This document shows, in pieces, positions 1-64,000 of a stretch of 64,000 nt of DNA. The position numbers and the translations under genes were made by a program. The stretch comes from Pseudomonadota bacterium (lineage in GTDB: Bacteria > Pseudomonadota > Gammaproteobacteria > Burkholderiales > Casimicrobiaceae). The notes under the pieces were generated by a model. The model saw only the letters and a program-made list of their open reading frames with translations, was not told the DNA's origin and did not search any database. The stretch covers positions 49,596 through 113,595 of the forward strand of contig JAFEDD010000023.1 of the NCBI GenBank assembly GCA_018241765.1, in the 5' to 3' direction. Each line of letters opens with the position of its first letter. Within the stretch, counting starts at the first letter, position 1.

Positions 1-798
1 AACCATCGCGCGCTCTTTGAGGGGGCCGGCTTCGCCGTTCACGACTACGCCTACTACGACGCCGCAACGCGCGGCCTGGATTTCCCCGCGTTTCTTGCCG
101 CCGTTCGCTCGATGCCCGCCGGCAGCATTGTCGTGCTGCATGCTTGCTGTCACAACCCAACCGGCGTCGACCCGACAGCCGAGCAGTGGGCTCAGATCAT
201 CGCCGCCGTGCGCGAGGCTGGGTTGATTCCCTTCCTCGATCTCGCCTATCAGGGCTTCGGCGACGGCGTGGACGCCGACGCGGCAGTCGTTCGTCAGTTT
301 GCATCGACGCCCGGACCGCTGTTCGTGTCGAGCTCGTTCTCGAAATCGTTTTCGCTCTATGGCGAGCGAGTCGGCGCGCTGTCGATCGTTGCCGCCAATC
401 GCGACGAAGCACAGCGCGTTCTGTCGCAACTGAAGCGTGTGATCCGCACCAACTACTCGAACCCCCCCACCCACGGCGGAGCGATCATCGCCGCAGCGCT
501 GAGTGACGCCGAGGCGCGCAAGCTCTGGGAGCAGGAACTGGCGGCGATGCGTGAGCGTATCCGGTCCATGCGCGTGGCACTGCACGCGGCACTGAAGCAA
601 CGCGCGCCGCAGGCGAACTTCGAAAACATCCTGTCGCAACGCGGCATGTTTTCCTATTCGGGGCTGACCAAGGAGCAAGTGCATCGCCTTCGCAGCGAGT
701 TCGGTGTGTACGCGCTCGACTCCGGCCGCATCTGCGTCGCCGCCCTGAATCCGCGCAACGTCGACTACGTCGCCGACAGCATCGCGCACGTGCTTTGA
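1..798 (+). CDS. tyrB: Aromatic amino acid/aspartate aminotransferase (class I PLP), 5'-truncated by window edge
   Basis: Frame open from base 1 (NHRALFEGAGF...); motifs HACCHNPTG, PFLDLAYQGF, SSFSKSFSLYGERVG (PLP lysine); TyrB versus AspC cannot be resolved by eye. Confidence 0.85.
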   Translation, partial: NHRALFEGAGFAVHDYAYYDAATRGLDFPAFLAAVRSMPAGSIVVLHACCHNPTGVDPTAEQWAQIIAAVREAGLIPFLDLAYQGFGDGVDADAAVVRQFASTPGPLFVSSSFSKSFSLYGERVGALSIVAANRDEAQRVLSQLKRVIRTNYSNPPTHGGAIIAAALSDAEARKLWEQELAAMRERIRSMRVALHAALKQRAPQANFENILSQRGMFSYSGLTKEQVHRLRSEFGVYALDSGRICVAALNPRNVDYVADSIAHVL

Positions 799-819
799 GG
801 AAAGCTTGCACGCCGCCGT

Positions 820-847
820 TTGCGTGCCGATGAAATTACGCTACAAT
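820..847 (+). promoter_or_regulatory. Candidate sigma70 promoter of the tRNA pair
   Basis: TTGCGT-16 bp-TACAAT ending 11 bp upstream of tRNA-Gly. Confidence 0.5.
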
Positions 848-858
848 CACTCTTCGTT

Positions 859-934
859 GCGGGAGTAGCTCAGTTGGTAGAGCGCAACCTTGCCAAGGTT
901 GAGGTCGCGAGTTCGAGACTCGTCTCCCGCTCCA
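859..934 (+). tRNA. tRNA-Gly(GCC)
   Basis: 76 nt cloverleaf: GCGGGAG/CTCCCGC acceptor stem, anticodon loop CTTGCCAA, GTTCGAG T-loop, encoded CCA. Confidence 0.98.
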
Positions 935-944
935 GGTTTTTCGG

Positions 945-972
945 ACGGAACCGCAACGGTTCCGTTTTCGTT
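945..972 (+). other. Perfect hairpin in the inter-tRNA spacer (processing signal or weak terminator)
   Basis: ACGGAACCG-CAA-CGGTTCCGT followed by TTTCGTTT. Confidence 0.55.
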
Positions 973-996
973 TGCGGCATCCCAATGACGCAACAC

Positions 997-1070
997 GGCG
1001 GGTTAGCAAAGTGGTTATGCAGCGGATTGCAAATCCGTAGACATCGGTTCGATTCCGGTACCCGCCTCCA
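997..1070 (+). tRNA. tRNA-Cys(GCA)
   Basis: 74 nt cloverleaf: GGCGGGT/ACCCGCC acceptor stem, anticodon stem-loop GCGGA-TTGCAAA-TCCGT, GGTTCGATTCC T-arm, CCA end. Confidence 0.97.
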
Positions 1071-1114
1071 TCCCCCTGTTTGAAGACTTCCAAGGAAATC
1101 CGGCAATCGCGCTG

Positions 1115-1148
1115 AAAACCCCGTCCAGACGGGGTTTTTTGTTTTCAG
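1115..1148 (+). terminator. Intrinsic terminator after the tRNA pair
   Basis: AAAACCCCGTC-CA-GACGGGGTTTT plus further T run. Confidence 0.8.
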
Positions 1149-1273
1149 ACGTCCAACGCGATCCGGGGGCAGCCATACACAAAGCGGGTACTTTTGCGGG
1201 TACCCGCCTACATCCGATCTCGTGGTTCTGAGAGCATCACGCCTCATTCAACCTTGAAGCGGAGCACGTCGTC

Positions 1274-2062
1274 ATGGATCTTGGAATCAAAGGGCGCTGG
1301 GCGCTCGTCTGCGCGGCCAGCAAGGGACTTGGCAAGGGTTGCGCTGCGGCCCTTGCGTCCGAGGGCGCCAACATCGTGATCACCGCTCGCGGGGCGGAAG
1401 CCTTGGAGGAGACCGCGAGCGCGCTGCGCCGTGCCAACCCCGACATTGAAGTACGCAGCGTGCAAGGCGACATCACCACGGTGGATGGGAGAAGTCGCGC
1501 ACTCGCGGCGGCACCGCAAATCGACATTCTCGTCACCAACGCGGGCGGGCCGCCACCGGGCGACTTTCGCCAGTGGAACCGCGACGACTGGCTGAAAGCG
1601 ATCGACGCCAACATGTTGACGCCGATCGAATTGATCAAGGCGGTCATCGACGGCATGTGCGAACGTGGATTCGGTCGAATCGTCAATATCACGTCGGGTG
1701 CCGTCAAAGCCCCGATCGACGCACTGGGGCTGTCCAACGGTTCGCGCTCCGGCTTGACCGGCTTCGTCGCCGGATTGGCACGCCAGCCTCGCGTCGCGGG
1801 CCGCAACGTGACGGTGAACAACCTGCTTCCGGGCCCGTTCGCAACCGATCGCATGAACAGCATCGTTGCAGCGCAAGCCGCGCGTGATGGCAGGCCTGCT
1901 GCCGATGTGCTCGCCGCGCGCGTGGCAAGGAACCCGAGCGGCCGACTGGGCGACGCTGCGGAATTCGGTGCCGCCTGCGCGTTTCTGTGCAGCAGCCATG
2001 CCGGATTCATCACCGGGCAGAATCTCCTCATCGACGGCGGCGAGTACCCGGGCACCTTCTGA
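1274..2062 (+). CDS. Short-chain dehydrogenase/reductase (3-oxoacyl-ACP reductase-like)
   Basis: CAASKGLG nucleotide-binding loop, DILVTNAGGP, SNGSR in place of YxxxK, ITGQNLLIDGG. Confidence 0.88.
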   Translation: MDLGIKGRWALVCAASKGLGKGCAAALASEGANIVITARGAEALEETASALRRANPDIEVRSVQGDITTVDGRSRALAAAPQIDILVTNAGGPPPGDFRQWNRDDWLKAIDANMLTPIELIKAVIDGMCERGFGRIVNITSGAVKAPIDALGLSNGSRSGLTGFVAGLARQPRVAGRNVTVNNLLPGPFATDRMNSIVAAQAARDGRPAADVLAARVARNPSGRLGDAAEFGAACAFLCSSHAGFITGQNLLIDGGEYPGTF

Positions 2063-2260
2063 TTCGCCGTAGCGTTCCGACGCCAGCGTCGGGTGCCGTG
2101 CACCACCGCCCCTCTGGCGCAAAGCCGCACCGCCGCCCCTCTCGTCCTCCGAACGCGGCGCTCGCGTAGCATTGCCTTGGCGCCATAGGGTGCAGCATCG
2201 CGCTGCCAACGCTGCCCGCTTCATGGCCGGCCACCAACCGATTCGGGACAGAAAAAAACG

Positions 2261-3754
2261 ATGCGCAACATCTTCTCCGGCATCAGCACCATCCTCGCCG
2301 TCTGCACGCTGCTCGCCGCAGCGCCAACCAGCGCGGCGCCGGGGGATTTGGATATCACCTTCGGCGCCGGTTCTGGCAAGGTGATAACCACGATTGGCAC
2401 GAGCCAGGACCGAGGACGTGCGATCGCCCTGCAACCCGACGGCAAGATCGTCGTCGCCGGGTATTGCGTGAACGGGATCAACTACGAGTTCTGCCTCGCT
2501 CGCTATCAGTTCAACGGCGCACTCGACACCGATTTTGGTTCAGGCGGCACGGTCATCAGCCCCTTCGATTCATCCGACGGCCTAGCTTGGGCCATCGCAC
2601 TTCAACCCGACGGCAAGATCGTCGTCGCCGGGGCTTGCTACAACAGCACCAACGGCGATTTCTGCCTCGCCCGCTATCAGGCCAGCGGCGCGCTCGACAC
2701 CGGTTTTGGTTCAGGCGGCAAGGTCATCAGCCCCATCGGTTCAGGCCACGATGCAGCCTACGCCGTCGCGCTGCAACCTGATGGCAAGATCGTCCTCGCC
2801 GGAGGTTGCCGGAACGGCAGTGGCTACGTCTTCTGCCTCGCTCGCTATCAGGTCAACGGCGCGCTCGACACCAGTTTTGGTTCAGACGGCAAGGTCATCA
2901 ACCCCAACGGCTCTGACGACGACCGAGCCTGGGCCATCGCCCTGCAACCCGACGGCAAGATCGTCGTCGCCGGGTCTTGCAAGAACGGCAGCAACTTTGA
3001 CTTCTGCCTCGCCCGCTATCAGGCCAACGGCGCGCTCGACTCCGGTTTTGGTTCAGGCGGCACGGTCATCAGCCCCATCGGTTCATACAACGACTTTGGC
3101 CAAGCCATCGCGCTGCAACCGGACGGCAAAATCGTCGCCGCCGGGTCTTGCGAAAACGGCAGCAAGAACGACTTCTGCCTCGCCCGCTATCAGGCCAACG
3201 GCGCGCTCGACTCCGGCTTTGGTTCAGGCGGCAAGATCATCAGCCCCATCAGTTCATCCACCGACTTTGGCGCTGCCATCGCGCTGCAACCCGACGGCAA
3301 GATCGTCGTCGCCGGGTCTTGCGCGGGTGTCAGCAGCTACGACTTCTGCCTTGCTCGCTATCAGGCCAACGGCGCACTCGACACCAGTTTTGGTTCAGGC
3401 GGCAAGGTCATCAGCCCCATCGGTTCATCCACCGACTATGACGGCGCCATCGCGCTGCAACCCGACGGCAAGATCGTCGTCGCCGGGTCTTGCGACAACG
3501 GCAGCGACTACGACTTCTGCCTCGCCCGCTTCGAGGGCGGGCCGTTCGGCTATCGCAACTGCACGATGGACATCGACGGTGATGGTGTCGTGCTCGCGAC
3601 GACCGACGCGCTGCTTCTTGCCCGCACGTCACTCGGCATGACCGGCAGCGCTGTCATCAACGGCATCAGCTTCGCCAGCCACGCCACCCGCAAGACCTGG
3701 CCTGACATCCGCAACTATCTGATCACCCAGTGCGGCATGACGCTCGCGCCGTAG
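2261..3754 (+). CDS. Secreted delta-60 repeat (beta-propeller-like) protein with C-terminal DxDGDG module
   Basis: Signal peptide; seven ALQPDGKIVVAG...ARY...GALDxxFG repeats; C-terminal CTMDIDGDG...TTDALLLAR..LGMTG. Confidence 0.85.
   Translation: MRNIFSGISTILAVCTLLAAAPTSAAPGDLDITFGAGSGKVITTIGTSQDRGRAIALQPDGKIVVAGYCVNGINYEFCLARYQFNGALDTDFGSGGTVISPFDSSDGLAWAIALQPDGKIVVAGACYNSTNGDFCLARYQASGALDTGFGSGGKVISPIGSGHDAAYAVALQPDGKIVLAGGCRNGSGYVFCLARYQVNGALDTSFGSDGKVINPNGSDDDRAWAIALQPDGKIVVAGSCKNGSNFDFCLARYQANGALDSGFGSGGTVISPIGSYNDFGQAIALQPDGKIVAAGSCENGSKNDFCLARYQANGALDSGFGSGGKIISPISSSTDFGAAIALQPDGKIVVAGSCAGVSSYDFCLARYQANGALDTSFGSGGKVISPIGSSTDYDGAIALQPDGKIVVAGSCDNGSDYDFCLARFEGGPFGYRNCTMDIDGDGVVLATTDALLLARTSLGMTGSAVINGISFASHATRKTWPDIRNYLITQCGMTLAP
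2341..3531 (+). repeat. Intragenic tandem repeat, period exactly 171 bp (57 aa), seven units
   Basis: Leu codon of ALQPDGK starts at 2429, 2600, 2771, 2942, 3113, 3284, 3455. Confidence 0.95.
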
Positions 3755-3931
3755 TCGCGGAATCGTCGTGGCACGTGCCGTGGCGCGCGCGGCCGATGCC
3801 GACCATCGCCGTCTGCCACACTGCGCGCCGTGCCGGCCTACGATGGCGCGGCCATCACAACATCGTGACGACTCGAGCCGTGCGCTTACCTTCACGCAAG
3901 AGAGGGTAGCGTCTCGGCGCGGCCGGTCAGT

Positions 3932-3965
3932 GCGTAGCCTCGCTGCAACGAAGTGGAATCGAGGG
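3932..3965 (+). repeat. GTAG-type REP element, copy 1
   Basis: GCGTAGCCTCGCTGCAACGAAGTGGAATCGAGGG; internal CCTCG...CGAGG palindrome after a GTAG tetranucleotide. Confidence 0.8.
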
Positions 3966-4009
3966 CGATGGATCTCGGTTCGAATCGACACGCCAGGCGC
4001 AGCAGTAGT

Positions 4010-4043
4010 GCGTAGCCTCGATGGAACGAAGTGGAATCGAGGG
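4010..4043 (+). repeat. GTAG-type REP element, copy 2
   Basis: GCGTAGCCTCGATGGAACGAAGTGGAATCGAGGG. Confidence 0.85.
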
Positions 4044-4296
4044 TGATGGCATGACGCAAGCGGTGCTTGCAAGGGCTACCCGTGCCGACGCGAACGAGCC
4101 CGAGCGAAGCCGCCGTGGTCGCGCTGCGCGAAAACGCCCGCACCCGGAGGCTCGTGCTGAGCGTGATTGGGCGAAGAATTTCCTTGATTGGCGCGGTTTG
4201 CATGGCAACTTTCACGTACCGACGCCATCGTCGCGTCATCGACTTGTTCTCGGTACGATGTGACACTCAATTAACTCATTGATTTACAAGTAAAAC

Positions 4297-4400
4297 ATGT
4301 TTTTGAGTACTTCGTATGAGAGTTTTTTAGATTTTCAAGTCGACTTTTGCCGTATTTCGAGCTGGAAGCCCGTTGTAGATGCGCCTTCCAGCATCAAGCT
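4297..4400. repeat. ~115 bp dispersed palindrome, copy A (left arm degenerate and shortened)
   Basis: Dyad AAGTC|GACTTT at 4341/4342; right arm AAGCCCGTTGTAGATGC at 4366; outer AAGCT at 4396. Confidence 0.7.
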
Positions 4401-4432
4401 GTATCGCGTGCCAATTCCGTGTGGAAGCGCAG

Positions 4433-4467
4433 CACGTACCCTCGATAGAACGAAGTGGAATCGAGGG
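4433..4467 (+). repeat. GTAG-type REP element, copy 3 (variant)
   Basis: CACGTACCCTCGATAGAACGAAGTGGAATCGAGGG. Confidence 0.75.
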
Positions 4468-4633
4468 CGATGGCATGAAGCAAGCGCCGCGCGCAGGCGC
4501 GGGCTTGACCGCGCTTGGCGGTCTTCGACGCCGGGTTGCGATGATCCACCGAGCGCGAGCGACTAGAATTCGCGCTTTCGCTGGCTGCCGCGTGTAGCCT
4601 CCTCCTCCCCCTTACCGCACCCATCCGGCCGCC

Positions 4634-5644
4634 TTGCTCCGATTCGTCCTGACCCGCCTCGGCCTGCTCGTGCCCACGTTCATCGGCATGACGTTGGTGG
4701 CGTTCTTCCTGATTCGTCTGGTGCCGGGTGACCCCATCGAGACCCTGGCGGGGGAGCGCGGCATCGATGCCGCACGCCACGCCGCACTACTGAAGGAGCA
4801 CGGGCTCGACCGGCCGCTCGCGGTGCAGTACACGCTCTACATCGGGCGCGTGCTGCATGGGGATCTCGGGAAGTCCATGATCACGCAGGCGCCCGTGCTG
4901 AGCGAATTCAAGTCTTTGTTCCCGGCCACCATCGAGCTCGCGCTGTGCGCGATCCTGTTCGCGCTGCTGCTGGGTATCCCGGCCGGGATCATCGCGGCGG
5001 TGAAGCGAAATTCGATCTTCGACCATGGCGTGATGGGCGTATCCCTCACCGGCTATTCGATGCCCATCTTCTGGTGGGGACTGTTGCTGATCCTGCTCTT
5101 TTCCGTGAAGCTCGATCTGACACCGGTGTCCGGCCGACTCGACGTGAAGTACTTCGTCGAGCCCGTCAGCGGCTTCTTGCTCATCGATTCGATCATGGCG
5201 GGCGACAAGGACGCATTCCGCTCTGCGCTGAGCCATCTGATCCTCCCCGCCATCGTCCTCGGGACGGTGCCGCTTGCCGTCATCGCCCGCATGACGCGCT
5301 CGGCGATGCTCGAAGTCCTTGGTGAGGACTACATCCGCACGGCACGCGCGAAGGGCTTGTCGCAATTTCGCATCGTTTCACTGCACGCGTTGCGCAACGC
5401 GCTGATCCCGGTCGTCACCGTCATCGGCTTGCAGGTGGGCGTGCTGTTCACCGGTGCGATCCTGACCGAGACGATCTTCTCCTGGCCTGGCGTCGGAAAA
5501 TGGCTGATCGAGGCGATTTCGCGCCGCGACTACCCGGTGTTGCAGGGAGGCGTGCTCCTGATCGGCACCATGGTGATGGTCGTCAACCTGCTGGTTGATC
5601 TCACCTACGGCATCATCAACCCGCGCATCCGGCACCAACGATGA
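4634..5644 (+). CDS. dppB: Dipeptide ABC transporter permease
   Basis: TTG start; LVPGDP, GDLGKS, EAA loop EDYIRTARAKGL, DLTYGIINPRI. Confidence 0.92.
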   Translation: MLRFVLTRLGLLVPTFIGMTLVAFFLIRLVPGDPIETLAGERGIDAARHAALLKEHGLDRPLAVQYTLYIGRVLHGDLGKSMITQAPVLSEFKSLFPATIELALCAILFALLLGIPAGIIAAVKRNSIFDHGVMGVSLTGYSMPIFWWGLLLILLFSVKLDLTPVSGRLDVKYFVEPVSGFLLIDSIMAGDKDAFRSALSHLILPAIVLGTVPLAVIARMTRSAMLEVLGEDYIRTARAKGLSQFRIVSLHALRNALIPVVTVIGLQVGVLFTGAILTETIFSWPGVGKWLIEAISRRDYPVLQGGVLLIGTMVMVVNLLVDLTYGIINPRIRHQR

Positions 5645-6546
5645 GCGCGGCAACCGGCACAGCCATGCAGGGTGATTCGGGCGCGCCCGTCGGGCGCTTT
5701 CGAGAATTCTGGGGCTACTTCAGCGCCAATGCCGGCGCGGTTCTGGGTTTGGTCATCGTCATCACGGTCTTGCTGATGGCTCTGTTGGCGCCAGTCATCG
5801 CACCGTATCCGCCTGATCTCACCAACAACGCGGTCTTTCTCAAACCGCCGTTCTGGCAGGATGGCGGGTCGCTCGCCTATCCGCTCGGGACCGATGCGAT
5901 CGGTCGCGACATCCTGTCGCGACTCATTCACGGCGCCCGCCTGTCGCTCGTCATCGGCATCGCCGTCGTCGCCATCTCCGTGCTGATCGGCACCGTTCTC
6001 GGGCTGACCGCCGGCTACTTCCGCGGCTTCTACGAAACCGCCGTCATGCGCCTGATGGACATCGTACTCACGTTGCCGAGCCTGCTGCTCGCCATCGTGA
6101 TCGTCGCGATTCTCGGCCCCGGCTTGATGAACGCCATGCTGGCGGTTGCGGTGGTCGTGCTGCCGCACTATGTACGCATTGCACGCGCGGCGGTCATCTC
6201 GGAGTCGTCGCGCGACTACGTCACGGCGGCTCGCATGAACGGGGCCGGGCATCTGCGCCTGATGTTCAGTGAAATTCTGCCGAACTGTGCCGCGCCGCTG
6301 ATCGTGCAGGCTTCGCTTGGCATATCGACCGCGATTCTCGATGCTGCGGCGCTCGGCTTTCTCGGGCTTGGCGCACAACCGCCAGCACCCGAATGGGGCA
6401 CGATGCTCGCCGATGCGCGTGAGTTCGTACTGCGTGCCTGGTGGGTCGTCACCTTTCCCGGACTCATGATCCTGATCACGGTGCTTGCCTTCAATCTGCT
6501 GGGTGACGGCTTGCGCGACGCGCTGGACCCGAAACTCAAACGCTGA
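5641..6546 (+). CDS. dppC: Dipeptide ABC transporter permease
   Basis: LGTDAIGRDILSRL, RDYVTAARMNG, FNLLGDGLRDALDPK; ATGA overlap with dppB. Confidence 0.92.
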   Translation: MSAATGTAMQGDSGAPVGRFREFWGYFSANAGAVLGLVIVITVLLMALLAPVIAPYPPDLTNNAVFLKPPFWQDGGSLAYPLGTDAIGRDILSRLIHGARLSLVIGIAVVAISVLIGTVLGLTAGYFRGFYETAVMRLMDIVLTLPSLLLAIVIVAILGPGLMNAMLAVAVVVLPHYVRIARAAVISESSRDYVTAARMNGAGHLRLMFSEILPNCAAPLIVQASLGISTAILDAAALGFLGLGAQPPAPEWGTMLADAREFVLRAWWVVTFPGLMILITVLAFNLLGDGLRDALDPKLKR

Positions 6547-6555
6547 CGGAGGACG

Positions 6556-7560
6556 ATGATGGCGCTGCTCGAAATCGAGAACCTATGCGTCGACTTCCCG
6601 ACGCGTGGTGGCGTGCTGCACGCGGTCGACTCGGTCAGCCTCTCGCTGGATACCGGCGACGTGCTCGGCATCGTCGGCGAATCGGGGTCCGGCAAGAGCG
6701 TCACCATGATGGCACTCATGGGGCTGGTCGCATTTCCCGGGCAGGTGCGCGCCGATCGCCTGCGTTTCGACGGACACGACCTCTTGGCGGCCACGCCTCG
6801 CGAGCGCGCGCGCTGGGTCGGCCGCGATCTGGCGATGATCTTTCAGGAACCCACGACGAGCCTCAACCCGTGCTTCACGATCGGGTTCCAACTTGCCGAG
6901 ACCCTTCGCGTGCATCTGGGACTCGATGGCCGCGATGCGCGCCGTCGTTCGATCGAATTGCTCGAGCAGGTTGGCATCCCCGCACCCGAGAGCCGCCTGA
7001 AGGCCTTTCCGCATCAACTGTCCGGCGGCATGAATCAGCGCGTGATGATTGCAATGGCCATCGCCTGCAACCCCAAACTGCTCATCGCCGACGAACCGAC
7101 GACCGCACTCGACGTCACCATTCAAGCCCAGATTCTCGATCTCCTGCGGCAGTTGCAACGGGAGCGCGGCATGGCGTTGGTGCTGATTACTCACAACATG
7201 GGCGTCGTGTCGGAAATGGCGCGCCGCATTGCCGTGATGTACGCTGGCCAAGTCGTTGAAGAGCGCGCGGCGGCGGAACTCTTCGCCACGCCGCTGCATC
7301 CCTACAGCGAAGCGCTGTTGGCGGCACTACCCGAACGCAGCGATGGCGAACGACTCGCCACGATTGGCGGCATGGTGCCAGGCCTGCACGATCGCCCTGC
7401 CGGCTGCCTGTTCCACCCACGTTGCGACTACGCGGACGCTCGTTGCCGCAGCGAACGGCCGGCGCTGCGTCCGTTGGTTGACGCGCATGTGCGCTGCCAC
7501 TATCCCATCACCGGCAATCCGAAGCGCGACGCCGCCAAGCACGAGGGAGTCAGCGCTTGA
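6556..7560 (+). CDS. dppD: Dipeptide ABC transporter ATP-binding protein
   Basis: Walker [18 protein letters not shown], Walker [14 protein letters not shown]-terminal Cys-rich oligopeptide-transporter tail. Confidence 0.92.
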
Positions 7561-8594
7561 GCGACACACGCCCCATCGAAGCCGCCGCGCCACCGGTGGT
7601 CGTGGCGCGTGACCTGCGTCAGACCTACAAGGTTCGGCGCGGGTTGCTTCGCCCACCCGCCGAATTGCAAGCGGTGCGCGGCGTAACCTTCGAGCTTTGC
7701 CGAGGCAAAACCCTCGCCATCGTTGGCGAATCGGGGTGCGGCAAATCGACGCTGGCCCGCATGGTGTCGCTCATCGAGCCCCCGAGCGCCGGGCAGTTGA
7801 CGTTGCTCGGGCTCGACAGCACCAGCGGCGACGCAGCGAGCCGCGCCACGCTTCGACGCGCGGTGCAACTGGTGTTCCAAAATCCCTACGGTTCGCTCAA
7901 TCCGCGCAAAAAAATCGGGGCAATCCTCGAGGCGCCGCTCGCCATCAACACCAATCTGACCGCGACCGAGCGTGCCGCAAGCGCACGCGAAATGCTGGCG
8001 CTGGTAGGGCTGCGTCCCGAGCACTACGATCGCTATCCGCACATGTTTTCGGGTGGCCAACGACAGCGCATCGCCATCGCCCGAGCGTTGATGCTGAAGC
8101 CCGCTCTGGTCGTCGCCGACGAACCGGTGTCGGCGCTCGACGTCTCGATCCAGGCTCAGGTCCTCAATTTGCTCGCTGATTTGCAACGTGAGCTCGGCCT
8201 GGCCTATCTCTTCATATCGCATGACCTTGGCGTCGTTCGCCACATTGCGCACGATGTGCTCGTCATGTATCTCGGCAGCGCCGTGGAACAAGGCAAGAAG
8301 CGCGTCATTTTCGCGCAACCACTGCACCCCTACACCCGTGCATTGCTCGGCTCAACCCCAGCGATTGCGGGTGCCGCAGGCACTCTTCCTCGCGTCATTC
8401 TCAAAGGTGAGTTACCCTCGCCGCTGAATCCGCCGACCGGCTGCGTATTCTCGACCCGATGCCCGCACGCGATCGAACGCTGTCGGGTCGAGCCTCCGGC
8501 GCTGCGCACGATCGCCGACCGCGACGTCGCATGCCATCTGGCAGAACAATTCATCGAGCCGGCAAGTGGCTCACCGCAACACTTGCAACCCTAA
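7557..8594 (+). CDS. dppF: Dipeptide ABC transporter ATP-binding protein
   Basis: [41 protein letters not shown]. Confidence 0.92.
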
Positions 8595-8612
8595 CCACGA
8601 GGAGTCCAAAAG

Positions 8613-10244
8613 ATGCATTCAACCTCTCGCCGCCTGTCGGCGCCCGGTTTCGTCAAGCGCGCGCTGGTATGCGCGCTTGCGGTACCGGCGCTGATGGCCG
8701 CTGCGCCGATCGCCGCCAAAACGCTGGTGTACTGCTCTGAAGGCAGCCCCGAGAATTTCTACCCGGGCGTCAACACGACCGGCACGTCGTTCGACGCCAA
8801 CTCGCAAATCTACAGCCGCATCGTCGATTTCGAACGCGGCGGCACGGCCGTGGTGCCGGGATTGGCCGAACGCTGGACGATTTCGCCGGACGGCAAGGAA
8901 TACACCTTCCATTTGCGCAAGGGCGTGAAATGGCACAGCAACCGCAATTTCAAACCGTCGCGCGACATGAACGCCGACGACATCATCTTCGCCGTCGAGC
9001 GGATGTGGAAGGAATCGAACCCCTACTTCAAGGTCACGAGCAGCAACCACTCGTACTTCAGCGACATGGGGCTCGACAAGCTGCTGAAGTCGGTGGAAAA
9101 GATCGATGACCACACGGTCAAGATGACACTCACCAAACCCGACGCACCGTTCCTGTCGAGTTGGGCGATGGAGTTCGCCGCCGTTCAATCGAAGGAGTAC
9201 GCCGATGCGATGCTGAAGGCCGGCACGCCCGAGAAAATTGATCAGGAGCCCATCGGCACGGGGCCGTTCTATCTGGTGCAGTACCAGAAGGACGCGATCA
9301 TCCGCTACAAGGCATTCCCGAGCTACTACGGCGGCAAGGCCAAGATCGACGACCTCGTGTTTTCGATCACGCCCGATGCCTCCGTTCGGTGGGCAAAACT
9401 GCAAAAGGGCGAATGTCACGTGATGCCCTACCCGAACCCGGCGGACCTCGACGCCATGCGCAAGGATTCGCGCATCGCCGTACTCGAGCAGCCCGGTCTC
9501 AACATCGGCTATCTGGCTTACAACGTGACCAAGAAGCCGTTTGACGACGTGCGAGTACGCAAAGCGGTCAACATGGCCATCAACAAGCAGGCCATCATCG
9601 ACGCCGTCTACATGAGCACGGGTGTCGCCGCGAAGAACCCGATCCCGCCGACACAGTGGTCCTACAACAACGCGATCAAGGATGATCCCTTCGATCAGGC
9701 CGCCGCGAAAAAGCTTCTCGCCGAAGCCGGGTACGCCAATGGCTTCACGACCGACCTGTGGGCGATGCCGGTGCAACGGCCGTACAACCCGAACGCCAAG
9801 CGCATCGCCGAACTGATGCAGGCGGACTTGGCCAAGGTCGGCATCAAGGCTGAAATCAAGAGCTTCGAGTGGGGCGAGTACCGCAAGCGCATGCAAAACG
9901 GCGAGCACCAGATGGGCATGCTCGGATGGACCGGCGACAACGGAGACCCGGACAACTTCCTGCACACGCTTCTCGGCTGCGAATCCGCAAAAGCCAACGG
10001 CAGCAACGTGGCGAAGTTCTGCTACAAGCCGTTCGACGATTTGGTCGTCAAGGCCAAGACGATCACCGACACAGCCGAGCGGACCAAGCTCTATCAACAG
10101 GCTCAGGTGATCTTCAAGGAGCAAGCGCCCTGGTTCACCATCGCTCACGCTGTGCAGCTGAAGCCGATGCGCAAGGAAGTCATCGACTTCAAGTTGAGCC
10201 CGTTCGGCCGTCACACCTTCTATGGTGTCGACATCAAGGAATGA
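8613..10244 (+). CDS. dppA: Dipeptide ABC transporter substrate-binding protein
   Basis: Signal peptide then KTLVYCSEGSPENF, PIGTGPF, LQKGECHVMPYPNPAD, MGWTGDNGDPDNF. Confidence 0.93.
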   Translation: MHSTSRRLSAPGFVKRALVCALAVPALMAAAPIAAKTLVYCSEGSPENFYPGVNTTGTSFDANSQIYSRIVDFERGGTAVVPGLAERWTISPDGKEYTFHLRKGVKWHSNRNFKPSRDMNADDIIFAVERMWKESNPYFKVTSSNHSYFSDMGLDKLLKSVEKIDDHTVKMTLTKPDAPFLSSWAMEFAAVQSKEYADAMLKAGTPEKIDQEPIGTGPFYLVQYQKDAIIRYKAFPSYYGGKAKIDDLVFSITPDASVRWAKLQKGECHVMPYPNPADLDAMRKDSRIAVLEQPGLNIGYLAYNVTKKPFDDVRVRKAVNMAINKQAIIDAVYMSTGVAAKNPIPPTQWSYNNAIKDDPFDQAAAKKLLAEAGYANGFTTDLWAMPVQRPYNPNAKRIAELMQADLAKVGIKAEIKSFEWGEYRKRMQNGEHQMGMLGWTGDNGDPDNFLHTLLGCESAKANGSNVAKFCYKPFDDLVVKAKTITDTAERTKLYQQAQVIFKEQAPWFTIAHAVQLKPMRKEVIDFKLSPFGRHTFYGVDIKE

Positions 10245-10269
10245 CCGAACGCTCGCGCGTTCAAACTTG

Positions 10270-10297
10270 CGGGCCGCCTAGCGGCCCGTTTTTTTTT
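10270..10297 (+). terminator. Intrinsic terminator after dppA
   Basis: CGGGCCGC-CTA-GCGGCCCG followed by nine T. Confidence 0.9.
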
Positions 10298-10317
10298 GCG
10301 TCAGACCTGCGACGCGA

Positions 10318-11730
10318 TCAAAACGATGCCGTCGAGCGCACCGACTGAATCGGCGTCGCGGCGCCGTAGGCTTCAGCCGACGCGTAATTCTCAAACCGCG
10401 TGAACTCGCCGCGGAAGGTCAGATTCACGGTGCCGATCGGCCCGTTGCGCTGCTTGCCGATGATGATCTCCGCCACGCCCTTCTGGGCCGATTCCTGGTT
10501 GTAGACCTCGTCGCGATAGATGAAGAGAATCACGTCGGCATCCTGCTCGATGGCGCCGGACTCGCGCAGGTCGCTCATGACCGGACGCTTGTTCGGGCGT
10601 TGTTCGAGAGATCGGTTGAGCTGCGACAGCGCGATCACCGGCACCTGAAGCTCCTTCGCGAGCGCTTTCAGCGAGCGTGAGATTTCGGAGATTTCGGTGG
10701 CCCTGTTTTCGCCACCGCTTGCGCTCTGCATCAGTTGGATGTAGTCGACGATGATGAGCCCGAGCCCGCCGACTTGCCGCGCCAGACGGCGGGCGCGTGC
10801 CCGCAGTTCGAAGGGGTTCAAGGCGGGCGTCTCGTCGATGTACATCGGGGAAGCATCGAGCTGCGACAGCGCTTCGGTGAAACGCGACCAGTCGCCCTCC
10901 GACAGCCGGCCCGTACGCAGCACGTGCTGGTCGAGTTTGCCGACCGAGCCGATCAAACGCATCGCGAGCTGCAAGGAGCCCATCTCCATCGAGAACACGG
11001 CGACTGGCTGCTTGAGCTTCACGGCCACGTGCTCGCCAATGTTGAGAGAAAACGCAGTCTTGCCCATCGAAGGGCGTCCGGCGACGATGACGAGGTCGCC
11101 GCGCTGCAACCCTGCCGTCATGCGGTCGAGATCGGCGTAGCCAGTCGCGATGCCGGTGACGTCACTCGGGTTTTCGCGTCGATAGAGCTCCTCGACACGT
11201 TCGATCGCCTGCGCCGTGAGGTCCGAAAGCGACACGAAGTTCTGCTTGCTGCGATCGCCGGACTCGGCGATTTCGAATACCTTGCCCTCGGCCTCGTCGA
11301 GCAGTTGCTCACTGCTGCGCCCCATCGGGTTGAACGCTGCCTCGGCGATCTCGGTGGCGACACCCGCGAGACGTCGCATCACCGAGCGATCGCGCACGAT
11401 TTCGGCGTAGCGCCGCACGTTCGCCGCCGTCGGAACCGCGTTGGCGATGGCGCCGATGTAGGCCAGGCCGCCGACGTAGTCGAGCTTGCCGGCCGCGCGA
11501 AGACTCTCGGCCACGGTCACCGCGTCGGCAGGATGATTGTCTGCGGCGAGCCGGTTGATATGTTCGTAGACGAGGCGGTGGCCTTCGTTGTAGAAATCCG
11601 CAGCGGACAACACGTCGGCCACGCGATCGATGGCGTTGTTGTCGATGATCAACGCGCCGAGCACCGACTGCTCGGCCTCGATCGAATGCGGCGGGATGCG
11701 CAGGGATTGAAGTTCGGTGTCGACAGCCAT
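10318..11730 (-). CDS. dnaB: Replicative DNA helicase
   Basis: PPHSIEAEQSVLG, Walker A AGRPSMGKT, IIVDYIQLM, LSQLNR, DLRESGAIEQDAD, KQRNGP; start placed at MAVDTELQ (11739 also possible). Confidence 0.97.
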   Translation of the reverse strand: MAVDTELQSLRIPPHSIEAEQSVLGALIIDNNAIDRVADVLSAADFYNEGHRLVYEHINRLAADNHPADAVTVAESLRAAGKLDYVGGLAYIGAIANAVPTAANVRRYAEIVRDRSVMRRLAGVATEIAEAAFNPMGRSSEQLLDEAEGKVFEIAESGDRSKQNFVSLSDLTAQAIERVEELYRRENPSDVTGIATGYADLDRMTAGLQRGDLVIVAGRPSMGKTAFSLNIGEHVAVKLKQPVAVFSMEMGSLQLAMRLIGSVGKLDQHVLRTGRLSEGDWSRFTEALSQLDASPMYIDETPALNPFELRARARRLARQVGGLGLIIVDYIQLMQSASGGENRATEISEISRSLKALAKELQVPVIALSQLNRSLEQRPNKRPVMSDLRESGAIEQDADVILFIYRDEVYNQESAQKGVAEIIIGKQRNGPIGTVNLTFRGEFTRFENYASAEAYGAATPIQSVRSTASF

Positions 11731-11880
11731 CTGCGGCATTTTATCGGGCGAGGCCGACCTCATGATCGATTGCGCGGCCCGAGCGACGGAGGGTATTCAC
11801 CGAGCACGATGCGTGTTAGGATGCCTCCGCCGTGCAAACGGCATGGACGAGGGTCGGGGCGACGTCGGATTGCCCGAATA

Positions 11881-11894
11881 TTGAACCACATCAA
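11881..11894 (+). promoter_or_regulatory. FNR/DNR/NnrR-type box upstream of the oxidase operon
   Basis: TTGAA-CCAC-ATCAA, one mismatch to TTGAT-N4-ATCAA. Confidence 0.7.
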
Positions 11895-12068
11895 ATCGTT
11901 TGCATTGCACGCTCAGCACAATAACGCCACTTGTGCCCTGCGTGTGCTGATCGCGCTGAAACTGCCGACCCTCGGTCGCCAGGATTTCATTGCGAGAGGC
12001 CACGCGGCGCGGCACACCACGATCGAAACCCATCCGCAAGGATGACGCATCACGAGGGAGAACCTACC

Positions 12069-12221
12069 ATGGACCACGACGACGAGAACGCACCCGTTCC
12101 CTTCATGCAACGGCTGCTCGACAGTCCGTTCATTCTGCTCTTTCTTGGAGTCACGATCCCGATGGTTCTCTACAACCTGTGGGGCGTCATCGAAATCCTC
12201 ATGCTGCCCACCACCAAATAG
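12069..12221 (+). CDS. Small single-TM subunit of the heme-copper oxidase (50 aa)
   Basis: RBS GAGGGAG; MDHDDENAPVPFMQRLLDSPFILLFLG...; first gene of the operon; start re-assigned from the 11931 ORF. Confidence 0.75.
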   Translation: MDHDDENAPVPFMQRLLDSPFILLFLGVTIPMVLYNLWGVIEILMLPTTK

Positions 12222-12233
12222 CGAGGTCGCACG

Positions 12234-12773
12234 ATGAGCGCCATTCTCCCCCCCGCAGAACGACTCTGGTACAAACACCCGATCGATCGCGTCGAAGGCA
12301 CCTGGATCACCATCGCGTTGGTCTGGTGTCTCATTCTGTTCTTCATGATGGTCGGCTGGCACATCTGGGGCAAACAGAACCTCTCCACCGAAACCTATCG
12401 CACGACGCCGGAACAGTTCATGACCAAGGCGGAAGCGGTTGCCGCCAAGTACACCGTGCGCACCGAGACCGAGCAAAACATCCCCGTCGTCGCGCCGCCG
12501 CCCGGCAGCGACGTCTACATGCTCGGACGTCTTTGGAACTTCTGGCCGATCCTCGAGCTGCAGAAAGACAAGACCTATCGCCTTCACCTGACGGCCATGG
12601 ACTACAACCACGGCTTCTCGTTGCAACCGGCGAACATCAACATCCAACTGGTGCCCGGCTTCGAGCACGTGGTGACGGTTACACCCAATCAGGCAGGCAC
12701 GTACTCGGTGGTCTGTAACGAATTCTGCGGCATCGGTCATCACCAGATGGTCGGGCGCATCTACGTCAAGTGA
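12234..12773 (+). CDS. Heme-copper oxidase subunit II (CuA), B-family-like, no heme c
   Basis: One TM helix; HGFS and CNEFCGIGHHQM CuA ligands. Confidence 0.92.
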   Translation: MSAILPPAERLWYKHPIDRVEGTWITIALVWCLILFFMMVGWHIWGKQNLSTETYRTTPEQFMTKAEAVAAKYTVRTETEQNIPVVAPPPGSDVYMLGRLWNFWPILELQKDKTYRLHLTAMDYNHGFSLQPANINIQLVPGFEHVVTVTPNQAGTYSVVCNEFCGIGHHQMVGRIYVK

Positions 12774-12783
12774 GGAAGCGGTC

Positions 12784-14481
12784 ATGAGCGCCACCACAAC
12801 CTACCGTACCTGCCCGCGCTCCGGGCTTCAGTTCGAAAATCAGGCCGAGAAGCTGATCAAGGCCAATGCCGTCATGGCCGTGCTCTGGCTCGCATTCGGC
12901 GGCATTCTTGCCATCGGCGTCGTGCTGACGCGTTGGCCCGCCATTCACTGGCTGCCGGCCGATACGTTCTACATGGTTCTGACCGCCCACGGCCTCGACA
13001 TGCTGATCTTCTGGATCATCTTCTTCGAGATCGCCGTGCTCTACTTCGCCTCCTCGACGCTGCTGCGATGCCGAATCGCGACGCCCAAGGTCGCGTGGCT
13101 CGCCTTTGGCCTGATGGTCATCGGCTCGATCATGAACAACGTCGCCGTCTTCCGCGGCGCGTCCAGCGTCATGATGACGTCGTACGTGCCGATGATGGCC
13201 GAACCCAGCTTCTACCTCGGCATCATCCTGTTCGCCGTGGGCGCGCTGATCGGCTGTTTCGTGTTCTTCGGCACCTTGGTCGTCGCCAAGCGCGAGAAAA
13301 CCTACGAAGGCTCGGTGCCGCTGGTCACGTTCGGCGCATTGACGGCCGCCATCATCGCGGTGTTCACACTGCTGTCGGGCGCGCTGATCATCGTTCCGGC
13401 GTGGCTGATGTCGCTTGCCGTCATGAACGTCGATCCGCTCATCTACCGTACCGTCTGGTGGGCTCTGGGGCACAGTTCGCAGCAAATCAACGTCGCCACG
13501 CACGTCTCGGTGTGGTATTTGGTCGCAGCCGTCGCACTGGGCGCCAAGCCCATGAGCGAACGCGTATCGCGCGTTGCGTTCCTCCTCTACATCCTGTTCC
13601 TGCAACTCGCCAGCGCGCACCATCTGCTGGCCGACCCTGGCGTCGGCACCGCGTGGAAGGTCGTGAACACGAGCTACTTCATGTACCTCGCCGTGCTCGC
13701 ATCGATGCTGCACGGACTGACCGTTCCCGGCGCGATGGAAGTCGCGCAGCGGCAGAAGGGTTACACCAAGGGATTGTTCGAGTGGCTGCGCAAGGCACCC
13801 TGGGGCAATCCGACGTTTGCCGGCGTGTTCATTTCGATCATCGGGTTCGGCTTCCTCGGCGGCATCACCGGCGTCATGATGGGTACCGAGCAGCTCAACC
13901 TGATCATCCACAACACCATCTACGTTCCGGGGCACTTCCACGCCACCGTCGTGGTGGGCACCACGCTCACCTTCATGGCGCTGACGTTCTACCTGATCCC
14001 GGTGCTGTTCAAGCGGGAAATGATTTCGCCCAAGCTCGCGCAGTGGCAGCCCTATCTGTTTGGCTTCTCGATGTACTTCTTCTGCCTCGTCATGATGGGC
14101 GCGGGAACACTCGGCGTATCACGGCGCCATTGGGACATGGCGTTCCAGGGCAACGCACTCGCCTACGAGTGGCCGGGTGCCGCGTACCTGATGATGGCAC
14201 TGGTGGGCATCGCTGGCGTTGCGGCCATTCTCGGCGGCATCATCTTCGTCTACATCACGGTGGGCTCGCTGTTGTGGGGACGAAAGCTCGAGCCGGGCAA
14301 GAGCAGTGCGGCGTTCACCCCCGTCCCGCGTGCGGCCCCGACCACGGCGGCCCAAACGTACGGATCGATGGGGTTTGCCGCACCGGGCACGTTCGCACTG
14401 GCCATGATCTTCCTCGTGGCGTTCGTGCTCTACTACTTCATCAACTGGAAGTATCTGTCGACCCTCTGGGGCCTCAGCTGA
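12784..14481 (+). CDS. Heme-copper oxidase subunit I, eNOR-like putative nitric oxide reductase
   Basis: Six His ligands (TAHG, GHSSQQ, SAHH, GHFH); His+4 position is Gln instead of the cross-linked Tyr of O2 reductases. Family membership is secure; the NOR function is inferred. Confidence 0.8.
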   Translation: MSATTTYRTCPRSGLQFENQAEKLIKANAVMAVLWLAFGGILAIGVVLTRWPAIHWLPADTFYMVLTAHGLDMLIFWIIFFEIAVLYFASSTLLRCRIATPKVAWLAFGLMVIGSIMNNVAVFRGASSVMMTSYVPMMAEPSFYLGIILFAVGALIGCFVFFGTLVVAKREKTYEGSVPLVTFGALTAAIIAVFTLLSGALIIVPAWLMSLAVMNVDPLIYRTVWWALGHSSQQINVATHVSVWYLVAAVALGAKPMSERVSRVAFLLYILFLQLASAHHLLADPGVGTAWKVVNTSYFMYLAVLASMLHGLTVPGAMEVAQRQKGYTKGLFEWLRKAPWGNPTFAGVFISIIGFGFLGGITGVMMGTEQLNLIIHNTIYVPGHFHATVVVGTTLTFMALTFYLIPVLFKREMISPKLAQWQPYLFGFSMYFFCLVMMGAGTLGVSRRHWDMAFQGNALAYEWPGAAYLMMALVGIAGVAAILGGIIFVYITVGSLLWGRKLEPGKSSAAFTPVPRAAPTTAAQTYGSMGFAAPGTFALAMIFLVAFVLYYFINWKYLSTLWGLS

Positions 14482-14519
14482 TTCCTTGACGTTGGTTCTG
14501 TGATGGAGAAGGATTCACC

Positions 14520-15413
14520 GTGAGCATGTCGCTTGCGCAGGGGGGACCTGCCGCGCCCACATGGCGTACCGTGGTCGGCATCTTCAAACTGCGCATCGGC
14601 GTGCTGATCATGCTCACGGCGCTCGCCGGGGCAGCCTTCTCCACCGCACCGGCGCCGGCGGCCTGGAAGGTCGCCCTCATGGCGCTGTGCGTCCTCGCCT
14701 CCTCGGCGGCGGCGGGTGCGTTCAATCAGTTCATCGAAGCGGACAGCGACCGCCTGATGAAGCGCACCCAGGGTCGCGCCTTCGCGACCGGAACGCTGAA
14801 GGCCGGGCCGTTCTGGCTCGGCATCATTCTTGTGCTGCTGGCCGCCGCCGTCGCAGCAACAGCATGGTTCATCAACGTAACGGCGGCGGTGTTTTTGTTC
14901 CTCGGCGCATTCACCTATGCGGTCGTCTACACCGTCGTACTCAAGCGCCGAACGTGGTGGAACATCGTCTTCGGTGGCGCTGCGGGCAGTTTCGCGGTGC
15001 TGACTGGCGCCGCAGCGGCCGATCCGTCGATCGGAGCATTGCCGGCGCTCTTTGCGCTCGTCTTGTTGCTCTGGACCCCCCCGCACTTCTGGAGCCTTGC
15101 CATTGCAACGCGCGATGACTATGCCGCCGCAGGCATTCCGATGCTACCGGTCGTCGTCGGCGTCGAGCGCGCCGCCCGCGTGGTCCATGGCAACGCAATC
15201 GCCCTGGTTGCGGCCTCGCTGTTGCCAGCGCTCTTTGGCGCCGGGCCCGCCTATCTGGTGGCCGCGATCGTCGGCGGCGGTTTCTTTCTGTATCGCACCC
15301 ATGCGCTTGCACGGCACCCGGAGCGGCGAACCGCGATGGCATCGTTCTTCGCCTCGATGCTGCAACTCGCCGCCTTGATCGTCGGAATCGTCGTCGATGC
15401 TGCCCTGCACTAG
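14520..15413 (+). CDS. cyoE: Protoheme IX farnesyltransferase (heme O synthase)
   Basis: GTG start; FKLRIG, FNQFIEADSDRLMKRT, YTVVLKRRT, WTPPHFWSLA..DDYAAAGIPMLP. Confidence 0.93.
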   Translation: MSMSLAQGGPAAPTWRTVVGIFKLRIGVLIMLTALAGAAFSTAPAPAAWKVALMALCVLASSAAAGAFNQFIEADSDRLMKRTQGRAFATGTLKAGPFWLGIILVLLAAAVAATAWFINVTAAVFLFLGAFTYAVVYTVVLKRRTWWNIVFGGAAGSFAVLTGAAAADPSIGALPALFALVLLLWTPPHFWSLAIATRDDYAAAGIPMLPVVVGVERAARVVHGNAIALVAASLLPALFGAGPAYLVAAIVGGGFFLYRTHALARHPERRTAMASFFASMLQLAALIVGIVVDAALH

Positions 15414-16398
15414 CAAACGGCCCATCTCCTCGCACGAAGGTGCGCAAGCTCGACTCGCTCTGCGCAGATCGGTCGCTCCACGCGACCAAACGGACGCCAC
15501 TGCGCCATCGAAGCATCGCGCCTGCGCCCCACGTACGCTCCTTCATGAGGCGGCTCGATTCGCGGCACTCATCGTTCTCGGCCTCACGGCCGGCTTCGTC
15601 AACGCGGCCATCGGCGATCGGCTCGATGAGCGCGCGGCGATGGCGGCGAGCCAGGCCGTCATCGGCACCATTCCGCCCGACTTTACGCTGCTCGATCGCA
15701 AGAACCGCCCCGTTCGCCTGTCGAGTTACCGTGGAAAGCCGTTGTTGATCAGCTTCATCTACACCGGCTGTTTCACCATTTGCCCGACGCAGACGCGCAT
15801 GCTGCAGGAGTCGCTGCGCGGACTCGAGCGCATGGGCGGTCTTGGCGACTTCAACGTCGTCAGCATCGGGTTCAACCAGCCGTTCGATTCGCCGCAGGCG
15901 TTGCGCGCCTTCGCCGCACAGAATCGTATCGATCAGGACAACTGGGAGTTTCTGAGCCCGCACCGAAACAACGTCGACGCGCTGACCCGCGCCTACGGCT
16001 TCACGTACGTCGAGACACCGGCGGGTTTTGACCATATCGTCGGAGTGACCCTGATCGATGCCGAGGGCCGCATTCACGCCCAGATCTATGGCAAGAACTT
16101 GACGGCCGAAAAACTCGGTGTGCCGCTCCGGCGCTTGGCGCTCAACGCCCCCCCCGAAATCGGCGGCCTGTCGTTCGACCAGGTGGTCGAACGCGTGCGC
16201 ATCCTGTGCACCGTCTACGACGCCGAGACAGGCGAATACCGGTACGACTGGAAGCTCTTCTTCGAAGTGTTCAGCGGCCTTTTGTTTTTCCTGACGGTCG
16301 GTATCTACTTCTGGCGCGAGTGGCAGAGCCAGCGGCGTGCACGCGCCGAGCGATCCACCGCCGCGGCCGTCAGCGGGACGCCTGCGCCAGAAGCGTGA
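15397..16398 (+). CDS. SCO1/SenC copper chaperone with C-terminal membrane extension (start uncertain)
   Basis: FIYTGCFTICP (CxxxC), FDHIVG conserved His, thioredoxin-like fold. Confidence 0.85.
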   Translation: MLPCTSKRPISSHEGAQARLALRRSVAPRDQTDATAPSKHRACAPRTLLHEAARFAALIVLGLTAGFVNAAIGDRLDERAAMAASQAVIGTIPPDFTLLDRKNRPVRLSSYRGKPLLISFIYTGCFTICPTQTRMLQESLRGLERMGGLGDFNVVSIGFNQPFDSPQALRAFAAQNRIDQDNWEFLSPHRNNVDALTRAYGFTYVETPAGFDHIVGVTLIDAEGRIHAQIYGKNLTAEKLGVPLRRLALNAPPEIGGLSFDQVVERVRILCTVYDAETGEYRYDWKLFFEVFSGLLFFLTVGIYFWREWQSQRRARAERSTAAAVSGTPAPEA

Positions 16399-17945
16399 GC
16401 CTCGCCGCCGCGCCGAAGTTGTGGCGCCGACTCGAACAGCTGCTCGACCGCGCGTTGGGTGCTCGCGCCAACCCCATCCGTCATCTCGGGGCGCTGGCAT
16501 TTCTCGCCTTCTGGTTGCTCGCGCTCAGCGGGCTGTGGCTGTATGCCGTACTCGACACATCAGCCAGCGGTGCGTATGCGTCGATCGAAGCGCTGTCCCG
16601 CGTGCCTTGGTCCATCGGCGGAGTACTTCGCAGCATGCACCGCTACGGAGCCGACGCTTTCGTGATGTTGACTGCGCTGCATCTGCTGCGCGAGCTCCTT
16701 CACGGACGCTTCCGCCACTTCCGCCGCTTCTCCTGGCTGACTGGCAGCGCGCTGCTGCCGATCATCGCGGTCAGTGCCGTCGGTGGCTTCTGGCTCAACT
16801 GGGATCGACTCGGCCAGTTCTCGGCCACCGCCACGGCGGAGTGGCTCGACGCGCTGCCACTCCTGGGTTCGACGTTGGCGCGCAATTTCCTGACGACGGC
16901 GAACGTCAGCGACCGTCTTTTTTCGCTGTTCGTGTTCGTGCACGTCGGAATGCCTTTGCTGCTCGTGTTTGGGCTTTGGTTTCATATTCAACGCATCACG
17001 CGCGCCGAGGTCTTTCCGCCACGGCCGCTCGCCGTTGGCTTTCTTGCCACGCTGCTCGCCCTGGCGCTCGCGCTTCCGATTCAGAGCCAGGGTCCGGCGC
17101 AATTGGCCAGCATTCCGCCATCGTTGGCGATCGACTGGTTCATTCTGTTCGCTCACCCGCTGATGTACGCCACGTCGGCCGGCCTCGTGTGGGCGATCGC
17201 GATGGTTGGGTTCCTGGCGCTGTTGTTGCTGCCGTTCGTGCCCACACGCATCGCCCGGCCCACCGTCGCCGTCGTTGACCCCGACAACTGCAGCGGCTGC
17301 CAGCGCTGTTTCGTGGACTGCCCCTATGCGGCCATCACCATGGCAGCGCACCCGAGCAAGCGCGCCGGCCATCAGATCGCGGTGGTCGATGTCGATCTCT
17401 GCGCCGGATGCGGCATCTGCGTCGGCGCGTGCCCCTCCTCGACGCCTTTCCGTCACATAGAGGAGTTGGTGACCGGCATCGACATGCCGCAACAAGCGCT
17501 GACCACGTTGCGCAGCGCGTTGCGCCAGCGTCTCCAGCAGCACGCGCAATCGAGCCCGCACGACGCGGCAGACACCGGGCCCATCGTCCTCTTTCGTTGT
17601 TCACAAGGCGCCGACGCTTCCGCCGAAACCGCCGGCGACGTCATCACGCTGCCGCTGATCTGCACCGGACAACTGCCGCCCTCGTTCATCGACTACGCGC
17701 TGCGTGACGGCGCGGCCGCGGTCGTCGTGGCCACCTGTCGCCTCAGTGGCTGCACCTACCGACTTGGTGCGCAGTGGACTTCCGAGCGCCTCAGCGGCGC
17801 ACGCGAACCCCACTTGCGCGCGGCCTACCGCGACGCTCCGAACGTCATGCTCATCGAGGCCGATGCCGGCGAAAACCGCGAGATCGACATGGGTTTGACG
17901 ACGATGCGGGCTCGATTGACGCAGTTCAAAGCAACATCCGTTTGA
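16395..17945 (+). CDS. Cytochrome b N-terminal domain fused to 2x[4Fe-4S] ferredoxin and MvhD/FlpD-like domain
   Basis: GTGA overlap start; two His pairs 14 residues apart (HRY..H, FVH..H); CSGCQRCFVDCP and CAGCGICVGACP; CTGQL...ATCRLSGCTY. Confidence 0.8.
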   Translation: MSLAAAPKLWRRLEQLLDRALGARANPIRHLGALAFLAFWLLALSGLWLYAVLDTSASGAYASIEALSRVPWSIGGVLRSMHRYGADAFVMLTALHLLRELLHGRFRHFRRFSWLTGSALLPIIAVSAVGGFWLNWDRLGQFSATATAEWLDALPLLGSTLARNFLTTANVSDRLFSLFVFVHVGMPLLLVFGLWFHIQRITRAEVFPPRPLAVGFLATLLALALALPIQSQGPAQLASIPPSLAIDWFILFAHPLMYATSAGLVWAIAMVGFLALLLLPFVPTRIARPTVAVVDPDNCSGCQRCFVDCPYAAITMAAHPSKRAGHQIAVVDVDLCAGCGICVGACPSSTPFRHIEELVTGIDMPQQALTTLRSALRQRLQQHAQSSPHDAADTGPIVLFRCSQGADASAETAGDVITLPLICTGQLPPSFIDYALRDGAAAVVVATCRLSGCTYRLGAQWTSERLSGAREPHLRAAYRDAPNVMLIEADAGENREIDMGLTTMRARLTQFKATSV

Positions 17946-17963
17946 CCGGCTAACATTCCATCC

Positions 17964-18512
17964 ATGGTTGAAGTTCCCTCGACCGCACCGCGTGCGGCAC
18001 CGGCGACTCGGCGCGGACCTGCCGCGTGGGTCGGCCAGATCATCCTCTACGGGCTGTTCGCCCTGACGATCGGTGTTTTCTCACACTGGCCGCCGTATCA
18101 CCATCTCTCCGGCGATGAGGCGCTCGTCAAGCTGAGCATCGTGCATGCGGGCAAACCGGTGAGCGACTGCCGCCAACGAACGCCGGAGGAACTGGCCAAA
18201 CTGCCGCCGAACATGCGTGCGGCAACCAATTGCCCGCGCGAACGTTCGCCGCTGGTGGTCGAACTCGACATCGACGGCAAGCCGGCCGCACGCATGAGTG
18301 CACCGCCATCCGGGCTCTCGCGTGACGGCGCCTCGGCGGTTTACCGCCGCCTGCCCGTCGCGGCGGGTGAGCGTGAGTTCGCGGTGCGCATGCGCGACAA
18401 CGCGCGCTCGGCCGGCTTCGACTACACGCTCGAACGCCGCGTCACGCTGAAGCCGGCGCAAGTGCTGGTCATCGATTTCGACCCGCACCGCGGCACGCTC
18501 ACGCTGCAATGA
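17964..18512 (+). CDS. Hypothetical membrane-anchored protein of the oxidase operon
   Basis: N-terminal TM segment, beta-rich soluble domain with two Cys; ATGA overlap with the next gene. Confidence 0.7.
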   Translation: MVEVPSTAPRAAPATRRGPAAWVGQIILYGLFALTIGVFSHWPPYHHLSGDEALVKLSIVHAGKPVSDCRQRTPEELAKLPPNMRAATNCPRERSPLVVELDIDGKPAARMSAPPSGLSRDGASAVYRRLPVAAGEREFAVRMRDNARSAGFDYTLERRVTLKPAQVLVIDFDPHRGTLTLQ

Positions 18513-19918
18513 GCCCCACCACGTCAACGCTGCGCGCCGAGGCGAGTTGGGCGCGCGCCCCGGCGAACTACGCGCTCCCCGTCGCGCGCGGACGCATCCC
18601 GCTGGCACGGGGCTGGCTTGCGCTGGCCCTTTGCGCACTGGTCGGCTCGGGGCTCTTCTCGGTGCTCCTGGTGTTCGCGCGCACACCGGGGCTTGCCAAC
18701 CATCTGCCGGGCGGAGACTTCTTTCGCACGGCACTCGTCGTCCACGTCGATCTCTCGGTGCTCGTGTGGTTCGTCGCCATCGCCGGGTTGCTCTGGAGCG
18801 TGTCGAGACGTGCGCAGGGCCGCGCGAGCCGAAGCGAATGGGCGGCGCTTGCACTTGCGGGGGCTGGCGCCACGTCGATGGCCGTCGCCCCCTTCATCGC
18901 GCCCGGCGCTCCGATCATGGCGAACTACGTGCCCGTCATCGAATCGATGCCGTTCATCGTGGGCCTGCTGGGCGTGGCCGCCGGTGGCGCCGTGTTGGTC
19001 GGACATGCGCTGTTCGCTGGTCCCGGACTGGGCGACGGTCTCGACGGTGCCGCGTCGCTTCGCTTCGGGCTTTGGTGTGCCGCAGCGTGCGGCGCCATCG
19101 CACTCTTCGCGTTCGCGCTGTCCACGGCGCTCGTCCCGCGCTCGCTGGAGAGCCGCGCGTACTGGGAAATCCTCTTCTGGGGCGGTGGCCACGCACTGCA
19201 ATTCACCTGGACGCTGCTGATGCTCGTGGGCTGGCTTTGGCTCGCGCAGGCTGCGGGAGCGCAACCGCCACTGAGCGCGCGAGTCACTCTGTTGCTGTTT
19301 GCCATCGCCTTTGTCGCCTCTTTCGTGACCCCCTGGGCCTATCTTGCCCATGAGGTCACGACGGTAGAACATCGTGAACTGCACACCTGGGGCATGCGCG
19401 TCGGCGGCGGCCTCGCCATTTTCCCGATCGCGCTGGCGGTGCTGCTCGCGCTCGTGCGCCAGCGTTCCGTCACGGCCGAAGCGCGGCCGTTGCGCGCCGC
19501 GCTCGTGACCTCGATCGGACTCTTCACGGCGGGCGGCCTGATCGGCCTCACGATCCAGGGCAGCAACGTGAAGATCCCGGCGCACTATCACGGTTGCATC
19601 GTCGGCGTCACACTCGCGTTGATGGGGCTTGTCTACCACCTGCTGCCACGGCTCGGTTATCGTGCGCCACAAGGCCGTCTCGCGGTCGCGCAGCCATGGT
19701 GTTACGGCATCGGGCAGTTGATGCACATCATCGGGCTCGTGTGGTCCGGCGGCTATGGCGTGCAACGCAAGGTGGCCGGCGCCGAGCAGGTGCTGCGCTC
19801 GCCCGGTGAAGTCTTTGGTATGGGTTTGATGGGCGCTGGCGGCGCCATCGCCATCGTCGGCGGCATGCTGTTCGCCGTCGTGGTGTGGCGCGCCATGCGC
19901 AATGGGAGTACACGATGA
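18509..19918 (+). CDS. Degenerate heme-copper oxidase subunit I-like membrane protein
   Basis: Multi-TM; retains VVHVD, FWGGGHALQF and PAHYHG but no adjacent HH pair. Confidence 0.7.
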   Translation: MSPTTSTLRAEASWARAPANYALPVARGRIPLARGWLALALCALVGSGLFSVLLVFARTPGLANHLPGGDFFRTALVVHVDLSVLVWFVAIAGLLWSVSRRAQGRASRSEWAALALAGAGATSMAVAPFIAPGAPIMANYVPVIESMPFIVGLLGVAAGGAVLVGHALFAGPGLGDGLDGAASLRFGLWCAAACGAIALFAFALSTALVPRSLESRAYWEILFWGGGHALQFTWTLLMLVGWLWLAQAAGAQPPLSARVTLLLFAIAFVASFVTPWAYLAHEVTTVEHRELHTWGMRVGGGLAIFPIALAVLLALVRQRSVTAEARPLRAALVTSIGLFTAGGLIGLTIQGSNVKIPAHYHGCIVGVTLALMGLVYHLLPRLGYRAPQGRLAVAQPWCYGIGQLMHIIGLVWSGGYGVQRKVAGAEQVLRSPGEVFGMGLMGAGGAIAIVGGMLFAVVVWRAMRNGSTR

Positions 19919-21840
19919 ACCTTAGCCCCCGACGCCTGCTGCGTTCGGCGTTCATGGCGGCCGAGGCCGTGTTCAACCGCGCGTTCGGCGACAAGCTCAA
20001 CCCGTTCTATCACCTCGGGTCGCTGACCTTCTTTCTGTTCTGGATCGTCGCCGGAACCGGCCTCTACCTGTACGCCTTCTTCGACACCAGCGTGGAAGGC
20101 GCCTATCGCTCGGTCGAGGCGCTGACCACGAAGCAATGGTTCGCCGGCGGCATCATCCGCAGCGTGCACCGCTACTCCTCGGACGCCATGGTCGTGACCA
20201 TGGTGATCCATCTGCTTCGCTACTGGGCCTACGACCGCATGCGCGGCTTCCGCTGGTTGTCGTGGATTACCGGCGTCGTGCTGGTCTGGCTCGTGTTCGC
20301 GGCTGGCGTCAACGGCTACATGCTGCCGTGGGACAAGCTGGCGCAGTTCGTCACGCAGGCGAGTTTCGAATGGATCGACTGGCTGCCGGGCTTCGGCGGC
20401 ACGCTGATCCGAAACTTCATGACCGACGCCGCCGTCAGCAACCGACTCTTCTCGCTGCTCGTGTTCATTCACATCGGCGTGCCGCTGGTTACGTTGCTCG
20501 TGATGTGGGTTCACGTGCAGCGGGTGCCGAAGGCAACGACGATTCCGCCGCGACAGGTCGCCATTGCGGTGGGCATCATGCTCGTGCTGCTCGCGCTGGT
20601 TCGTCCGGTCATGAGCCAGGGCGGCCCCGCCCAACTCGCCGTGGCGCCACAGACGCTGTCGTTCGACTGGTTCCTGCTCGCTCTCTATCCACTCGTCTAC
20701 CTGTGGCCGATCGGAGCGGTCTGGGCGTTCGTGCTCGGATTCTCCGCGCTGCTCGCGGCCGCGCCTTGGGTGCCACCGCGCCGCGGTGGTGGTGCAGGGA
20801 AGCGCGTCACCTATCACCCGGGGTCGCATACCCTGCCAGCGCGCACCGGCGAGACGCTGCTCGAAGCGGGCCTGCGTGCCGGCCTCGCGCTGCCCTACGA
20901 CTGCCGCGCCGGTGGCTGCGGTGTCTGCGTGTGCACGGTGCTCAACGGTCGCGTCGATCACGGCGCCTACCAACCCGCAGCGCTGACCGAAGCCATGCGC
21001 GCGCGCGGGCAGACGCTCATGTGCTGCGCGGTGCCGCTCGACGATGTCGAACTCGAAGTCGAGCATGTTGCGTCGCTGACCGACGCCAGTGCGCCCGTCG
21101 TTCGCTATCAGGGCCGCGTCGAGCGCATGGAGCGCTTGGCACCGGAGGTGATGCGGCTTTGGGTCACCCTGCCGGCCGGCCAGCGCATCGAGTTCGAGGC
21201 GGGTCAATACATCAACATCATTCTCGACGACGGCCCGCGCCGCGCGTTCTCGTTCGCCAACACGCCGGGCAACAACGAGCAGATCGAGCTGCACGTGCGG
21301 CGCATTCCGGGCGGGCGCTTCACCACCCACGTCTTCGACGGCATGAAACCGGGCGACACGCTCGATTTCGAAGGCCCGATCGGCCGCTTCACGCTGCGCG
21401 ACAGCAACCGCCCCATTTTGTTCATCGCCGGCGCCACGGGGTTCGCACCGATCAAGAGCATCGTCGAGGACGCCTTCCAGCGCGGCATCGATCGGCCGAT
21501 GTGGCTCTATTGGGGCGTGCGCAAGCGCGACGATCTCTACATGGCGAGCCTCGCCGAGCAGTGGGCGAGCGAGCACCCGAATTTCCTGTTCGTCCCCGTG
21601 CTTTCAGATGCCGACGACGACGTCACGTGGACTGGCCGACGCGGCCTCGTGCATGAGGCATTGCTGGCCGACCACCCGAACCTGACCGGTTTCGAGGTCT
21701 ACGCCTGTGGCTCGACGCGCATGGTGGAGGCTGCCGTGCCTGACTTCATCGCGCACGGCCTGGGTGAGCAATTCTGCTTCTCGGACGCGTTCACGCCAAG
21801 CCGCCCGACTCCGCCGTCGACGCCGGCCTCGAGCGCGTGA
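19915..21840 (+). CDS. Cytochrome b N-terminal domain fused to [2Fe-2S] ferredoxin and FAD/NAD(P) reductase domain
   Basis: ATGA overlap start after GGGAG; four heme His; CRAGGCGVC...C; RAFSFAN, AGATGFAP, YACGS. Confidence 0.85.
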   Translation: MNLSPRRLLRSAFMAAEAVFNRAFGDKLNPFYHLGSLTFFLFWIVAGTGLYLYAFFDTSVEGAYRSVEALTTKQWFAGGIIRSVHRYSSDAMVVTMVIHLLRYWAYDRMRGFRWLSWITGVVLVWLVFAAGVNGYMLPWDKLAQFVTQASFEWIDWLPGFGGTLIRNFMTDAAVSNRLFSLLVFIHIGVPLVTLLVMWVHVQRVPKATTIPPRQVAIAVGIMLVLLALVRPVMSQGGPAQLAVAPQTLSFDWFLLALYPLVYLWPIGAVWAFVLGFSALLAAAPWVPPRRGGGAGKRVTYHPGSHTLPARTGETLLEAGLRAGLALPYDCRAGGCGVCVCTVLNGRVDHGAYQPAALTEAMRARGQTLMCCAVPLDDVELEVEHVASLTDASAPVVRYQGRVERMERLAPEVMRLWVTLPAGQRIEFEAGQYINIILDDGPRRAFSFANTPGNNEQIELHVRRIPGGRFTTHVFDGMKPGDTLDFEGPIGRFTLRDSNRPILFIAGATGFAPIKSIVEDAFQRGIDRPMWLYWGVRKRDDLYMASLAEQWASEHPNFLFVPVLSDADDDVTWTGRRGLVHEALLADHPNLTGFEVYACGSTRMVEAAVPDFIAHGLGEQFCFSDAFTPSRPTPPSTPASSA

Positions 21841-22829
21841 CGCCAACTGGCGGCACGCGCGGACCCTACCCGCCCAACGTGGACCCCGCGCGCCTCCGGC
21901 TGCTGCGCCGCTGCGCCATGCTGGGTGCGCTGCTGGTCGCCGCGGTCATCGGTCTCAGTGCCTTCATGCGACTGTCGGCCAGCGGACTCGACTGTCCGAC
22001 ATGGCCGAGCTGTTACGGTGAAGCGCTGCAACGAGCGCAGGCCGGCATGGCACCCGCGACGACGCCGAGCGAGGGTGTCGCGCTGGCTCGCATGGCGCAC
22101 CGCCTGCTGGCGATGGCCTTGCTGCCGCTCGCTCTGCTGCTCGCCTTCGCCGGTTTGACCGTACGCCCGCAGCCGTGGCGAGGGCGCTGGCACACGCTTG
22201 CCGCGTTGGCGCTCATCGTGTTCCTCGCCGCACTCGGGCGGGCAACGGCGGATGCGCGACTGCCGATCGTCACCATCGGAAATCTGCTCGGTGGCTTCGT
22301 GCTGTTCGCGCTGTTTTGGCGCATGGCCGCGCTCGCCACGACGACGCAACCGCCCGTGCTGCGCTGGCGGATGTGGCCGCTCCTCGCACTGCTCGCGCTC
22401 GTCATCGAGATCACGCTGGGCGCCATGGTGAGTGGCGGCTACGCGGCGCTCAGTTGCCTGTCGCTGACCGACTGCGCCAACGCGTGGTCGCAGCCCCTGG
22501 CCACGCTCGATCCGTGGCGCGAGCCGCGCTTCACGACGCTCGCCACACCCATCCACGCCGAAGGCGCGCTCTCGCATGTCCTGCATCGCTACGCGGCGCT
22601 CATCTGCACGGTGCTGCTGTGCGCCGCGGCGCTGTCGCTGCGACGTGACGGGAGAACGCGAGACGCGCTCGCCATCGTCGCGCTGACCGCGCTCGTCGTG
22701 GCACTCGGCATCGCGAGCGTCGCCGCCGGCATGCCGCTCTTCGTCGTGCTGCTGCACAACCTCGCAAGCGCCCTGCTGCTCGCCGTGACGGTCAACGCCG
22801 TGCGCGGCGCCGACGCCATCAGCCGCTGA
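21837..22829 (+). CDS. COX15/CtaA-family heme A synthase-like protein (variant)
   Basis: GLDCPTWPSCYG, AHR, LHRY, LHN motifs; helix-4 His position reads N (IGNLLGG). Confidence 0.8.
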   Translation: MTPTGGTRGPYPPNVDPARLRLLRRCAMLGALLVAAVIGLSAFMRLSASGLDCPTWPSCYGEALQRAQAGMAPATTPSEGVALARMAHRLLAMALLPLALLLAFAGLTVRPQPWRGRWHTLAALALIVFLAALGRATADARLPIVTIGNLLGGFVLFALFWRMAALATTTQPPVLRWRMWPLLALLALVIEITLGAMVSGGYAALSCLSLTDCANAWSQPLATLDPWREPRFTTLATPIHAEGALSHVLHRYAALICTVLLCAAALSLRRDGRTRDALAIVALTALVVALGIASVAAGMPLFVVLLHNLASALLLAVTVNAVRGADAISR

Positions 22830-23550
22830 GGCCAGTCACCGGCAACAGCGCCCCGTGCACCGCGCGCGCGGCGTCGGATGCGAGGAACACGATCACCTCC
22901 GCGAGCGCCTCGGGCGCCACCCAGCGCGCCGGATCCGCCTGCGGCATGTCGGCGCGGTTTTGCGGCGTGTCGATGATGCTCGGCAGCACCGCATTGACGT
23001 TGATGCCCTGCTCGCGCAGTTCCGCCGACATCGATTCCGTGAGGCGCATGACGACGCTCTTCGCCGCCGTGTAGGCACCCATGCGGGCCGCGCCACGCTG
23101 GGCGGCGAAGGCGCCGATGTTGACGATCCTGCCGCGAGCGCCGAACGCATTCGGCGCCTGCGAGAGCATTTGCGGCACCGTTGCCCGCGCCGCATTGAGC
23201 AGCGTCCGCGCATTGATGTCGAGCAGGAAGTCCCACGTCGCACGGCCGGTCTCGTGCACCGCTTCACCCATGCGAAAGCCGCCGACCAGATTGCACAGCA
23301 CGTGCACGCCGCCGAAGCGCTCGACCGCACCCGCCACCATCGCGGCCACCGATTCGCCATCGAGCAGGTCCGTTGGCGCCAGCCACTGCCGCGCGCCGTC
23401 GGCAAAGCCCGCCCGCTGCAACGCCTCCCGCGAGCGATCGACCAGCACCAGCGCCGCGCCACGTTCGGCGAAGGCACGCGCCACCGCGCCGCCAAGGTTG
23501 CCCGATGCGCCGGTCACGATGACCGTGCGTTCTTGCCACGTTTCCTGCAT
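22819..23550 (-). CDS. Short-chain dehydrogenase/reductase
   Basis: TGASGNLG, YTAAK catalytic motif, NAVLPSIIDTP; 3' end overlaps the ctaA-like gene by 11 bp. Confidence 0.9.
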   Translation of the reverse strand: MQETWQERTVIVTGASGNLGGAVARAFAERGAALVLVDRSREALQRAGFADGARQWLAPTDLLDGESVAAMVAGAVERFGGVHVLCNLVGGFRMGEAVHETGRATWDFLLDINARTLLNAARATVPQMLSQAPNAFGARGRIVNIGAFAAQRGAARMGAYTAAKSVVMRLTESMSAELREQGINVNAVLPSIIDTPQNRADMPQADPARWVAPEALAEVIVFLASDAARAVHGALLPVTGLSG

Positions 23551-23639
23551 TGCTCTGTGCCTCACTCAGTCATGTGTGTGCGAACGATTGTCGCGCAACC
23601 GCACGCGGGTGAACGTCGCAGCGCCATGAAAACTCAAAC

Positions 23640-23754
23640 AACTTTTTTCTACAAGCCGCATTCATAACGGGCTTGGAAGCCGAAAACGTTAAAACTCGAC
23701 TTTTGGCGATTTCGCGCTGCAAGCCCATTGTGGACGCCATTTGCGCATGAAGTT
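23640..23754. repeat. ~115 bp dispersed palindrome, copy B
   Basis: AACTTTT...TTCATAACGGGCTT-23-dyad(23697/8)-23-AAGCCCATTGTGGACGC...AAGTT. Confidence 0.9.
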
Positions 23755-23859
23755 ATATCGATTCCACCGCGCTATGTCGACGCTCCAGCGGGCAGACCAC
23801 GGATCGAGGTCGCTCGCACACCGTGGGACCCGATTGACCATCATCGAACGCAACCCAGC

Positions 23860-23893
23860 GCGTAGCCTCGATGCAACGAAGTGGAATCGAGGG
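23860..23893 (+). repeat. GTAG-type REP element, copy 4
   Basis: GCGTAGCCTCGATGCAACGAAGTGGAATCGAGGG. Confidence 0.85.
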
Positions 23894-24031
23894 CAATGGA
23901 CATGAAGCACGCAGCGCTTGCAGGCGCTGCCTGCACCAGCGCGATTTCGATGGTTTGGCGGGTCAATCAACGTTTTCCCAATGCTCTGCGCGTGAATTCA
24001 CGGTTTTTGGCGTGCGCGGCATGCGCGGTGC

Positions 24032-24065
24032 CCCTCGATTCCACTTCGTTGCATCGAGGCTACGC
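24032..24065 (-). repeat. GTAG-type REP element, copy 5 (inverted relative to copy 4)
   Basis: CCCTCGATTCCACTTCGTTGCATCGAGGCTACGC is the exact reverse complement of copy 4. Confidence 0.88.
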
Positions 24066-24331
24066 TTGCAGCGCCGTGTCGACGCTCAGCGGGAAGGCGA
24101 CGGCACATGGTCGCTCGCACACCGTGGGACCCGATTGACCATCATCGAACGCAACCCAGCGCGGTCAAGCCCGCGCCTACCGCGGGCTTCGCTACCCAGA
24201 GCGATCGCGGTCGCATTCGGGTCGTTTCGGGAGACGCCCATTTTCGAACCGCGCGCACGCGATTTTTTACAACCTACCTATAATCGCCGCACTTGTAAAT
24301 TGTCACGTTCGTCCTCCCTCCAGAGCTCATC

Positions 24332-25258
24332 ATGAAAACCACACCCATCACCAAAGCCGATCTCGAACGCTCCGTCATCGCCGTGCCGCCGCTTGCGCGC
24401 AACGCCGACTTCTCGCTCAACGTGGCCGCCAACGTGCGCCTGATCAAGCACCTCGAAGGCGGCGGCGTGAAAAACATCATGTACGGCGGCAACGCCAACT
24501 TCTACCATGTGACGCTCGACGAATACGCCGAGTTGCTGGCCTTCCTCGAGTCCGCGGTCGCTGCCGACACCTGGGTGCTGCCCTCGGTCGGACCCGACTA
24601 CGGCAAGGCCATGAGCCAGGCGAAGATCATCCGCACGAGCGCGTTTCCGACCGCGATGCTGCTGCCGATGAGTTTCCCCTACACCGACCACGGCCTCGCC
24701 ACCGGCATTCGCCGCATCACCGACGCCATGGGCAAGAAGGCCGTGCTCTACATCAAGGCCGCGAACTACCTGAAACCCGACAGCGTCGCCGCACTGTGCA
24801 ACGAAGGGCGCATCGCCTCCATCAAGTACGCCGCCGTGATGGCCGACCCCGCCAATGACCCGTACCTCGGCGAACTGGTCAAGGTCGTGAGCCGCGACCT
24901 CCTGGTGAGCGGCATCGGCGAACGGCCGGCCATCGTGCACCTGCGCGACTTCGGCCTGACCGGCTTCACCTCGGGTTCGGTATGCGTCGCGCCGCGCGGC
25001 TCGACGCAGATGCTCGCGCACCTGAAGGCAAAGCAGTACGCCGAAGCCGAGGCGATCCGCGCCCGCTACCTGCCACTCGAGGATTGCCGCGACGACATCA
25101 GCCCGATCCGTGTGCTGCACGACGCCGTCACGCTCGCCGGCGTCGCCGACATGGGCCCGATGCTGCCGATGCTCTCCGGACTCGAAGCCGCCGAGCGCAC
25201 CCGCGTCGAGCCCGTGGCCAAGGCACTCTTGGCGGCCGACGGGGGCTACGCCGGCTGA
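24332..25258 (+). CDS. DapA/NanA-family (dihydrodipicolinate synthase-like) aldolase/dehydratase
   Basis: Family layout with Schiff-base Lys in SIKYA; YGGNANF replaces the usual GxxGE. Confidence 0.75.
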   Translation: MKTTPITKADLERSVIAVPPLARNADFSLNVAANVRLIKHLEGGGVKNIMYGGNANFYHVTLDEYAELLAFLESAVAADTWVLPSVGPDYGKAMSQAKIIRTSAFPTAMLLPMSFPYTDHGLATGIRRITDAMGKKAVLYIKAANYLKPDSVAALCNEGRIASIKYAAVMADPANDPYLGELVKVVSRDLLVSGIGERPAIVHLRDFGLTGFTSGSVCVAPRGSTQMLAHLKAKQYAEAEAIRARYLPLEDCRDDISPIRVLHDAVTLAGVADMGPMLPMLSGLEAAERTRVEPVAKALLAADGGYAG

Positions 25259-25295
25259 CCGGCCACGCCGTGCGGACGCGCGCCGACGCCCTCTC

Positions 25296-26051
25296 ATGCC
25301 CATCCCCGTACCCGCCCGGCCCGCGGCAAACGCTCCCCCGCTCGACACGGCAGTCGTCGGCAAACGTCCGCGCCTCTCCGACGGCATCTACGGGCAGATC
25401 TTCGAGGCGATCGTCGGCGGCGAGCTCAATGTCGGTGATCAGCTGCCTTCCGAAAACGACATCGCGAGGCAGTACGACGTCTCGCGGCCGGTCGTGCGCG
25501 AGGCGCTGCAGCGGCTGCGCGCCGACGGTCTCGTCACCGCGCACCAGGGGTTGGGCTCCTTCGTCAGCGCGCAGCCGGCGCCGCGCCTGAAGGCACTCGC
25601 CGCGGCAGATAATGTCGCGCTCTTCCTGCGCTGCCAGGAGGTGCGCATCGCGCTGGAAGGCGAAAGCGCCCGCCTCGCGGCGTTGCGCCGCGACAATGCA
25701 CAGATGCGCGTGATCGACGCCGCGCAGGCGCGCTTCAAGGCCAGCGCCGACGCCGGGCACATCGACGCCGAGGAAGACCTCGCCTTTCATCGCGCGATCG
25801 CGGAGGCCACCAACAACGATTTCTTCGCCCAAGCGCTCGACAGCACGCACGAAGCGATGGCCGGGTTCATGCGGCTCACCATCAGCCTCACTCGCTCCGG
25901 CTCGGCGCGACGCGCGCAGAAAGTGCTCGAAGAACACACGGCCATCGTCGAGGCGATCCGCGCCCGGGACGGCGAACGCGCCCGCACCGCCATGCAGTTT
26001 CACCTCGATCAGGCCCGCCAGCGTCTGATCAACCGCGAGCGCGACGCCTGA
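25296..26051 (+). CDS. GntR/FadR-family transcriptional regulator
   Basis: QLPSENDIARQYDVSRPVVREALQRL...GLGSFV HTH; FCD domain with DLAFHRAIA, EHTAIV. Confidence 0.92.
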   Translation: MPIPVPARPAANAPPLDTAVVGKRPRLSDGIYGQIFEAIVGGELNVGDQLPSENDIARQYDVSRPVVREALQRLRADGLVTAHQGLGSFVSAQPAPRLKALAAADNVALFLRCQEVRIALEGESARLAALRRDNAQMRVIDAAQARFKASADAGHIDAEEDLAFHRAIAEATNNDFFAQALDSTHEAMAGFMRLTISLTRSGSARRAQKVLEEHTAIVEAIRARDGERARTAMQFHLDQARQRLINRERDA

Positions 26052-26203
26052 GCGGAACGAAGCGCCCTCAATTTGCCCACCCCTCGAACATACTCCCACA
26101 ATGTCGTTTGCGGCGACCGGTTCGCGTCTGTTAACTTTGAATGATCGCGTCGGTCGGCACAGGTCGGTCAGTTCGCGCGGCGCAACACAATACGGGAGAG
26201 GAA

Positions 26204-27001
26204 ATGAACTTGAAAACAAATGCATTGGTGACGTTGTTCATGGTGGTCGCCATGGCGGCTGCCGCGGCCGATCGCGCCGATCCGCCGGGCCGCGTCGCCT
26301 CCGCCGGCGCGCCGCCCACACCCGAAGCGCTCGGCAGCCTCACGGCGGACTTGGTGTTCACCCCGATGACCCCTTGCCGCATCGTCGATACTCGTCTGAC
26401 GGGGTCCGGCGCCTTGAATGCCAACAGCACCCGCAACTTCCTCGCGCTCAACGCTGCCAATTTTTCCAGTCAGGGCGGATCGAGCAGCAACTGTGGGACC
26501 CTTGGGTTGAATGGCGGCGGCGTTGTGCTGGTCGTCACGGCGATCACGCCCAGCGCGGCCGGGTACGCCACGCTCCACGCATATGGCTCATCGACGCCCG
26601 CCACCGTGAACCTCCAATACGCCGCCGGCGCCATCCAGTCGGGCAGCCAGCTGGTGCAAATTCCGAACCCGCTGTCGTCGTACGATTTCACCCTCTACAC
26701 GTCCGCACAATCGCACTTCACGATCGACTTCGTAGGCTATTTCGCGCCACCCGTGGCCACTGCGCTCGCGTGCTCGGACACCAGCAACACGGTGGCATCG
26801 GTCGCCGCTGGGGGCTCCGCCAACGTGAACGCTCCTCTCTGCCCCGCGGGCTTCACGCCCACGGCAACCAATTGCGAAAGCGGCACCTGGGAGATGCCGC
26901 TGGTGTTCTTTCATGGCGGGACGTGTTCGGCGAAAAACAACGGCGCAGCGCCCGCTGAGCTGCGCGCGTCGCGCACGTGCTGCCGCGTGCCCGGCCGTTG
27001 A
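26204..27001 (+). CDS. Exported hypothetical protein with PCRIVDTR motif and Cys-rich C-terminus
   Basis: RBS GAGAGGA; signal peptide; FTPMTPCRIVDTR; DFVGYF; seven further Cys. Confidence 0.75.
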   Translation: MNLKTNALVTLFMVVAMAAAAADRADPPGRVASAGAPPTPEALGSLTADLVFTPMTPCRIVDTRLTGSGALNANSTRNFLALNAANFSSQGGSSSNCGTLGLNGGGVVLVVTAITPSAAGYATLHAYGSSTPATVNLQYAAGAIQSGSQLVQIPNPLSSYDFTLYTSAQSHFTIDFVGYFAPPVATALACSDTSNTVASVAAGGSANVNAPLCPAGFTPTATNCESGTWEMPLVFFHGGTCSAKNNGAAPAELRASRTCCRVPGR

Positions 27002-27015
27002 GACCGCCGCAACCC

Positions 27016-28416
27016 ATGAAGGGCTTCACCCTGTTGCGCGCGTCGCGCGCGCGCATCCAGCGATTCGTGGCGGGCGTGGCGGCAACGGCGTTTGCCGCCA
27101 CACTGCTCAGCGTCGATGCCGCCGTGCTCGCCTACGTCCCGTCCCACACCGGGTCATCCGTCACCGTCGTCGACACGGCCAGCAACGCCTTGCTGACCAG
27201 CATTGCAGTCAGCAGCGCACCCATCGGCGTCGCCGCGTCGCCCGACGGCCGCTTCATCTATGTCGCGAGCCATAACGGCAATGCGATCAGCGTCATCTCG
27301 ACCAACGCGCAGAGCGTGGTGGCGACCATCGTCGTCGCCGGCAAACCGATGGGCGTCGCGGTGTCGCCCGACGGCTCGCGCCTGTACGTGACGCACTTCG
27401 CCCCGGCGGCGGCCTCGGGCGCCGGCTCCGTCTGGGTAGGCGGCACGCTGTCGGTGATCGACACCCTCGCACGCACGGTACTGGGCGCGATCAACGTCGG
27501 CGCCAATCCGGCGGGAGTCGCCGTGGCGCCCAATGGCAGCAGGGTGTACGTCGCCAACGCCGGCGACGGCACGGTGAGCGTGGTGACGGCGGCGTCGAAT
27601 ACCGTGACGGCGACGCTTGCGGTGCAGTCGAACCCGGTGGGTGTGGCGGCCTCGGCCGATGGTCAGCGCGTGTACGTCGCCAACAGCGGCAGCGCGTCGC
27701 TCAGCGTGATCGACGCCACCTCGCTGACGGTCACCAACAGCATCACCGTCGGCGGCTACGCCAGCGGCGTCGCCGTCAGTGACGATTCAAGCCGTGTGCT
27801 GGTCAGCAACAACTTCGACGACTCGGTCAGCGTGATCGATGCCGCGACTCTGGCGGTCGTCGCCACCATCAAGAGCGGCATCGGGGCGGCGCCATCGGGT
27901 GTCGCCTTCATTCCCGGCACCGCAAACGCACTCGTCGCCAACACCCAAGGCGCAACGCTGAGCCGCGTCGCCACCGCCACCGCCAGCGCGAGCGTGGTGA
28001 CGCCGGCGTCGCTTGGCTGGCCGATCAGCCTGGGCAAGTTCATCGCCACGACGCCGACGTGTGCGCTGGATGTCAGCGGCGACAATCTGGTCACCGGCGC
28101 CTCCGACGGGTTGCTGATCCTTCGCTACCTGCTCGGCGTGCGCGGCAGTGCACTGATCCAGAACGTAAGCGGCATTGCCAGCGGCGTGACGGCACCGATC
28201 ATCGAGCAACGCATCGCGGCGCTCAATGTCGATGCCGACGGAGATGGCACCTCACAGGCAACCACCGACGGCTTGCTGCTCGTGCGCGCCATGCTGCACC
28301 TGACGGGCACGGCGCTCATCGGCAACGCCCGCAACACCGGTTTCGGCGGGGTTCGCAGCGCCAGCCAGATCCTTCAGTGGATCACCGACACCCACGGCGC
28401 GAGTTGCCTGTTGTGA
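27016..28416 (+). CDS. Secreted YVTN/YncE beta-propeller protein with duplicated C-terminal DxDGDG-like module
   Basis: Repeated PxGVAxSPDGxRxYVAN units; CALDVSGDN..ASDGLLILRYLLG and VDADGDG..ATTDGLLLVRAML. Confidence 0.85.
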   Translation: MKGFTLLRASRARIQRFVAGVAATAFAATLLSVDAAVLAYVPSHTGSSVTVVDTASNALLTSIAVSSAPIGVAASPDGRFIYVASHNGNAISVISTNAQSVVATIVVAGKPMGVAVSPDGSRLYVTHFAPAAASGAGSVWVGGTLSVIDTLARTVLGAINVGANPAGVAVAPNGSRVYVANAGDGTVSVVTAASNTVTATLAVQSNPVGVAASADGQRVYVANSGSASLSVIDATSLTVTNSITVGGYASGVAVSDDSSRVLVSNNFDDSVSVIDAATLAVVATIKSGIGAAPSGVAFIPGTANALVANTQGATLSRVATATASASVVTPASLGWPISLGKFIATTPTCALDVSGDNLVTGASDGLLILRYLLGVRGSALIQNVSGIASGVTAPIIEQRIAALNVDADGDGTSQATTDGLLLVRAMLHLTGTALIGNARNTGFGGVRSASQILQWITDTHGASCLL

Positions 28417-28495
28417 CCCTCGTCCGTCTCCGTGCGCGCGCCGTTTCAGCGGCGCGCAACCGCCCCGACAGACACCGCGCCGCAAGCGAGCACCC

Positions 28496-29134
28496 TCATG
28501 TCCCCCGCACGTACGGATTCATGCGCCGCTCGCGACCGAAGGTGCTCTCCGGGCCGTGGCCCGGAATGAACACGGTGTCGTCCCCCATCGGCCACAGCCG
28601 GGTGCGAATGCTCTCGATCAGCGTCGCGTGATCGCCCTGCGGAAAGTCGGTGCGCCCGATGGAGCCGGCAAACAGCACATCGCCGACGAAGGCGCGCTGC
28701 AACGGCTTCGAATGGAACACGACATGCCCCGGTGTGTGACCAGGGCAGTGGCGCACCTCGAGCACATGCCCGGATAACTCGACCGTGTCGCCATCCTCGA
28801 GCCAGCGACTCGGCGTGAACGACTCGACGCGCGGCAGGCCGAACATCGTGCCCTGCTCCGGCAGCGCGTCGATCCAGAACTGGTCGCCGCGGTGCGGTCC
28901 GATGATCGGTATGCCGAGCCGCGCGGCCAGCTCCGCGCTGCCACCGGCGTGATCGATGTGCGCATGCGTGATCCAGATCTGGCGGATCGTCACGCCAAGT
29001 CGCGCCGCCGCCGCGAGCAGGCGTTCGATCTCGCCGCCCGGATCGATGATCGCCGCGTCGTGCGTCTCGTCACACCACAAGAGCGAACAGTTTTGCTGGA
29101 ACGGCGTGACCGGAATCGTTTGGTAATGCAACAT
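28496..29134 (-). CDS. Metallo-beta-lactamase-fold hydrolase (YcbL/GloC-like)
   Basis: THAHIDH, PGHTPGH, GDVLF, PGHG. Confidence 0.92.
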   Translation of the reverse strand: MLHYQTIPVTPFQQNCSLLWCDETHDAAIIDPGGEIERLLAAAARLGVTIRQIWITHAHIDHAGGSAELAARLGIPIIGPHRGDQFWIDALPEQGTMFGLPRVESFTPSRWLEDGDTVELSGHVLEVRHCPGHTPGHVVFHSKPLQRAFVGDVLFAGSIGRTDFPQGDHATLIESIRTRLWPMGDDTVFIPGHGPESTFGRERRMNPYVRGT

Positions 29135-29165
29135 GTCGGCAGTGTACCGAGCGCATCGCCCTGCC

Positions 29166-30614
29166 TCACCCCGCGTTGGTGTAGGCCGTCTTCACCGTCG
29201 TGAAGAACTCCGCCGCGTAGCGCCCCTGTTCGCGCGAACCGTAGCTCGACCCCTTGCGGCCGCCGAATGGCACGTGATAGTCGACCCCGGCCGTCGGCAG
29301 GTTGACCATGACCATGCCCGACTGCGAATGCCGTTTGAAGTGCGTGGCGTACTTGAGCGAGGTCGTCGCGATGCCGGCCGAAAGGCCGAACGGTGTATCG
29401 TTGGCCACCGCGAGCGCCGCCTCATAGTCCTTCACGCGGATCACGCTGGCGACCGGGCCGAAGATCTCCTCGCGATTGATGCGCATGTCGGGCGCGCTGT
29501 CGGAGAAGAGCGCAGGCCGCATGTACCAACCCTCGTGCCCCTCGCTGCTCGTCTTCACGAGCTCACCGCCGCAGGCGAGCGTCGCGCCTTCGTCGCGGCC
29601 GATCTCCAGATAGCCCTGGTTCTGCGCGAGCTGATCCTTGCTCGATACCGGACCGATGTCGGTGCCTGCCTTCAGCGCATCGTCGACCTTCAACGCCGCC
29701 ATGCGGGTTTTCATCGCCTCGATGAACTTCGGATAGATGCCCTCGGTCACGATCAGCCGGCTGGCCGCCGTGCAGCGCTGGCCGGTCGAGAAAAATGCCG
29801 ACTGCACGCAAAGCTCGACCGCCGTTTTCAGGTCGGCATCATCGAGCACGATCTGCGGGTTCTTGCCGCCCATCTCGAGTTGCACCTTCTTCAGCCGCTG
29901 CGCCGCAGCGGCCGCGATGCGGCTGCCGACGCCGACCGAGCCGGTGAAGCTGATGGCATCGATGTGGCGATGCTGCACGATGCCTTCGCCGACCACCGAG
30001 CCACGACCCATGACGAGGTTGAAGACACCTGCCGGCAACCCGCTGCGCGAGATGATCTCGGCCAGCGCCCATGCCGAACCCGGCACCAGATCGGCCGGCT
30101 TGATGACGACACAGTTGCCATAGGCCAGCGCCGGCGCGATCTTCCACGCCGGAATCGCAATCGGGAAATTCCACGGCGTGATGAGCCCGACGACCCCGAC
30201 CGGCTCGCGCGTGATTTCGACGCCGATGCCCGGCCGCACCGACGGAATCGTCTCCCCGGCCAGCCGCAGGCACTCGCCCGCGAAGAACTTGAAGATGTAG
30301 CCGGCGCGCGCGGCCTCGCCGACGCCCTCGGCGAGCGTCTTGCCCTCCTCGCGCGACAGCAGCGTGCCCAGTTCGCTGCGACGCGCGAGGATCTCGTTGC
30401 CGATCATGTCGAGCGCATCGCTGCGCGCCTGCACGCCGCTCGTCGACCAGGCCGGCGCCGCCGCATGGGCCGCCGCCACGGCCTGCTCCAACTGCGCGGC
30501 ATCGGCCTGCGCGTATTCGCCGATGACGTCATCGAGGCGTGACGGGTTCACGTTGGGCGCGTAGGTCGCGCCCGCCACCCACGCACCGTTGATGTAGTTG
30601 TCGTGTCGCTTCAT
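29166..30614 (-). CDS. NAD(P)-dependent aldehyde dehydrogenase (alpha-ketoglutaric semialdehyde dehydrogenase-like)
   Basis: ITPWNFP, FTGS, LEMGGKN, GQRCTA catalytic Cys, EEIFGP; start at MKRHDNY after GGAG. Confidence 0.88.
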   Translation of the reverse strand: MKRHDNYINGAWVAGATYAPNVNPSRLDDVIGEYAQADAAQLEQAVAAAHAAAPAWSTSGVQARSDALDMIGNEILARRSELGTLLSREEGKTLAEGVGEAARAGYIFKFFAGECLRLAGETIPSVRPGIGVEITREPVGVVGLITPWNFPIAIPAWKIAPALAYGNCVVIKPADLVPGSAWALAEIISRSGLPAGVFNLVMGRGSVVGEGIVQHRHIDAISFTGSVGVGSRIAAAAAQRLKKVQLEMGGKNPQIVLDDADLKTAVELCVQSAFFSTGQRCTAASRLIVTEGIYPKFIEAMKTRMAALKVDDALKAGTDIGPVSSKDQLAQNQGYLEIGRDEGATLACGGELVKTSSEGHEGWYMRPALFSDSAPDMRINREEIFGPVASVIRVKDYEAALAVANDTPFGLSAGIATTSLKYATHFKRHSQSGMVMVNLPTAGVDYHVPFGGRKGSSYGSREQGRYAAEFFTTVKTAYTNAG

Positions 30615-30633
30615 CGCTGTCTCCGTGGCAAGG

Positions 30634-32385
<1,752 letters not shown>

Positions 32386-32425
32386 GGCAGCGTGGCTCCT
32401 TCGATGACGACGACGGGAACCCCAA

Positions 32426-32439
32426 TGATAGCGCTAACA
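32426..32439. promoter_or_regulatory. LacI-family operator upstream of the dehydratase gene
   Basis: TGATAGCGCTAACA, near-perfect palindrome with central GCGC. Confidence 0.7.
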
Positions 32440-32477
32440 CGAAACCCTTCGCGGCACGGGTGCTTCGCCGACACTGC

Positions 32478-33518
32478 CTAAGCGGAAGCGCGCGGCACGA
32501 TCGCGAAGCCGATGTCGCGCACTCGCGCGCCGATGTCGCGCTCCTCGATGCGATCGAGAATGAAGCGCGCCGCCTGCCGGCCGATGGCCGCGCCGTCGAT
32601 ATGCACCGTGGTCAGCGCGGGGTGCAGATCGGGGGCGAAGGAGAGGTCACCAAAGCCCATGACCGCGACGTCACCTGGCACGCGCAGACCGCGCGACAGC
32701 GCCTCGACCAGCGCCCCTTGCGCCAGCACATCGGAGCTGCACACGACGACGTCGGGAGGCTGCGCGGTGGCAAGCAGCTCGGCGGTGGCCTCTCGACCAT
32801 GGCCGAGCATGGTCGGCGGCACGACCTCCCGAACGGCCACCACGTCGACACCGAACGAGCGCATGCGATGCGTGAAGCCCGCGCATCGCTGCCGCGCACG
32901 CTGATCACTCGCGCTGACCAGTGCCGGTCGCCGGTAGCCGCGTCGGTGCAGAAATTCCGCCGTTTCCATGCCGACGCGCTCATGCGAAAAGCCAACCAGC
33001 ATGTCGATCGGCGTCGGCGTCAGGTCCCACGTCTCGACCACCGGAATGCCGCTCGCGAGCAGCATGCGACGCCCCTGCGGCGAATGCATGATCCCCGTCA
33101 GCACGATGCCATCGGGGCGGCGGCCGACGATCGCCGCGATCAGCGCATCCTCGCGTACCCCGCCGTAGCCCGTCTGGCCAAGGAGCAGTTGGCAGCCCGC
33201 CTCGGCAAAGGCATCGGTCAGCGCCTGCACGGTGTCGAGGAACACCGAGCCGGCGATGGTCGGCACCAGCGCCGCGATGAGGCCGGTGCGATTCGAGGCC
33301 AAACCGCCGGCAATCAGGTTCGGCACGTAGCCGGTGCGGGCGACGGCATCGCGAATGCGCTCGAGCGTGTCGGGCGCCACCCGGTCAGGCGTGCGCAACG
33401 CGCGCGACACGGTGATGGCGGACACGCCAGCCAGCGCCGCGACATCACGCAGCGTGCTGCCGCCGCTACCACGGCGCACGCCACGGCGAGAGGTGGCAAG
33501 GGATCGCGAAGCACTCAT
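32478..33518 (-). CDS. LacI-family transcriptional regulator
   Basis: TLRDVAALAGVSAITVSRAL HTH, YVPNLIA hinge, sugar-binding domain; start placed at MSASRS. Confidence 0.92.
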   Translation of the reverse strand: MSASRSLATSRRGVRRGSGGSTLRDVAALAGVSAITVSRALRTPDRVAPDTLERIRDAVARTGYVPNLIAGGLASNRTGLIAALVPTIAGSVFLDTVQALTDAFAEAGCQLLLGQTGYGGVREDALIAAIVGRRPDGIVLTGIMHSPQGRRMLLASGIPVVETWDLTPTPIDMLVGFSHERVGMETAEFLHRRGYRRPALVSASDQRARQRCAGFTHRMRSFGVDVVAVREVVPPTMLGHGREATAELLATAQPPDVVVCSSDVLAQGALVEALSRGLRVPGDVAVMGFGDLSFAPDLHPALTTVHIDGAAIGRQAARFILDRIEERDIGARVRDIGFAIVPRASA

Positions 33519-33565
33519 CGGCGAAAGCGCGCCGTGTGACGGCGGAAGTTGGGATGCGCGCGCCA

Positions 33566-33579
33566 TGTTATCGCTGACT
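33566..33579. promoter_or_regulatory. LacI-family operator (autoregulatory position)
   Basis: TGTTATCGCTGACT resembles the 32426 site; ~50 bp upstream of the regulator start. Confidence 0.5.
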
Positions 33580-33711
33580 CGGGCGCGATCGACGGCCGAC
33601 CTCGACGTCGGCGCGCGGAAGGTCGCACCATCGCCATCCACCCGGCGTGATTCACGCGGGGCGTCGTGCCGCGGCAACCGCGACCGCATCGCGCGCCAGC
33701 GAAACCTCGGG

Positions 33712-33758
33712 TTGACAGCCGATGCCGTTTCGCTACCATTGCGATGTTACCGCTGTCA
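33712..33758 (+). promoter_or_regulatory. Sigma70 promoter plus downstream LacI operator for the udh-lactonase-TRAP operon
   Basis: TTGACA-16-TACCAT, then TGTTACCGCTGTCA at 33745-33758. Confidence 0.7.
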
Positions 33759-33882
33759 TCGCTCGCCACCACCCGCGTTCCGATGCGCCAATGCGCTCAA
33801 GGAGGACCCATGCGCCGCATGACCCGACGACCACCGCCGCAGGGGCGGGTTCCCGTTTCTGCTGCGCACCGCGCTTTGCCCG

Positions 33883-34686
33883 GTGTCCGCCGTGCTTGAC
33901 CGGCTGCTGTTGACCGGCGCCGCCGGCGCACTCGGGCGTGCGTTGCGCCCGCGCCTGGCCGCGATGGCACGCACGCTGCGACTGTCGGACATCGCGGCAC
34001 TCGATGCCCCCGCCGCCCACGAAGAAGTGATGTGCTGCGATCTCGGCGACCGTGACGCGATGGAGCGATTGGTGGCCGGTTGCGACGCCGCCGTGCACCT
34101 CGGTGGCATTTCGGTCGAGGGGCCGTTCCCGCCGATCCTCAACGCCAACATCGTCGGCATGCACCACCTCTACGAGGCGGCGCGCATCCACGGCATGCGC
34201 CGCATCGTCTTCGCGAGTTCGAATCACGTCGTCGGTTTCTATCGCCAGAGCGAAGTCATCGATGCCACCGCACCGCCCCGCCCCGACGGCAACTATGGCG
34301 TCAGCAAGGCGTTCGGGGAACTGATCTCGCGCTTTTATTTCGATCGCTACGGCATCGAAACGGTGTGCATTCGCATCGGCTCAGCCCAGCCGCACCCGCT
34401 CGACCGCCGCATGCTGGCGAGCTGGCTCAGCTACGACGACCTGACCGAACTGATCCGCTGTTCGCTGTTCACGCCGAACGTCGGTCACACCATCGTCCAT
34501 GGCGCCTCCGCCAACCGCGATCGGTGGTGGAACGACCGCCATGCGGCGCACTTGGGCTGGACGCCGAAAGACAACACCGAGCCGTGGCGTGCGCAACTCG
34601 AAGCAGCCCCGGCCGTTGCTGCCGATGATCCGCTCTTGATTTATCAGGGCGGGCGCTTCACGGCACAAGGACCGTTTCCGGAATAG
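33883..34686 (+). CDS. udh: Uronate dehydrogenase-like NAD-dependent extended SDR
   Basis: LLLTGAAGALG, LRLSDI, VHLGGISVE, FASSNHVVGFY, YGVSK, CIRIGS. Confidence 0.75.
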   Translation: MSAVLDRLLLTGAAGALGRALRPRLAAMARTLRLSDIAALDAPAAHEEVMCCDLGDRDAMERLVAGCDAAVHLGGISVEGPFPPILNANIVGMHHLYEAARIHGMRRIVFASSNHVVGFYRQSEVIDATAPPRPDGNYGVSKAFGELISRFYFDRYGIETVCIRIGSAQPHPLDRRMLASWLSYDDLTELIRCSLFTPNVGHTIVHGASANRDRWWNDRHAAHLGWTPKDNTEPWRAQLEAAPAVAADDPLLIYQGGRFTAQGPFPE

Positions 34687-34703
34687 CACGCGCCCTGACG
34701 ACG

Positions 34704-35594
34704 ATGGCGGCCGAACTCATTCTCGATGCCCGCAACGCCACTGGCGAGAGCCCCGTGTGGGTGCCCGCCGAAGCGGCGCTCTACTGGGTGGACATCCCCG
34801 CGCGCACTATCTGGCGCTGGGAGAGCGCGAGCGGCGCCGTGCGCTCGTGGTCGCTTCCGGAGATGGTCGGCTGCATCGCGCACATCGACGGCGCGCGCTG
34901 GCTGGCTGGGCTCGAGCATTCGCTGAGCATCGTCACGCTCGGCGACGATCGCGCGGCGCGCTGCGAGCCCTTTGTGAGCGTGCGCCACGCCGCCGCCGGC
35001 ATGCGCTGCAACGATGGCCGCTGTGATCGCGACGGCCGCTTCATCGTCGGCACCATGGCGCTCGACATGGCGGCAGCGCTGCCGCTCGGAACGGTGACGG
35101 CTTATGGCCGCGACGACGGCGTGCGGCTGCTGGCGAGCGGACTCATCACGCCCAATGGCCTCGCCTTCAGCCCCGAGGGCACGACGATGTATCTGTCCGA
35201 CTCGCACCCGAACGTGCAGGCGATCTGGGCCTTCGATTACGACCGCGCGAGCGGTGAGGCGAAGAACCGCCGCCTGTTCGTCGACATGAAAGCGCTGCCC
35301 GGCCGACCCGATGGCGCCGCCGTCGATGCCGAAGGTTGCTACTGGATCTGCGGCAACGACGCCGGCCTCGTGCACCGCTTCACGCCCGAGGGGCGGCTCG
35401 ATCGCTCGCTGGCGGTGCCGGTCAAAAAGCCGGCGATGTGCGCCTTCGGCGGCGCCGATCTCGACACGCTCTTCGTCACCTCGATCCGCCCTGCGCTGCC
35501 CGACGAAGCGCTGGCCGACCAGCCACTGGCCGGCGGCCTCTTCGCGCTCGACCCCGGCGTGCGTGGCATCGCCGAACCCCGGTTCCGTCCTTGA
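34704..35594 (+). CDS. SMP-30/gluconolactonase-family lactonase
   Basis: [48 protein letters not shown]. Confidence 0.92.
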
Positions 35595-35658
35595 ATTTCC
35601 GCGTCCTCCCTCCCCCGAAAAAAGCCGTTCCCCACCCCTCACTTCATCAGGAGACACC

Positions 35659-36642
35659 ATGACCCGCTCAGCCACCCGCTGCGTTCGCCACACGCTCACC
35701 TTCGCCATCGCCGGTGCGCTGGCGCTGCAGGCCGGCGCCACCGACTTTCGCTCGGCGGAAGGGCACCCCGACGACTACCCGACCACGCTCGCCGTGCGCC
35801 ACATGGGCGAGACGCTGAAAAAGCTCACCAACGGCAAGCACTCGATCACCGTGTTCGCGGGCAGCAAGCTCGGCCAGGAAAAGGACGCCATCGAGCAGAC
35901 CAAGATCGGTGCCATCGCGATGACCCGCGTCAACGTGGCGCCGATGAACAACGTCTGTCCGGCGACCATGGTGCCGACCATGCCGTTCCTGTTTCGCAGC
36001 ACCGAGCACATGCGCCACGTGCTCGACGGGCCGATCGGTGACGAAATCCTGAAAGCCTGCGAGAGCGCGGGCTTCGTCGGGCTCGCGTTCTACGACAGCG
36101 GCGCCCGCTCGATCTACACGCCGAAAAAGCCGGTGAAGACGATCGCCGACGTGAAGGGCATGAAGATTCGCGTGCAGCAGTCCGACCTCTGGGTCGCGGT
36201 GATCGAGGCAATGGGCGCCAATGCGACGCCGATGCCCTACGGCGAGGTCTACACGGGCCTGAAGACCGGCCTGATCGATGCGGCCGAGAACAACATTCCG
36301 TCCTACGAGAGCTCGCGGCACTACGAAGCGGCGAAGTATTACTCGAAGACCGAGCACTCGATGGCGCCGGAGATCCTCGTGTTCTCCAAGCGCGTCTGGG
36401 ACACGCTGACGCCCGAGGACCAGAAGGCGATCCGTCAGGCCGCGAAGGAATCCGTCCCCTACATGCGCAAGCTCTGGGACGAGCGCGAGGCGAAATCACT
36501 CGCCATCGTGAAGGCCGGTGGCTCGATCATCAACGACGTCGACAAGTCCGGCTTTCAGGCTGCGATGAAGCCGGTGTATGACAAGTTCATCACCGACCCG
36601 AAGTACAAGGACCTCGTGCGCCGCATCCAGGAAACCAAGTAG
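35659..36642 (+). CDS. dctP: TRAP transporter substrate-binding protein
   Basis: Signal peptide; [33 protein letters not shown]. Confidence 0.93.
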
Positions 36643-36718
36643 ATCGCGCAAGCTCCGTGGCGGCGCACGATGCGCCGCCATGCGCCGCGTCCCGCGCCAC
36701 CCAGCAAGGCAGGCCACC

Positions 36719-37207
36719 ATGTACACCAAGCTCTGTTACCGCATCGCGCGCACCGCGATGTGGCTCGGCGTCGTCGGCATGATCGCACTCGTCGCCGCCG
36801 TCACCTGGCAGGTGATCGGCCGCTACGTATTGAACAACACACCCACCTGGGCGGAGACGCTCGCGCTGCTGCTGGTGCTCTACGTGACGATGCTCGGCAC
36901 CGCCGTCGGCGTGCGCGATCGCGGCCACATCGCCTTCGATTCGCTGCTGACGATGGTGCCGGGGCCGGTGCGCCGCATGCTCGAGTACCTGATCCACGTG
37001 CTGATCTTCGTGTTCGGCGCGCTCATGGCGTGGAACTGCGCGTACCTGATGGAATCGGTGTGGACCTACCGCCTGCCCACGCTCGGCATCTCCGAGGGTT
37101 GGCGCTACTTTCCGGCCGCCGTGGCCGGTGTGCTGATCATGATGTTCTCGATCGAGCACATCATCGCGCTGGCCCGTGGTCGGGAAGTCGAAAGCGCCTG
37201 GAAGTGA
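36719..37207 (+). CDS. dctQ: TRAP transporter small permease
   Basis: Four TM segments; QVIGRY...PTWAE, HIAFD. Confidence 0.9.
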   Translation: MYTKLCYRIARTAMWLGVVGMIALVAAVTWQVIGRYVLNNTPTWAETLALLLVLYVTMLGTAVGVRDRGHIAFDSLLTMVPGPVRRMLEYLIHVLIFVFGALMAWNCAYLMESVWTYRLPTLGISEGWRYFPAAVAGVLIMMFSIEHIIALARGREVESAWK

Positions 37208-37220
37208 CGGGCTCCACATC

Positions 37221-38513
37221 ATGACCATCGCTCTCATCATCCTCACGCTGAGCTTCACCATCTTCCTGCTGCTTGGCGTGCCGGTGGCCTTTGCCATCGG
37301 CCTGTCCGCCCTGTGCACCCTGCTCTACGAGGGCATGCCGCTCGCCGTCGGCTTCCAGCAGATGGTGTCGGGCATGAACATCTTCTCGTTTCTCGCCATC
37401 CCGTTCTTCATCTTCGCCGGCGAACTGATGCTGCACGGCGGCGTGGCCGACAAGATGGTCGACTTCGCCCGCGCCATCATCGGCCACGTGCGCGGCGGCC
37501 TCGGCATGAGCAACGTGCTCGCCTGCACGCTCTTCGGCGGCGTCTCCGGCTCGCCCAGCGCCGACGTCTCGGCGATGGGCGCGGTGATGATTCCGATGAT
37601 GAAGAAAGAGGGCTATCACGCCGACTACGCCGTCAACGTGACGACGCATGCGGCGCTGGTCGGCGTGCTGATGCCGACGAGTCACAATCTCATCATCTAC
37701 ACGCTCGCCGCGAGCGGCAAGGTGTCGATCGCCGCGCTGATTCTCGCCGGCATCCTGCCCGCCATCATCCTCACCGTGTGCAACCTGGTCGCCGCCTACG
37801 CGGTCGCCGTCAAGCGTGGCTATCCGGCCGGCGCCTTCCCCGGATGGGCCATCGTCGGTCGCTCGTTTGCGGCGTCGCTGCCGGGCCTTCTGGTCGTCGC
37901 CGTCATCCTCGCCGGCATCCTCTCCGGCATCTTCACGGCCACCGAGTCGGCCGCCGTCGCCATCCTCTACACGCTGGCGCTGACCGGCTTTCTGTACCGC
38001 ACGCTGACGTGGTCGCATTTCCTCAAGGCGGCCACCAAGGCCGTGAAGACGACCGGCACCATCCTGCTCTTGATCGGCATCTCGGCCATCTTCGGCTATC
38101 TGATCAGCCTCTACGGTGTGGCGGAGCTGACCGGGCAGGCGCTGGAGACGATGACGACGACGCCGTGGGTCATCTTCCTCTTGGTCAATCTCATCTTGTT
38201 CCTGCTCGGCACCTTTCTCGACATGGCGCCGACCATCCTGCTGTGCACGCCGATCTTCCTGCCGATCTGCATGAAATACGGCATGGACCCGGTGCAGTTC
38301 GGCATGGTGCTGCTGATCAACTGCGCGCTCGGACTGAACACGCCGCCGGTCGGCACCGTGCAGTTCATCGGCTGCACCATCGGCGGGGTTTCGGTCGGCC
38401 ACGTCATGCGCACGATCTGGCCGTTCTACGGCGCGCTGATCGCGGCGATGCTGATCGTCACCTACGTGCCGGCGTTCTCGCTGTGGCTGCCGCATCTGGT
38501 GCTGGGAAAATAG
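37221..38513 (+). CDS. dctM: TRAP transporter large permease
   Basis: AIPFFIFAGELM, FGGVSGS, LMPTS, NTPPVG. Confidence 0.93.
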   Translation: MTIALIILTLSFTIFLLLGVPVAFAIGLSALCTLLYEGMPLAVGFQQMVSGMNIFSFLAIPFFIFAGELMLHGGVADKMVDFARAIIGHVRGGLGMSNVLACTLFGGVSGSPSADVSAMGAVMIPMMKKEGYHADYAVNVTTHAALVGVLMPTSHNLIIYTLAASGKVSIAALILAGILPAIILTVCNLVAAYAVAVKRGYPAGAFPGWAIVGRSFAASLPGLLVVAVILAGILSGIFTATESAAVAILYTLALTGFLYRTLTWSHFLKAATKAVKTTGTILLLIGISAIFGYLISLYGVAELTGQALETMTTTPWVIFLLVNLILFLLGTFLDMAPTILLCTPIFLPICMKYGMDPVQFGMVLLINCALGLNTPPVGTVQFIGCTIGGVSVGHVMRTIWPFYGALIAAMLIVTYVPAFSLWLPHLVLGK

Positions 38514-38544
38514 CCGCTTCCCCTCCCCGCGAGGCAACGACGAC

Positions 38545-38970
38545 ATGAACGGCACCACGCCCGACATTCCCTGGCAAGGCATCGTCACCGACGTCGCGGA
38601 GGCGCTGATCTACGCCGACCGCGACGGCATCATCCGCGTCTGGAATGCCCAGGCCGAAGCCGTGTTCGGCTTCAGCGCCGCCGAGGCGCTCGGCCAGAGC
38701 CTCGACCTGATCATCCCCGAACACTTGCGCGAGGCGCATTGGGTGGGCTGGCGCGCCGCACTCGAGCGCGGCCGCACCCGCCTTGGCGCGCAGATACGCA
38801 CGACGCGCGGGCTGCATCGCGAGGGGCGCAAGCTCTATGTGGACATGAGCTTCGCCGTCGTCCACGACGCCGAGGGCCGCGCCTGCGGCTCGGTCGCCAT
38901 GGCCCGCGACGCCACCGAGCGCTATCTCGCCGAGCGCGCCCGACGCGACACCGCCAAGCCCGGCGGCTGA
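38545..38970 (+). CDS. Stand-alone PAS-domain protein
   Basis: EALIYADRDGII..WNAQAEAVFGFSAAEALGQSLDLIIPE; no output domain. Confidence 0.85.
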   Translation: MNGTTPDIPWQGIVTDVAEALIYADRDGIIRVWNAQAEAVFGFSAAEALGQSLDLIIPEHLREAHWVGWRAALERGRTRLGAQIRTTRGLHREGRKLYVDMSFAVVHDAEGRACGSVAMARDATERYLAERARRDTAKPGG

Positions 38971-39118
38971 GCCGCGCCCGCCCGCCGCCCGCGAATCCGA
39001 CACCGGCCACGACCAACGCGCCGGCCATCGACAAAACATCAACAAAATCAACGCATTATGCAAATGCGCACGCCTTTCTTGGCTCGCGACGCGCATCCAT
39101 GCGATGTTTTTTCATAAC

Positions 39119-39232
39119 AACTTTTTCATGGAAGCACGTCCATAACAGGCTTGGAGCCCGTTTTCGCTTGATGTCGACTTTTGGCGTTTTCAGCTTCCAA
39201 GCCTGCTATAGACGTCATCGCAGTAAAAAGCT
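39119..39232. repeat. ~115 bp dispersed palindrome, copy C
   Basis: AACTTTTT...TCCATAACAGGCTT-23-dyad(39175/6)-23-AAGCCTGCTATAGACG...AAAAAGCT. Confidence 0.9.
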
Positions 39233-39383
39233 ATTGGCGCACACGATGTCCGCGCGGGCAGCGTGAGCACGAAACCGCACAAAAAAAGGCGTCACCCGGC
39301 AACCCCATCACCCGATCCGGCTCGTTTCAGTCACCAACGGCCCCGCATCGGGGCTCGCCCCGGCCCTCGGAAAGGAGCCCTCC

Positions 39384-40253
39384 ATGTTGCACAAAGCCTT
39401 GTTCGTCGCCGTCGCCGCCGCCACGGTCGCCCTCGCCGCGCCGACGCCGGCCGCCGCCGTCGGCCGCATCGCCGACGTCACCGTCTTCGACCGCGACACG
39501 GGTCGCACGCTGCCGATCTACACCTATCGCGGCGAGTACTGGGTCGCCGGACGGCCCGGCGCCAAGTACGCCATCTCGGTGCGCAACCTCGGTCCCGGCC
39601 GCATCCTGGCCGTGACCTCGGTCGACGGCGTCAACGTGGTGAGCGGGCAGACCGCCGGCATCAACCAGCCCGGCTACGTGTTCGATGGCTATCAGAGCTA
39701 CCAGATCGCCGGTTGGCGCAAGAGCAACGCGCAGATCGCCGCGTTCGAGTTCGTCGCCTCCGGCGCCTCCTACGCCGAGCGCACCGGACGGCCGGCCAAC
39801 GTCGGCGTCATCGGCGTCGCGGTGTTTCGCGAACTCGTGCGCCCGCCGCTGCCGGTCGAACCGCAGGTCTACCCGGGCTCGCCCTACGGGGGCGGCAAGG
39901 CGCAGGCCGATGGCGCACGCTCGGCTCCTTCGGCGGCAGTGCCAGCGCCGGCGCCTGCGGAATCTTCGGCCCCGATGAGCGAACCGCCCGCCGCAGCGAG
40001 CGCCAGAAGCGCCAACCGCGAGAAGCTCGGCACCGGTCACGGTGAGCGCGAATGGTCGTCGGCGACGACAACCGACTTCGAGCGCGCGAGGTCCAGCCCG
40101 AACGAAGTCATCAGCATCCGCTACGACAGCTACGACAACCTCGTCGCGATGGGCATCGTGCCGGCGCCGCGCCCGCCGTGGCCGCGCAGCCCGAACCCGT
40201 TCCCGAGTGACAACGGCTACGTGCCCGACCCGCCACCGCGCCATCGCTGGTAG
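39384..40253 (+). CDS. Exported hypothetical protein upstream of the ECF sigma factor
   Basis: RBS AAGGAG; signal peptide; SVDGVNV, NVGVIGVAVFRE, LGTGHG, IRYD motifs; Pro/Ala linker. Confidence 0.8.
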   Translation: MLHKALFVAVAAATVALAAPTPAAAVGRIADVTVFDRDTGRTLPIYTYRGEYWVAGRPGAKYAISVRNLGPGRILAVTSVDGVNVVSGQTAGINQPGYVFDGYQSYQIAGWRKSNAQIAAFEFVASGASYAERTGRPANVGVIGVAVFRELVRPPLPVEPQVYPGSPYGGGKAQADGARSAPSAAVPAPAPAESSAPMSEPPAAASARSANREKLGTGHGEREWSSATTTDFERARSSPNEVISIRYDSYDNLVAMGIVPAPRPPWPRSPNPFPSDNGYVPDPPPRHRW

Positions 40254-40300
40254 GCGGTGGGCTGGATGCTGGAGGCGGCCCCGCGTGGATAATCCCGCGC

Positions 40301-40888
40301 ATGGTCGCCGCCAGCGAAGACACCGACGAGACCCTGATGCGCCGCTACGCCGGAGGCGACATGAACGCATTTGCAGCCCTCTACGACCGCCACGAGCGCG
40401 CGCTGTGGCGCTTCGTGCTGCGCAGCGTCCAGAGCGCCGCCGTCGCCGATGATCTCGCGCAGGACGTCTGGTTCGCCGTCACCCGCGCCGCCCAGCGCTA
40501 CCAGCCGAGCGCCAAATTCCGCACCTGGCTCTTCACGATGGCGCGCAACCGCATCATCGATCACGCCCGCACCAGCAAACCCCACCACAGTCTCGACGCC
40601 GAGGGCGACGACGGCGAGCCGATGTTCTCCGAACTCGCGGCCGAGTCGCGCCTCGGCCCGCTGCGCGCCGTCAGCTCGCGCGAAGAAGCGCGCGCGCTGA
40701 TCGAGGCCATCGAGCAATTGCCGCCCGAGCAACGCGAAGCCTTCCTGCTGCAAGCCGAGGGCGACATGAGCGTCGAGGACATCGCCGCCGCCACCGGCGT
40801 CAGCTTCGAGACCGCCAAGAGCCGCCTGCGCTATGCGCGCAACAAGCTGAAGGCGCTGCTCGCCGATCACGCGCAGGCTCGGCCATGA
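40301..40888 (+). CDS. ECF RNA polymerase sigma factor
   Basis: Region 2 DLAQDVW...FRTWLFTMARNRIID; region 4 LPPEQREAFLL...ETAKSRLRYA. Confidence 0.95.
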   Translation: MVAASEDTDETLMRRYAGGDMNAFAALYDRHERALWRFVLRSVQSAAVADDLAQDVWFAVTRAAQRYQPSAKFRTWLFTMARNRIIDHARTSKPHHSLDAEGDDGEPMFSELAAESRLGPLRAVSSREEARALIEAIEQLPPEQREAFLLQAEGDMSVEDIAAATGVSFETAKSRLRYARNKLKALLADHAQARP

Positions 40889-41958
40889 GCGAACGCCGCG
40901 ACCCGCTGCTCGAAGCCTACGAGCGCGCCAGCGCGCTCGACGAGGCACGCCCGTCGCCCGCGTTGCGCGAGGCCGTGCTCGCCCAAGCCGCGCGCGCTGC
41001 CCAAGCCACCGCCGCGCCGCCGCTGCCGCCCGCGCGTGGTCTGCCCGAAGCCATCGTCAACCGCCCCGCCGCCAACCACGGCGCGTGGTACTGGCGCGCA
41101 GCCGCCGGCCTCGTGCTCGGCATCGTCGGTGTGTGGATGTATCGCCTCGGCAGCGCTCCGACGCCGGAAGCAAATGTCGCCCAAGCCCCCGTCGCGGCAC
41201 CGTCCCGCAGCACGGAGTCGGGCGCGGACGCGCCCAGCCAGACGGCCGAAATCGCCGCCAGCACCGCAGCAGGCGCCCCGCCGCCGCCGGCGGCCGAGCC
41301 TCGCACCGCCCTCGCCAGCGCCGCAGCGAGCCGCGCACCCGCTGCACGCGCGCCTGCGCAAGCCAAACCCGCAGCGACCGAGACGAGCGTCGCCGTCGCT
41401 GCCCCCCCGCCCCCACCCGCGCCAGCTGCGGCAGCCAGAGCCCGCGCGGCGCCCCCACCACCGGCATCCGCCGCAGCGCCGCCGCCGGAGCCATTTCCCG
41501 CCGACACCCGCGTCGCCGCCGCACCACAAGCGTCGGTGCGCGCGCCAACGGCACCCGCCGCCGCAGCGCCCTTCCCTTCCGCTTCAGTCGCCGCCGCACC
41601 CGCCGCCGCCAGCGAAGCGCCTTCCGAAGACCGGATCGCGCTCGCCGAAAGCGCCAAGCGTGCCGTTCGCCCCCGCAGCGTTGCGCCGGCGGCCAGCGAG
41701 ACCGCAGCCGTCGCGGAGCCGCCCGCCCAAGCAGCCCGCAGCGGCGACATGACACCCTCGATGCGCCAGGGCATGGCCAACGCCGCACTGTTCGCCGCGC
41801 TGCGCTCGGGAGAAGTGCAAGCCGTGCGCAGCGCCATGGCTCGCGGCGCCGACGTCAATGCCCGCGACGAGCACGGCCGCACGCCGCTACAGATCGCCCG
41901 CGAGGGCAATCACGTCGAAATCATCCGCCTGCTGGAAGCGGCCGGCGCGAAGCCGTGA
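40885..41958 (+). CDS. Putative anti-sigma factor: N-terminal domain, one TM, Ala/Pro linker, C-terminal ankyrin repeat
   Basis: ATGA overlap with the sigma gene; TM WYWRAAAGLVLGIVGVW; GADVNARDEHGRTPLQIA ankyrin signature. Confidence 0.75.
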   Translation: MSERRDPLLEAYERASALDEARPSPALREAVLAQAARAAQATAAPPLPPARGLPEAIVNRPAANHGAWYWRAAAGLVLGIVGVWMYRLGSAPTPEANVAQAPVAAPSRSTESGADAPSQTAEIAASTAAGAPPPPAAEPRTALASAAASRAPAARAPAQAKPAATETSVAVAAPPPPPAPAAAARARAAPPPPASAAAPPPEPFPADTRVAAAPQASVRAPTAPAAAAPFPSASVAAAPAAASEAPSEDRIALAESAKRAVRPRSVAPAASETAAVAEPPAQAARSGDMTPSMRQGMANAALFAALRSGEVQAVRSAMARGADVNARDEHGRTPLQIAREGNHVEIIRLLEAAGAKP

Positions 41959-41991
41959 GCGAAGCGCGATGCCGCGGGCTGCGGCACGGCA

Positions 41992-43263
41992 TTACGAGGC
42001 GCCAGTCGCGAACATCCCGACCACGGCGATGGCCATGACCAGCGTGGCGAGCCAGCCCAGCCAACGCAGGCGGCGCCCGATGACGAAGCGTCCCATCACG
42101 CGCGGGTTGGTGCCGAGCAGCATCATCACCACCATGATCGGCAGCGCGATGACGCCGTTGATGACGGCGCTCCAGTACAGCGCCTTGATCGGGTCGAGAT
42201 CGGTGAAATTGAGCGCAACCCCGCCCACCGTGGCCACGGCGATGATGCCGTAGAACTCCTTCGCTTCGTGCAGCTTCTTGTCGAGGCCGCTCTTCCAGTC
42301 GAAGCTCTCGACGACGGCGTAGGCGGCGGAACCGGCCAGCACCGGCACCGCGATCATGCCGGTGCCGATGATGCCGAGGCTGAACAGCAGGAAGGCGAAA
42401 TCGCCAGCGAGCGGCCGCAGCGCATCGGCCGCCTGCGCCGAGGTCTGGATGTCGGTGATGCCGGCGCGATGGAGCGTGGCCGCCGCGGAGAGGATGATGA
42501 AGAAGGCGATGACGTTGGAGAACGCCATGCCGACATACGTGTCCCAGCGGATGCGGCGCAGGTGCCCACGCATCGCGTCTTGGCTGATCGGCTCGCCGCG
42601 TTCGCGCACCGCACGCAGGTCCTCCATCTCCTGCGCTGCCTGCCAGAAGAAGAGATACGGGCTGATCGTGGTGCCAAAAATGGCCACGATCATCGTCACC
42701 GTGTCGCGGTTCCACGCGAGCGTCGGCCACACGACGCGCGAGGCGACCTCGAACCACGGCACCTGCACGGTGAAGGCAACGGCCACGTAGGCGAGCAGCG
42801 CAAGCGTCAGCCACTTCAGGTAGCGCACATAGCGCTCGTACGACAGAAACACTTGCAGCACGAGGCACAGCAGCCCGAAGGTGACCGAGTAGACGTGCTC
42901 GGAGCCGCCGAGCAACAGCCGCAGCGCCTCGCCCATCGCCGCGATGTCGGCGGCGATGTTGATGGTGTTGGCGATCAGCAGCAAGCCGACGATGGCATAG
43001 AGCACCGAGCGGGGAAACTGCGCCTTGATGTTTGCGGCGAGCCCTTGCCCCGTCAGGCAGCCCAGGCGCGCGCTGATCATCTGGATGCCGCTCATCAGCG
43101 GCCAGGTCAACACGACGGTCCACAGCAGGTTGAAACCGAACTGCGCACCGCCTTGCGAATAGGTGGCGATGCCGCTCGGGTCGTCGTCTGCCGCGCCGGT
43201 GATGAGGCCGGGACCGAGTTGCTTCAGGCGCGCGCTGGCGGCGAGTTTTTTCAGAGGTTCCAT
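41992..43263 (-). CDS. NRAMP-family divalent metal transporter
   Basis: LGPGLITGAADDDPSGIATYSQ, FGTTISPYLFFWQ. Confidence 0.92.
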   Translation of the reverse strand: MEPLKKLAASARLKQLGPGLITGAADDDPSGIATYSQGGAQFGFNLLWTVVLTWPLMSGIQMISARLGCLTGQGLAANIKAQFPRSVLYAIVGLLLIANTINIAADIAAMGEALRLLLGGSEHVYSVTFGLLCLVLQVFLSYERYVRYLKWLTLALLAYVAVAFTVQVPWFEVASRVVWPTLAWNRDTVTMIVAIFGTTISPYLFFWQAAQEMEDLRAVRERGEPISQDAMRGHLRRIRWDTYVGMAFSNVIAFFIILSAAATLHRAGITDIQTSAQAADALRPLAGDFAFLLFSLGIIGTGMIAVPVLAGSAAYAVVESFDWKSGLDKKLHEAKEFYGIIAVATVGGVALNFTDLDPIKALYWSAVINGVIALPIMVVMMLLGTNPRVMGRFVIGRRLRWLGWLATLVMAIAVVGMFATGAS

Positions 43264-43428
43264 CGCGTTGCAGCCCGGACGAGATCAGATACGAGACGTC
43301 GCGACGTGCAACGCGAGGGTGCGAGTGCCCGCAATGCAGGGGGAGCATCCGGCACCCGCGCGCTCAGTGTGCGCGCGACTGGCTGACCGGCGACTGACCT
43401 GCGGCCGCTGCCCGCGCTTGGCTCCCCG

Positions 43429-46400
43429 TCAGGCCGGTCGCCGCACCCGATACCACGCCGCGTAGATGGCGGGTACCGCGAGGATGGTGAGCACGGTGGC
43501 GACGATCAGCCCGGCCATGATGGCCACCGCCATCGGCCCCCACAGCACGCTGCGGGTGAGCGGAATCATCGCCAGCACGGCGGCCGCCGCCGTCAGCGCG
43601 ATCGGTCGGAAGCGCCGCACGGCCGCCTCGCGCGCGGCCTCCCACGGATGTGTGCCGTGCTGCGCGATGTCCTGCTTGATCTGGTCGATCAGGATGATCG
43701 TGTTGCGCATGATGATGCCCATCAGCGCGATCAGGCCAAGCATCGCGACGAAGCCGAAGGGCTGACGGAACGTGAGCAGCCCGAGCGCCACACCCACGAC
43801 GCCGAACGGCGCCGTGATCAGCACCATCGCCGCCAGCGAGAAGCGTTGCAGTTGCAGCATCAAGAGCGCCAGCCAGACGAAGATCATCAGCGGCACGCCC
43901 ACCGCGATGGAGCCTTGGGCCGTGTTGTTCTCTTCATACGCGCCGCCCGCTTCGATGCGATAGCCGGGCGGCAGCGCCGCGCGCAACGCGTCGAGTTGCG
44001 GTTCGATCTGCGCCGATACGTCCGGCGCCTGCACGCCGGCGCGAATGTCGGAGCGCACGGCGAGCGTCGGCACCCGCGAATAGCGACGTATGATCGGCTC
44101 TTCCATGACCTGGCGCACGCTCGCCACTTGCGTCAGCGGCACCGTTCGGCCGCTGGCGGTCGGCACCTGCAGGTCGCCGATCTGCGCGAGCGCCACCCGC
44201 TCGGCCGGCGTGCCGCGCAACACGACATCGATCAGCCGATCGCGCTCGCGGTACTGACCGATCGTCGCGCCCGACACCGCGCCGCCGAGCGCACGCGCAA
44301 CGCCCAGTGAGCTGACGCCGAGCGCGCGCGCGCGATCCTGATCGACCTCGATCTCGATGGCGGGCGAGCGGTCACCCCAGTCGGTGTTGACTTCGACCGT
44401 CTGCGGATGTCGGCGCATGACGACGGCGACCTGCTCGCCGATTGCCTTGAGCCGTGCGATGTCGGGGCCGCTGACGCGAAAGATGACCGGATAGGCCACC
44501 GGCGGGCCGAGCGGCGTGCGCAGCGCGCGCCCGCGCACGCCCGGGAAGCGCTCGTCGAGCGCGTGCTGCAGCTTGAGCGCCACGCGATCGCGGGCAGCCA
44601 CGTTGTCGGTGAGGATCAGCGTGTGCGCGAAGTTCGGCCGGAACAGCTCCTGGTTGAGCGACAGGAAAAAGCGCGGCAGGGACATGCCGACACTGGTGAC
44701 GTAGGTGTGCACGTCGGGGTCGGCCTTCAGGATCGCTTCGAGCTGCGCCACACGCGCCTCGGTCGCCTGAAAGCTCGAACCCTCGGGCAGCCACATCTCG
44801 ACCATCACCTCGGTGCGATCACTGGTCGGGAAGAACTGCTTCTCGGTGAATCCCATGCCGATGACGCCCACCGCGAGGCTCGCGACGGTCACCGCGATGG
44901 TGATCCAGCGGTGTTCGATGCAGGCGTCGATCGCGCGGCGCAGGCGCACATAGAACGGTGTGTCGAAATGCTCGTGCGGCTCGCCCGCTGCGGTGGCGTT
45001 CTTGGGCGTGCGCAGCAACCAGTAACCAAAGAGCGGCGTCGCGATGATGGCGGCAAACCACGAGATGACCAGCGCGAGCGTGGTCACGCTGAAGAGGCCG
45101 AAGGTGTATTCGCCGGTGGCCGACTTGGCGGTGGCGATCGGCAGGAACCCCGCCGCCGTGACCAGCGTGCCCGAGAGCATCGGCCACGCCGTGCTGGCGT
45201 AGGCGAAGGTGGCTGAGGCGAACTTGTCGAAGCCTTCCTCGAGCTTGCGCACCATCATTTCGACGACGATCATCGCATCGTCGACGAGAAGGCCGAGCGC
45301 CACGATCAGCGCACCCGTCGAGATGCGGTGCAGGTCGATGCCGAACACGCGCATCGCCAGAAACGTCGCCAGCAGCACGAACGGAATGGTCAGCGCGACC
45401 ACTGCGCCGGCACGCCAACCGAGTGACAGAAAGCTCACCGCGAGCACGATGGCGACGGCTTCCAGCAGCGAGCGCATGAAGGTACCCACCGCCTCCTTGA
45501 CCACGCGGGGCTGGTCGCTGACCTGATGAAATTCGATGCCCACCGGCAGATCGCGCACGATGCGCGCCATCTCGGCATTGAGGTTGGTTCCGAGGCGCAG
45601 CACGTCGCCGTCGCTCTTCATCGACACGGCGAGCGCAATGGCCGGCCGCCCGCCGAAGCGGATCGTCTGCACCGGCGGGTCGGCGTAGCCGCGACGAACC
45701 TCGGCGATGTCACCGAGGCGAATCAGCCGCGGCGGCGTGCCCGGCACCGCGAGTTGCAGTTCACGCACCGCCGCCACCGAATCGAAGTTGCCGGTGACGC
45801 GCAACGCCACCGCGTTGTCGCGTGTCTGCACGACGCCAGCCGGGGCAACCGCGTTTTGCGCCTGCAATTGCTGCGCGATGGCATTGCCGTCGATACCGAG
45901 TGCGGCGAGCTTCGCGTTGGCGATCTCGACGTAGATCTTGTCGTCGACGACGCCCACCAGCTCGATCTTGGACACATCGGGCAGCCGCAGCAGTTCGCGG
46001 CGCACGTCCTCCACGCGGTCACGCAGCTCGGAGAGCGTGAAGCCGTCGCCGGTGAAGGCGTAGATGGAGCCGAAAACATCGCCGAATTCATCGTTGAAGA
46101 ACGGCCCCTGCACATCGGGCGGCAACGTGTAGCGAATGTCGCCGATCTTCTTTCGGACCTGATACCAGAGCGCCTGGATTTCCGCCCGTGGCGCCGTGTC
46201 CTTCAGTTCGAGCACGATCATCGATTCGCCCGGCTTCGAGTAGCTCTGCGTGCGCTTGAAGTGGGGCATCTCCTGCAATTTCTTCTCGATGCGGTCGGTC
46301 ACCTGCGCGTCGACCTGCGCCGTCGTGGCGCCGGGCCACAGCGTGCGCACGGTGATCGCACGGAACGTGAAGTCCGGGTCCTCGCGCTGCCCGAGCTGAA

Positions 46401-46521
46401 AGTACGCCGCGAGCCCCGCGATGGCGATCGCGAGGATGAAGAAGATCGTCAGTTGCTTGTGCCGGATGGCGGCGGCGGAGACGTTGAAGCGCCCGCCGTC
46501 CGGCAGATTGGGGCCGGTCAT
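43429..46521 (-). CDS. RND efflux permease (AcrB/AcrD/AcrF family)
   Basis: GQREDPDF, GLLVDDA, NTIILID, RFRPIALT; start at MTGPNL overlapping the adaptor stop. Confidence 0.93.
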   Translation of the reverse strand: MTGPNLPDGGRFNVSAAAIRHKQLTIFFILAIAIAGLAAYFQLGQREDPDFTFRAITVRTLWPGATTAQVDAQVTDRIEKKLQEMPHFKRTQSYSKPGESMIVLELKDTAPRAEIQALWYQVRKKIGDIRYTLPPDVQGPFFNDEFGDVFGSIYAFTGDGFTLSELRDRVEDVRRELLRLPDVSKIELVGVVDDKIYVEIANAKLAALGIDGNAIAQQLQAQNAVAPAGVVQTRDNAVALRVTGNFDSVAAVRELQLAVPGTPPRLIRLGDIAEVRRGYADPPVQTIRFGGRPAIALAVSMKSDGDVLRLGTNLNAEMARIVRDLPVGIEFHQVSDQPRVVKEAVGTFMRSLLEAVAIVLAVSFLSLGWRAGAVVALTIPFVLLATFLAMRVFGIDLHRISTGALIVALGLLVDDAMIVVEMMVRKLEEGFDKFASATFAYASTAWPMLSGTLVTAAGFLPIATAKSATGEYTFGLFSVTTLALVISWFAAIIATPLFGYWLLRTPKNATAAGEPHEHFDTPFYVRLRRAIDACIEHRWITIAVTVASLAVGVIGMGFTEKQFFPTSDRTEVMVEMWLPEGSSFQATEARVAQLEAILKADPDVHTYVTSVGMSLPRFFLSLNQELFRPNFAHTLILTDNVAARDRVALKLQHALDERFPGVRGRALRTPLGPPVAYPVIFRVSGPDIARLKAIGEQVAVVMRRHPQTVEVNTDWGDRSPAIEIEVDQDRARALGVSSLGVARALGGAVSGATIGQYRERDRLIDVVLRGTPAERVALAQIGDLQVPTASGRTVPLTQVASVRQVMEEPIIRRYSRVPTLAVRSDIRAGVQAPDVSAQIEPQLDALRAALPPGYRIEAGGAYEENNTAQGSIAVGVPLMIFVWLALLMLQLQRFSLAAMVLITAPFGVVGVALGLLTFRQPFGFVAMLGLIALMGIIMRNTIILIDQIKQDIAQHGTHPWEAAREAAVRRFRPIALTAAAAVLAMIPLTRSVLWGPMAVAIMAGLIVATVLTILAVPAIYAAWYRVRRPA

Positions 46522-47669
46522 GGTTTGCTCGCGGGAGTTTCGGCGGCCGCTGCCGTGCGGGTGGCGGGCGCGGCGTCGAGCAGACGTACCTTCTGCCCCG
46601 GCAGCAACAAGTTGGCGCCAGCAGTGACGACCACATCGCCCGGTTTCAGGCCCGATGCGATCGCCACGCCGTCGGCCGTGCTCTCGCCGAGTTTGACCTC
46701 GACCGCGCGCACCGTCTCCGTCGCCCGATCGACGACCCACACGCGCGGCGTGTTGTCGCGCGTGTAGAGCGCCGTGTTGGGCACCACGATGGCCTGCTCG
46801 GAGGCGAGATCGAGACGCACGGTGGCGCTCATGCCGAGCTTCAGCGCGTCATCGGCGTCGCTGATGGCGAGCCGTGCGGCATAGGTGCGGCTGGCCGGGT
46901 CGGCCGCCGGCGCCAGCTCGCGCAGCGTGGCGCGGTAGAGCTTGCCGGGCACGGCGTCGACGTGCGCCGTGAAGCCGCGCGCCTGCCGCATCAGCGCCAC
47001 CGAGCGCTCCGGGACGTTGACGACGAATTCCTTCTCACCCAGTTGCGCGACGCGCACCACGCTCTGCCCCGCCGCCACCACGCTGCCTGCCTCCGCATCG
47101 ATGGCCACGACGACGCCGTCGCGGTCGGCCTTCAGCGTCTGGAAGGCGAGACCATTCTGCGCGTTGGCCAACTGCGATTGCGCCGCCTTGAGGCGCGCAC
47201 TCGCGGCCTCGGTCGCCGCACTCTGCCGCTCCAGCGCGGCGCCGGAGACGAAGCCGCGGTCGCGCAATTCCTTCTGGCGCTTGAGCTCGCTTTGCTGCAA
47301 CTGCCAGTCGGTTCGCGCCACATCGACCTGCGCCGCCTGAGCGTGGATCGCCGGCATCACGTCAGCCGAATCGAGCACGGCGAGCGCCTGCCCGGCGCGG
47401 ACCCCCTGCCCGACGTCGACCAGTCGCCGCGCGATCTTTCCGGGCACGCGAAAGCCGTAGCGCTGCTCGTAGCGCGGGCGGACTTCGCCGGGCAGGTAAT
47501 TGACGTCGGCCAGTGCGCTCATGCCAACCTGCAAGGTGCGCACCGGGCGCGGCGGCTCGGCCTTGGCGGGGGCGGAAGCGGCTTTCGCGTCGTCGGCGCT
47601 GCCGCAACCGCCGAGCGCGAGCGCGGCCAGCAGCGGCACGAAAAGGAGGGTGACGGAGGAGAGTTTCAT
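46518..47669 (-). CDS. RND periplasmic adaptor (membrane fusion lipoprotein)
   Basis: Lipobox LGGC; GFRVPGKI...VGQ; ADPASRTY; LKLGMSA; start at MKLSSV after GAGG-like RBS. Confidence 0.92.
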   Translation of the reverse strand: MKLSSVTLLFVPLLAALALGGCGSADDAKAASAPAKAEPPRPVRTLQVGMSALADVNYLPGEVRPRYEQRYGFRVPGKIARRLVDVGQGVRAGQALAVLDSADVMPAIHAQAAQVDVARTDWQLQQSELKRQKELRDRGFVSGAALERQSAATEAASARLKAAQSQLANAQNGLAFQTLKADRDGVVVAIDAEAGSVVAAGQSVVRVAQLGEKEFVVNVPERSVALMRQARGFTAHVDAVPGKLYRATLRELAPAADPASRTYAARLAISDADDALKLGMSATVRLDLASEQAIVVPNTALYTRDNTPRVWVVDRATETVRAVEVKLGESTADGVAIASGLKPGDVVVTAGANLLLPGQKVRLLDAAPATRTAAAAETPASKP

Positions 47670-48442
47670 GGTTGAGGTGGGGTCGTGTCGCGGTTGAATT
47701 CGGGGAGGCCGGTGGCGCGGCTCATGGCCTCCACCGTGCTGTCGGGGATGCCTGCCACGTGCGCCCAGTAGCGGATCAGCGCCAGCGATGCTTCCTGTTG
47801 GTAGGTGCCCAGGCCGGGCAGCACCGGGCAGCGGAGGTCGGAATCGCTGCGCTCGTGGCGCAGGGAATGGAGCCCGATCATCAGCGCGTAGCTGTGCTTG
47901 AGGAGCCGCACGCCCTCGCCCGGCGCCAGGCGCGGCAGATGGCGTTCGAGCTCGGCGCCCGCGGTGAGCAGCCAGCCGACGAGCCGGCTCTGGAAGTTGG
48001 CGGCCGCCTCGGCGGGCACCGCGTTCGGCGCGAAGCCGATGCAGCACGCGCCAAGCGCCATGTGCGTCGGATCGTCGATCATGTGCCGGCGAGCAAGCGC
48101 GTGGATATCCTCGAAGCGAAACGGCGCCTCTCCCTGCAAGCGCTCGATCAGGGCGGTGAAGAACATCTCCTCGTGGCGCAGATGCAGCGCCAGGTACATC
48201 TCTTCCTTGGTCTGGAAGTAGAGGTAGACGGTGCCCTTGGCGAGGCCGGCCGCCTCGGCGACGTCGGCGACGTTGGCCAGTTCGTTGCGCTCGGCGAAGA
48301 GCCGCTCGGCGGCATCGAGAATGGCCTGTCGCCGCGCTTCCTTGTCGTCGCCGTCGACCGCGCGCACGCGCGGACGGCCACCGCCGGCGTCGCGCCCGAG
48401 GTTGGCCGCGCAAACGGCGGAACAGAGTTTGAAGCGTGTCAT
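47666..48442 (-). CDS. TetR/AcrR-family regulator
   Basis: ILDAAERLF...VAEAAGLAKGTVYLYFQTKEE. Confidence 0.93.
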   Translation of the reverse strand: MTRFKLCSAVCAANLGRDAGGGRPRVRAVDGDDKEARRQAILDAAERLFAERNELANVADVAEAAGLAKGTVYLYFQTKEEMYLALHLRHEEMFFTALIERLQGEAPFRFEDIHALARRHMIDDPTHMALGACCIGFAPNAVPAEAAANFQSRLVGWLLTAGAELERHLPRLAPGEGVRLLKHSYALMIGLHSLRHERSDSDLRCPVLPGLGTYQQEASLALIRYWAHVAGIPDSTVEAMSRATGLPEFNRDTTPPQP

Positions 48443-48457
48443 GGCGCGTCCTCGATT

Positions 48458-48513
48458 AAATGACCGCGAGTCAGTAGGGCGCGAACTGTAAATGACTCAC
48501 GGTCATTTGTAAA
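48458..48513 (-). promoter_or_regulatory. tetR-RND promoter with two TetR-type operators
   Basis: Minus strand TTTACA-17-TACAGT; AAATGACTCACGGTCATTT (48490-48508) fills the spacer; inverted copy at 48458-48476. Confidence 0.8.
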
Positions 48514-48580
48514 GTGGTGCGTCCGCCGACGGCGGTGCGCGCGGGGTTCCGGCAGGGCAACGAAGCTCACCCGACAAAAC

Positions 48581-48594
48581 TTGATCTGGGTTAA
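48581..48594 (+). promoter_or_regulatory. Candidate FNR-type box upstream of the DUF2189-like gene
   Basis: TTGAT-CTGG-GTTAA. Confidence 0.45.
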
Positions 48595-48652
48595 ATTTCG
48601 CCGCAGCGGCACGCAGGCCGTGAAATCACCACGAAAGGGACGACAGCGCACC

Positions 48653-49495
48653 ATGGCGACCGGCGAATCCGTGCCCGCCACCGATCCGGCAACCGTGCCC
48701 GCGCCGGACGCGCCGCGCGCCGACGCGGCGGCGGCTTCCTTCCTGATCCCCATTGCCCGCGACGTCGCCCCGCGCGAGGTGCTTGAATGGCTCAAGCTCG
48801 GGTGGCGGGATCTGGTGCGCTCGTACCTGACCGGCGTGTGGTTCGGGGTGTGTTTCGTGGCGATGGGCGCGCTGTTGATGTTGACCTTCCGGCAGGCGCC
48901 GGCCTGGCTGATGGCGCTCGTCTCCGGATTTCTTCTGGCGGGGCCGTTCTTGTGCACCGGTTGCTACGCGATTTCGCGGGCGCTCGAGCGCGGGTGCGAG
49001 GTTCGCATTCGCGCGGCGGCGCTGGCGTTTCGTGACAACACGAAGAACCTGGCGCTGTTCGCGGCCGTGCTCGGCGTGCTGGAACTGCTCTGGGGACGCG
49101 CCTCCCTCGTCGTCTTCGCGCTCTTCTACCAAGGCGGGCTGCCCGATTCGGGCGACGTGCTGGCCGCGTTTCTGACGCTGAAGAACGTGCCCTTCGTGAT
49201 CGCCTACACGCTGGTGGGCGCGATCTTTGCGACGCTGGTGTTCGTGGTCAGCGCGGTGGCGATGCCGTTGATGCTCGACCGCGGCACCGATGCCATCTCC
49301 GCGGCGTTGACCAGCGTGCGCGTCTGCCTTGCGGCGCCGCTGACACTGGCGCTGTGGGCGCTGTGCATCGCCGCGCTGACGCTCGCGGCGATGCTGCCGG
49401 GCTTCGTCGGACTGATCGTCGTCGGGCCCTGGCTTGGGCACGCCACCTGGCACGCCTACCGTCGGCTGGTGCCGCCCGCCCCCGCCGTTGCGTGA
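48653..49495 (+). CDS. DUF2189-like integral membrane protein
   Basis: WLKLGWRD, GFLLAGP..CTGCYAISR, PLMLDRG, PWLGHATWHAYR. Confidence 0.8.
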   Translation: MATGESVPATDPATVPAPDAPRADAAAASFLIPIARDVAPREVLEWLKLGWRDLVRSYLTGVWFGVCFVAMGALLMLTFRQAPAWLMALVSGFLLAGPFLCTGCYAISRALERGCEVRIRAAALAFRDNTKNLALFAAVLGVLELLWGRASLVVFALFYQGGLPDSGDVLAAFLTLKNVPFVIAYTLVGAIFATLVFVVSAVAMPLMLDRGTDAISAALTSVRVCLAAPLTLALWALCIAALTLAAMLPGFVGLIVVGPWLGHATWHAYRRLVPPAPAVA

Positions 49496-49504
49496 GGCCG
49501 CGGC

Positions 49505-50311
49505 TTACATGCGCGCGAAGCGGTGCGCGTGGTGGCGTGACACGACGATGCGCTCGGAGACGCCGTGCAGCGACAGCAGCACGCGCCCGCTGAAATCGCG
49601 CTCGGCGCTGCGCACCGCGCGCAAATTGACGATGGTCGAGCGGTGCGCCTGCACGAAGAGCGACGGATCGAGCTGCTCGGCCAGGTCTTTCAGCGCGATG
49701 CGGATCAAGTGCTCCTCGCCATCGCGCGTGTACACCGACACGTATTTGTCCTGCGCCTGAAGGTAGGTGACCTCGTCGACCGGCACGATGCGCACGGTGT
49801 CGCCGAGCCCCGCGCGCAGAAACTGCAACCACGGCGTGCCACCGCCACCGCGGTTCAGGTGCCCCGCCAGCGTGAGCGCGCGCGCCAATTCGTCGAGCGC
49901 ACCGGCCGACGGGCCCCCTGCGGCGAGCGCCAGACGGCGGCGCAGCCGCTCGACCGTTTCCGCCAGGCGTTCGTCGGCGACCGGCTTCACGAGGTAATCC
50001 ACCGCCTCGCGATCGAAGGCTTCGAGCGCATGCGCATCGTAGGCCGTGACGAACACCACCAGCGGCGCCGGAGTGTCGCTGGCCAACAGGCGCTCGGCCA
50101 CCGCGAGACCGCTCAGGCCCGGCATGCGGATGTCCAGAAAGAGCACGTCGGGCGCGTGCTGCTCGACGGCGAGCAGCGCCGCCGGGCCGTTGCCGACGAC
50201 GTCGGCGACGATGAGCTCCGGCCACAGCCGCGCCAGCGCCTCGCGCAACGAGCGCGCAAGCGGCGCCTCGTCCTCGGCGATCAATGCGATGGGGCGTGAT
50301 GGTGAAGGCAT
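49505..50311 (-). CDS. LytTR-family response regulator
   Basis: IAEDE, LFLDIRMPG, FVTAYD, DYLVKP; C-terminal AQDKY...FVQAHRSTIVN; start likely MPSP (50326 possible). Confidence 0.93.
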   Translation of the reverse strand: MPSPSRPIALIAEDEAPLARSLREALARLWPELIVADVVGNGPAALLAVEQHAPDVLFLDIRMPGLSGLAVAERLLASDTPAPLVVFVTAYDAHALEAFDREAVDYLVKPVADERLAETVERLRRRLALAAGGPSAGALDELARALTLAGHLNRGGGGTPWLQFLRAGLGDTVRIVPVDEVTYLQAQDKYVSVYTRDGEEHLIRIALKDLAEQLDPSLFVQAHRSTIVNLRAVRSAERDFSGRVLLSLHGVSERIVVSRHHAHRFARM

Positions 50312-50312
50312 C

Positions 50313-50427
50313 AGCTTTTTCTCCAAATGACGTTCATAACGGGCTTGGCGCTCATTTTTCCTGAAACTCGACTTTCAGTGTTTCTTCGATGCAAGCCCGT
50401 CATGGATGCGGATTACGTGAAAAAGTT
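50313..50427. repeat. ~115 bp dispersed palindrome, copy D
   Basis: AGCTTTTT...TTCATAACGGGCTT-23-dyad(50369/70)-23-AAGCCCGTCATGGATGC...AAAAAGTT. Confidence 0.9.
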
Positions 50428-50452
50428 GTTGACCGTTTTGACGTTCGCAGGG

Positions 50453-51622
50453 TCACGACGCATCGGGCCACGGCAGCAGCAGGCGAACGAGCGTGCCCTC
50501 GCGCTGCTGTTCGATGACCAGACGCGCGCCTTCGCCGTGGAGGGCACGCAGCCGCTCGCGCACATTGGACAAACCGGTGCCGGTGCCCGCCGTGGCCGGA
50601 TCGGCGCCGAAGCCGAGCCCGGTGTCGCTGACCTCGATGTCAAGCAGCTCGCCCCGGCGCTGGGCGCGGACACGCAGCGTGCCGCCGCCGATCTTCGGTT
50701 CGAGCCCATGCTTGATCGCGTTTTCGACGAGCGGTTGCAGCAGAAGCGGCGGAAACGGCAGCGCCCGTGTCGCCTCGTCGGCCTCGATCGCGTAGCGCAG
50801 TCGCTCGCCCATGCGCAGACGCAGGATTTCCAGATAGTCCCCGACGATGGCGAGCTCATCGCCCAGCGTGACCCGATCCCGCCGCGACGTCGCCAGCGTG
50901 TTGCGCAGGTAGCCGATCAGGCGCTCCGTCATGTGCTTGGCGGTGGCCGGATCGTGCTCGATCAGGCTCACCACGTTGGCCAGCGTGTTGTAGAGGAAGT
51001 GCGGTTCGACCTGCGCGCGCAGCGTCTTCAGTTCCGCGGTGGCGCGCTGCCGCTCGGCGCGCTCCACGGCCGCCTCGAGTTCGGCGCGCTCGCGGCGCTC
51101 GATCTCGCGTCGACGCGCCGTCTCGGTCGCCTCCCACAGCAGCCAGCCGATGCCGACCGTCATGCACACCGAGAAGACGAAGCCGCGCCAGTTCTCGCTG
51201 AAGTCGAGCCACAGAGCACCGCGCAAAAGCGAACCGGCCAGCACATAGCCAGTCGCGATGGCGAGCACCGGCAGCACGGCCGCGAGCATGAACGGGTGCA
51301 TCAACCACGGCGCCGCGCGCGGGTGCCGCCGCGCACTCACGATGGTCAGGCGATAGAAGAAGTGCTGGGCGTAGCCGATGGCCACGGTGAAGGTCGCCAC
51401 TTCGCCCAGCAATCGCCAGGTGATCCGATGGCCAAGCCCGAGAATGAACAACGCGATCGCCGCCACCACGACGGCGCACAGGATCGCCGTGAAGACGATG
51501 TTGCGCAGCGTCGACGGCGGCCAGCGACGAAACCACGGCACCACCTGCAACGGGTGATAGTCGGTTCCGGGTCGCAGCCGCTGGCGCAGCCGTTCGTTGC
51601 GTTCGTCATTCATGGGGCGCAT
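50453..51622 (-). CDS. LytS/YehU-type sensor histidine kinase
   Basis: TM sensor; LRAQVEPHFLYNTL; QPLVENAIKHG; DTGLG; GTGLSNVRERL. Confidence 0.92.
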   Translation of the reverse strand: MRPMNDERNERLRQRLRPGTDYHPLQVVPWFRRWPPSTLRNIVFTAILCAVVVAAIALFILGLGHRITWRLLGEVATFTVAIGYAQHFFYRLTIVSARRHPRAAPWLMHPFMLAAVLPVLAIATGYVLAGSLLRGALWLDFSENWRGFVFSVCMTVGIGWLLWEATETARRREIERRERAELEAAVERAERQRATAELKTLRAQVEPHFLYNTLANVVSLIEHDPATAKHMTERLIGYLRNTLATSRRDRVTLGDELAIVGDYLEILRLRMGERLRYAIEADEATRALPFPPLLLQPLVENAIKHGLEPKIGGGTLRVRAQRRGELLDIEVSDTGLGFGADPATAGTGTGLSNVRERLRALHGEGARLVIEQQREGTLVRLLLPWPDAS

Positions 51623-51712
51623 CTTGCCCCACCCTGGTGCCGCCGAGGGGGCGCGGCGACGAACGGCCGCAGCGGCGCGCGAAGCGCCAACGGCCGGCGC
51701 GAATGAAGCGCG

Positions 51713-52246
51713 TTATTTGTCGGCTTCGTAGCGCGCAACGGCGGTGAGGATCTCGGCGCGCGCCTCGGCAGCCTCGGCCCAGCCGGTGATGCGCACGAAC
51801 TTGCCCGATTCGAGGTCCTTGTAGTGCTCGAAAAAATGCGTGATGCGGTCGATTTCGAGCGGCGGCAGATCGCGCGGACTTTGCACATTGCGATAGATGC
51901 TGGTCAGCTTGTCGACCGGCACGGCGAGCAGCTTCTCGTCGCTACCCGCCTCGTCCTGCATCTTCAGCATGCCGATCGGGCGACAGCGCACGACGACGCC
52001 CGGCATCAGCGACACCGGCGAGAGCACCAGCACGTCGGCCGGATCGCCGTCACCCGACAGCGTCTTCGGGATATAGCCATAGTTGCACGGATAGTGCATC
52101 GCCGCCGACATGAAGCGATCGACGAAGATGGCGCCGCTCTCCTTGTCGACCTCGTACTTGATCGGCTCGCCGTTCATCGGAATTTCGATGACGACGTTGA
52201 TGTCGTTGGGCACGTCACGGCCAGCGGAGAGTTTGTCGAAGCTCAT
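51713..52246 (-). CDS. ppa: Inorganic pyrophosphatase
   Basis: KYEVDK, VDRF, YPCNYG, DGDPAD, DEAGSDEK, HFFEHYKDLE. Confidence 0.97.
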   Translation of the reverse strand: MSFDKLSAGRDVPNDINVVIEIPMNGEPIKYEVDKESGAIFVDRFMSAAMHYPCNYGYIPKTLSGDGDPADVLVLSPVSLMPGVVVRCRPIGMLKMQDEAGSDEKLLAVPVDKLTSIYRNVQSPRDLPPLEIDRITHFFEHYKDLESGKFVRITGWAEAAEARAEILTAVARYEADK

Positions 52247-52539
52247 GCAGAAAAAATAGCGGAAATGGACGACCAGGGAGGCGCGCACGCACGGCACGGA
52301 AAACCGTGGCGCTGCGCCGCCGCATTCTAGTCGCCAAGGCTGACGCAAAACTGGCGCGCAACCACCGGCGGACGGGCGCCCGCTATACTTCGGGCTCTTT
52401 TTCCGCACCGCCCCACGGGGTCATTTCCCTGACTGGTCCAGCCACGACGGTCGACCGCTCAGCGCAATGACATCGCCATGGGGCGCGGACGAGCGGCGGC
52501 CCACGTCGCCGCCGTGCGCCACACCCTCACCCACCCGGC

Positions 52540-53937
52540 ATGATCAAGGCACTCATCGAGCGCGTACTGCCCCGCAAGAAGCCGCTTCGCGTCGAGCATT
52601 CCGGCAGCGCGCTCGGCCTCAGTCCGGCGCGCATGAGCCGCAACGCGGTTCAGGTATGCGACAAACTGCAACGCGCCGGCTACGAAGCGTGGATCGTCGG
52701 CGGCGCCGTGCGCGACGCGCTGCTCGGCGCGCAGCCCAAGGACTTCGACGTGGCCACCAACGCCACGCCCGAGCAGGTGCGCCACGAGTTCCGCCGCGCC
52801 TTCATCATCGGGCGCCGCTTCAAGCTCGTGCACGTCATGTTCGGCGACGAGACGATCGAGGTGTCGACCTTCCGCAGCAATCGCGGCGGCGAAGTCGCCT
52901 CCGACGAGACCGGGCGCATCACCTCCGACAACGTCTACGGCACGCAAGTCGAGGACGCCGCGCGCCGCGACTTCACGATCAACGCGCTCTACTACGACCC
53001 GATCCACGACATCGTCGTCGACTACATGGGCGGCCTGAAGGACGTCGAGCGGCGCACGCTGCGCCTGATCGGCCGCGCGGAAACGCGCTATCGCGAGGAC
53101 CCGGTGCGCATGCTCCGCGCGGTGCGCCTCGCCGTCAAACTGCGCTGCACCGTCGCGCGCGGCACCGCGACACCGATCCGCGAACATGCGGAGCTGATCC
53201 GGAACGTTCCGCCGGCACGCCTGTTCGACGAAATCCAGAAACTCCTGCTCTCCGGCTACGCCCGCGACACGCTGGCGGAACTGCGTCGCCACGGTCTCGC
53301 CGAGGGCCTGCTGCCGCTGCTCGACCTGATCTACCAGCAACCGGGCGGCCAGCGCTTCATCGAACTCGCCCTCGACAACACCGACCAGCGGGTGCGCGAC
53401 GACAAGCCGGTCTCACCCGCCTTCCTCTTCGCGAGCCTTCTGTGGCACGAAGTGGTCAAACGCTGGGCGGAAATCGAATCCCGCGGCGAGCACCGCATTC
53501 CCGCGCTGCTGCAGGCGATGGAGGAAGTCTTGGACGAGCAGCGGGAAACGATCACGCTGCCACAACGCTTTGCCGGCATCACGCGCGAAATCTGGCTCAT
53601 GCAGCCGCGCTTCGAGCAACGCACCACCAAGGCCGCGTTGCGCATGGTCGAACAACAGCGCTTCCGCGCGGCCTATGACTTCCTGCTGCTGCGCGCGGCC
53701 GCCGGCGAGATCGAACAGGAACTGGCCGACTGGTGGACGCACTTCATCGAGTCCGACCCCGAGATCCGCGCCGAACTCATCGCCCAGCGGCAACGCGCCC
53801 AGCGACAACACGAAAGCGGCCCGCGCGACGGCCAGGGTCGCCGTCGGCGCTCGCGCGGCGGACGCGCTCGCCAGCGCGGTGAGCGCAGCGCAGCCGACGG
53901 CGGCCCCGACGTCCTCGCCCCCGAAAACGACGCGTGA
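52540..53937 (+). CDS. pcnB: Poly(A) polymerase I
   Basis: VGGAVRD, PKDFDVAT, IIGRRFKLVHV, RRDFTIN, EDPVRMLRA, RFRAAYDFL. Confidence 0.95.
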   Translation: MIKALIERVLPRKKPLRVEHSGSALGLSPARMSRNAVQVCDKLQRAGYEAWIVGGAVRDALLGAQPKDFDVATNATPEQVRHEFRRAFIIGRRFKLVHVMFGDETIEVSTFRSNRGGEVASDETGRITSDNVYGTQVEDAARRDFTINALYYDPIHDIVVDYMGGLKDVERRTLRLIGRAETRYREDPVRMLRAVRLAVKLRCTVARGTATPIREHAELIRNVPPARLFDEIQKLLLSGYARDTLAELRRHGLAEGLLPLLDLIYQQPGGQRFIELALDNTDQRVRDDKPVSPAFLFASLLWHEVVKRWAEIESRGEHRIPALLQAMEEVLDEQRETITLPQRFAGITREIWLMQPRFEQRTTKAALRMVEQQRFRAAYDFLLLRAAAGEIEQELADWWTHFIESDPEIRAELIAQRQRAQRQHESGPRDGQGRRRRSRGGRARQRGERSAADGGPDVLAPENDA

Positions 53938-54602
53938 TGACGACCGCCGATCGCGGCACCCCGCGCTTGCCGCTCGCTGCGGCCGAGACAGCGTCGCCGC
54001 ACGAACGCGTGTGGATCGCCCTCGGTGCCAATCTGGGCGACCCGCTCACGCAAGTCACACGCGCCATCGCGGAGCTCGGCGCCATGCCGCAGTCCAGCCT
54101 CGTTGCCGCCTCATCGCTCTATCGCAGCGCGGCATGGGGCGCGAGCACGCCGCAGCCCGATTACATCAACGCCGTCGTCGTCATCGACACCGCGCTGTCG
54201 CCAAGCGCGCTCTTGGCGGCGACCCGCGCCATCGAAGCGCGGCACGGGCGCATCCGTAGCGCCGAGCGCAACGCCGCGCGCACGCTCGACATCGACATCC
54301 TGCTCTACGGCGAGCGCGTCGTGCACGACGACGCGCTCAGCATTCCTCATCCACGGTTGCACGAGCGCGCGTTCGTGTTGTTGCCACTCACCGAAGTCAC
54401 GCCCGACGCCGTGGTTCCCGGACGCGGCATCGCCAGCACCCTGCTCGCCGCGCTGCCACTTTCAGTATTGTCCGAGACGCAACGCATCGGCTGCCCGAAG
54501 GACACCTCCGGCGACGACGCCTCCAAGCCGGCGGGCCTTGGTTACACTTCACCCACTGACAAGCCACCAACACCGGGGATGATCTTGGGGAGCACACTGT
54601 GA
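53934..54602 (+). CDS. folK: 2-amino-4-hydroxy-6-hydroxymethyldihydropteridine diphosphokinase
   Basis: IALGANLG, QPDYINAV, RTLDIDIL, IPHPRLHERAFVLLPL. Confidence 0.95.
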   Translation: MMTTADRGTPRLPLAAAETASPHERVWIALGANLGDPLTQVTRAIAELGAMPQSSLVAASSLYRSAAWGASTPQPDYINAVVVIDTALSPSALLAATRAIEARHGRIRSAERNAARTLDIDILLYGERVVHDDALSIPHPRLHERAFVLLPLTEVTPDAVVPGRGIASTLLAALPLSVLSETQRIGCPKDTSGDDASKPAGLGYTSPTDKPPTPGMILGSTL

Positions 54603-56671
54603 CGCTGCCGCACGCGTCGTCGCGGTCGCGTTGGCACGTCGCCGTCGCGCTGGCGCTGGCGGTCGTCGCCGATTCGGCCGGCGCACTGTCGTTCGGCGGC
54701 GAACAGGTGCAATCGAGCCTCGGCCACCCGCTGAAGCTGCGCATCGCACTGCTCGGCGACGCGCCTTCCGAGAGCCTCGAGACGAGCTGCTTCCGCATCG
54801 TCCCGGCCACACGCGGCGAGGGTTTGGGCAGCCTCGCGTCGGCGCGCATCGAGGTGCAGCGCGGCGCCACACCAGCCGTCATCATCCGCAGCGCGCAGCC
54901 GGTCAACGACCCCATCGTGCGCCTCGCCATCGAGCACACCTGCGACACACCGATCCGTCGCGACTACACCGTGCTGCTCGACCCGCCGTCATTGAATGCG
55001 CCGAGCGCAGCCGCAACAACCGCCGCCATCGCCCCGCCCACCGCGTCGTCGCCAGAGCGCGCCGCCGAGAGCGCTGCGGCTGCCAGCGGCCCGGCCACCG
55101 CGACTGCCCCAGTACGCGACACCCGTCGAACCGGCGCGACGCGCTCCACGCCCACGAAAGCGTCGAGCGCCAGCCGTCGCAACGCCAACACCGCCGCGAA
55201 CGCGCGTGCGCCGAAAGCCGACCGCGAAGCTTCCGTCAGCAGCCGCGACCACCTGCAGGTTCGTGGTGACGGCGCCCCTGCCGGCATCGATGACGCCGCG
55301 CTCGCGGCACTCGCGGTGCCGCGCCTTCGCATTTCGAGTGATCTGCCGACCTTCGACACCGCCACGGCAGGCACGCCTGGCGCTTCACCGGCAGCGGCGA
55401 ACGGCGCCGACAACGAACTGCAAGCCGCCATCGCCCGCGAACGGCGCGCCCGACTGCTGGCCACTCCCATCGATCAAGACCTCGCGCCGCGCCTCGAAGC
55501 CGACCTCGTCGTCGCACAGCGGCGCCTGGCGGAGCTGCAAATGCAACTCAGCGCTGCGGCCGGCAGCGCGCCCACGACCGCCACGACCGCCGCGACGGCA
55601 AGCGTCGACAAGGCTTCGGCGCCACCGGCGGCGACCACGAAGGTCGCGAGCCGCGCGGATGGAAGCGGCTTGGCGTGGCGCGACTGGCTCTGGATTCCGG
55701 CCGCGCTGCTGGTGCTCGGTCTGCTGCTGTTCCTGATGCGGCAACGCAAGGCACGCGAGCAATCGAGGTCGTTCACGACCGAGGCCGACGGCGTGACCGT
55801 CGTCGAAGACACCGCCCGCGGCGCAACGCCGCCGACGGCGCGCGCACCCTCGCCGTCGCTTCACGCCGACGACGGGTTCGACGACACGGCGCTCGGTATC
55901 GTCGCCAGCGACCGGGCCGGCGCTCCGGCTCCAGCGGCGGTCCGGTCCCCCTTGGCGGACGTCCGTGACAGCGAAGCGAAGCCGGCCAACGCCATCGATC
56001 GCCCGATCGGCACGATGTTCCCGCTGCGCGACGCCGAAGCCCACGTCGACGTCACCGAACTGTCACAGATCACCGACGAGGCGCAGGTCTACGCCGATCT
56101 CGGGCGCAATGACCAGGCGATCGAACTGCTGCGCGGGCATATCGACAATCAGGAAGCGTTGGAGCCCGAGCGTGCATCACCCGCGCCCTGGCTGATGATT
56201 TTCGATCTCTACCGGCGCACGAACAATCGCGCGGGATACGACGAACTCGCGCCACGTTTTCGCAAGCTCTTCAACGGCCGCATGCCCGATTGGGACAATT
56301 ACGGGCACGAGCTCGCGCTCGACGACGGGCTCGAAGCCTTCCCGCATCTGGTCGCACGCATCGAGCGCGACTGGGGCACGCCGGAGGCGAAAAAGTACCT
56401 CGAGGAGCTGCTCTATGACAACCGTGGCGGATCGCGCCTTGGTTTCAGTCTCGCCGCCTACCGCGACATCCTCTTGCTGCTGCAACTCCACGATGCGCTG
56501 GGCGACACCGTCAATGACGGAGCCAACCGCTCGTCACTCGCGTGGGAAGCGCGCGGCGCCGATGACAGCGACGGCACCCCGAAGTGGGATCTCTCGCTCG
56601 ACATGATCGAACCGCCGGGCAACGGTGAACTCGACTCGTTCCTGAAGGACATGCCGCGACGCGAGGAGTAG
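54599..56671 (+). CDS. FimV/HubP-like polar landmark protein lacking an obvious LysM domain
   Basis: ALSFG..QVQSSLGHPL...DYTVLLDPP N-terminus; coiled coil; TM; cytoplasmic AQVYADLGRNDQAIELL and FPHLVARIERDWG segments. Confidence 0.7.
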   Translation: MTLPHASSRSRWHVAVALALAVVADSAGALSFGGEQVQSSLGHPLKLRIALLGDAPSESLETSCFRIVPATRGEGLGSLASARIEVQRGATPAVIIRSAQPVNDPIVRLAIEHTCDTPIRRDYTVLLDPPSLNAPSAAATTAAIAPPTASSPERAAESAAAASGPATATAPVRDTRRTGATRSTPTKASSASRRNANTAANARAPKADREASVSSRDHLQVRGDGAPAGIDDAALAALAVPRLRISSDLPTFDTATAGTPGASPAAANGADNELQAAIARERRARLLATPIDQDLAPRLEADLVVAQRRLAELQMQLSAAAGSAPTTATTAATASVDKASAPPAATTKVASRADGSGLAWRDWLWIPAALLVLGLLLFLMRQRKAREQSRSFTTEADGVTVVEDTARGATPPTARAPSPSLHADDGFDDTALGIVASDRAGAPAPAAVRSPLADVRDSEAKPANAIDRPIGTMFPLRDAEAHVDVTELSQITDEAQVYADLGRNDQAIELLRGHIDNQEALEPERASPAPWLMIFDLYRRTNNRAGYDELAPRFRKLFNGRMPDWDNYGHELALDDGLEAFPHLVARIERDWGTPEAKKYLEELLYDNRGGSRLGFSLAAYRDILLLLQLHDALGDTVNDGANRSSLAWEARGADDSDGTPKWDLSLDMIEPPGNGELDSFLKDMPRREE

Positions 56672-56773
56672 CTGCGGCTCGGCGTCAGCGCCTCGGAAGA
56701 CGGCAGACACGGCCGCGGCAGGCATCCGATAGAGGATTGACCGCAGCGCGTGGCGCCCCACGAAGCGCACCGG

Positions 56774-57451
56774 TCAGGGCAGCGCCTCGCACAGTGGCCG
56801 CCGCACCGACAATCCGCCCGTCTGCGGCGTCACGACGAACTGGCAGGCATCGTAGCCTTGGGCCTTGATGCGGCCGATGATCTCCGCCAGCACCTCGGGA
56901 GCGACGCGCGGCTCGCGAGCGAGCACCCAGCCATATCGGTGCGACGGGTGACCCACGACCGCCCAGCGATACGCCGGGTCGAGCGCGATGACCCAGTAGT
57001 CGAAGGCGAACCAGAAGCGGTATTCGTCGAACAGACGAAGAAAGGTGACTTCGAGCCGCGACGCGGGTGGCCCGCCAGCGGGGCGTGCCCGCCCGAGCGC
57101 ATGCTCCTTGCGGCCGTCGTCGTGCGTGCACACGTTGTCGATGTCGATCCATGTGGGATGGTCGGCATCGAGCGTGTACGTCGCGCGCGTATCGCGCACG
57201 CAGTTGCGCTGGAAGAAATGCGGGATGGACGCCACTTCGTGCCAAGTGCCCGCATATTGGCGGGCGTCGAAGGGTTCGACCGGCGTCATGTCGACACCGG
57301 TGCCGCAACCGCCGAGCCAAAGCAGCAGCCCGAGCGCGAGCGCGGAGCCCACGCGGCGGCGCTTCCGCGAGCGCCGCGCGCCGACGCGCTCAGCCGCCGG
57401 TCGCGCACCGCTGCGAATCATCGAGGGCGTCGGTACCGCAAGGTTGCGCAT
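56774..57451 (-). CDS. blc: Bacterial lipocalin (start uncertain)
   Basis: Lipobox LGGC; FDARQYAGTWHEVA; YWVIALD..Y; WVLAR. Confidence 0.85.
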   Translation of the reverse strand: MRNLAVPTPSMIRSGARPAAERVGARRSRKRRRVGSALALGLLLWLGGCGTGVDMTPVEPFDARQYAGTWHEVASIPHFFQRNCVRDTRATYTLDADHPTWIDIDNVCTHDDGRKEHALGRARPAGGPPASRLEVTFLRLFDEYRFWFAFDYWVIALDPAYRWAVVGHPSHRYGWVLAREPRVAPEVLAEIIGRIKAQGYDACQFVVTPQTGGLSVRRPLCEALP

Positions 57452-57581
57452 GGTGAGCCCTTCGCTTCGAGGTGTGGTGACGCCCTCGCGCCAATCCACC
57501 ACCGAACGTCGTCGCCGGAGCCCGGCCGACTGGGCGCGGTCATGCGACCGCGCCTGCGATCGGCGCCACACGGCGCCGTCG

Positions 57582-58277
57582 TCAGTCGAGCTTCATCGTG
57601 AACGGAATCTCCACCTCGTGGCTGACGTCCGATCGCTCCGTGCGGCACGCACTGTCGGTGAGCGGTGTGTTGAACGTGCGCTGCACTGCGTTGCGCATGT
57701 TGGCCGGGGAGACCTCTCTGACGCGAACGTTGGTGAAGGTTCCGTCCGGGTTCACGGTGACCAGGATCGTGCCATCGATGCGGTCGACACCAGCCTTGTT
57801 CATGTCGCGCACCGGTGGCGAATCGGGTCGACACGCGGCCGGCAACTGCGACATGCCAAGGCGGCTGACCGTTGGCCTGGGCGCCGGGGGCGCCGGGGGC
57901 GCTGGCGGCGCCGGGGGCGGCGGTGGCTCGATCTTGTACTCGGTCTTCGGCGGCTCGCTCGTCGTCGTGATGCTGGGCGCGGCGGGCGCCTGTACCTGCA
58001 CCTCGACGGGCGGCACGTACGGAGGCGGCGGCGCGGCCGGCGGCGGCGGCGGCAGATTCGGCATCTTCGGCGGCGGAGGCGGCGGTGGCGGCGGCGGTGG
58101 CGGGGGCAGCTTGACCTCCTCCACGATCTTCGCCTCCAGCGGCTTCTTGATCACTTCCACCGCCTTGCGCGCCAGTCCGGTCACCAACGCGTAGATGATG
58201 AACAGATGCAGCGCAACGACGACAGCGATCGCGACCGATCGCTTGCTCGACTTCGCGGGTTTATAGGTGTAATCCAT
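57582..58277 (-). CDS. tonB: TonB-like energy transducer with divergent C-terminal domain
   Basis: VVALH TM with conserved His, poly-Pro linker, position after exbB-exbD-exbD. Confidence 0.8.
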   Translation of the reverse strand: MDYTYKPAKSSKRSVAIAVVVALHLFIIYALVTGLARKAVEVIKKPLEAKIVEEVKLPPPPPPPPPPPPPKMPNLPPPPPAAPPPPYVPPVEVQVQAPAAPSITTTSEPPKTEYKIEPPPPPAPPAPPAPPAPRPTVSRLGMSQLPAACRPDSPPVRDMNKAGVDRIDGTILVTVNPDGTFTNVRVREVSPANMRNAVQRTFNTPLTDSACRTERSDVSHEVEIPFTMKLD

Positions 58278-58330
58278 GCGTGTTCAGCGCTTTCTTCGTC
58301 TTGTCGCTTCGTGTTCGATGACGTAGCGCG

Positions 58331-58756
58331 CTACAGGAATTGTTCATGCCCGAGGATGCCCATCTTGACCAGCCCCGCGCGCTGCGACGCTGCCATGACG
58401 TAGGCGACCACCGAGTACTTGGCCTGCTTGTTCGGCCGTAGATGAATCTCTGGCTGCACCGCTTGCGCCGCGGCCGCGGCCATCTTCGCTTCCAGTTCGG
58501 CGTGACTTGGAACGGGCACTCCGTTCCAGTACACGACGCTGTTTTCGTCGATGTCGACCTTGACGATTTCCGGTTCAACCAGTGGTTTGTTCGGACTCGG
58601 TGGCGGCATGTTCATGTTCACCGAGTGCAGCTGGATCGGGATCGTGATGATCAGCATGACCAAGAGCACGAGCATCACGTCGATCAACGGCGTGGTGTTC
58701 ATGTCGACCATGACGTCGTCACCGTCGCCGCTCGAAGAGCCTACGTTCATTCCCAT
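58331..58756 (-). CDS. exbD: Biopolymer transport protein ExbD (copy 2)
   Basis: MNTTPLIDVMLVLLVMLIIT. Confidence 0.92.
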   Translation of the reverse strand: MGMNVGSSSGDGDDVMVDMNTTPLIDVMLVLLVMLIITIPIQLHSVNMNMPPPSPNKPLVEPEIVKVDIDENSVVYWNGVPVPSHAELEAKMAAAAAQAVQPEIHLRPNKQAKYSVVAYVMAASQRAGLVKMGILGHEQFL

Positions 58757-58790
58757 AGGTGCAATCCTTCCTTTTGGATGCGCGCGCGGC

Positions 58791-59219
58791 TCAGTCGCGC
58801 GACGGCGGTTCGGTAAGGAACGCGATCTTCGAAATGCCGGCCGAGCGGCAAGCGAAGATCACGCGCCCGACACCATCGTAGTTGGCGCTCAGGTCGCCAC
58901 GGATGTGCACTTCGGGCTGCGGGTCCATCTTCGAGAACTTCTTCAGCCGCTCGGTGAGATCGCGAATATCCCGTATCGGGGTGTCGTACATGAACATACG
59001 CCCCTTGTTGTCGACGGAGACGACGATGTTCTCGGGCTTGGATTCCCGGATCTGGATCGTCTCTTTCGGCAGTTCGACCTTGACCGACGTCGTGACCACC
59101 GGAATGGTGATCAGGAAGATGATCAGCAACACCAGCATCACGTCCACCAGCGGTGTGGTGTTGATGGTGGAGTTGACCTCGTCGTCGTCGCCGCTCGCGC
59201 GGCCAACGTTCATGCCCAT
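58791..59219 (-). CDS. exbD: Biopolymer transport protein ExbD (copy 1)
   Basis: INTTPLVDVMLVLLIIFLIT, IRGD. Confidence 0.93.
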   Translation of the reverse strand: MGMNVGRASGDDDEVNSTINTTPLVDVMLVLLIIFLITIPVVTTSVKVELPKETIQIRESKPENIVVSVDNKGRMFMYDTPIRDIRDLTERLKKFSKMDPQPEVHIRGDLSANYDGVGRVIFACRSAGISKIAFLTEPPSRD

Positions 59220-59251
59220 GATGTAGGCTCCGCTGCGCGGGTCAGCGTGGC

Positions 59252-60142
59252 TTACTTCTTGGCGCCGGCCGCGATCAGCACCGAGTGCAGATCGGAACCA
59301 AAGCCGCGAACTTTTTCGAGCGTCGTCTTGTTGCGGCGAACGATGAAGTTGTAGCCAAGCACGGCAGGCACGGCAACGGCCAGACCGATCGCCGTCATGA
59401 TCAGCGCTTCACCGACCGGACCGGCCACCTTGTCGATGGAAGCCTGACCCGACACGCCGATTTTCACCAGGGCGTTGTAGATGCCCCACACCGTTCCGAA
59501 CAGCCCGACGAACGGAGCCGTCGAACCCACGGTGGCGAGGAACGCGAGGCCGTTCTGCATGTTGCTCTGGACGGACTCCGTGGCGCGCTGGATCGACAGC
59601 GCCACCCAATCGGACAGCCCGATCTGCGCGGCAATGCCACTGTGCTTCTTGGTTGCTTCGAGGCCCGCCTCGGCGATGAAGCGGAACGGGCTTTGTCCCT
59701 TCATGGCTTCGACGCCCTGAGCCACGCCCGGCGCGCTCCAGAACGACTTGTCCGTCTCCCTGGCCTGGCGCCCGATCTTCGAAAGCTCGATCAGTTTCGC
59801 GACCATGATGTACCAGGTGCCGACCGACATCACGACGAGGACGAGCAGCGTGATCTTGGCGACGATGTCACCTTCCGCCCACAGCGCCTTGAGGCCATAG
59901 GGGTTCTCGACCTTTTCGGTAGCGGGTTTGCCAGGTTGAAATGGGGTGGCGGCGGGCGCTGCGGCGGCCGGTGCCGCGGGCGCTGCATCCGGCGTGGCCG
60001 GCGCCGCGGGGGTAGTGGCGGCCGGCGCGCTGCTGGAAGCGGGCGCCTGCGCAAACGCACTCATCGGTGCGCTCGCTACCGAGGCGAACAACACCACACC
60101 GGCAAGCGCGGCGCTGCCGGCACGGTGAATCGCTTTTTTCAT
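59252..60142 (-). CDS. exbB: ExbB (MotA/TolQ/ExbB) with signal peptide and Ala/Pro N-terminal extension
   Basis: LATVGSTAPFVGLFGTVWGI, EALIMTAIGLAVAVPA; start at MKKAIH. Confidence 0.93.
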   Translation of the reverse strand: MKKAIHRAGSAALAGVVLFASVASAPMSAFAQAPASSSAPAATTPAAPATPDAAPAAPAAAAPAATPFQPGKPATEKVENPYGLKALWAEGDIVAKITLLVLVVMSVGTWYIMVAKLIELSKIGRQARETDKSFWSAPGVAQGVEAMKGQSPFRFIAEAGLEATKKHSGIAAQIGLSDWVALSIQRATESVQSNMQNGLAFLATVGSTAPFVGLFGTVWGIYNALVKIGVSGQASIDKVAGPVGEALIMTAIGLAVAVPAVLGYNFIVRRNKTTLEKVRGFGSDLHSVLIAAGAKK

Positions 60143-60504
60143 TTCGATGGACACGGAAGACTCCTTTTTTTGCCGCAAGGCATCATCGGCGTGCTCGACG
60201 GCACGCGACACTATGTGAGGTTGGTGAGACGGGAAAGGGCGCAATGTAACCGAGAAAGCGGGGATGCGCCAATGGCGACGTACCGCTCCAAGCCACGAAA
60301 TGGCTTGGATGCCGCAGGTTGCTGCGTCGGCGAGCCGCGAAAACCATGGGGTAGCGGCATGAACGAACACCACCGGCGCGCAATGCTCCGCGCAAGCCGT
60401 GAACGAACGACCACACTCCGCCCCGCGACGACGCCAGGTTGCACCGCGCCACATTCCTTGTGAGAAAGCGACCTTGCACCTCGTGAGTGCCGAGGGTCGC
60501 AAAT

Positions 60505-60537
60505 GACTAAAAACGGACTAAAAACGGACTAAAAACG
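60505..60537 (+). repeat. Tandem 11 bp repeat (GACTAAAAACG)x3
   Basis: Three exact copies followed by a degenerate GACTTCAGAAACG. Confidence 0.95.
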
Positions 60538-60632
60538 ACTTCAGAAACGGACGAGCCGACGGCCACCGGTTGCCGATGGCGTCGGCTCGAAAGCCGCGCG
60601 AATTATCTCAGATGTTCGCGCGGCGCCGGTCG

Positions 60633-63308
60633 TTACTTGAAGCTGTACGCGCCACGAATCCAGAAAACGCGGCCAACCGCATCGGCAAAGCGCGGGTCGT
60701 AGCCTTTCTGGAACACCGTTCCTTGATTCGAGAACGGCGGCTTCGTGTCGAACACGTTCTTCACGCCGAGCGTCACACCGAGGTTCTTCACGCCCGTCCA
60801 GGTGCCCGAAAGGTCGACCAGCGTGTACGCCTTGACATCGTTCTCGAAGCCAGGGTCGACGGCGTTCTGGTCGGTGTAGCCGGACTTGTGACGAATGTTG
60901 AGCTGAGCCGCCCACGGACCACGACTCCAACCCAGGCCGAGGACGTGCTGCCAACGGAACACCGGCGCCGAGTCGACGTAGCGACCGACGTTCGGGATAT
61001 AGGCATCACCGGCCGTGCGCTGATAGTCGTAGGAGTGGACCCAGGTGCTGTTCAACGACACGTTGAAGTTGCCTGCGGTTCCAGCGTTGAACGCGTACGA
61101 GGCGGAGAGGTCGACGCCGTCCGTTTTCACGCCACCGAGGTTGTCGTTGAGCGTGATGACATACGCGATCGCGTTGCTGTTGGTGAACTCGTTCTGGCAG
61201 CGATCGAGGTTCGCCTGTTGCGCCACCGGCAATTGCTTGCATCGCACAAAGCGCGAGGCGTATTTGACCGGATCGGCGAAGATGGCCTGCTCGGGGAACG
61301 CGCCGATCTGGTCGGTGAGCTTGATGTTCCAGTAGTCCGCCGTCAACACGACACCCTTCATCGGCTCGAAGCCGACGCCAAGCGTGAAGGTCTTCGATTT
61401 TTCCGGCTTCAGCGCGCGGTTACCGCCCTGCAGCGCCTGGGCCTGTTGGCCGCAATCGCGCGATTCGACGCCGCCTGCCGCGGGTTTGCCACCCGGGCAC
61501 AGCAACGGGTCATCGTAGGCGTCGGCGGTGAACGTCGCCGCTTGCGGACCAAACAGCTCATCGAGCGCGGGCGCGCGGAAACCAGTGTTGTACGAGCCGC
61601 GCACCACCCATGCCTGCGTCGGTTTGAAAAGGAAGCCGATCTTCGGGTTGAAGGTGCTGCCGAAGTCACTGTAGCGGTCGTAACGCGCGGCCAGTTGAAT
61701 CTCCAGCGCCTTGGTGACCGGGAGGATCATTTCGGCCGAGAGTGCGGCGACGTTGCGGTTGCCGCCCGCGTGGTAGGGCTCACGACCCAGCGACGGGATT
61801 TGCGTCACGACATCATCGATGGTGTCATTGCGATAGTCTTCCCGACGGTACTCGGCCCCGACGGAGATGGCTGCGGCGCCGCCGCCCAGATTGAACAGGT
61901 CACGCGATGCGCGCAGATCGACGCCCTTGGTCGACCCTTTCGCCACCTGACCGGTGCCGCGCATTTTGGCCGCTTGAATGGCGTCGTTGCCGGCGGCGGT
62001 CTGGTCGCCAAACGGATTCAGCAATCCGCTGGTGATGCCGGCCTGAATCATCGACTTGTTGACGTAGCCATCGGAGGGCCCGTCATCGCCGCTGCTCTGC
62101 GTCCAGTACATGCCACCACGGTAATCCCACCCGGCGACCGCGCCGGACAGGTCGACGACGGCGCGCTGGCCGACGGTGTTCGACGTGCTTTCACGCTGCC
62201 CGGCGGGCGTCATGCGCCAGCCCACGGTGATGTTGGCGTTCGGGTTGATGCCGGGGAAGGTTCGCGGGAAATACGGGCTGCTCGGGGTCATGACGAGACC
62301 GGTCACGGGGTCCGGCGCCACGCGCGCGATCGTCTCGGTCGAAGCGCGGTAGTACTCTGCCGAGAGCTTGTGGCCACCGCCGAGGTTCAATGCGCCACGC
62401 GCGAGGACGGTGACTTGCTCGACATCGGGCTGAATGTCGATGGCCGAGGTGTAGTCAAAACGACAGGTCCGCGCCGAAAGAGGCAACGAACCCAAGCCCG
62501 GCGCGCAGCCAGATGCACGCGACGGGTTGCCCGAGAAGGCGCCCGCGTTCTGCGTGAAGTTGGCCGGGAACGAGGTGCCCGAGGTGAGGAACAGCCCGCG
62601 ATCCGGAATGACGCCGGTTGCGGCGAAGGAACGATCCGTCGCCTTGATCTTGTCGGCCTGACGCCAGTCGAGCACGCCGAAGACGTTGAAGTTGTCCTTG
62701 TTGAGGTCACCGAACCCGCCCGACACCGTCGCGCGGCGCTCGCCGCCGCCGGTGTGCTGCGGCAGCTGATATTCGGCAGAAACCGTTGCACCCTGATAGT
62801 CGCTGCGCGTGATGAAGTTGATCACACCGCCGATCGCGTCGGTGCCGTAAATGGCGGACGCGCCATCACGAAGCACTTCGATGCGCTCGATCGCGGCGAA
62901 CGGAATCGCGTTCAGATCGACCGTGGAGGAATCGAAGGCGAACGAGGCGACGCGGCGACCGTTCAGCAGCACGAGCGTCTTGTTGGCGCCGAGACCACGC
63001 AGGTTGGCGTTCGATTTGCCCTGTGTGCCGCTGCCGATGACCTGGCTCGACCCCATCGTCGACTGGCTCGACGCGACGCGCTGAACCACCTGCTCGGCGC
63101 TGGTCACACCGGCCTCGCGCAACTCCTTCGCGCTCAGTACGGTGATCGGCAGCGCCGATTCGTCGGAGATCGAGCGTTTGATGTTGGAGCCGGTGATTTC
63201 AACCTTCTCGACCTTTTGCGGCTCCGACTGCGCGTACGCCGCCCCGCCCGCCATCACGGCCATCGCGTTGATGACGGCGACTGCGATGTACTTCCTTTTG
63301 ATTTGCAT
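60633..63308 (-). CDS. TonB-dependent outer membrane receptor
   Basis: Signal peptide; EKVEITGS TonB-box region; NLRGLG..KTLVLLNGRR; IERIEVLRDGASAIYG; C-terminal aromatic YSFK. Confidence 0.95.
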   Translation of the reverse strand: MQIKRKYIAVAVINAMAVMAGGAAYAQSEPQKVEKVEITGSNIKRSISDESALPITVLSAKELREAGVTSAEQVVQRVASSQSTMGSSQVIGSGTQGKSNANLRGLGANKTLVLLNGRRVASFAFDSSTVDLNAIPFAAIERIEVLRDGASAIYGTDAIGGVINFITRSDYQGATVSAEYQLPQHTGGGERRATVSGGFGDLNKDNFNVFGVLDWRQADKIKATDRSFAATGVIPDRGLFLTSGTSFPANFTQNAGAFSGNPSRASGCAPGLGSLPLSARTCRFDYTSAIDIQPDVEQVTVLARGALNLGGGHKLSAEYYRASTETIARVAPDPVTGLVMTPSSPYFPRTFPGINPNANITVGWRMTPAGQRESTSNTVGQRAVVDLSGAVAGWDYRGGMYWTQSSGDDGPSDGYVNKSMIQAGITSGLLNPFGDQTAAGNDAIQAAKMRGTGQVAKGSTKGVDLRASRDLFNLGGGAAAISVGAEYRREDYRNDTIDDVVTQIPSLGREPYHAGGNRNVAALSAEMILPVTKALEIQLAARYDRYSDFGSTFNPKIGFLFKPTQAWVVRGSYNTGFRAPALDELFGPQAATFTADAYDDPLLCPGGKPAAGGVESRDCGQQAQALQGGNRALKPEKSKTFTLGVGFEPMKGVVLTADYWNIKLTDQIGAFPEQAIFADPVKYASRFVRCKQLPVAQQANLDRCQNEFTNSNAIAYVITLNDNLGGVKTDGVDLSASYAFNAGTAGNFNVSLNSTWVHSYDYQRTAGDAYIPNVGRYVDSAPVFRWQHVLGLGWSRGPWAAQLNIRHKSGYTDQNAVDPGFENDVKAYTLVDLSGTWTGVKNLGVTLGVKNVFDTKPPFSNQGTVFQKGYDPRFADAVGRVFWIRGAYSFK

Positions 63309-63543
63309 GTGAGTTTCCCCGTTTGGTGACAAGAACTGACTCGCGCATTCTGCACGGCGCCGCGCTTGCTGTCAGCCCCCTGTCAGCCGTGGCCGCGCCG
63401 CGACGGGTGCGTGCAACGCTGGTGTCTCGCCTGCGCTCGGCGGGCAACAATTTGATTCGATTGATGTTTTTTTGATCGCACGCGCGCTCGGAGCGGGCGT
63501 TCGCGGCCGCTTGGCCCGCCGTTCGCCGCACATGTCATTGATC

Positions 63544-63658
63544 AACTTTTCGTTCAAATGACCTTCATAAAGGGCTTTCAGCGATATTTTCGCCAAAGTC
63601 GACTTTCGGCATATTTCGCACCAAAGCCCGTTATGGATGCGGCTTTTCATGCAAAGTT
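63544..63658. repeat. ~115 bp dispersed palindrome, copy E
   Basis: AACTTTT...TTCATAAAGGGCTT-23-dyad AAAGTC|GACTTT(63600/1)-23-AAGCCCGTTATGGATGC...AAAGTT. Confidence 0.92.
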
Positions 63659-63938
63659 GCTTGCGATTCGTTGTACCGCTGCAACAGGGGGCACGGGGCC
63701 GGGCGTCAGCGGCGCGGCCGACCCTTGTCCGTTGGGACGAACGACGACAGATTGCGACCGGCGTCGACCGGAATTCGGGCCGCTTGGCGTACGATTGCGC
63801 ACTGCCTCGGGGGCGTCAAGGCCACGTCGCCGCAACGCGCGGAACGTGCCGCCCAGTGGGGAACGCCCCGCGCCAGCAGGTCGCGCGCCGCCCCGCTCGC
63901 TCCTCGAACCGGAACTCACGCAATCGGAGGGACTTCCC

Positions 63939-64000
63939 ATGAAAAGACTCACGCTGGCGGTCACGCTGGCCACCCTGTCACTCGGCGCGGTCACCGTGGC
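63939..64000 (+). CDS. Start of an exported protein, truncated by window edge
   Basis: RBS GGAGG then MKRLTLAVTLATLSLGAVTV signal peptide. Confidence 0.7.
   Translation, partial: MKRLTLAVTLATLSLGAVTV

What the first reader, a model, noticed from the sequence alone, without database searches (positions are those of the whole stretch)
3560..3754. Shared C-terminal DxDGDG module on two unrelated secreted beta-propeller proteins
Seen: the delta-60 protein ends with CTMDIDGDG-VVLATTDALLLARTSLGMTGSAVING. The unrelated YVTN protein 24 kb away ends with two copies (28060-28416): CALDVSGDN-LVTGASDGLLILRYLLGVRGSALI and VDADGDG-TSQATTDGLLLVRAMLHLTGTALI. Established: DxDxDG loops followed by D-x-L-L-x-R/Y helices resemble the Ca-binding dockerin/EF-hand repeat. 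Inference: a modular C-terminal tag that docks diverse passenger proteins onto an unidentified surface scaffold or secretion route in a Gram-negative cell.
Basis: partly seen in the sequence, partly recalled or inferred. Interest (0 to 1): 0.62.

Follow-up and report, generated by a model that had tools for sequence, protein, structure and literature searches.

The report
Divergent dockerin-like calcium module on exported proteins
Two unrelated exported propeller proteins in this window end in the same small helical, probably calcium-binding module, a distant and so far unnamed relative of the dockerin modules that clip enzymes onto scaffolds, and it is widespread in uncultured Burkholderiales, with its binding partner still unknown.

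Summary
A delta-60 propeller protein (2261-3754) ends in one copy, and an unrelated YVTN propeller protein (26977-28416) ends in two copies, of a 55-65 residue unit. The unit is a DxDGDG loop, a helix (TDGLLxxRYLLG, Arg invariant), a turn, then a second helix.

An HMM built without window sequences hits only these two ORFs in the six-frame translation (E 2e-28 and 1e-16; next best 0.11). The family is large: 7137 clusters at 50% identity. Pfam and NCBIfam do not match the window copies, and sources call relatives "hypothetical protein".

Units usually come in pairs, mostly at the extreme C-terminus, on very diverse Sec-exported passengers. In DUF1800 proteins the pair sits at the mature N-terminus. 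A covarying cysteine pair clasps the two ends.

It is a remote dockerin/EF-hand relative:
- Pfam Dockerin_1 weakly matches 50 of 90 family modules.
- The best PDB sequence hit is a dockerin (E 0.0018).
- The spacing, loop length and predicted fold differ from dockerins, and Foldseek finds no significant match.

No cohesin or other partner gene was found. Modules within one genome are no more alike than modules from different genomes.

Most likely it is a Ca-stabilised tethering module, not a secretion signal. That function is inferred, not shown.

The parts
2261..3754 (+). Protein A, 497 aa: signal peptide, 7 delta-60 (DUF5122) propeller repeats, and one C-terminal module unit
   Evidence: ORF. 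TIGR02608 E 2.1e-117 and PF17164 E 3e-73. The identical protein is on two metagenome contigs.
2261..2335 (+). Predicted Sec signal peptide of protein A (MRNIFSGISTILAVCTLLAAAPTSA|AP)
   Evidence: Read from the sequence. No predictor was run.
3557..3736 (+). Module unit of protein A (residues 433-492): Cys434, 13-residue loop DIDGDGVVLATTD (3569-3607), helix ALLLARTSLG (3608-3637), second helix TWPDIRNYLITQCG (3695-3736) with Cys491
   Evidence: HMM built without window sequences: E 1.2e-16. AF2 of the single unit: pLDDT 94.2, helices 14-25, 31-34 and 48-59. Coordinates.
26977..28416 (+). Protein B, 479 aa from the GTG start (a likelier start is ATG at 27016): signal peptide, YVTN beta-propeller, and a C-terminal two-unit module
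   Evidence: ORF. TIGR02276 E 1.1e-49. Orthologues are in L003, L007, L010 and L011.
27016..27120 (+). Predicted signal peptide of protein B (MKGFTLLRASRARIQRFVAGVAATAFAATLLSVDA|AV)
   Evidence: Read from the sequence. No predictor was run.
28057..28224 (+). Module unit 1 of protein B: Cys362, loop DVSGDNLVTGASD (28069-28107; ligand position 3 is Ser), helix GLLILRYLLG (28108-28137), second helix APIIEQRIAAL (28192-28224)
   Evidence: AF2 of the two-unit tail: pLDDT 90.5, pTM 0.82.
28225..28407 (+). Module unit 2 of protein B: loop DADGDGTSQATTD (28231-28269), helix GLLLVRAMLH (28270-28299), second helix SASQILQWITDTHGASC (28357-28407) ending in Cys477
   Evidence: Cys362 and Cys477 are the only two cysteines in protein B.
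26141..27001 (+). Upstream ORF (286 aa, exported, Cys-rich C-terminus, no known family) overlapping the start of protein B. It is a conserved operon partner of the YVTN passenger, not of the module in general.
   Evidence: 53-58% identical ORFs lie directly upstream of B orthologues in L003, L007, L010 and L011. No Pfam, NCBIfam or PDB match.

Best explanation
The shared tail is an autonomous, all-helical, probably Ca2+-binding domain. It is a distant, long-linker relative of the type I dockerin 'double F-hand'.

Anatomy:
- One unit is 55-65 residues: a DxDGDG-type loop (13 residues here, 12 in some relatives), an amphipathic helix (T-D-G-L-L-I-L-R-Y-L-L-G, Arg invariant), a G-x-A-L-x-x-G-A turn, and a second helix (R..x..I-x-x-Y-L).
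- Two units normally pack into one domain of about 115 residues, as in protein B. Protein A carries a one-unit variant.
- In the subfamily present in this window, a disulfide between a Cys three residues before the first loop and a Cys at the very end ties the two termini together. This is a covalent version of the terminal 'clasp' described for dockerins.

Proposed mechanism:
- The protein is exported by Sec.
- The module folds in the oxidising, Ca-containing periplasm or exterior.
- It then tethers its passenger to a partner that is still unidentified: a protein or an envelope/matrix component. Passengers include propellers, Ig-like repeats, peptidases and dehydrogenase-like proteins.

Shown here: the family, its modularity, its position at protein ends, the remote dockerin/EF-hand relationship, the confident helical prediction, and the Cys covariation.

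Inferred only: Ca binding, the disulfide, and the tethering function.
For: Family and modularity:
- The exhaustive profile search finds 7137 clusters at E<=1e-3 and 5279 at E<=1e-10.
- In the top 149 representatives, 126 have 2 units and 21 have 4. Unit spacing is 54-61 aa. The last unit ends within 10 aa of the C-terminus in 132.
- Passengers are diverse. Of 89 scanned: DUF5122 in 37, DUF11 in 6, InlB-type repeats in 5, plus C25 and M12 peptidases, Big_9, cadherin, kelch, TIG, fn3, Calx-beta and PG_binding_1. GSDH+PKD and DUF1800 also occur.
- There are 2-6 module genes per MAG as lower bounds.

Dockerin/EF-hand relationship:
- Dockerin_1 weakly matches 50 of 90 family modules. The next families are EF-hand_1 (8) and FG-GAP (6).
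- In L037 the Dockerin_1 alignment spans module residues 6-83 against profile positions 3-56. F-hand 1 therefore maps to unit 1 and F-hand 2 to unit 2.
- L054 scores 27.6 bits, above the cut-off of 22.9.
- The best PDB profile hits are dockerins (1ohz_B, E 0.0018), followed by calmodulins.
- Loop consensus is D1-x-D3-G-D/N5-G-x-x-D9-A-x-T-D13. DUF1800 members have a canonical 12-residue loop, DINGNGVFDADD.

Fold: AF2 gives pLDDT 90.5 and pTM 0.82 for the two-unit tail, and pLDDT 94.2 for one unit. Both are all-helical.

Clasp:
- N-flank and C-flank Cys co-occur in two-unit modules: 84 have both, 147 have neither, 17 have one. Fisher p = 1.6e-46.
- Protein B has exactly two Cys, both flanking the module.
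- Dockerins have a terminal clasp at positions -3 to -1 (PMC3821032).

Not position-dependent: in DUF1800 proteins the module follows the signal peptide directly, at the mature N-terminus.
Against: - No Ca-binding or binding experiment exists.
- The window copies have no Pfam or NCBIfam match even at E<=10.
- Foldseek finds nothing significant in the PDB. Dockerins appear only at E 0.9-2.5 with TM 0.28-0.43.
- Many first-unit loops have lost acidic ligands (for example NVDGSLATHVLSD; S at position 3 in B unit 1), so Ca binding cannot be universal.
- No cohesin or other candidate partner recurs next to module genes.
- Modules on unrelated passengers are 36.5% identical within a genome and 36.6% between genomes. 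Cellulosomal dockerins that share one cohesin behave differently (established knowledge, not tested here).
- Some passengers (YVTN/YncE-like, GSDH-like) belong to families whose characterised members are periplasmic (own knowledge). The compartment is therefore unknown.
Confidence: 0.5

Rival explanations
1. It is a purely structural Ca-dependent stabilising or folding cap. The module only rigidifies or protects the end of exported proteins, for example against proteases or during folding after export. It binds nothing else.
For: - No partner gene was found.
- There is no within-genome homogenisation of modules.
- The strongest conservation lies in residues that look like core positions of helix 1 and the following turn.
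- The disulfide clasp suggests selection for stability.
Against: A stabiliser specific to one fold would not be expected on so many unrelated passengers, nor at either end of the protein. That distribution is typical of anchoring or interaction modules (inference). The invariant Arg and Asp across 428 units could instead mark a conserved binding site.
Confidence: 0.22
2. It is a true cohesin-dockerin system. The module binds a cohesin-like beta-sandwich scaffold encoded elsewhere in the genome and assembles a multi-protein surface complex, as in cellulosomes.
For: - Remote sequence relationship to type I dockerins.
- Paired pseudo-symmetric units.
- A terminal clasp as in dockerins.
- Several module proteins per genome.
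- P0019 carries both this module and a canonical dockerin.
Against: - No Cohesin match among the neighbours that were scanned.
- The window modules fail the Dockerin_1 model.
- The predicted fold is not significantly dockerin-like.
- Modules in a genome are only about 37% identical to each other, no more than between genomes.
- Whole genomes were not searched for cohesins.
Confidence: 0.15
3. It is a C-terminal secretion or sorting signal. A dedicated export or sorting machine would recognise it, by analogy with the T9SS C-terminal domain, PEP-CTERM/exosortase, GlyGly-CTERM or T1SS signals.
For: The module is at the extreme C-terminus in 132 of the top 149 representatives. Passengers are diverse.
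Against: - Both window proteins and many relatives have N-terminal Sec signal peptides.
- The module sits at the mature N-terminus of DUF1800 proteins and of fn3/Lcl_C proteins.
- There is no transmembrane or hydrophobic tail, and no NCBIfam sorting-domain match.
- No sortase-like or secretion gene is linked.
- There are no GGxGxD RTX repeats.
Confidence: 0.08
4. The loops belong to the beta-propellers. They would be FG-GAP- or integrin-type Ca-binding blade loops, not a separate module.
For: Both passengers are propellers. FG-GAP gives weak hits on 6 of 90 modules, through the DxDxDG loop.
Against: - The tail is predicted all-helical at pLDDT 90-94.
- It occurs on non-propeller passengers and at N-termini.
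- The propeller repeat models end before it.
Confidence: 0.02

Closest known systems
Type I dockerin module (Pfam PF00404 Dockerin_1; e.g. C. thermocellum Xyn10B dockerin, PDB 1OHZ chain B)
   Same: - Ca-type loop followed by a helix with the D-x-x-L-L-x-R-Y-L-L-G signature.
- Two such segments per domain.
- N- and C-termini held together by a clasp.
- Appended to the ends of diverse exported proteins.
- It is the best PDB sequence hit (E 0.0018) and the commonest weak Pfam hit (50 of 90 family modules).
   Different: - The window copies do not match the Pfam model at all.
- The two loops are 54-61 residues apart, against about 33 in dockerins by my count.
- Each unit has an extra conserved turn and second helix.
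- The loop is 13 residues rather than 12 in most members.
- The domain is about 115 aa rather than about 65.
- Protein A has a one-loop version.
- The clasp is a disulfide.
- The carriers that could be named are mostly uncultured Burkholderiales MAGs, and the passengers are not glycoside hydrolases.
- No cohesin was found.
- Foldseek similarity is not significant.
Non-cellulosomal dockerin-like modules (Peer et al. 2009, FEMS Microbiol Lett, 'Noncellulosomal cohesin- and dockerin-like modules in the three domains of life'; cited from my own knowledge and seen in the reference lists of papers found)
   Same: Dockerin-like Ca-loop modules on non-cellulolytic proteins across many lineages, mostly of unknown function and often without an identified cohesin.
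   Different: Those modules were defined by matches to canonical dockerin models. The present family mostly escapes those models and has its own longer unit architecture. I could not read that paper, so I cannot say whether any of these sequences were included.
EF-hand / DxDxDG calcium loops (calmodulin; Pfam EF-hand_1, EF-hand_5; the DxDxDG motif survey of Rigden and Galperin 2004, from my own knowledge)
   Same: Acidic ligands at loop positions 1, 3, 5 and 9 and at the start of the exiting helix. Calmodulins are weak PDB hits (E 0.02-0.07).
   Different: There is no entering helix. One extra residue lies before the last Asp. The last ligand is Asp, not Glu. Pfam EF-hand models hit only 3-8 of 90 modules, at E>=0.01.
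C-terminal sorting domains of Gram-negative bacteria (T9SS CTD, PEP-CTERM, GlyGly-CTERM)
   Same: A short shared module at the C-terminus of many unrelated exported proteins within one genome.
   Different: This one is helical and soluble. It has no transmembrane segment and no linked sorting enzyme, and it also occurs at N-termini.

Membership tests
Type I dockerin (Pfam PF00404 Dockerin_1) | Match to the Pfam model at or above its gathering score (22.9 bits) | tested here: not met
   The window tails give no Pfam hit even at E<=10. Across the family, 50 of 90 modules hit weakly. Of ten examined individually, one (L054, 27.6 bits) passes and the others score 12.9-21.4 bits.
Type I dockerin (Pfam PF00404 Dockerin_1) | Two tandem F-hand segments (12-residue Ca loop plus helix) in a module of about 60-70 residues | tested here: not met
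   Protein B has two loops, but they are 54 residues apart, 13 residues long, and lie in a domain of about 115 residues. Protein A has a single loop. Some relatives have 12-residue loops.
Type I dockerin (Pfam PF00404 Dockerin_1) | Three-helix dockerin fold | tested here: inconclusive
   The confident AF2 models are helical, with a long-short-long helix pattern per unit. Foldseek against the PDB gives dockerins only at E 0.9-2.5 and TM 0.28-0.43. Small helical domains are hard cases for Foldseek.
Type I dockerin (Pfam PF00404 Dockerin_1) | Intramolecular clasp between residues just before loop 1 and the C-terminus | tested here: met
   A Cys at -3 and a C-terminal Cys covary (84/13/4/147, p = 1.6e-46). 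Protein B has only these two Cys. Dockerin clasps are described in PMC3821032. The disulfide itself is inferred.
Type I dockerin (Pfam PF00404 Dockerin_1) | Ca-dependent binding to a cohesin encoded by the same organism | not testable with these tools
   No Cohesin match among the neighbours scanned. Whole genomes could not be searched, and there is no binding assay.
EF-hand (Pfam PF00036 and relatives) | Helix, 12-residue loop, helix, with Glu at loop position 12; match to the Pfam models | tested here: not met
   EF-hand_1 hits 8 of 90 modules (best E 0.088) and EF-hand_5 hits 4 of 90. The last ligand is Asp at position 13 and there is no entering helix.
C-terminal sorting signals (PEP-CTERM, GlyGly-CTERM, T9SS CTD) | Extreme C-terminal position with a transmembrane helix and basic tail, or a beta-sandwich CTD; NCBIfam model match | tested here: not met
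   No NCBIfam hit at E<=10. The module is predicted all-helical and soluble. N-terminal occurrences exist.
RTX / type I secretion substrates | GGxGxD nonapeptide repeats, no N-terminal signal peptide, uncleaved C-terminal signal | tested here: not met
   Both proteins have Sec-type signal peptides and no nonapeptide repeats (sequence). No HemolysinCabind Pfam hit.
delta-60 repeat protein (TIGR02608 / DUF5122), passenger of protein A | Tandem repeats of about 57 residues matching the model above its cut-off | tested here: met
   TIGR02608 scores 382.9 bits (cut-off 76.5) over 7 stretches. PF17164 scores 242 bits.
YVTN beta-propeller repeat protein (TIGR02276), passenger of protein B | Repeats matching the model above its cut-off | tested here: met
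   TIGR02276 scores 166.1 bits (cut-off 27.85) over 6 stretches.

The most novel reading that the evidence does not exclude
The module defines a cohesin-independent assembly or tethering system of uncultured Burkholderiales and other environmental bacteria. Disulfide-clasped double F-hand domains would bind a conserved non-cohesin receptor. The receptor could be an envelope or matrix component, or another copy of the module, with one-unit proteins such as protein A completing a two-unit fold in trans. This would organise many unrelated exported proteins, as a Gram-negative counterpart of cellulosome-style docking with a different partner logic.
Probability: 0.2. Interest if true: 0.7.

Novelty: new variant of a known kind. 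Interest (0 to 1): 0.45.

Why it matters
Thousands of exported proteins from environmental bacteria, many from uncultured Burkholderiales MAGs, carry this module. Neither Pfam-A (2025 copy) nor NCBIfam (release 20) recognises the window copies, and sources label the short family members found here "hypothetical protein".

Defining it as a family would annotate a large block of dark sequence. It would also flag those proteins as extracytoplasmic and probably tethered.

If a partner exists, this would be a new, compact, Ca-switchable and disulfide-stabilised docking pair. It would also be a handle on how these bacteria organise their surface or periplasmic proteins. If no partner exists, it is still a clear example of the dockerin/F-hand motif expanded into a different domain architecture.

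Tried and rejected
1. Direct Pfam and NCBIfam scans of the tails at E<=10 gave nothing.
2. Foldseek of both AF2 models against the PDB gave no hit with E<=0.001.
3. I tested whether the second half of a unit is a degenerate second F-hand, using hhalign of half-unit profiles. Probability was 1.4%, so the idea was rejected.
4. I searched for a genetically linked partner by clustering all ORFs in 80 loci and scanning the recurrent neighbours with Pfam.
   - The scan returned only syntenic housekeeping or unrelated genes: PAD_porph+DUF5648, DUF1501, TctC, GGDEF, PBP1, an ABC exporter and PhoH.
   - Neighbours of B in the window are DHDPS-like, GntR/FCD, MBL-fold, aldehyde dehydrogenase and dihydroxy-acid dehydratase genes.
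5. I tested for cellulosome-like within-genome homogenisation of modules and found none: 36.5% against 36.6% identity, p = 0.57.
6. Stand-alone one-unit ORFs (L004 1436-1660, L012 4106-4345) were considered as free adaptor proteins. They lack signal peptides and look like remnants of second units, so this was rejected.
7. Literature:
   - 'delta-60 repeat' returns no paper.
   - Dockerin searches returned only cellulosome and engineering papers, with no description of this family.
8. The first search for related loci attempt, with the broad alignment A2, failed for lack of a conserved stretch. It was repeated with A5.
9. Looking up P0269, the nearest relative of protein A's tail on a long contig, showed only a delta-60 gene split into 446 aa and 99 aa.
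Full report
**1. The observation**

Protein A (2261-3754, +, 497 aa) has a signal peptide and seven delta-60/DUF5122 repeats (TIGR02608 E 2e-117). It ends in ...NCTMDIDGDGVVLATTDALLLARTSLGMTGSAVINGISFASHATRKTWPDIRNYLITQCGMTLAP.

Protein B (26977-28416, +, 479 aa) has a signal peptide and YVTN propeller repeats (TIGR02276 E 1e-49). It ends in two copies of the same kind of unit.

A regex scan of all six frames finds only these three copies. The tails align at BLASTP E 5e-9 and 9e-9, while the passengers are unrelated (E 1.5).

I built an HMM from 532 units taken from other sources, excluding the window. Run with filters off on the whole six-frame translation, it hits only these two ORFs (E 2.1e-28 and 1.2e-16). 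The next best segment is at E 0.11.

**2. What the unit is**

Searches with the two tails returned 18 short metagenomic relatives.
- an optional Cys
- L-D-x-D-G-D-G-x-x-x-A-x-T-D
- G-L-L-I-L-R-Y-L-L-G-L-R/T-G-x-A-L-x-x-G-A
- about 8 variable residues, then R-x-x-x-x-I-x-x-Y-L
- an optional Cys

A logo from 214 unit pairs shows:
- an invariant Arg in helix 1
- an Asp at the helix start in 99-100% of units
- loop acidic or amide positions at 1, 3, 5, 9 and 13

That loop is one residue longer than the 12-residue EF-hand or dockerin loop. Some relatives do have 12-residue loops: the odd units of P0020 and DINGNGVFDADD in DUF1800 proteins. First-unit loops are often degenerate, so not every loop can bind Ca.

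**3. Size and architecture of the family**

An exhaustive profile search of 1.84 billion representatives finds 7137 clusters at E<=1e-3, 5279 at E<=1e-10 and 642 at E<=1e-30.

In the best 149 representatives:
- 126 have two units and 21 have four.
- Unit starts are 54-61 residues apart.
- The last unit ends within 10 residues of the C-terminus in 132.

This set is biased towards multi-unit proteins. The usual functional entity is therefore a pair of units; protein A carries a one-unit variant that has its own relatives.

Passengers are very diverse. Of 89 scanned:
- DUF5122/delta-60 in 37
- DUF11 in 6
- InlB-type repeats in 5
- C25 and M12 peptidases, Big_9, cadherin-like, kelch, TIG, fn3, Calx-beta, PPC and PG_binding_1 in the rest

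Delta-60 proteins elsewhere carry the two-unit version ending THGVACLP, like protein B (P0037 and P0040). The module is therefore shuffled between passengers.

**4. Where it occurs**

Protein A itself is found only on metagenome contigs. A scan of species-representative genomes with two conserved peptide patterns returned 80 loci:
- Nearly all are from uncultured Burkholderiales/Betaproteobacteria MAGs, including Casimicrobium and Casimicrobiaceae.
- Some are from Pseudomonadales/Gammaproteobacteria, a Thiohalocapsa and a Desulfobacterales MAG.
- One is a 7-kb contig binned as Nanoarchaeota, which could be mis-binned.

Each MAG holds 2-6 module genes. These are lower bounds, because the patterns were narrow. 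The window organism is thus probably an uncultured Burkholderiales (66% GC); this is an inference.

**5. Not strictly C-terminal**

In at least six loci a DUF1800 protein of about 780 aa carries the two-unit module, with its Cys pair, immediately after the signal peptide. It lies next to a DUF1501 gene and near a GSDH(+PKD) protein with a C-terminal module. In L022 the module precedes fn3 and Lcl_C domains. L081 looks the same, but its ORF is cut by the contig end.

Together with the Sec signal peptides and the absence of a hydrophobic tail, this argues against a position-dependent secretion or sorting signal.

**6. Relationship to dockerins**

The window tails match nothing in Pfam or NCBIfam at E<=10. 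Short family members are named 'hypothetical protein' and have no precomputed Pfam domain on the module.

Across the family the signal is clearer:
- When 90 two-unit modules are scanned individually at E<=10, Dockerin_1 is hit by 50 (best 3.4e-6). EF-hand_1 is hit by 8 and FG-GAP by 6.
- In L037 the Dockerin_1 alignment runs from module residue 6 to 83 against profile positions 3-56. The two dockerin F-hands therefore correspond to the loops and first helices of units 1 and 2, with a long insertion between them.
- L054 passes the gathering score (27.6 against 22.9 bits).
- A 90-sequence profile finds dockerins as the best PDB sequences (1ohz_B E 0.0018; 2ccl_B; 4uyp_B and 4uyq_B), followed by calmodulins at E 0.02-0.07. 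The smaller 23-unit profile gave the same ranking at E 0.11.

The module is therefore a remote relative of the dockerin F-hand, at the fringe of the Pfam family. The window copies are not members by the model's criterion.

**7. Predicted structure**

AF2 predicts:
- the B two-unit tail at pLDDT 90.5 and pTM 0.82, with helices at 21-32, 38-41, 53-61, 75-86, 91-95 and 109-120
- the A single unit at pLDDT 94.2, with helices at 14-25, 31-34 and 48-59

Foldseek against the PDB gives no hit at E<=0.001. Dockerins appear at ranks 2 (two-unit model) and 1, 3 and 6 (one-unit model), but only at E 0.9-2.5 and TM 0.28-0.43. The overall fold is thus not demonstrably that of a dockerin. The second half of a unit is not a detectable degenerate F-hand (hhalign probability 1.4%).

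**8. The clasp**

In two-unit modules, a Cys within a few residues before loop 1 and a Cys near the end co-occur:
- 84 modules have both, 147 have neither, and 17 have one.
- Fisher p is 1.6e-46. Relatedness inflates this figure.

Protein B contains exactly two cysteines, 362 and 477, which flank the module. In protein A, Cys434 and Cys491 flank the single unit, and the other mature cysteines form seven regularly spaced pairs in the propeller repeats.

Dockerins have a non-covalent clasp between positions -3 to -1 and the C-terminus. That clasp stabilises the Ca-bound fold and the cohesin-binding site (PMC3821032). A disulfide at the same place is a covalent analogue and implies folding in an oxidising compartment. 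The disulfide is inferred.

**9. Search for a partner**

I clustered all ORFs of the 80 loci and scanned the recurrent neighbours. This shows only synteny among related MAGs: PAD_porph+DUF5648, DUF1501, TctC, GGDEF, PBP1, an ABC exporter and PhoH.

The window neighbours are metabolic or transport genes. The ORF upstream of B (26141-27001) is conserved upstream of B orthologues only, so it belongs with the YVTN passenger rather than with the module.

Modules on unrelated passengers are 36.5% identical within a genome and 36.6% between genomes (p = 0.57). There is no species-specific homogenisation, as one would expect if many dockers co-evolved with one scaffold. If there is a common ligand, it must be read by the family-wide conserved residues.

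**10. Interpretation**

Shown:
- a large unnamed family
- modular and end-located
- on exported proteins
- remotely related to dockerin/EF-hand loops
- confidently predicted as a helical domain
- with covarying terminal cysteines

Inferred:
- Ca2+ binding, from the DxDGDG ligand pattern
- the disulfide
- a tethering function, from the distribution typical of anchoring or interaction modules

My rough confidences are not exclusive. The tethering figure below is the functional step on its own, and it overlaps the cohesin reading. The 0.5 given for the best explanation is for the whole account, anatomy included.
- a Ca-stabilised dockerin-related module: about 0.8
- tethering to some partner or ligand: about 0.45-0.5
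- a true cohesin partner: about 0.15
- purely structural: about 0.2
- a secretion signal: under 0.1

**11. Novelty**

Non-cellulosomal dockerin-like modules are known as a class (Peer et al. 2009; own knowledge, seen cited). The following features make this a new variant of a known kind rather than a new kind:
- the 57-residue unit
- the 115-residue paired domain
- the 13-residue loop
- the disulfide clasp
- the one-unit form
- the lack of any Pfam or NCBIfam match on the window copies

I could not check InterPro superfamily models (Gene3D or SUPERFAMILY dockerin), which may already touch some members.

Noticed in passing
window 26141-27001 (+): A 286-aa exported ORF with a Cys-rich C-terminus overlaps the start of protein B. 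It has no Pfam, NCBIfam or PDB match. It is conserved (53-58% identity) directly upstream of the YVTN-module orthologues in four MAG loci (L003, L007, L010, L011), which suggests a two-gene operon of unknown function.
   Followed up: partly
window 3933-3998, 4011-4076, 4435-4500: Three copies of a REP-like intergenic repeat of about 66 nt lie just downstream of protein A. The core is CCTCGATGGAACGAAGTGGAATCGAGGG, with a short internal inverted repeat.
   Followed up: no
window 859-934 and 997-1070 (+): tRNA-Gly(GCC) and tRNA-Cys(GCA) genes lie between the aminotransferase gene and the SDR gene upstream of protein A.
   Followed up: no
window 2261-3556 (protein A residues 69-420): Each of the seven delta-60 repeats carries a cysteine pair exactly 9 residues apart (69/78, 126/135... 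411/420). This suggests one disulfide per blade.
   Followed up: no
L033 4408-10649; also L028, L040, L059, L060, L064: A recurring cluster has three parts: a GSDH-like (+/- PKD) protein with a C-terminal module, a DUF1501 protein, and a DUF1800 protein with the module at its mature N-terminus. Two module-bearing proteins sit in one neighbourhood and may form a complex.
   Followed up: partly
P0019 (959 aa, metagenomic representative): One protein combines two PG_binding_1 domains, four units of this module and, separately, a canonical dockerin (residues about 820-869). Both module types can coexist in one protein.
   Followed up: no
L004 1436-1660; L012 4106-4345; L083 901-2557: There are orphan 74-79 aa ORFs consisting of a second unit only, without a signal peptide. 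There is also a delta-60 gene split into 446 aa and 99 aa. These look like decaying paralogues next to intact module genes.
   Followed up: partly
L029 10015-11733 (-) and 10 other loci: A PAD_porph (agmatine/peptidyl-arginine deiminase type) protein with a C-terminal DUF5648 domain recurs within 6 kb of module genes in 11 loci. This is probably synteny, but I did not examine it.
   Followed up: no

What the first reader, a model, noticed from the sequence alone, without database searches (positions are those of the whole stretch)
11881..14481. Heme-copper oxidase with Tyr-to-Gln active site: eNOR-like NO reductase under an FNR-type box
Seen: subunit I helix VI reads WWALG-H-SSQ-Q, where B-family O2 reductases have H-P-x-V-Y. 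All six His ligands are kept, subunit II has CuA, and a near-consensus FNR box lies ~175 bp upstream. Established: the His-Tyr cross-link is required for O2 reduction, and Gln at this position is the reported hallmark of the eNOR family derived from B-family oxidases. Inference: automated pipelines would call this cytochrome c oxidase, but it probably reduces NO to N2O, a hidden denitrification step. No nir or nos genes are in this window.
Basis: partly seen in the sequence, partly recalled or inferred. Interest (0 to 1): 0.62.

Follow-up and report, generated by a model that had tools for sequence, protein, structure and literature searches.

The report
Mislabelled eNOR-type nitric oxide reductase operon
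A gene pair that databases call a cytochrome c oxidase is almost certainly an eNOR-family nitric oxide reductase (NO to N2O) in a wastewater Burkholderiales bacterium; the family is already known, so this is a correct call, not a new kind of enzyme.

Summary
Subunit I (12784-14481) reads W226-W-A-L-G-H230-S-S-Q-Q234. Q234 aligns with the cross-linked Tyr237 of Thermus ba3 oxidase. All six metal/heme His residues are kept, and subunit II has a full CuA site.

An H-x-x-Q-Q clade is monophyletic in my tree (92% bootstrap). It includes haloarchaeal, Chloroflexi and Thermus members; the Thermus copy has the His/Lys heme variant and lies beside nirS. It separates from the canonical GHPxVY B-family oxidases. 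This matches the published eNOR diagnostic.

The TTGAA-N4-ATCAA box alone is not significant within the window. However, a TTGA-N6-TCAA core recurs at the same place in 33 of 79 orthologous loci, against 0.8% of background windows. A -10 element follows at class II spacing (-41.5). A DNR-like regulator in about 23 of 80 loci, and nirS in 12 or more, lie within 10 kb.

The genes form one operon of 11 genes (12069-22829) with heme o and heme a synthases, SCO, two cytochrome b fusion proteins and a second, altered HCO-like gene. Sludge metatranscriptomes contain it. A 2026 preprint describes the same operon type in Ferrigenium.

Verdict: interpretation supported; a new member of a known kind. NO reductase activity is inferred, not shown.

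The parts
11881..11894 (.). CRP/FNR-family (FNR/DNR-type) binding box, TTGAACCACATCAA
   Evidence: It has one mismatch to the consensus. A box with at most 2 mismatches sits at the equivalent place in 61 loci. The TTGA-N6-TCAA core occurs in 33 of 79 loci, against 0.76% of background 250-bp windows and 0.09 of 79 in shuffles.
11917..11922 (+). Predicted -10 element (CACAAT); predicted transcription start near 11929, which places the box centre at -41.5 (class II geometry)
   Evidence: Across the 61 loci with a box, A+T content peaks at 0.72-0.80 at positions +24 and +26 to +28 after the box, typically as cAGAAT. The start site is inferred, not mapped.
12069..12221 (+). Conserved 50-aa single-helix membrane protein; probable third (small) eNOR subunit
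   Evidence: Orthologous ORFs with the motif LLDxPFLLLFLGV...P..Y..WGV.(D/E)IL..P lie directly upstream of subunit II in nearly all loci inspected. The same ORF occurs in Thermus, Thermomicrobium and Defluviimonas. It has no Pfam family.
12234..12773 (+). eNOR subunit II: N-terminal membrane helix plus periplasmic cupredoxin with a CuA site (H126, C161, C165, H169, M172); E21 matches ba3 subunit II Glu15
   Evidence: Pfam COX2. The alignment to ba3 subunit II scores 5.5e-14. The E21 = Glu15 match was made by eye against the ba3 subunit II sequence recalled from memory.
12784..14481 (+). eNOR subunit I (565 aa, about 13 membrane helices)
   Evidence: Pfam COX1 at 3.3e-62. The best solved relatives are the B-family ba3 oxidases: sequence E 1e-41 to 3.5e-45 and fold TM-score 0.76-0.78. 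It belongs to the QQ clade.
13471..13485 (+). Codons for H230-S-S-Q233-Q234: the metal-B ligand His, with Gln in place of the cross-linked Tyr
   Evidence: Q233 and Q234 are 100% invariant in 30 diverse clade members.
14520..15413 (+). Heme o synthase (CtaB/CyoE)
   Evidence: TIGR01473 at 8e-73, above its cut-off. Syntenic in 67 of 80 loci.
15397..16398 (+). SCO1/SenC copper chaperone
   Evidence: Pfam SCO1-SenC at 2.7e-14. Syntenic in 71 of 80 loci.
16395..17945 (+). Fusion protein: cytochrome b, two [4Fe-4S] motifs and a FlpD/MvhD-like domain
   Evidence: Pfam Cytochrome_B, Fer4 and FlpD. The GTG start overlaps the SCO stop as GTGA. Syntenic in 68 of 80 loci. Also present in the Defluviimonas plasmid operon.
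17964..18512 (+). Conserved membrane-anchored 182-aa protein of unknown function
   Evidence: No Pfam or NCBIfam match. Syntenic in 66 of 80 loci.
18509..19918 (+). Second HCO subunit-I-like protein (469 aa) with an altered metal-B site and no Tyr
   Evidence: Pfam COX1 at 6.5e-16. The profile-profile match to the eNOR family has probability 99.7% and E 4e-27. It pairs H228 with H230, Q231 with Q233, F232 with Q234, A280-H281 with H279-H280, and H359/H361 with H384/H386. The predicted fold has pLDDT 87 and TM-score up to 0.74 to ba3. Full orthologues (at least 50% identity over at least 80% of the length) lie in 56 of the 80 loci.
19915..21840 (+). Fusion protein: cytochrome b, [2Fe-2S] ferredoxin, FAD-binding and NAD(P)H-binding domains
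   Evidence: Pfam Cytochrome_B, Fer2, FAD_binding_6 and NAD_binding_1. The reductase part is BenC-like at 8e-59. ATG 19915 overlaps the upstream stop as ATGA. Syntenic in 68 of 80 loci.
21837..22829 (+). Heme a synthase (CtaA/COX15)
   Evidence: Pfam COX15-CtaA at 2.5e-33. It overlaps the previous gene as GTGA. In 41 of 80 related loci ctaA lies next to the operon instead, usually divergently upstream.

Best explanation
Genes 12069-14481 encode a three-subunit, CuA-dependent nitric oxide reductase of the eNOR family (2 NO + 2 e- + 2 H+ -> N2O + H2O).

Proposed mechanism:
- Electrons enter from a periplasmic donor at CuA in subunit II.
- They pass through the low-spin heme (H69/H386) to a binuclear centre. 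This centre is the high-spin heme (H384) plus a metal bound by H230, H279 and H280.
- The His-Tyr cofactor needed for four-electron O2 reduction is absent (Q234), so the site is suited to two-electron NO chemistry.
- A K-channel-like row of polar residues (subunit II E21; subunit I Y245, S258, S307, H310, T313) could bring protons from the cytoplasm and make the reaction electrogenic.

The enzyme is made from one translationally coupled operon of 11 genes (12069-22829). The operon also supplies heme o and heme a synthases and a copper chaperone. It is probably activated from a class II promoter by a CRP/FNR-family regulator, FNR-like or DNR-like, when O2 is low and/or NO is present.

Shown here: the sequence features, clade membership, synteny, promoter conservation and in-situ transcription.

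Inferred: NO reductase activity, the identity of metal B, the heme type, proton uptake, the regulator and the physiological role.
For: Active site. Q234 aligns with ba3 Y237. H-x-x-Q-Q, E82 and N236 are 100% invariant in 30 diverse clade members, whereas canonical B-family proteins have V-Y, I and W at those positions.

Family diagnostic. A conserved Gln at the Tyr site is the published eNOR criterion (PMC8756737).

Phylogeny. The QQ clade is monophyletic at 92% bootstrap and the canonical B family at 100%. The clade holds a haloarchaeon, Chloroflexi including Ardenticatenales, and a Thermus plasmid copy. The Thermus copy reads GHFK in helix X, which is the His/Lys low-spin heme variant that Murali et al. 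report for some eNORs.

Family size. At least 596 species genomes carry such genes, against 547 eNOR genomes in GTDB in PMC11214002.

Biochemistry of a family member. R. marinus eNOR reduces NO and not O2, contains heme As, and many eNOR operons carry ctaA (PMC11214002). Here ctaB and ctaA are in the operon.

K-channel residues are kept.

Genomic context in relatives with 79-91% identical subunit I:
- nirS within 10 kb in at least 12 of 80 loci.
- nirE immediately upstream in L078.
- A regulator whose best solved match is P. aeruginosa DNR (2e-37) within 10 kb in about 23 of 80 loci.
- In Thermus TF24 the genes lie 3.5 kb from nirS, with an Rrf2 regulator downstream.

Promoter. Both the box and the -10 spacing are conserved.

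Expression. Four sludge metatranscriptome runs contain the operon, with the highest contig depth over subunits II and I.

Independent report. The same operon type in Ferrigenium straubiae has its subunits in the proteome, and eNOR I/II are the most abundant HCO transcripts under denitrifying Fe(II) oxidation (preprint 10.64898/2026.01.22.701106).
Against: - No enzyme of this proteobacterial subclade has been assayed.
- The one characterised eNOR is slow (0.68 NO per second) and only distantly related.
- I could not retrieve its sequence, so it is not in my tree.
- The tree is neighbour-joining on about 30 sequences, without A-family, C-family, cNOR or sNOR outgroups.
- The nearest Tyr-bearing group (H-x-x-Q-Y, 36-44% identical) is about as similar to the window protein as the most distant QQ members (39-46%).
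- No nir, nor, nos or CRP/FNR-family gene lies in the 64-kb window, so the role in this organism is open.
- The RNA evidence comes from unstranded contigs under unknown conditions.
- ctaA needs O2, so the enzyme cannot mature under strict anoxia.
Confidence: 0.8

Rival explanations
1. It is a genuine B-type terminal oxidase for microaerobic respiration. It would reduce O2 without the canonical Tyr and be induced by FNR in the way cbb3 oxidases are.
For: - The closest solved folds and sequences are ba3 O2 reductases.
- It keeps CuA, all six His and a K-channel.
- Heme a synthesis genes in the operon need O2.
- FNR-type boxes also drive high-affinity oxidases (PMC6446978).
Against: - The His-Tyr cofactor is required for O2 reduction in all HCO oxidases.
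- Q234 is invariant, and the C-family position for a relocated Tyr (six residues before the HH pair) is Leu273.
- R. marinus eNOR showed no O2 reduction with several donors (PMC11214002).
- The association with nirS and a DNR-like regulator fits NO better.
Confidence: 0.06
2. The Gln-type centre does other small-molecule chemistry (for example NO dismutation, or reduction of N2O, nitrite or peroxide). Alternatively it serves mainly in NO detoxification driven by NAD(P)H, through the co-encoded cytochrome b fusion proteins and the second HCO-like protein, and not in respiratory denitrification.
For: - Eight genes (subunit II to the cytochrome b-[2Fe-2S]-FAD-NAD(P)H fusion), including that fusion, a cytochrome b-[4Fe-4S] fusion and a second HCO-like protein, are each found in 66-78 of 80 loci (full HCO-like orthologues in 56).
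- The window has no nir or nos genes.
- The Defluviimonas operon ends with a hemerythrin.
- The measured turnover of R. marinus eNOR is low.
Against: - N2O was the measured product of R. marinus eNOR.
- nirS and nirE adjacency in relatives points to the nitrite-to-NO-to-N2O sequence.
- Thermus, Thermomicrobium and haloarchaeal members lack the extra module, so it is an accessory and not the catalytic core.
Confidence: 0.12
3. It is a decaying or non-catalytic oxidase paralogue that lost its Tyr by drift.
For: Loss of an essential catalytic residue is what a pseudo-enzyme would show.
Against: - There are about 120 invariant positions across phyla, including all metal ligands.
- Subunit I is 79-91% identical across 80 species genomes, with conserved synteny.
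- It is transcribed in situ.
- The protein was detected in Ferrigenium.
Confidence: 0.02

Closest known systems
eNOR family of heme-copper NO reductases (Hemp & Gennis 2008; Murali et al. 2024, PMC11214002; R. marinus enzyme; M. magnetotacticum 'cytochrome a1-like' hemoprotein)
   Same: - Gln replaces the cross-linked Tyr.
- Three His ligands for metal B and two heme sites are kept.
- Subunit II carries CuA.
- K-channel-like residues are present.
- ctaB and ctaA are linked to the operon.
- The family spans haloarchaea, Chloroflexi, Thermus and Proteobacteria.
- Databases mislabel it as an oxidase.
   Different: - This Burkholderiales/Xanthomonadales subclade (H-S-S-Q-Q) is only 39-46% identical to the haloarchaeal, Thermus and Chloroflexi members in my set.
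- It is embedded in a longer operon of 11 genes.
- No activity, heme or metal data exist for it.
Ferrigenium straubiae eNOR operon (preprint 10.64898/2026.01.22.701106)
   Same: The gene set matches: eNOR II and I, heme o synthase, sco1, a cytochrome b-FeS-FAD-NADH protein, a cytochrome b-FeS protein and a protein of unknown function. The preprint reports it expressed, and the proteins detected, under denitrifying conditions.
   Different: - The preprint calls the two cytochrome b genes unusual and possible Ferrigenium markers. Here each of the two is found in 68 of the 80 nearest species genomes, across several orders.
- In this window ctaA is the last gene of the operon.
- As far as I read it, the preprint does not describe the small first ORF, the class II CRP/FNR promoter or the altered second HCO-like gene.
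B-family O2 reductases (T. thermophilus and A. aeolicus ba3; PDB 1EHK, 1XME, 7DEG)
   Same: - Same fold (TM-score 0.76-0.78).
- CuA subunit II.
- A single K-type channel: S261, S309, T315 and Y248 of ba3 correspond to S258, S307, T313 and Y245.
- A small third membrane subunit.
   Different: - Y237 becomes Q234 and V236 becomes Q233.
- W239 becomes N236, T312 becomes H310 and Y244 becomes V241.
- A buried Glu (E82) stands where all the B-family proteins have Ile.
- Sequence identity is only about 25-33%.
Archaeal H-x-x-Q-Y group (P0131, P0132 Hodarchaeales, P0136 Thermoproteota, P0148); possibly the 'K-family' O2 reductases that preprint 10.1101/592808 places next to eNOR
   Same: It shares E82, Q233, N236 and H310 with the window protein and is 36-44% identical to it.
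   Different: It keeps Tyr at the cross-link position, so it presumably reduces O2. It falls outside the QQ clade in the tree. Equating it with the K-family is my inference.
cNOR and qNOR (NorBC, NorZ)
   Same: Same superfamily and the same proposed reaction. They also lack the Tyr cofactor.
   Different: [quoted passage not shown]
- They have Glu at the +4 position as a fourth ligand of FeB.
- They take electrons from cytochrome c or quinol, and have no CuA.
- They have no cytoplasmic proton channel.
- For the second HCO-like gene, cNOR and qNOR structures rank only 44th to 49th in the fold search; none appears among the 50 listed matches of subunit I.

Membership tests
eNOR (HCO-superfamily NO reductase) | Conserved Gln at the position of the cross-linked active-site Tyr in helix VI | tested here: met
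   Q234 aligns with ba3 Y237. It is invariant in 30 and in 40 family members. The criterion is stated in PMC8756737.
eNOR (HCO-superfamily NO reductase) | HCO subunit I with three metal-B His and three heme-ligand His | tested here: met
   H230, H279 and H280 for metal B; H69, H384 and H386 for the hemes. Pfam COX1 at 3.3e-62.
eNOR (HCO-superfamily NO reductase) | No alternative Tyr that could form the cofactor | tested here: inconclusive
   The C-family position for a relocated Tyr is Leu273. Y63, Y134, Y144 and Y245 are also present in Tyr-bearing oxidases. The clade-typical Y221, Y298 and Y301 lie toward the periplasmic ends of their helices. Murali et al. report no such Tyr for these families.
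eNOR (HCO-superfamily NO reductase) | Cupredoxin subunit II with a CuA site, encoded directly upstream | tested here: met
   H126, C161, C165, H169 and M172.
eNOR (HCO-superfamily NO reductase) | Conserved K-channel-like polar residues | tested here: met
   S258, S307, T313 and Y245 align with ba3 S261, S309, T315 and Y248. H310 replaces T312. S307 and H310 are 100% invariant in the clade.
eNOR (HCO-superfamily NO reductase) | Phylogenetic clustering with recognised eNORs, apart from the O2 reductases | tested here: met
   QQ-clade bootstrap is 92%. The clade holds haloarchaeal, Chloroflexi and Thermus (His/Lys variant) members. Caveats: the R. marinus reference is absent, and the tree is neighbour-joining only.
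eNOR (HCO-superfamily NO reductase) | Heme a-type (As) cofactors, with ctaA often in the operon | tested here: inconclusive
   ctaB and ctaA are in the operon. The heme actually bound cannot be read from sequence.
eNOR (HCO-superfamily NO reductase) | Reduces NO to N2O and does not reduce O2 | not testable with these tools
   Shown only for R. marinus eNOR (PMC11214002). It needs an enzyme assay.
B-family heme-copper O2 reductase (ba3 type) | His-Tyr cross-link motif G-H-P-x-V-Y in helix VI | tested here: not met
   The window has G-H-S-S-Q-Q. All 10 B-family representatives have H-[PA]-x-V-Y, nine of them H-P-x-V-Y.
cNOR/qNOR | Glu at +4 from the helix VI His as the FeB ligand; a cytochrome c or quinol donor domain and no CuA | tested here: not met
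   The +4 residue is Gln, and subunit II carries CuA. The definition of the cNOR feature comes from PMC11214002 and from my own knowledge of NorB E211.
Class II FNR/DNR-dependent promoter | A TTGAT-N4-ATCAA-like palindrome centred near -41.5, with a -10 element and no good -35 | tested here: inconclusive
   The box and the -10 spacing are conserved in 61 loci. No sigma-70 -35/-10 pair was found. Neither the transcription start nor regulator binding was measured.

The most novel reading that the evidence does not exclude
In Burkholderiales and Xanthomonadales the eNOR would be the terminal part of a self-contained respiratory module of 11 genes under DNR/FNR control. In this module a second HCO paralogue has one metal-B His replaced, no Tyr and extra conserved His and Glu residues. 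Two cytochrome b fusion proteins, one with [4Fe-4S] and an MvhD-like domain and one with [2Fe-2S], FAD and NAD(P)H domains, would couple the cytoplasmic NAD(P)H or quinol pool directly to NO reduction. Alternatively they would supply the long-sought bacterial electron donor for O2-dependent heme a synthesis by CtaA. Only one 2026 preprint mentions part of this module, and it treats it as a Ferrigenium peculiarity.
Probability: 0.3. Interest if true: 0.65.

Novelty: new member of a known kind. Interest (0 to 1): 0.4.

Why it matters
- eNOR genes are routinely annotated as cytochrome c oxidases. As a result, N2O-producing capacity is under-counted in exactly the wastewater and soil Burkholderiales that dominate nitrogen removal.
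- At least 596 species genomes carry this gene type. The 80 closest include cultured strains (Castellaniella defragrans, Piscinibacter caeni, Curvibacter, Pollutimonas, Simplicispira) in which the function could be tested genetically.
- No eNOR structure turned up in my sequence and fold searches of the PDB.
- A cytoplasmic proton channel would make this the energy-conserving step of denitrification.
- The conserved accessory genes and the DNR-type promoter give concrete handles on how the enzyme is supplied with electrons and hemes under microoxic conditions.

Tried and rejected
1. Second FNR-like site at 19718-19731 (TTGATGCACATCAT). In 60 orthologous loci the same stretch varies only at codon wobble positions. 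It encodes the invariant L-M-H406-I of the HCO-like protein, so it is a coding coincidence and not a regulatory box.

2. Retrieving the R. marinus eNOR sequence as a tree anchor. The genome scan returned only the 80 closest relatives. A homologue search seeded with the Thermomicrobium protein returned Chloroflexi only. No supplementary files of PMC11214002 are held.

3. Mapping the transcription start from RNA. Only unstranded assembled contigs are available, and they span the intergenic region (11758-12366; two begin at about 11840). This may reflect the divergent dnaB transcript or DNA carry-over, so it is not informative.

4. Small ORF frame error. I first took the small ORF at 12070, which is off by one base. 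This gave a wrong-frame query. It was corrected to 12069-12221 and re-scanned. The conservation analysis was anchored on stop codons and is unaffected.

5. Weak Pfam 'Cytochrom_D1' hit at 26977-28416. This is a YncE-like beta-propeller repeat protein with no heme c motif, not NirS.

6. Family libraries. NCBIfam and Pfam gave nothing for the 182-aa protein, and Pfam nothing for the small ORF. NCBIfam also gave nothing for the second HCO-like protein. The NCBIfam scan of the small ORF used the wrong frame and was not repeated.


Full report
**What is there.** The window is from a Rubrivivax-like Burkholderiales genome from wastewater. Its subunit I is 100% identical to proteins of a 'MAG: Burkholderiales bacterium' and about 90% identical to Rubrivivax MAG proteins. 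All of these are named 'cbb3-type cytochrome c oxidase subunit I' or 'cytochrome c oxidase subunit 1'.

On the + strand, after the divergent dnaB gene (10318-11763), lies a run of genes with short gaps or 4-nt start/stop overlaps:
- a 50-aa membrane ORF (12069-12221)
- subunit II (12234-12773)
- subunit I (12784-14481)
- heme o synthase (14520-15413)
- an SCO chaperone (15397-16398)
- a cytochrome b / 2x[4Fe-4S] / FlpD-like fusion (16395-17945)
- a 182-aa unknown protein (17964-18512)
- a second COX1-like protein (18509-19918)
- a cytochrome b / [2Fe-2S] / FAD / NAD(P)H fusion (19915-21840)
- heme a synthase CtaA (21837-22829)

**The observation.**
- Helix VI reads W226-W-A-L-G-H230-S-S-Q233-Q234. 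In the ungapped HMMER alignment to T. thermophilus ba3 oxidase, H233-P-I-V-Y237 pairs with H230-S-S-Q-Q234.
- The six His (H69, H230, H279, H280, H384, H386) are present and conserved.
- Subunit II keeps the CuA ligands H126, C161, C165, H169 and M172.
- B-family representatives read G-H-P-x-V-Y.
- The box TTGAACCACATCAA is at 11881-11894, 174 nt before the first ATG.

**Which family.** A search of 1.84 billion cluster representatives gave three tiers of full-length relatives.
- H-x-x-Q-Q proteins: P0121 at 53% identity, and P0127 at 39%, which comes from the haloarchaeon Natrarchaeobius.
- H-x-x-Q-Y proteins from archaea, at 36-44%.
- Canonical G-H-P-x-V-Y B-family oxidases, at 29-33%.

Plasmid records added three more H-x-x-Q-Q members: Defluviimonas (61%), Thermomicrobium roseum (45%) and T. 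thermophilus megaplasmids (45-46%).

The Thermus copy has Lys in place of the second low-spin heme His (GHFK). Murali et al. describe this variant for some eNORs.

In a neighbour-joining tree with 200 bootstraps, the Q-Q sequences form one clade (92%) and the canonical B family another (100%). The Q-Y sequences lie nearby, outside the Q-Q clade.

Across 30 diverse Q-Q members, Q233, Q234, N236, E82, S307 and H310 are invariant. E82, Q233, N236 and H310 are shared with the Q-Y group and are absent from nearly all the canonical B-family proteins (H310 occurs in one of ten, P0186). The decisive difference from the nearest Tyr-bearing relatives is therefore Y to Q at position 234.

The published diagnostic for eNOR is exactly this conserved Gln (PMC8756737). 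A preprint from the same school states that eNOR clusters with a 'K-family' of O2 reductases (10.1101/592808). The Q-Y group may be that family; this is my inference.

The genome scan found at least 596 species genomes with such genes. This is the same order as the 547 eNOR genomes counted in GTDB by Murali et al..

The closest solved structures are ba3 oxidases (TM-score 0.76-0.78). No eNOR structure appeared among the matches in the PDB copy searched.

**Function.** The R. marinus eNOR reduces NO to N2O, does not reduce O2, carries heme As, and needs microoxic conditions. Many eNOR operons include ctaA (PMC11214002). The window operon carries both ctaB and ctaA.

The K-channel residues of ba3 are kept or conservatively changed (S258, S307, T313, Y245; H310 in place of T312). 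The subunit II glutamate at the channel entrance has a counterpart, E21. That correspondence rests on my recollection of the ba3 subunit II sequence.

Context in relatives is informative. Among 80 species genomes whose subunit I is 79-91% identical:
- A bona fide nirS (about 49% identical to Thermus NirS) lies within 10 kb in at least 12, and NirN/NirF-like paralogues in 8 more.
- In L078 the operon directly follows nirE and a divergent nirS.
- In Thermus TF24 the three eNOR genes lie 3.5 kb from nirS and are followed by an Rrf2-type regulator.

Ferrigenium straubiae has the same operon type. Its eNOR subunits and both cytochrome b proteins were found in the proteome under denitrifying Fe(II) oxidation (preprint 10.64898/2026.01.22.701106).

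The window itself holds no nir, nor, nos or nar gene among the ORFs scanned.

**Regulation.** In the window alone the box is not significant: 2 one-mismatch sites against 0.53 expected. In orthologous loci, however, a site with at most 2 mismatches lies upstream of subunit II in 61 loci, mostly 235-360 nt upstream.

The TTGA-N6-TCAA core occurs there in 33 of 79 loci. The comparison values are 0.76% of background 250-bp windows and 0.09 of 79 in shuffles.

An A+T-rich hexamer, typically cAGAAT and CACAAT in the window at 11917-11922, follows at +23 to +28 after the box. This puts the box centre at -41.5 from the predicted start near 11929, which is the class II geometry of FNR/CRP-family activators. 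No sigma-70 -35/-10 pair is present.

In about 23 of 80 loci a CRP/FNR-family gene lies within 10 kb, often next to ctaA. Its best solved match is P. aeruginosa DNR (2e-37), and it lacks the N-terminal Cys cluster of FNR.

So 'FNR-type box' is right as a class, but the cognate regulator may be NO-responsive and DNR-like. FNR and DNR motifs are too alike to separate by sequence (PMC8510549). An FNR motif was also predicted upstream of the Accumulibacter 'ba3' operon (PMC6446978). No such regulator gene is in the window.

**Operon and expression.** Synteny from subunit II through the cytochrome b-FAD fusion holds for most loci. By tblastn, 66-78 of the 80 loci hold each gene; a full orthologue of the second HCO-like gene was recovered in 56. 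An alternative internal gene order occurs in about ten loci.

The small first ORF is conserved across phyla and has no Pfam family. It is probably a third subunit, analogous to ba3 subunit IIa.

Four metatranscriptome runs from one sludge sample contain the operon at 97% identity or better. Contigs cover 11758-16817, with the highest depth over subunits II and I (47-227, against 5-20 for dnaB). This shows transcription in situ. It gives neither strand nor growth conditions.

**The second HCO-like gene.** The 469-aa protein is a true HCO fold (pLDDT 87; TM-score up to 0.74 to ba3). It aligns to the eNOR profile with probability 99.7%.

It keeps the helix II, VI and X His residues (H79, H228, H359, H361). 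It has Ala-His in place of the helix VII His-His pair, Phe at the Tyr/Gln position, and further invariant residues (H288, H406, Y278). E287 is conserved at 97% or more across the 56 orthologues but is not invariant in the 34-sequence set.

More than 5000 relatives exist. All are named oxidase subunit I or hypothetical. Its role is unknown.

**Verdict.** This is a member of a family described in 2008 and validated biochemically in 2024, and a 2026 preprint describes the same operon in a related lineage. It is therefore a new member of a known kind.

What remains open is the activity of this subclade, the identity of metal B and of the hemes, the regulator, and the role of the conserved accessory module.

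Noticed in passing
window 18509-19918 (+): A second heme-copper-oxidase subunit-I-like gene lies in the same operon. It keeps the heme His residues and one helix VI His. It has Ala-His in place of the helix VII His-His pair, Phe at the Tyr/Gln position, and extra invariant residues (H288, H406). It has no cupredoxin partner of its own. More than 5000 relatives exist, all annotated as oxidase subunit I or hypothetical.
   Followed up: partly
window 16395-17945 and 19915-21840 (+): Two di-heme cytochrome b fusion proteins, one with 2x[4Fe-4S] plus a FlpD/MvhD-like domain and one with [2Fe-2S] plus FAD and NAD(P)H domains, are each found next to the eNOR genes in 68 of 80 related genomes. A 2026 Ferrigenium preprint calls them unusual and proposes a quinol:NAD+ oxidoreductase. 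An electron supply to CtaA or to eNOR is equally open.
   Followed up: partly
window 12069-12221 (+): A 50-aa single-helix ORF is the first gene of the operon. It is conserved from Thermus and Thermomicrobium to Proteobacteria and has no Pfam family. It is probably a small eNOR subunit.
   Followed up: yes
window 17964-18512 (+): A conserved 182-aa membrane-anchored protein with two Cys residues and no family match. It is syntenic in 66 of 80 loci and also present in the Defluviimonas plasmid operon. It may be the 'eNOR scaffold protein of unknown function' mentioned in the Ferrigenium preprint.
   Followed up: no
window 19718-19731: A second near-consensus FNR-like site (TTGATGCACATCAT) lies inside the HCO-like gene. 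It is conserved only because it encodes L-M-H406-I, so it is a coding coincidence.
   Followed up: yes
L082 (T. thermophilus TF24 plasmid pTF24b) 11283-14140: A Thermus eNOR-type gene trio whose low-spin heme ligand His is replaced by Lys (GHFK). It lies 3.5 kb from nirS and cytochrome c552 and is followed by an Rrf2-family (NsrR-like) regulator. It is annotated as a ba3-type oxidase.
   Followed up: partly
proteins P0172, P0191, P0199 (Dehalococcoidia and metagenomes): A separate group of HCO relatives (100% bootstrap). It reads F-H-x-x-H-Y in helix VI, L-Y-H-L in place of the His-His pair, and Tyr in place of the high-spin heme His in helix X. This is an odd active site and I did not pursue it.
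   Followed up: no
proteins P0131, P0132, P0136, P0148 (archaeal): An H-x-x-Q-Y group shares E82, Q233, N236 and H310 with eNOR but keeps the Tyr. It is a natural comparison set for what turns an O2 reductase into an NO reductase, differing at a single active-site residue.
   Followed up: partly
L020 2636-3322 (-) and about 22 other loci: A DNR-like CRP/FNR-family regulator gene sits next to ctaA and the eNOR operon in many relatives but is absent from this 64-kb window.
   Followed up: partly
window 40001-42000: A local G+C peak (0.735) with strong A-over-T skew (0.22), just downstream of an ECF sigma factor gene (40211-40888). The cause was not examined.
   Followed up: no

What the first reader, a model, noticed from the sequence alone, without database searches (positions are those of the whole stretch)
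14520..22829. Candidate undescribed redox/maturation system appended to the eNOR-like operon
Seen: seven co-oriented genes, most with 4 bp start/stop overlaps (16395, 18509, 19915, 21837): heme O synthase, SCO, cyt b-[4Fe-4S]2-MvhD fusion, a small membrane protein, a degenerate oxidase subunit I, cyt b-[2Fe-2S]-FAD/NAD fusion, and a variant CtaA. Established: CyoE, CtaA and SCO are the normal heme a and CuA assembly set; the other four are not part of any oxidase assembly pathway I know. Inference: they form a membrane complex that moves electrons between NAD(P)H and quinone or heme. It would either feed the NO reductase or drive O2-independent heme modification and metal insertion under anoxia.
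Basis: partly seen in the sequence, partly recalled or inferred. Interest (0 to 1): 0.8.

Follow-up and report, generated by a model that had tools for sequence, protein, structure and literature searches.

The report
Heme-handling redox module on eNOR operon
A widely conserved set of four uncharacterised membrane redox genes sits inside a nitric-oxide-reductase operon, and its core gene travels with heme A biosynthesis genes across many bacteria, so it most likely helps make or insert the enzyme's special heme when oxygen is scarce rather than feeding it electrons.

Summary
All seven genes, their domains and the four 4-bp overlaps are present. The operon starts further upstream: an FNR-type box, a 50-aa membrane ORF, a CuA subunit II and eNOR subunit I.

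In 57 related genome loci retrieved through the subunit-I paralogue (G), eNOR and the four unknown genes co-occur in 53-57.

G is not simply degenerate. It keeps both heme-ligand sets and the Arg/Lys propionate pair. Family-wide it keeps only one of the three CuB/FeB histidines. Its model resembles ba3 subunit I.

Distant G homologues lack eNOR and lie divergently beside CtaA. One is fused to heme O synthase, one to a cytochrome b domain, and some have a hemerythrin neighbour.

The operon's CtaA lacks the catalytic Glu (R85) and one substrate-side His (N149).

The two cytochrome b fusions are six-helix, di-heme proteins with cytoplasmic Fe-S/flavin domains.

Best reading (about 0.4): a heme O/A maturation module for eNOR, wired to cytoplasmic NAD(P)H and working under micro-oxic conditions.

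A 2026 preprint on Ferrigenium already notes these genes and calls G an "eNOR scaffold protein". Their function remains untested.

The parts
11881..11894 (.). FNR/CRP-family (FNR/Dnr/NnrR-type) box TTGAACCACATCAA in the promoter region between dnaB and the operon
   Evidence: It has one mismatch to TTGAT-N4-ATCAA, and only 2 such sites occur in the 64 kb window. An exact TTGA-N6-TCAA palindrome lies within 500 nt upstream of subunit II in 32 of 75 related loci, against 0.04 expected per 530 nt.
12069..12221 (+). 50-aa single-TM ORF, probably a small eNOR subunit
   Evidence: Read from the sequence. tblastn finds homologues just upstream of subunit II in 59 of 80 genome loci. Small ORFs of 50-55 aa are called at the same place in L081, L171 and L173.
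12234..12773 (+). eNOR subunit II with a CuA site
   Evidence: The CuA motif CNEFCGIGHHQM is conserved. There are partial matches to CoxB and to the NosZ CuA domain.
12784..14481 (+). eNOR-type HCO subunit I
   Evidence: PF00115 scores 211 bits. It has GHSSQQ, with Gln where oxidases have the cross-linked Tyr, plus the HH and HFH motifs; GHSSQQ occurs in 83 of 84 homologues. Gln at this position is the eNOR signature (Table A4 of PMC8756737).
14520..15413 (+). Heme O synthase (CtaB/CyoE)
   Evidence: TIGR01473 scores 245.6 bits, above the 210.3 cut-off. PF01040 also matches.
15397..16398 (+). SCO1/SenC copper chaperone with an N-terminal TM helix and a conserved C-terminal extension that carries a second TM helix
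   Evidence: PF02630 scores 53.7 bits. YTGCxxxCP and DH are conserved. TM helices are predicted at 55-73 and 287-305.
16395..17945 (+). E: six-TM di-heme cytochrome b fused to a 2x[4Fe-4S] ferredoxin and an MvhD/FlpD [2Fe-2S] domain, with the cluster domains cytoplasmic
   Evidence: Pfam. Conserved features are H82/H96 and H182/H196, two CxxCxxCxxxCP motifs and four MvhD Cys. Topology.
17964..18512 (+). F: single-pass membrane protein with a periplasmic beta-sandwich domain and two invariant Cys
   Evidence: No Pfam or NCBIfam hit. 3032 homologues exist, all unnamed. The AF2 model has pLDDT 91 and shows one helix plus a beta-sandwich. No PDB fold match reaches E<=0.001. It is present in 57 of 57 genome loci.
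18509..19918 (+). G: B-family-derived subunit-I paralogue that keeps both heme pockets but lacks a complete CuB/FeB site
   Evidence: PF00115 scores 58.7 bits. H79, E220, W224, H228, H359-Y-H361 and R420-K421 are invariant or nearly so across 129 representatives at 50% identity, while positions 288/289 (the HH of true HCOs) vary. The AF2 model has pLDDT 90.6 and pTM 0.91. Its best fold match is T. thermophilus ba3 subunit I, TM about 0.7.
19915..21840 (+). H: six-TM di-heme cytochrome b fused to a plant-type [2Fe-2S] ferredoxin and an FAD/NAD(P)H reductase of the BenC/MmoC type, with those domains cytoplasmic
   Evidence: Pfam. The closest NCBIfam model is BenC at 199.5 bits, below its cut-off. 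The heme His, the Cys4 set, the RxFS motif and AGATGFAP are conserved. Topology.
21837..22829 (+). I: variant heme A synthase homologue
   Evidence: PF02628 scores 115.9 bits. R85 replaces the catalytic Glu and N149 replaces the second substrate-side His. H88, H250, H307 and both Cys pairs are kept. 52 of 85 CtaA-like ORFs in the related loci share this R-H-N-H-H pattern.

Best explanation
The locus is one FNR-controlled operon, about 11.9-22.8 kb. It encodes a CuA-type eNOR nitric oxide reductase together with a dedicated cofactor-maturation set.

Besides CtaB, SCO and a CtaA homologue, that set contains a four-protein membrane module.
- G is a catalytically disabled copy of oxidase subunit I that still offers two heme pockets. 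I propose that it works in the heme O to heme A(s) branch, either as an acceptor or scaffold, or as a co-enzyme of CtaB and CtaA.
- E and H are di-heme cytochrome b 'wires'. Their cytoplasmic Fe-S and flavin domains would take electrons from NAD(P)H (H) or from another cytoplasmic donor (E) and pass them across the membrane to the heme chemistry on the periplasmic (P) side.
- F is a periplasmic beta-sandwich subunit of this complex.
- H would then be the bacterial counterpart of the ferredoxin plus ferredoxin reductase that mitochondrial heme A synthase requires.

Shown here: gene content, cofactor motifs, predicted topology, conservation, fusions, neighbourhoods and transcription.

Inferred: the complex itself, the direction of electron flow, the heme A role and the low-O2 rationale.
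For: 1. G's partners across the family are heme A genes.
- About nine distinct loci with no eNOR have CtaA and G as a divergent pair. They are L083, L085/86, L087, L090, L091, L097/100, L125, L136, L140 and L172, where the slash pairs are near-identical contigs.
- In another sub-clade CtaA directly follows G (L141, L161, L169, L160).
- P0270 is a single ORF that joins G to heme O synthase, inside a subunit II / subunit I operon.
- SCO genes sit beside G, and some G proteins carry C-terminal TPR extensions. Both are typical of assembly factors.

2. G keeps the bis-His and mono-His heme ligands and the Arg/Lys propionate pair. Family-wide it has lost two of the three metal-B histidines, and it has Phe at the Tyr/Gln position. 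It therefore looks like a heme binder, not a reductase.

3. eNOR carries heme As in both heme sites, and many eNOR operons hold a CtaA homologue (PMC11214002).

4. Heme A synthase needs ferredoxin, ferredoxin reductase and O2. Yeast Cox15 also associates with the bc1 complex (PMC13213658). H combines a cytochrome b, a [2Fe-2S] ferredoxin and an FNR domain in one chain. In this window its stop overlaps the start of CtaA by 4 bp.

5. The operon's CtaA lacks the Glu and one of the His residues that are essential in canonical enzymes. A partner that supplies the missing substrate side is plausible.

6. P0121 is a cytochrome b-G fusion, which argues for direct contact between the two.

7. Single-domain hemerythrin genes lie between E and F, or ahead of F-G, in about 20 loci. 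The promoter FNR-type box is strongly enriched. Both fit a process tuned to scarce O2.

8. The module is expressed.
- Sludge metatranscriptome contigs cover the whole operon, and some span the B-C-D-E and E-F-G junctions.
- The Ferrigenium homologues were detected in a proteome.
Against: - No biochemistry exists for any of the four proteins.
- Gene linkage to CtaA/CtaB would also arise if G were simply a heme A-containing enzyme.
- Canonical CtaA works without such partners in heterologous hosts. This rests on my own knowledge and was not checked here.
- E and H keep a conserved xDWF motif in the periplasmic-side (P-side) loop, at the position of the PEWY/PDWY quinol-oxidation (Qo) motif. That points to quinol chemistry, which my model does not need.
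- H is absent from many metagenomic relatives (present in 4 of 17), and E is absent from a few genome loci. Neither can therefore be essential to G's core role.
- The two informative fusions are each known from a single contig.
- All loci were retrieved through G, so the fraction of eNOR operons that carry the module was not measured.
Confidence: 0.4

Rival explanations
1. Respiratory electron-transfer module. E and H are Rieske-less, bc-type quinol-reactive proteins. Together with G and F they link the quinone pool, NAD(P)H and eNOR. One possibility is a supercomplex in which NO reduction drives quinol:NAD(P)+ reverse or bifurcating electron flow, as proposed for Ferrigenium.
For: - The cytochrome b core has four conserved His, plus helices E and F and an xDWF motif at the place of PEWY/PDWY.
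- The NCBIfam model that best matches the cytochrome b part of both E and H is the quinol-linked ExtP cytochrome b, although both score below its cut-off.
- The module is tightly syntenic with eNOR in 53-57 of 57 loci.
- The preprint's authors make this proposal and detect all the proteins under denitrifying Fe(II) oxidation.
- The G hemes would lie near the periplasmic (P) side, as a Rieske/c1 branch does.
Against: - G occurs with CtaA and without eNOR, E or H in about nine distinct loci, and it is fused to CtaB. This model does not explain either fact.
- No Rieske or cytochrome c1 gene is in the cluster.
- Most carriers belong to orders that I take to be mainly heterotrophic (Burkholderiales, Lysobacterales). 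Such organisms do not need reverse electron flow to NAD+ (their physiology is my own inference).
- Reducing NAD+ from ubiquinol is strongly uphill.
- H is often missing.
Confidence: 0.25
2. O2-independent (or O2-sparing) heme A synthesis. G and the variant CtaA oxidise the C8 methyl of heme O. The electrons are withdrawn through E and H to quinone or NAD(P)+ instead of to O2, so that a heme A enzyme can be matured in anoxia.
For: - In canonical heme A synthase the formyl oxygen does not come from O2; O2 acts only as an oxidant (PMC13213658). A different oxidant is therefore chemically conceivable.
- The eNOR-linked CtaA has lost the canonical catalytic Glu and one His, yet the variant pattern is strongly conserved (52 ORFs).
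- eNOR was found in the proteome of nominally anoxic Ferrigenium cultures, and the preprint's authors call this a puzzle.
- The operon carries an FNR-type box.
Against: - Hemerythrin neighbours suggest that O2 is handled, not avoided.
- Low-potential Fe-S and flavin domains are poor sinks for a high-potential methyl oxidation.
- G also pairs with fully canonical type-2 CtaA in apparently aerobic contexts.
- R. marinus eNOR needs micro-oxic conditions to be expressed.
- A literature search found no precedent.
Confidence: 0.1
3. Independent NAD(P)H-dependent NO or O2 scavenging enzyme. G is a copper-less, heme-only catalytic subunit that E and H reduce directly, giving a second, detoxifying reductase next to eNOR.
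For: - In the window's own clade G keeps an invariant H228, H288-R289 and H406 near the high-spin heme.
- A complete electron path from NAD(P)H to the G hemes can be drawn.
- The context is denitrification, with nirS, NosR and a Crp/Fnr regulator in L097, L170 and L171.
- The flavohemoglobin family also appears among weaker matches to H's reductase domain.
Against: - Family-wide, only one of the three metal-B ligands is conserved, and the Tyr/Glu/Gln position is Phe.
- F is not a cupredoxin or any other recognisable donor subunit.
- The association with CtaA and the fusion to CtaB are left unexplained.
- G homologues occur in genomes of apparently host-associated bacteria rich in ankyrin-repeat proteins, with no denitrification genes nearby.
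Confidence: 0.1

Closest known systems
eNOR operon of Ferrigenium straubiae KS (bioRxiv 10.64898/2026.01.22.701106)
   Same: It holds the same gene set: eNOR II, eNOR I, heme O synthase, Sco1, a cyt b-FeS-FAD-NAD protein, a hypothetical protein (F), a COX1-like 'eNOR scaffold protein' (G) and a cyt b-FeS/F420-hydrogenase-delta protein. The preprint reports eNOR I/II and both cyt b fusions in a proteome, and its supplementary table also gives values for Sco1 and the scaffold protein.
   Different: The gene order there is D-H-F-G-PerM-E, the arrangement also seen in L073 and L080. There is no CtaA in that operon. The authors propose a quinol:NAD+ oxidoreductase supercomplex and leave the scaffold protein without a function. 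They do not report G's link to CtaA/CtaB outside eNOR, the retained heme ligands or the variant CtaA.
Mitochondrial heme A synthase system: Cox15 with ferredoxin Yah1 and ferredoxin reductase Arh1, and its association with bc1
   Same: A heme A synthase depends on a [2Fe-2S] ferredoxin and an NAD(P)H ferredoxin reductase, and it contacts a cytochrome b complex. Here a ferredoxin, a reductase and a cytochrome b are fused in H, whose gene is translationally coupled to CtaA.
   Different: The ferredoxin and reductase here are plant-type/BenC-like, not adrenodoxin/Arh1-type. There are extra proteins (G, E, F). The CtaA here lacks the catalytic Glu and one His. No interaction has been shown.
Thermus thermophilus ba3 oxidase subunit I (B-family HCO)
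   Same: It is the best structural match to the G model, with TM about 0.7 and 20-21% identity. The heme His ligands and the propionate-binding basic pair are conserved.
   Different: G lacks one (this clade) or two (family-wide) of the CuB histidines and lacks the cross-linked Tyr. It has no cupredoxin partner. At 469 aa it is shorter than the roughly 530-557-residue ba3 chains that matched.
Cytochrome b of bc1/b6f complexes and ExtP-type cytochromes b
   Same: The four-helix di-heme core has His pairs 14 residues apart, two further helices, and a D-W-F motif at the PEWY position.
   Different: There is no Rieske or c1 partner. The proteins have only six helices. Large cytoplasmic Fe-S and flavin domains are fused to the C-terminus. 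Both score below every NCBIfam cut-off.
Heme a chaperone Surf1/Shy1 and other HCO assembly factors
   Same: The proposed role is the same: passing heme a to subunit I. G is also co-located with CtaA, CtaB and SCO.
   Different: There is no sequence or fold relationship. G is a 12-helix paralogue of the client protein itself.

Membership tests
eNOR (HCO nitric oxide reductase) - gene at 12784-14481 | HCO subunit I with low-spin and high-spin heme His ligands and three metal-B His | tested here: met
   PF00115 scores 211 bits. H69, GH230, H279-H280 and H-F-H are present and conserved in the homologues.
eNOR (HCO nitric oxide reductase) - gene at 12784-14481 | Gln at the position of the cross-linked Tyr (Table A4 of PMC8756737, after Hemp & Gennis 2008) | tested here: met
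   The motif is GHSSQQ, with Q234 four residues after H230. It occurs in 83 of 84 homologues.
eNOR (HCO nitric oxide reductase) - gene at 12784-14481 | Subunit II that contains CuA | tested here: met
   C-x-E-x-C-G-x-x-H-x-x-M is conserved in the 12234-12773 product.
eNOR (HCO nitric oxide reductase) - gene at 12784-14481 | NO reductase activity with heme As in both sites | not testable with these tools
   This needs purified enzyme. It has been shown only for the R. marinus eNOR.
Catalytic HCO subunit I - gene G at 18509-19918 | Twelve-helix subunit I fold | tested here: met
   The AF2 model has pTM 0.91. Foldseek matches ba3, cbb3, aa3 and cNOR subunit I with probability 1.00.
Catalytic HCO subunit I - gene G at 18509-19918 | His ligands of both hemes | tested here: met
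   H79, H359 and H361 are invariant or nearly invariant in 129 diverse representatives.
Catalytic HCO subunit I - gene G at 18509-19918 | Three His ligands of CuB/FeB | tested here: not met
   H228 is kept. The HH pair is H288-R289 here and F/H/Y plus a variable residue across the family.
Catalytic HCO subunit I - gene G at 18509-19918 | Active-site Tyr (oxidases) or Glu/Gln/Asn/Asp (NORs) four residues after the first His | tested here: not met
   Position 232 is Phe in 101 of 130 sequences.
Heme A synthase CtaA/Cox15 - gene at 21837-22829 | COX15-CtaA fold and sequence family | tested here: met
   PF02628 scores 115.9 bits against a cut-off of 29.9.
Heme A synthase CtaA/Cox15 - gene at 21837-22829 | Four essential His residues: two on the substrate side and two on the heme b side | tested here: not met
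   H88, H250 and H307 are present. The second substrate-side His is N149.
Heme A synthase CtaA/Cox15 - gene at 21837-22829 | Catalytic Glu three residues before the first His | tested here: not met
   It is R85, in the motif R-M-A-H-R. The same pattern is found in 52 of 85 CtaA-like ORFs in the related loci.
Cytochrome b (bc1/b6f type) - N-terminal parts of E and H | Two His pairs on helices B and D that bind hemes bL and bH | tested here: met
   PF00033 scores 68 and 78.6 bits. The His pairs, 14 residues apart, are conserved in 67 and 70 sequences.
Cytochrome b (bc1/b6f type) - N-terminal parts of E and H | Qo-site PEWY motif together with a Rieske partner | tested here: inconclusive
   A conserved xDWF lies at the equivalent loop. 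No Rieske gene is in the cluster. Quinol binding was not tested.
BenC/MmoC-type oxygenase reductase - C-terminal part of H | Plant-type [2Fe-2S] Cys4 set, RxYS-type FAD motif and NAD(P)H-binding motif | tested here: met
   Pfam Fer2, FAD_binding_6 and NAD_binding_1 all match. The motifs are conserved. The BenC model scores 199.5 bits against a cut-off of 430, so H is a relative and not an equivalog.
Heme O synthase and SCO1/SenC - genes at 14520-15413 and 15397-16398 | Score above the curated model cut-off (heme O synthase); CxxxC plus His copper site (SCO) | tested here: met
   TIGR01473 scores 245.6 against 210.3. PF02630 scores 53.7 against 22.8. CxxxCP and DH are conserved.

The most novel reading that the evidence does not exclude
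G and the Glu-less CtaA form a new kind of heme A synthase. Its oxidising or reducing equivalents are supplied through dedicated transmembrane cytochrome b-Fe-S-flavin proteins rather than by free O2 chemistry alone. This would let bacteria make heme A, and hence eNOR, at vanishing or zero O2.
Probability: 0.12. Interest if true: 0.9.

Novelty: new variant of a known kind. Interest (0 to 1): 0.65.

Why it matters
eNOR is a widespread source of N2O, and it needs heme A. Canonical heme A synthesis requires O2, so it is unclear how denitrifiers mature the enzyme at low or zero O2. The electron donor of bacterial heme A synthase is also unknown.

This module gives concrete candidates for both questions. 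It is large in scale: at least 565 clusters at 50% identity and 359 matching stretches in the one-genome-per-species collection. The candidates are a subunit-I look-alike tied to CtaA/CtaB, and a single-chain cytochrome b-ferredoxin-reductase protein.

Cultured carriers exist, so the hypotheses can be tested by genetics. If the respiratory alternative is right instead, the module would be a new Rieske-less bc-type coupling device in denitrifiers.

Tried and rejected
- F as a degenerate cupredoxin / subunit II partner of G: rejected. The confident model is a generic beta-sandwich, and no PDB match reaches E<=0.001.
- G as a working NOR or oxidase: unlikely, because the metal-B ligands are lost family-wide.
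- Sequence search of G against the PDB: no hit at E<=1. The same search for CtaA gave only a marginal hit to Aquifex heme A synthase.
- Literature search for oxygen-independent heme A synthesis, or for a described subunit-I-like partner of CtaA: nothing found. A 2026 survey of heme A synthase synteny does not mention one.
- Cluster-member look-up to name the organisms with CtaA-G pairs: only one of the eight clusters carried an organism label (a Bacteroidota MAG), and none of the CtaA-G pair organisms was named.
- Consensus promoter and terminator scans: not above shuffled expectation.
- My first 50-aa ORF translation was off by one base. It was corrected.
- My subunit I HMM was slightly contaminated with G sequences. 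True subunit I calls were therefore taken only at high scores.

Full report
**What is there.** The window is high-GC DNA. Its G protein is 98% identical and its F protein 99% identical to proteins of a Burkholderiales MAG. The same sequence occurs in activated-sludge and wastewater metagenomes.

Between dnaB (minus strand, 10318-11763) and a convergent short-chain dehydrogenase gene (minus strand, 22819-23565) lies one co-oriented gene string:
- a 50-aa single-TM ORF, 12069-12221
- a CuA-type subunit II, 12234-12773
- an HCO subunit I, 12784-14481
- heme O synthase, 14520-15413
- SCO, 15397-16398
- E: cyt b + 2x[4Fe-4S] + MvhD, 16395-17945
- F: 182 aa, 17964-18512
- G: COX1-like, 18509-19918
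- H: cyt b + [2Fe-2S] + FAD/NAD, 19915-21840
- I: a CtaA homologue, 21837-22829

The domain calls come from Pfam and NCBIfam. The four 4-bp overlaps are in the sequence. Subunit I has Gln at the position of the cross-linked Tyr (GHSSQQ), which is the published eNOR signature.

**Is it more than chance?** I used G as bait. 359 stretches in the one-genome-per-species collection encode a relative. I kept the best 80, which are mainly Burkholderiales, Lysobacterales and Steroidobacteraceae. Of these, 57 have enough flanking sequence, and the counts are:

| Gene | Loci (of 57) |
|---|---|
| Subunit II | 56 |
| eNOR-I | 57 |
| CtaB | 52 |
| SCO | 56 |
| E | 53 |
| F | 57 |
| H | 54 |
| CtaA-like | 48 |

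One caveat applies. All loci were found through G, so these counts give P(eNOR | G) and not P(G | eNOR).

**Expression and regulation.**
- An FNR/CRP-type box, TTGAACCACATCAA, lies 353 nt upstream of subunit II.
- An exact TTGA-N6-TCAA palindrome occurs at a similar distance in 32 of 75 related loci. About 0.04 would be expected per 530 nt.
- Sludge metatranscriptome contigs cover the whole operon, and depth falls from 5' to 3'. Single contigs bridge B-C-D-E (14428-16817) and E-F-G (17899-18541).
- Contig depth is a poor measure of expression, and DNA carry-over cannot be excluded.

**G is not simply degenerate.**
- Aligned with the operon's eNOR-I, G keeps the helix II His (H79), the first metal-B His (H228), the H359-x-H361 pair and the basic pair R420-K421, which matches the heme-propionate RR.
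- These residues are invariant or nearly so in 129 full-length representatives clustered at 50% identity. At least 565 such clusters have E <= 1e-30.
- The HH pair of true HCOs is H288-R289 in this clade. It is variable across the family (F/H/Y at the first position, R/I/M at the second).
- The Tyr/Gln position is Phe.
- The AF2 model is confident (pLDDT 90.6, pTM 0.91). It is closest to T. thermophilus ba3 subunit I.
- G is therefore a B-family-derived paralogue with two heme pockets and no complete binuclear centre.

**Where G travels.** More distant G homologues have different neighbours.
- About nine distinct loci have only a divergent CtaA-G pair, with no eNOR and no E, F or H. One of these loci comes from a genome rich in ankyrin-repeat proteins. 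Another (L097) also carries nirS and a Crp/Fnr-family regulator.
- In a further sub-clade CtaA follows G directly.
- P0270 is a G-heme O synthase fusion, inside a subunit II / subunit I operon.
- P0121 is a cytochrome b-G fusion.
- Three representatives carry a C-terminal TM helix plus TPR extension.
- About 20 loci have a 130-160-aa single-domain hemerythrin gene, either between E and F or at the head of a hemerythrin-F-(SCO)-G operon.
- H is present in only 4 of 17 well-flanked metagenomic loci, and E is missing from a few genome loci. G's core partner is thus the heme A pathway, and E and H are accessory.

**The CtaA is a true variant.**
- In an alignment of 85 CtaA-like ORFs from these loci, 29 show the canonical E-H-H-H-H pattern.
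- 52 ORFs, including the window's gene, show R-H-N-H-H. The catalytic Glu is Arg (R85) and the second substrate-side His is Asn (N149). The heme b-side His residues and both Cys pairs remain.
- The Glu and all four His are essential in the yeast enzyme (PMC13213658).
- Of 53 genome loci with a CtaA-like gene, 47 have the variant, 17 have a canonical copy and 12 have both.

**E, H and F.**
- E and H each have six predicted TM helices. The N-terminus is basic, and the loop between TM5 and TM6 has no Lys or Arg, so the C-terminal cluster and flavin domains should be cytoplasmic.
- All four heme His, all Fe-S Cys and the FAD/NAD motifs are conserved.
- The closest family for H's reductase part is the BenC/AntC/MmoC oxygenase-reductase type, although H scores below the model cut-off.
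- A conserved xDWF sits where cytochrome b has PEWY/PDWY, which leaves quinol reactivity open.
- F is one helix plus a beta-sandwich with two invariant Cys. It has no significant fold match and is not a cupredoxin.
- In the alternative gene order D-H-F-E-F-G, an F copy follows each cytochrome b fusion.

**Interpretation.**
- Heme A synthase needs a ferredoxin, a ferredoxin reductase and O2. [quoted passage not shown] Yeast Cox15 also binds the bc1 complex.
- eNOR carries heme As in both sites and is made under micro-oxic conditions.
- The most economical reading is a maturation module. G accepts or presents heme O/A next to CtaB and CtaA. H, and E where present, carry cytoplasmic reducing equivalents across the membrane to that periplasmic-side (P-side) heme chemistry. 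Hemerythrin, where present, and FNR-type control adapt the process to scarce O2.
- I put this at about 0.4.
- The main rival is the respiratory, quinol-linked supercomplex proposed for Ferrigenium, at about 0.25. It explains the cytochrome b features, but not the CtaA-G pairs or the G-CtaB fusion.
- O2-independent heme A synthesis and an independent NAD(P)H:NO/O2 reductase remain possible, at about 0.1 each.

**Novelty.** The gene set is not unknown. The 2026 Ferrigenium preprint lists it, calls G an 'eNOR scaffold protein of unknown function', describes that as 'a very common observation', and detects the products in a proteome. An earlier paper lists a cyt b6/DMSOR-beta/FlpD fusion protein among the genes neighbouring the denitrification genes it studied.

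As far as I could find, the following points are new:
- G's family-wide linkage to CtaA/CtaB independent of eNOR
- the retained heme pockets
- the Glu-less CtaA subclass
- the hemerythrin association
- the conserved FNR-type box

No function has been tested for any of the four proteins.

Noticed in passing
window 12069-12221 (+): A conserved 50-aa single-TM ORF lies directly upstream of eNOR subunit II, outside the finding's coordinates. It may be a small eNOR subunit comparable to ba3 subunit IIa. tblastn finds homologues in 59 of 80 genome loci.
   Followed up: partly
window 11881-11894: An FNR/Dnr/NnrR-type palindrome lies in the operon promoter. The same kind of site is found upstream of subunit II in 32 of 75 related loci. 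I did not determine which regulator binds it.
   Followed up: partly
L170 4818-5210, L171 7868-8260, L173 6824-7300 and about 17 metagenome loci: Single-domain hemerythrin genes are embedded between the cyt b-FeS-MvhD gene and F, or head a hemerythrin-F-(SCO)-G operon. None occurs in the window's own clade.
   Followed up: partly
L170 7522-9882 and 10274-13899; L171 10604-13038 and 17170-19371: In a Sulfuricaulis MAG and a MAG labelled Bacteroidota, two NIR_SIR (sulfite/nitrite reductase-like) genes, then a NosR-like gene and nirS, lie downstream of G. In L171 a large surface-protein gene is interposed.
   Followed up: no
window 15397-16398 (+): The SCO protein has a conserved C-terminal extension (LCxxYDxxxGxYR) followed by a second TM helix, which ordinary Sco1 does not have as far as I know. 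The annotated ATG start overlaps CtaB by 17 bp, and the first 75 or so residues are not conserved, so the true start may lie downstream.
   Followed up: no
L040, L042, L003, L077, L058, L033, L028, L021, L011, L023, L065, L022 (CtaA-like genes upstream of subunit II): These loci carry a second, more eroded sub-type of the variant CtaA. The first Cys-pair motif ends in CR, the second Cys pair is deleted, and the helix-6 HR motif is changed. A third sub-type (L005, L030, L055, L038) has lost the first Cys pair.
   Followed up: no
L073, L080, L115, L121, L155: An alternative gene order, D-H-F-E-F-G, is seen, usually with two F paralogues (a second F was not called in L121 or L155). Each F follows a cytochrome b fusion gene, which suggests that F pairs with the cytochrome b proteins rather than with G.
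   Followed up: no
window 26977-28416 (+): A 479-aa beta-propeller protein gives weak matches to the cytochrome d1/YNCE/lactonase propeller families and has no heme c domain. A GntR-family regulator gene and a DHDPS-like gene lie just upstream. These genes appear unrelated to the operon.
   Followed up: no
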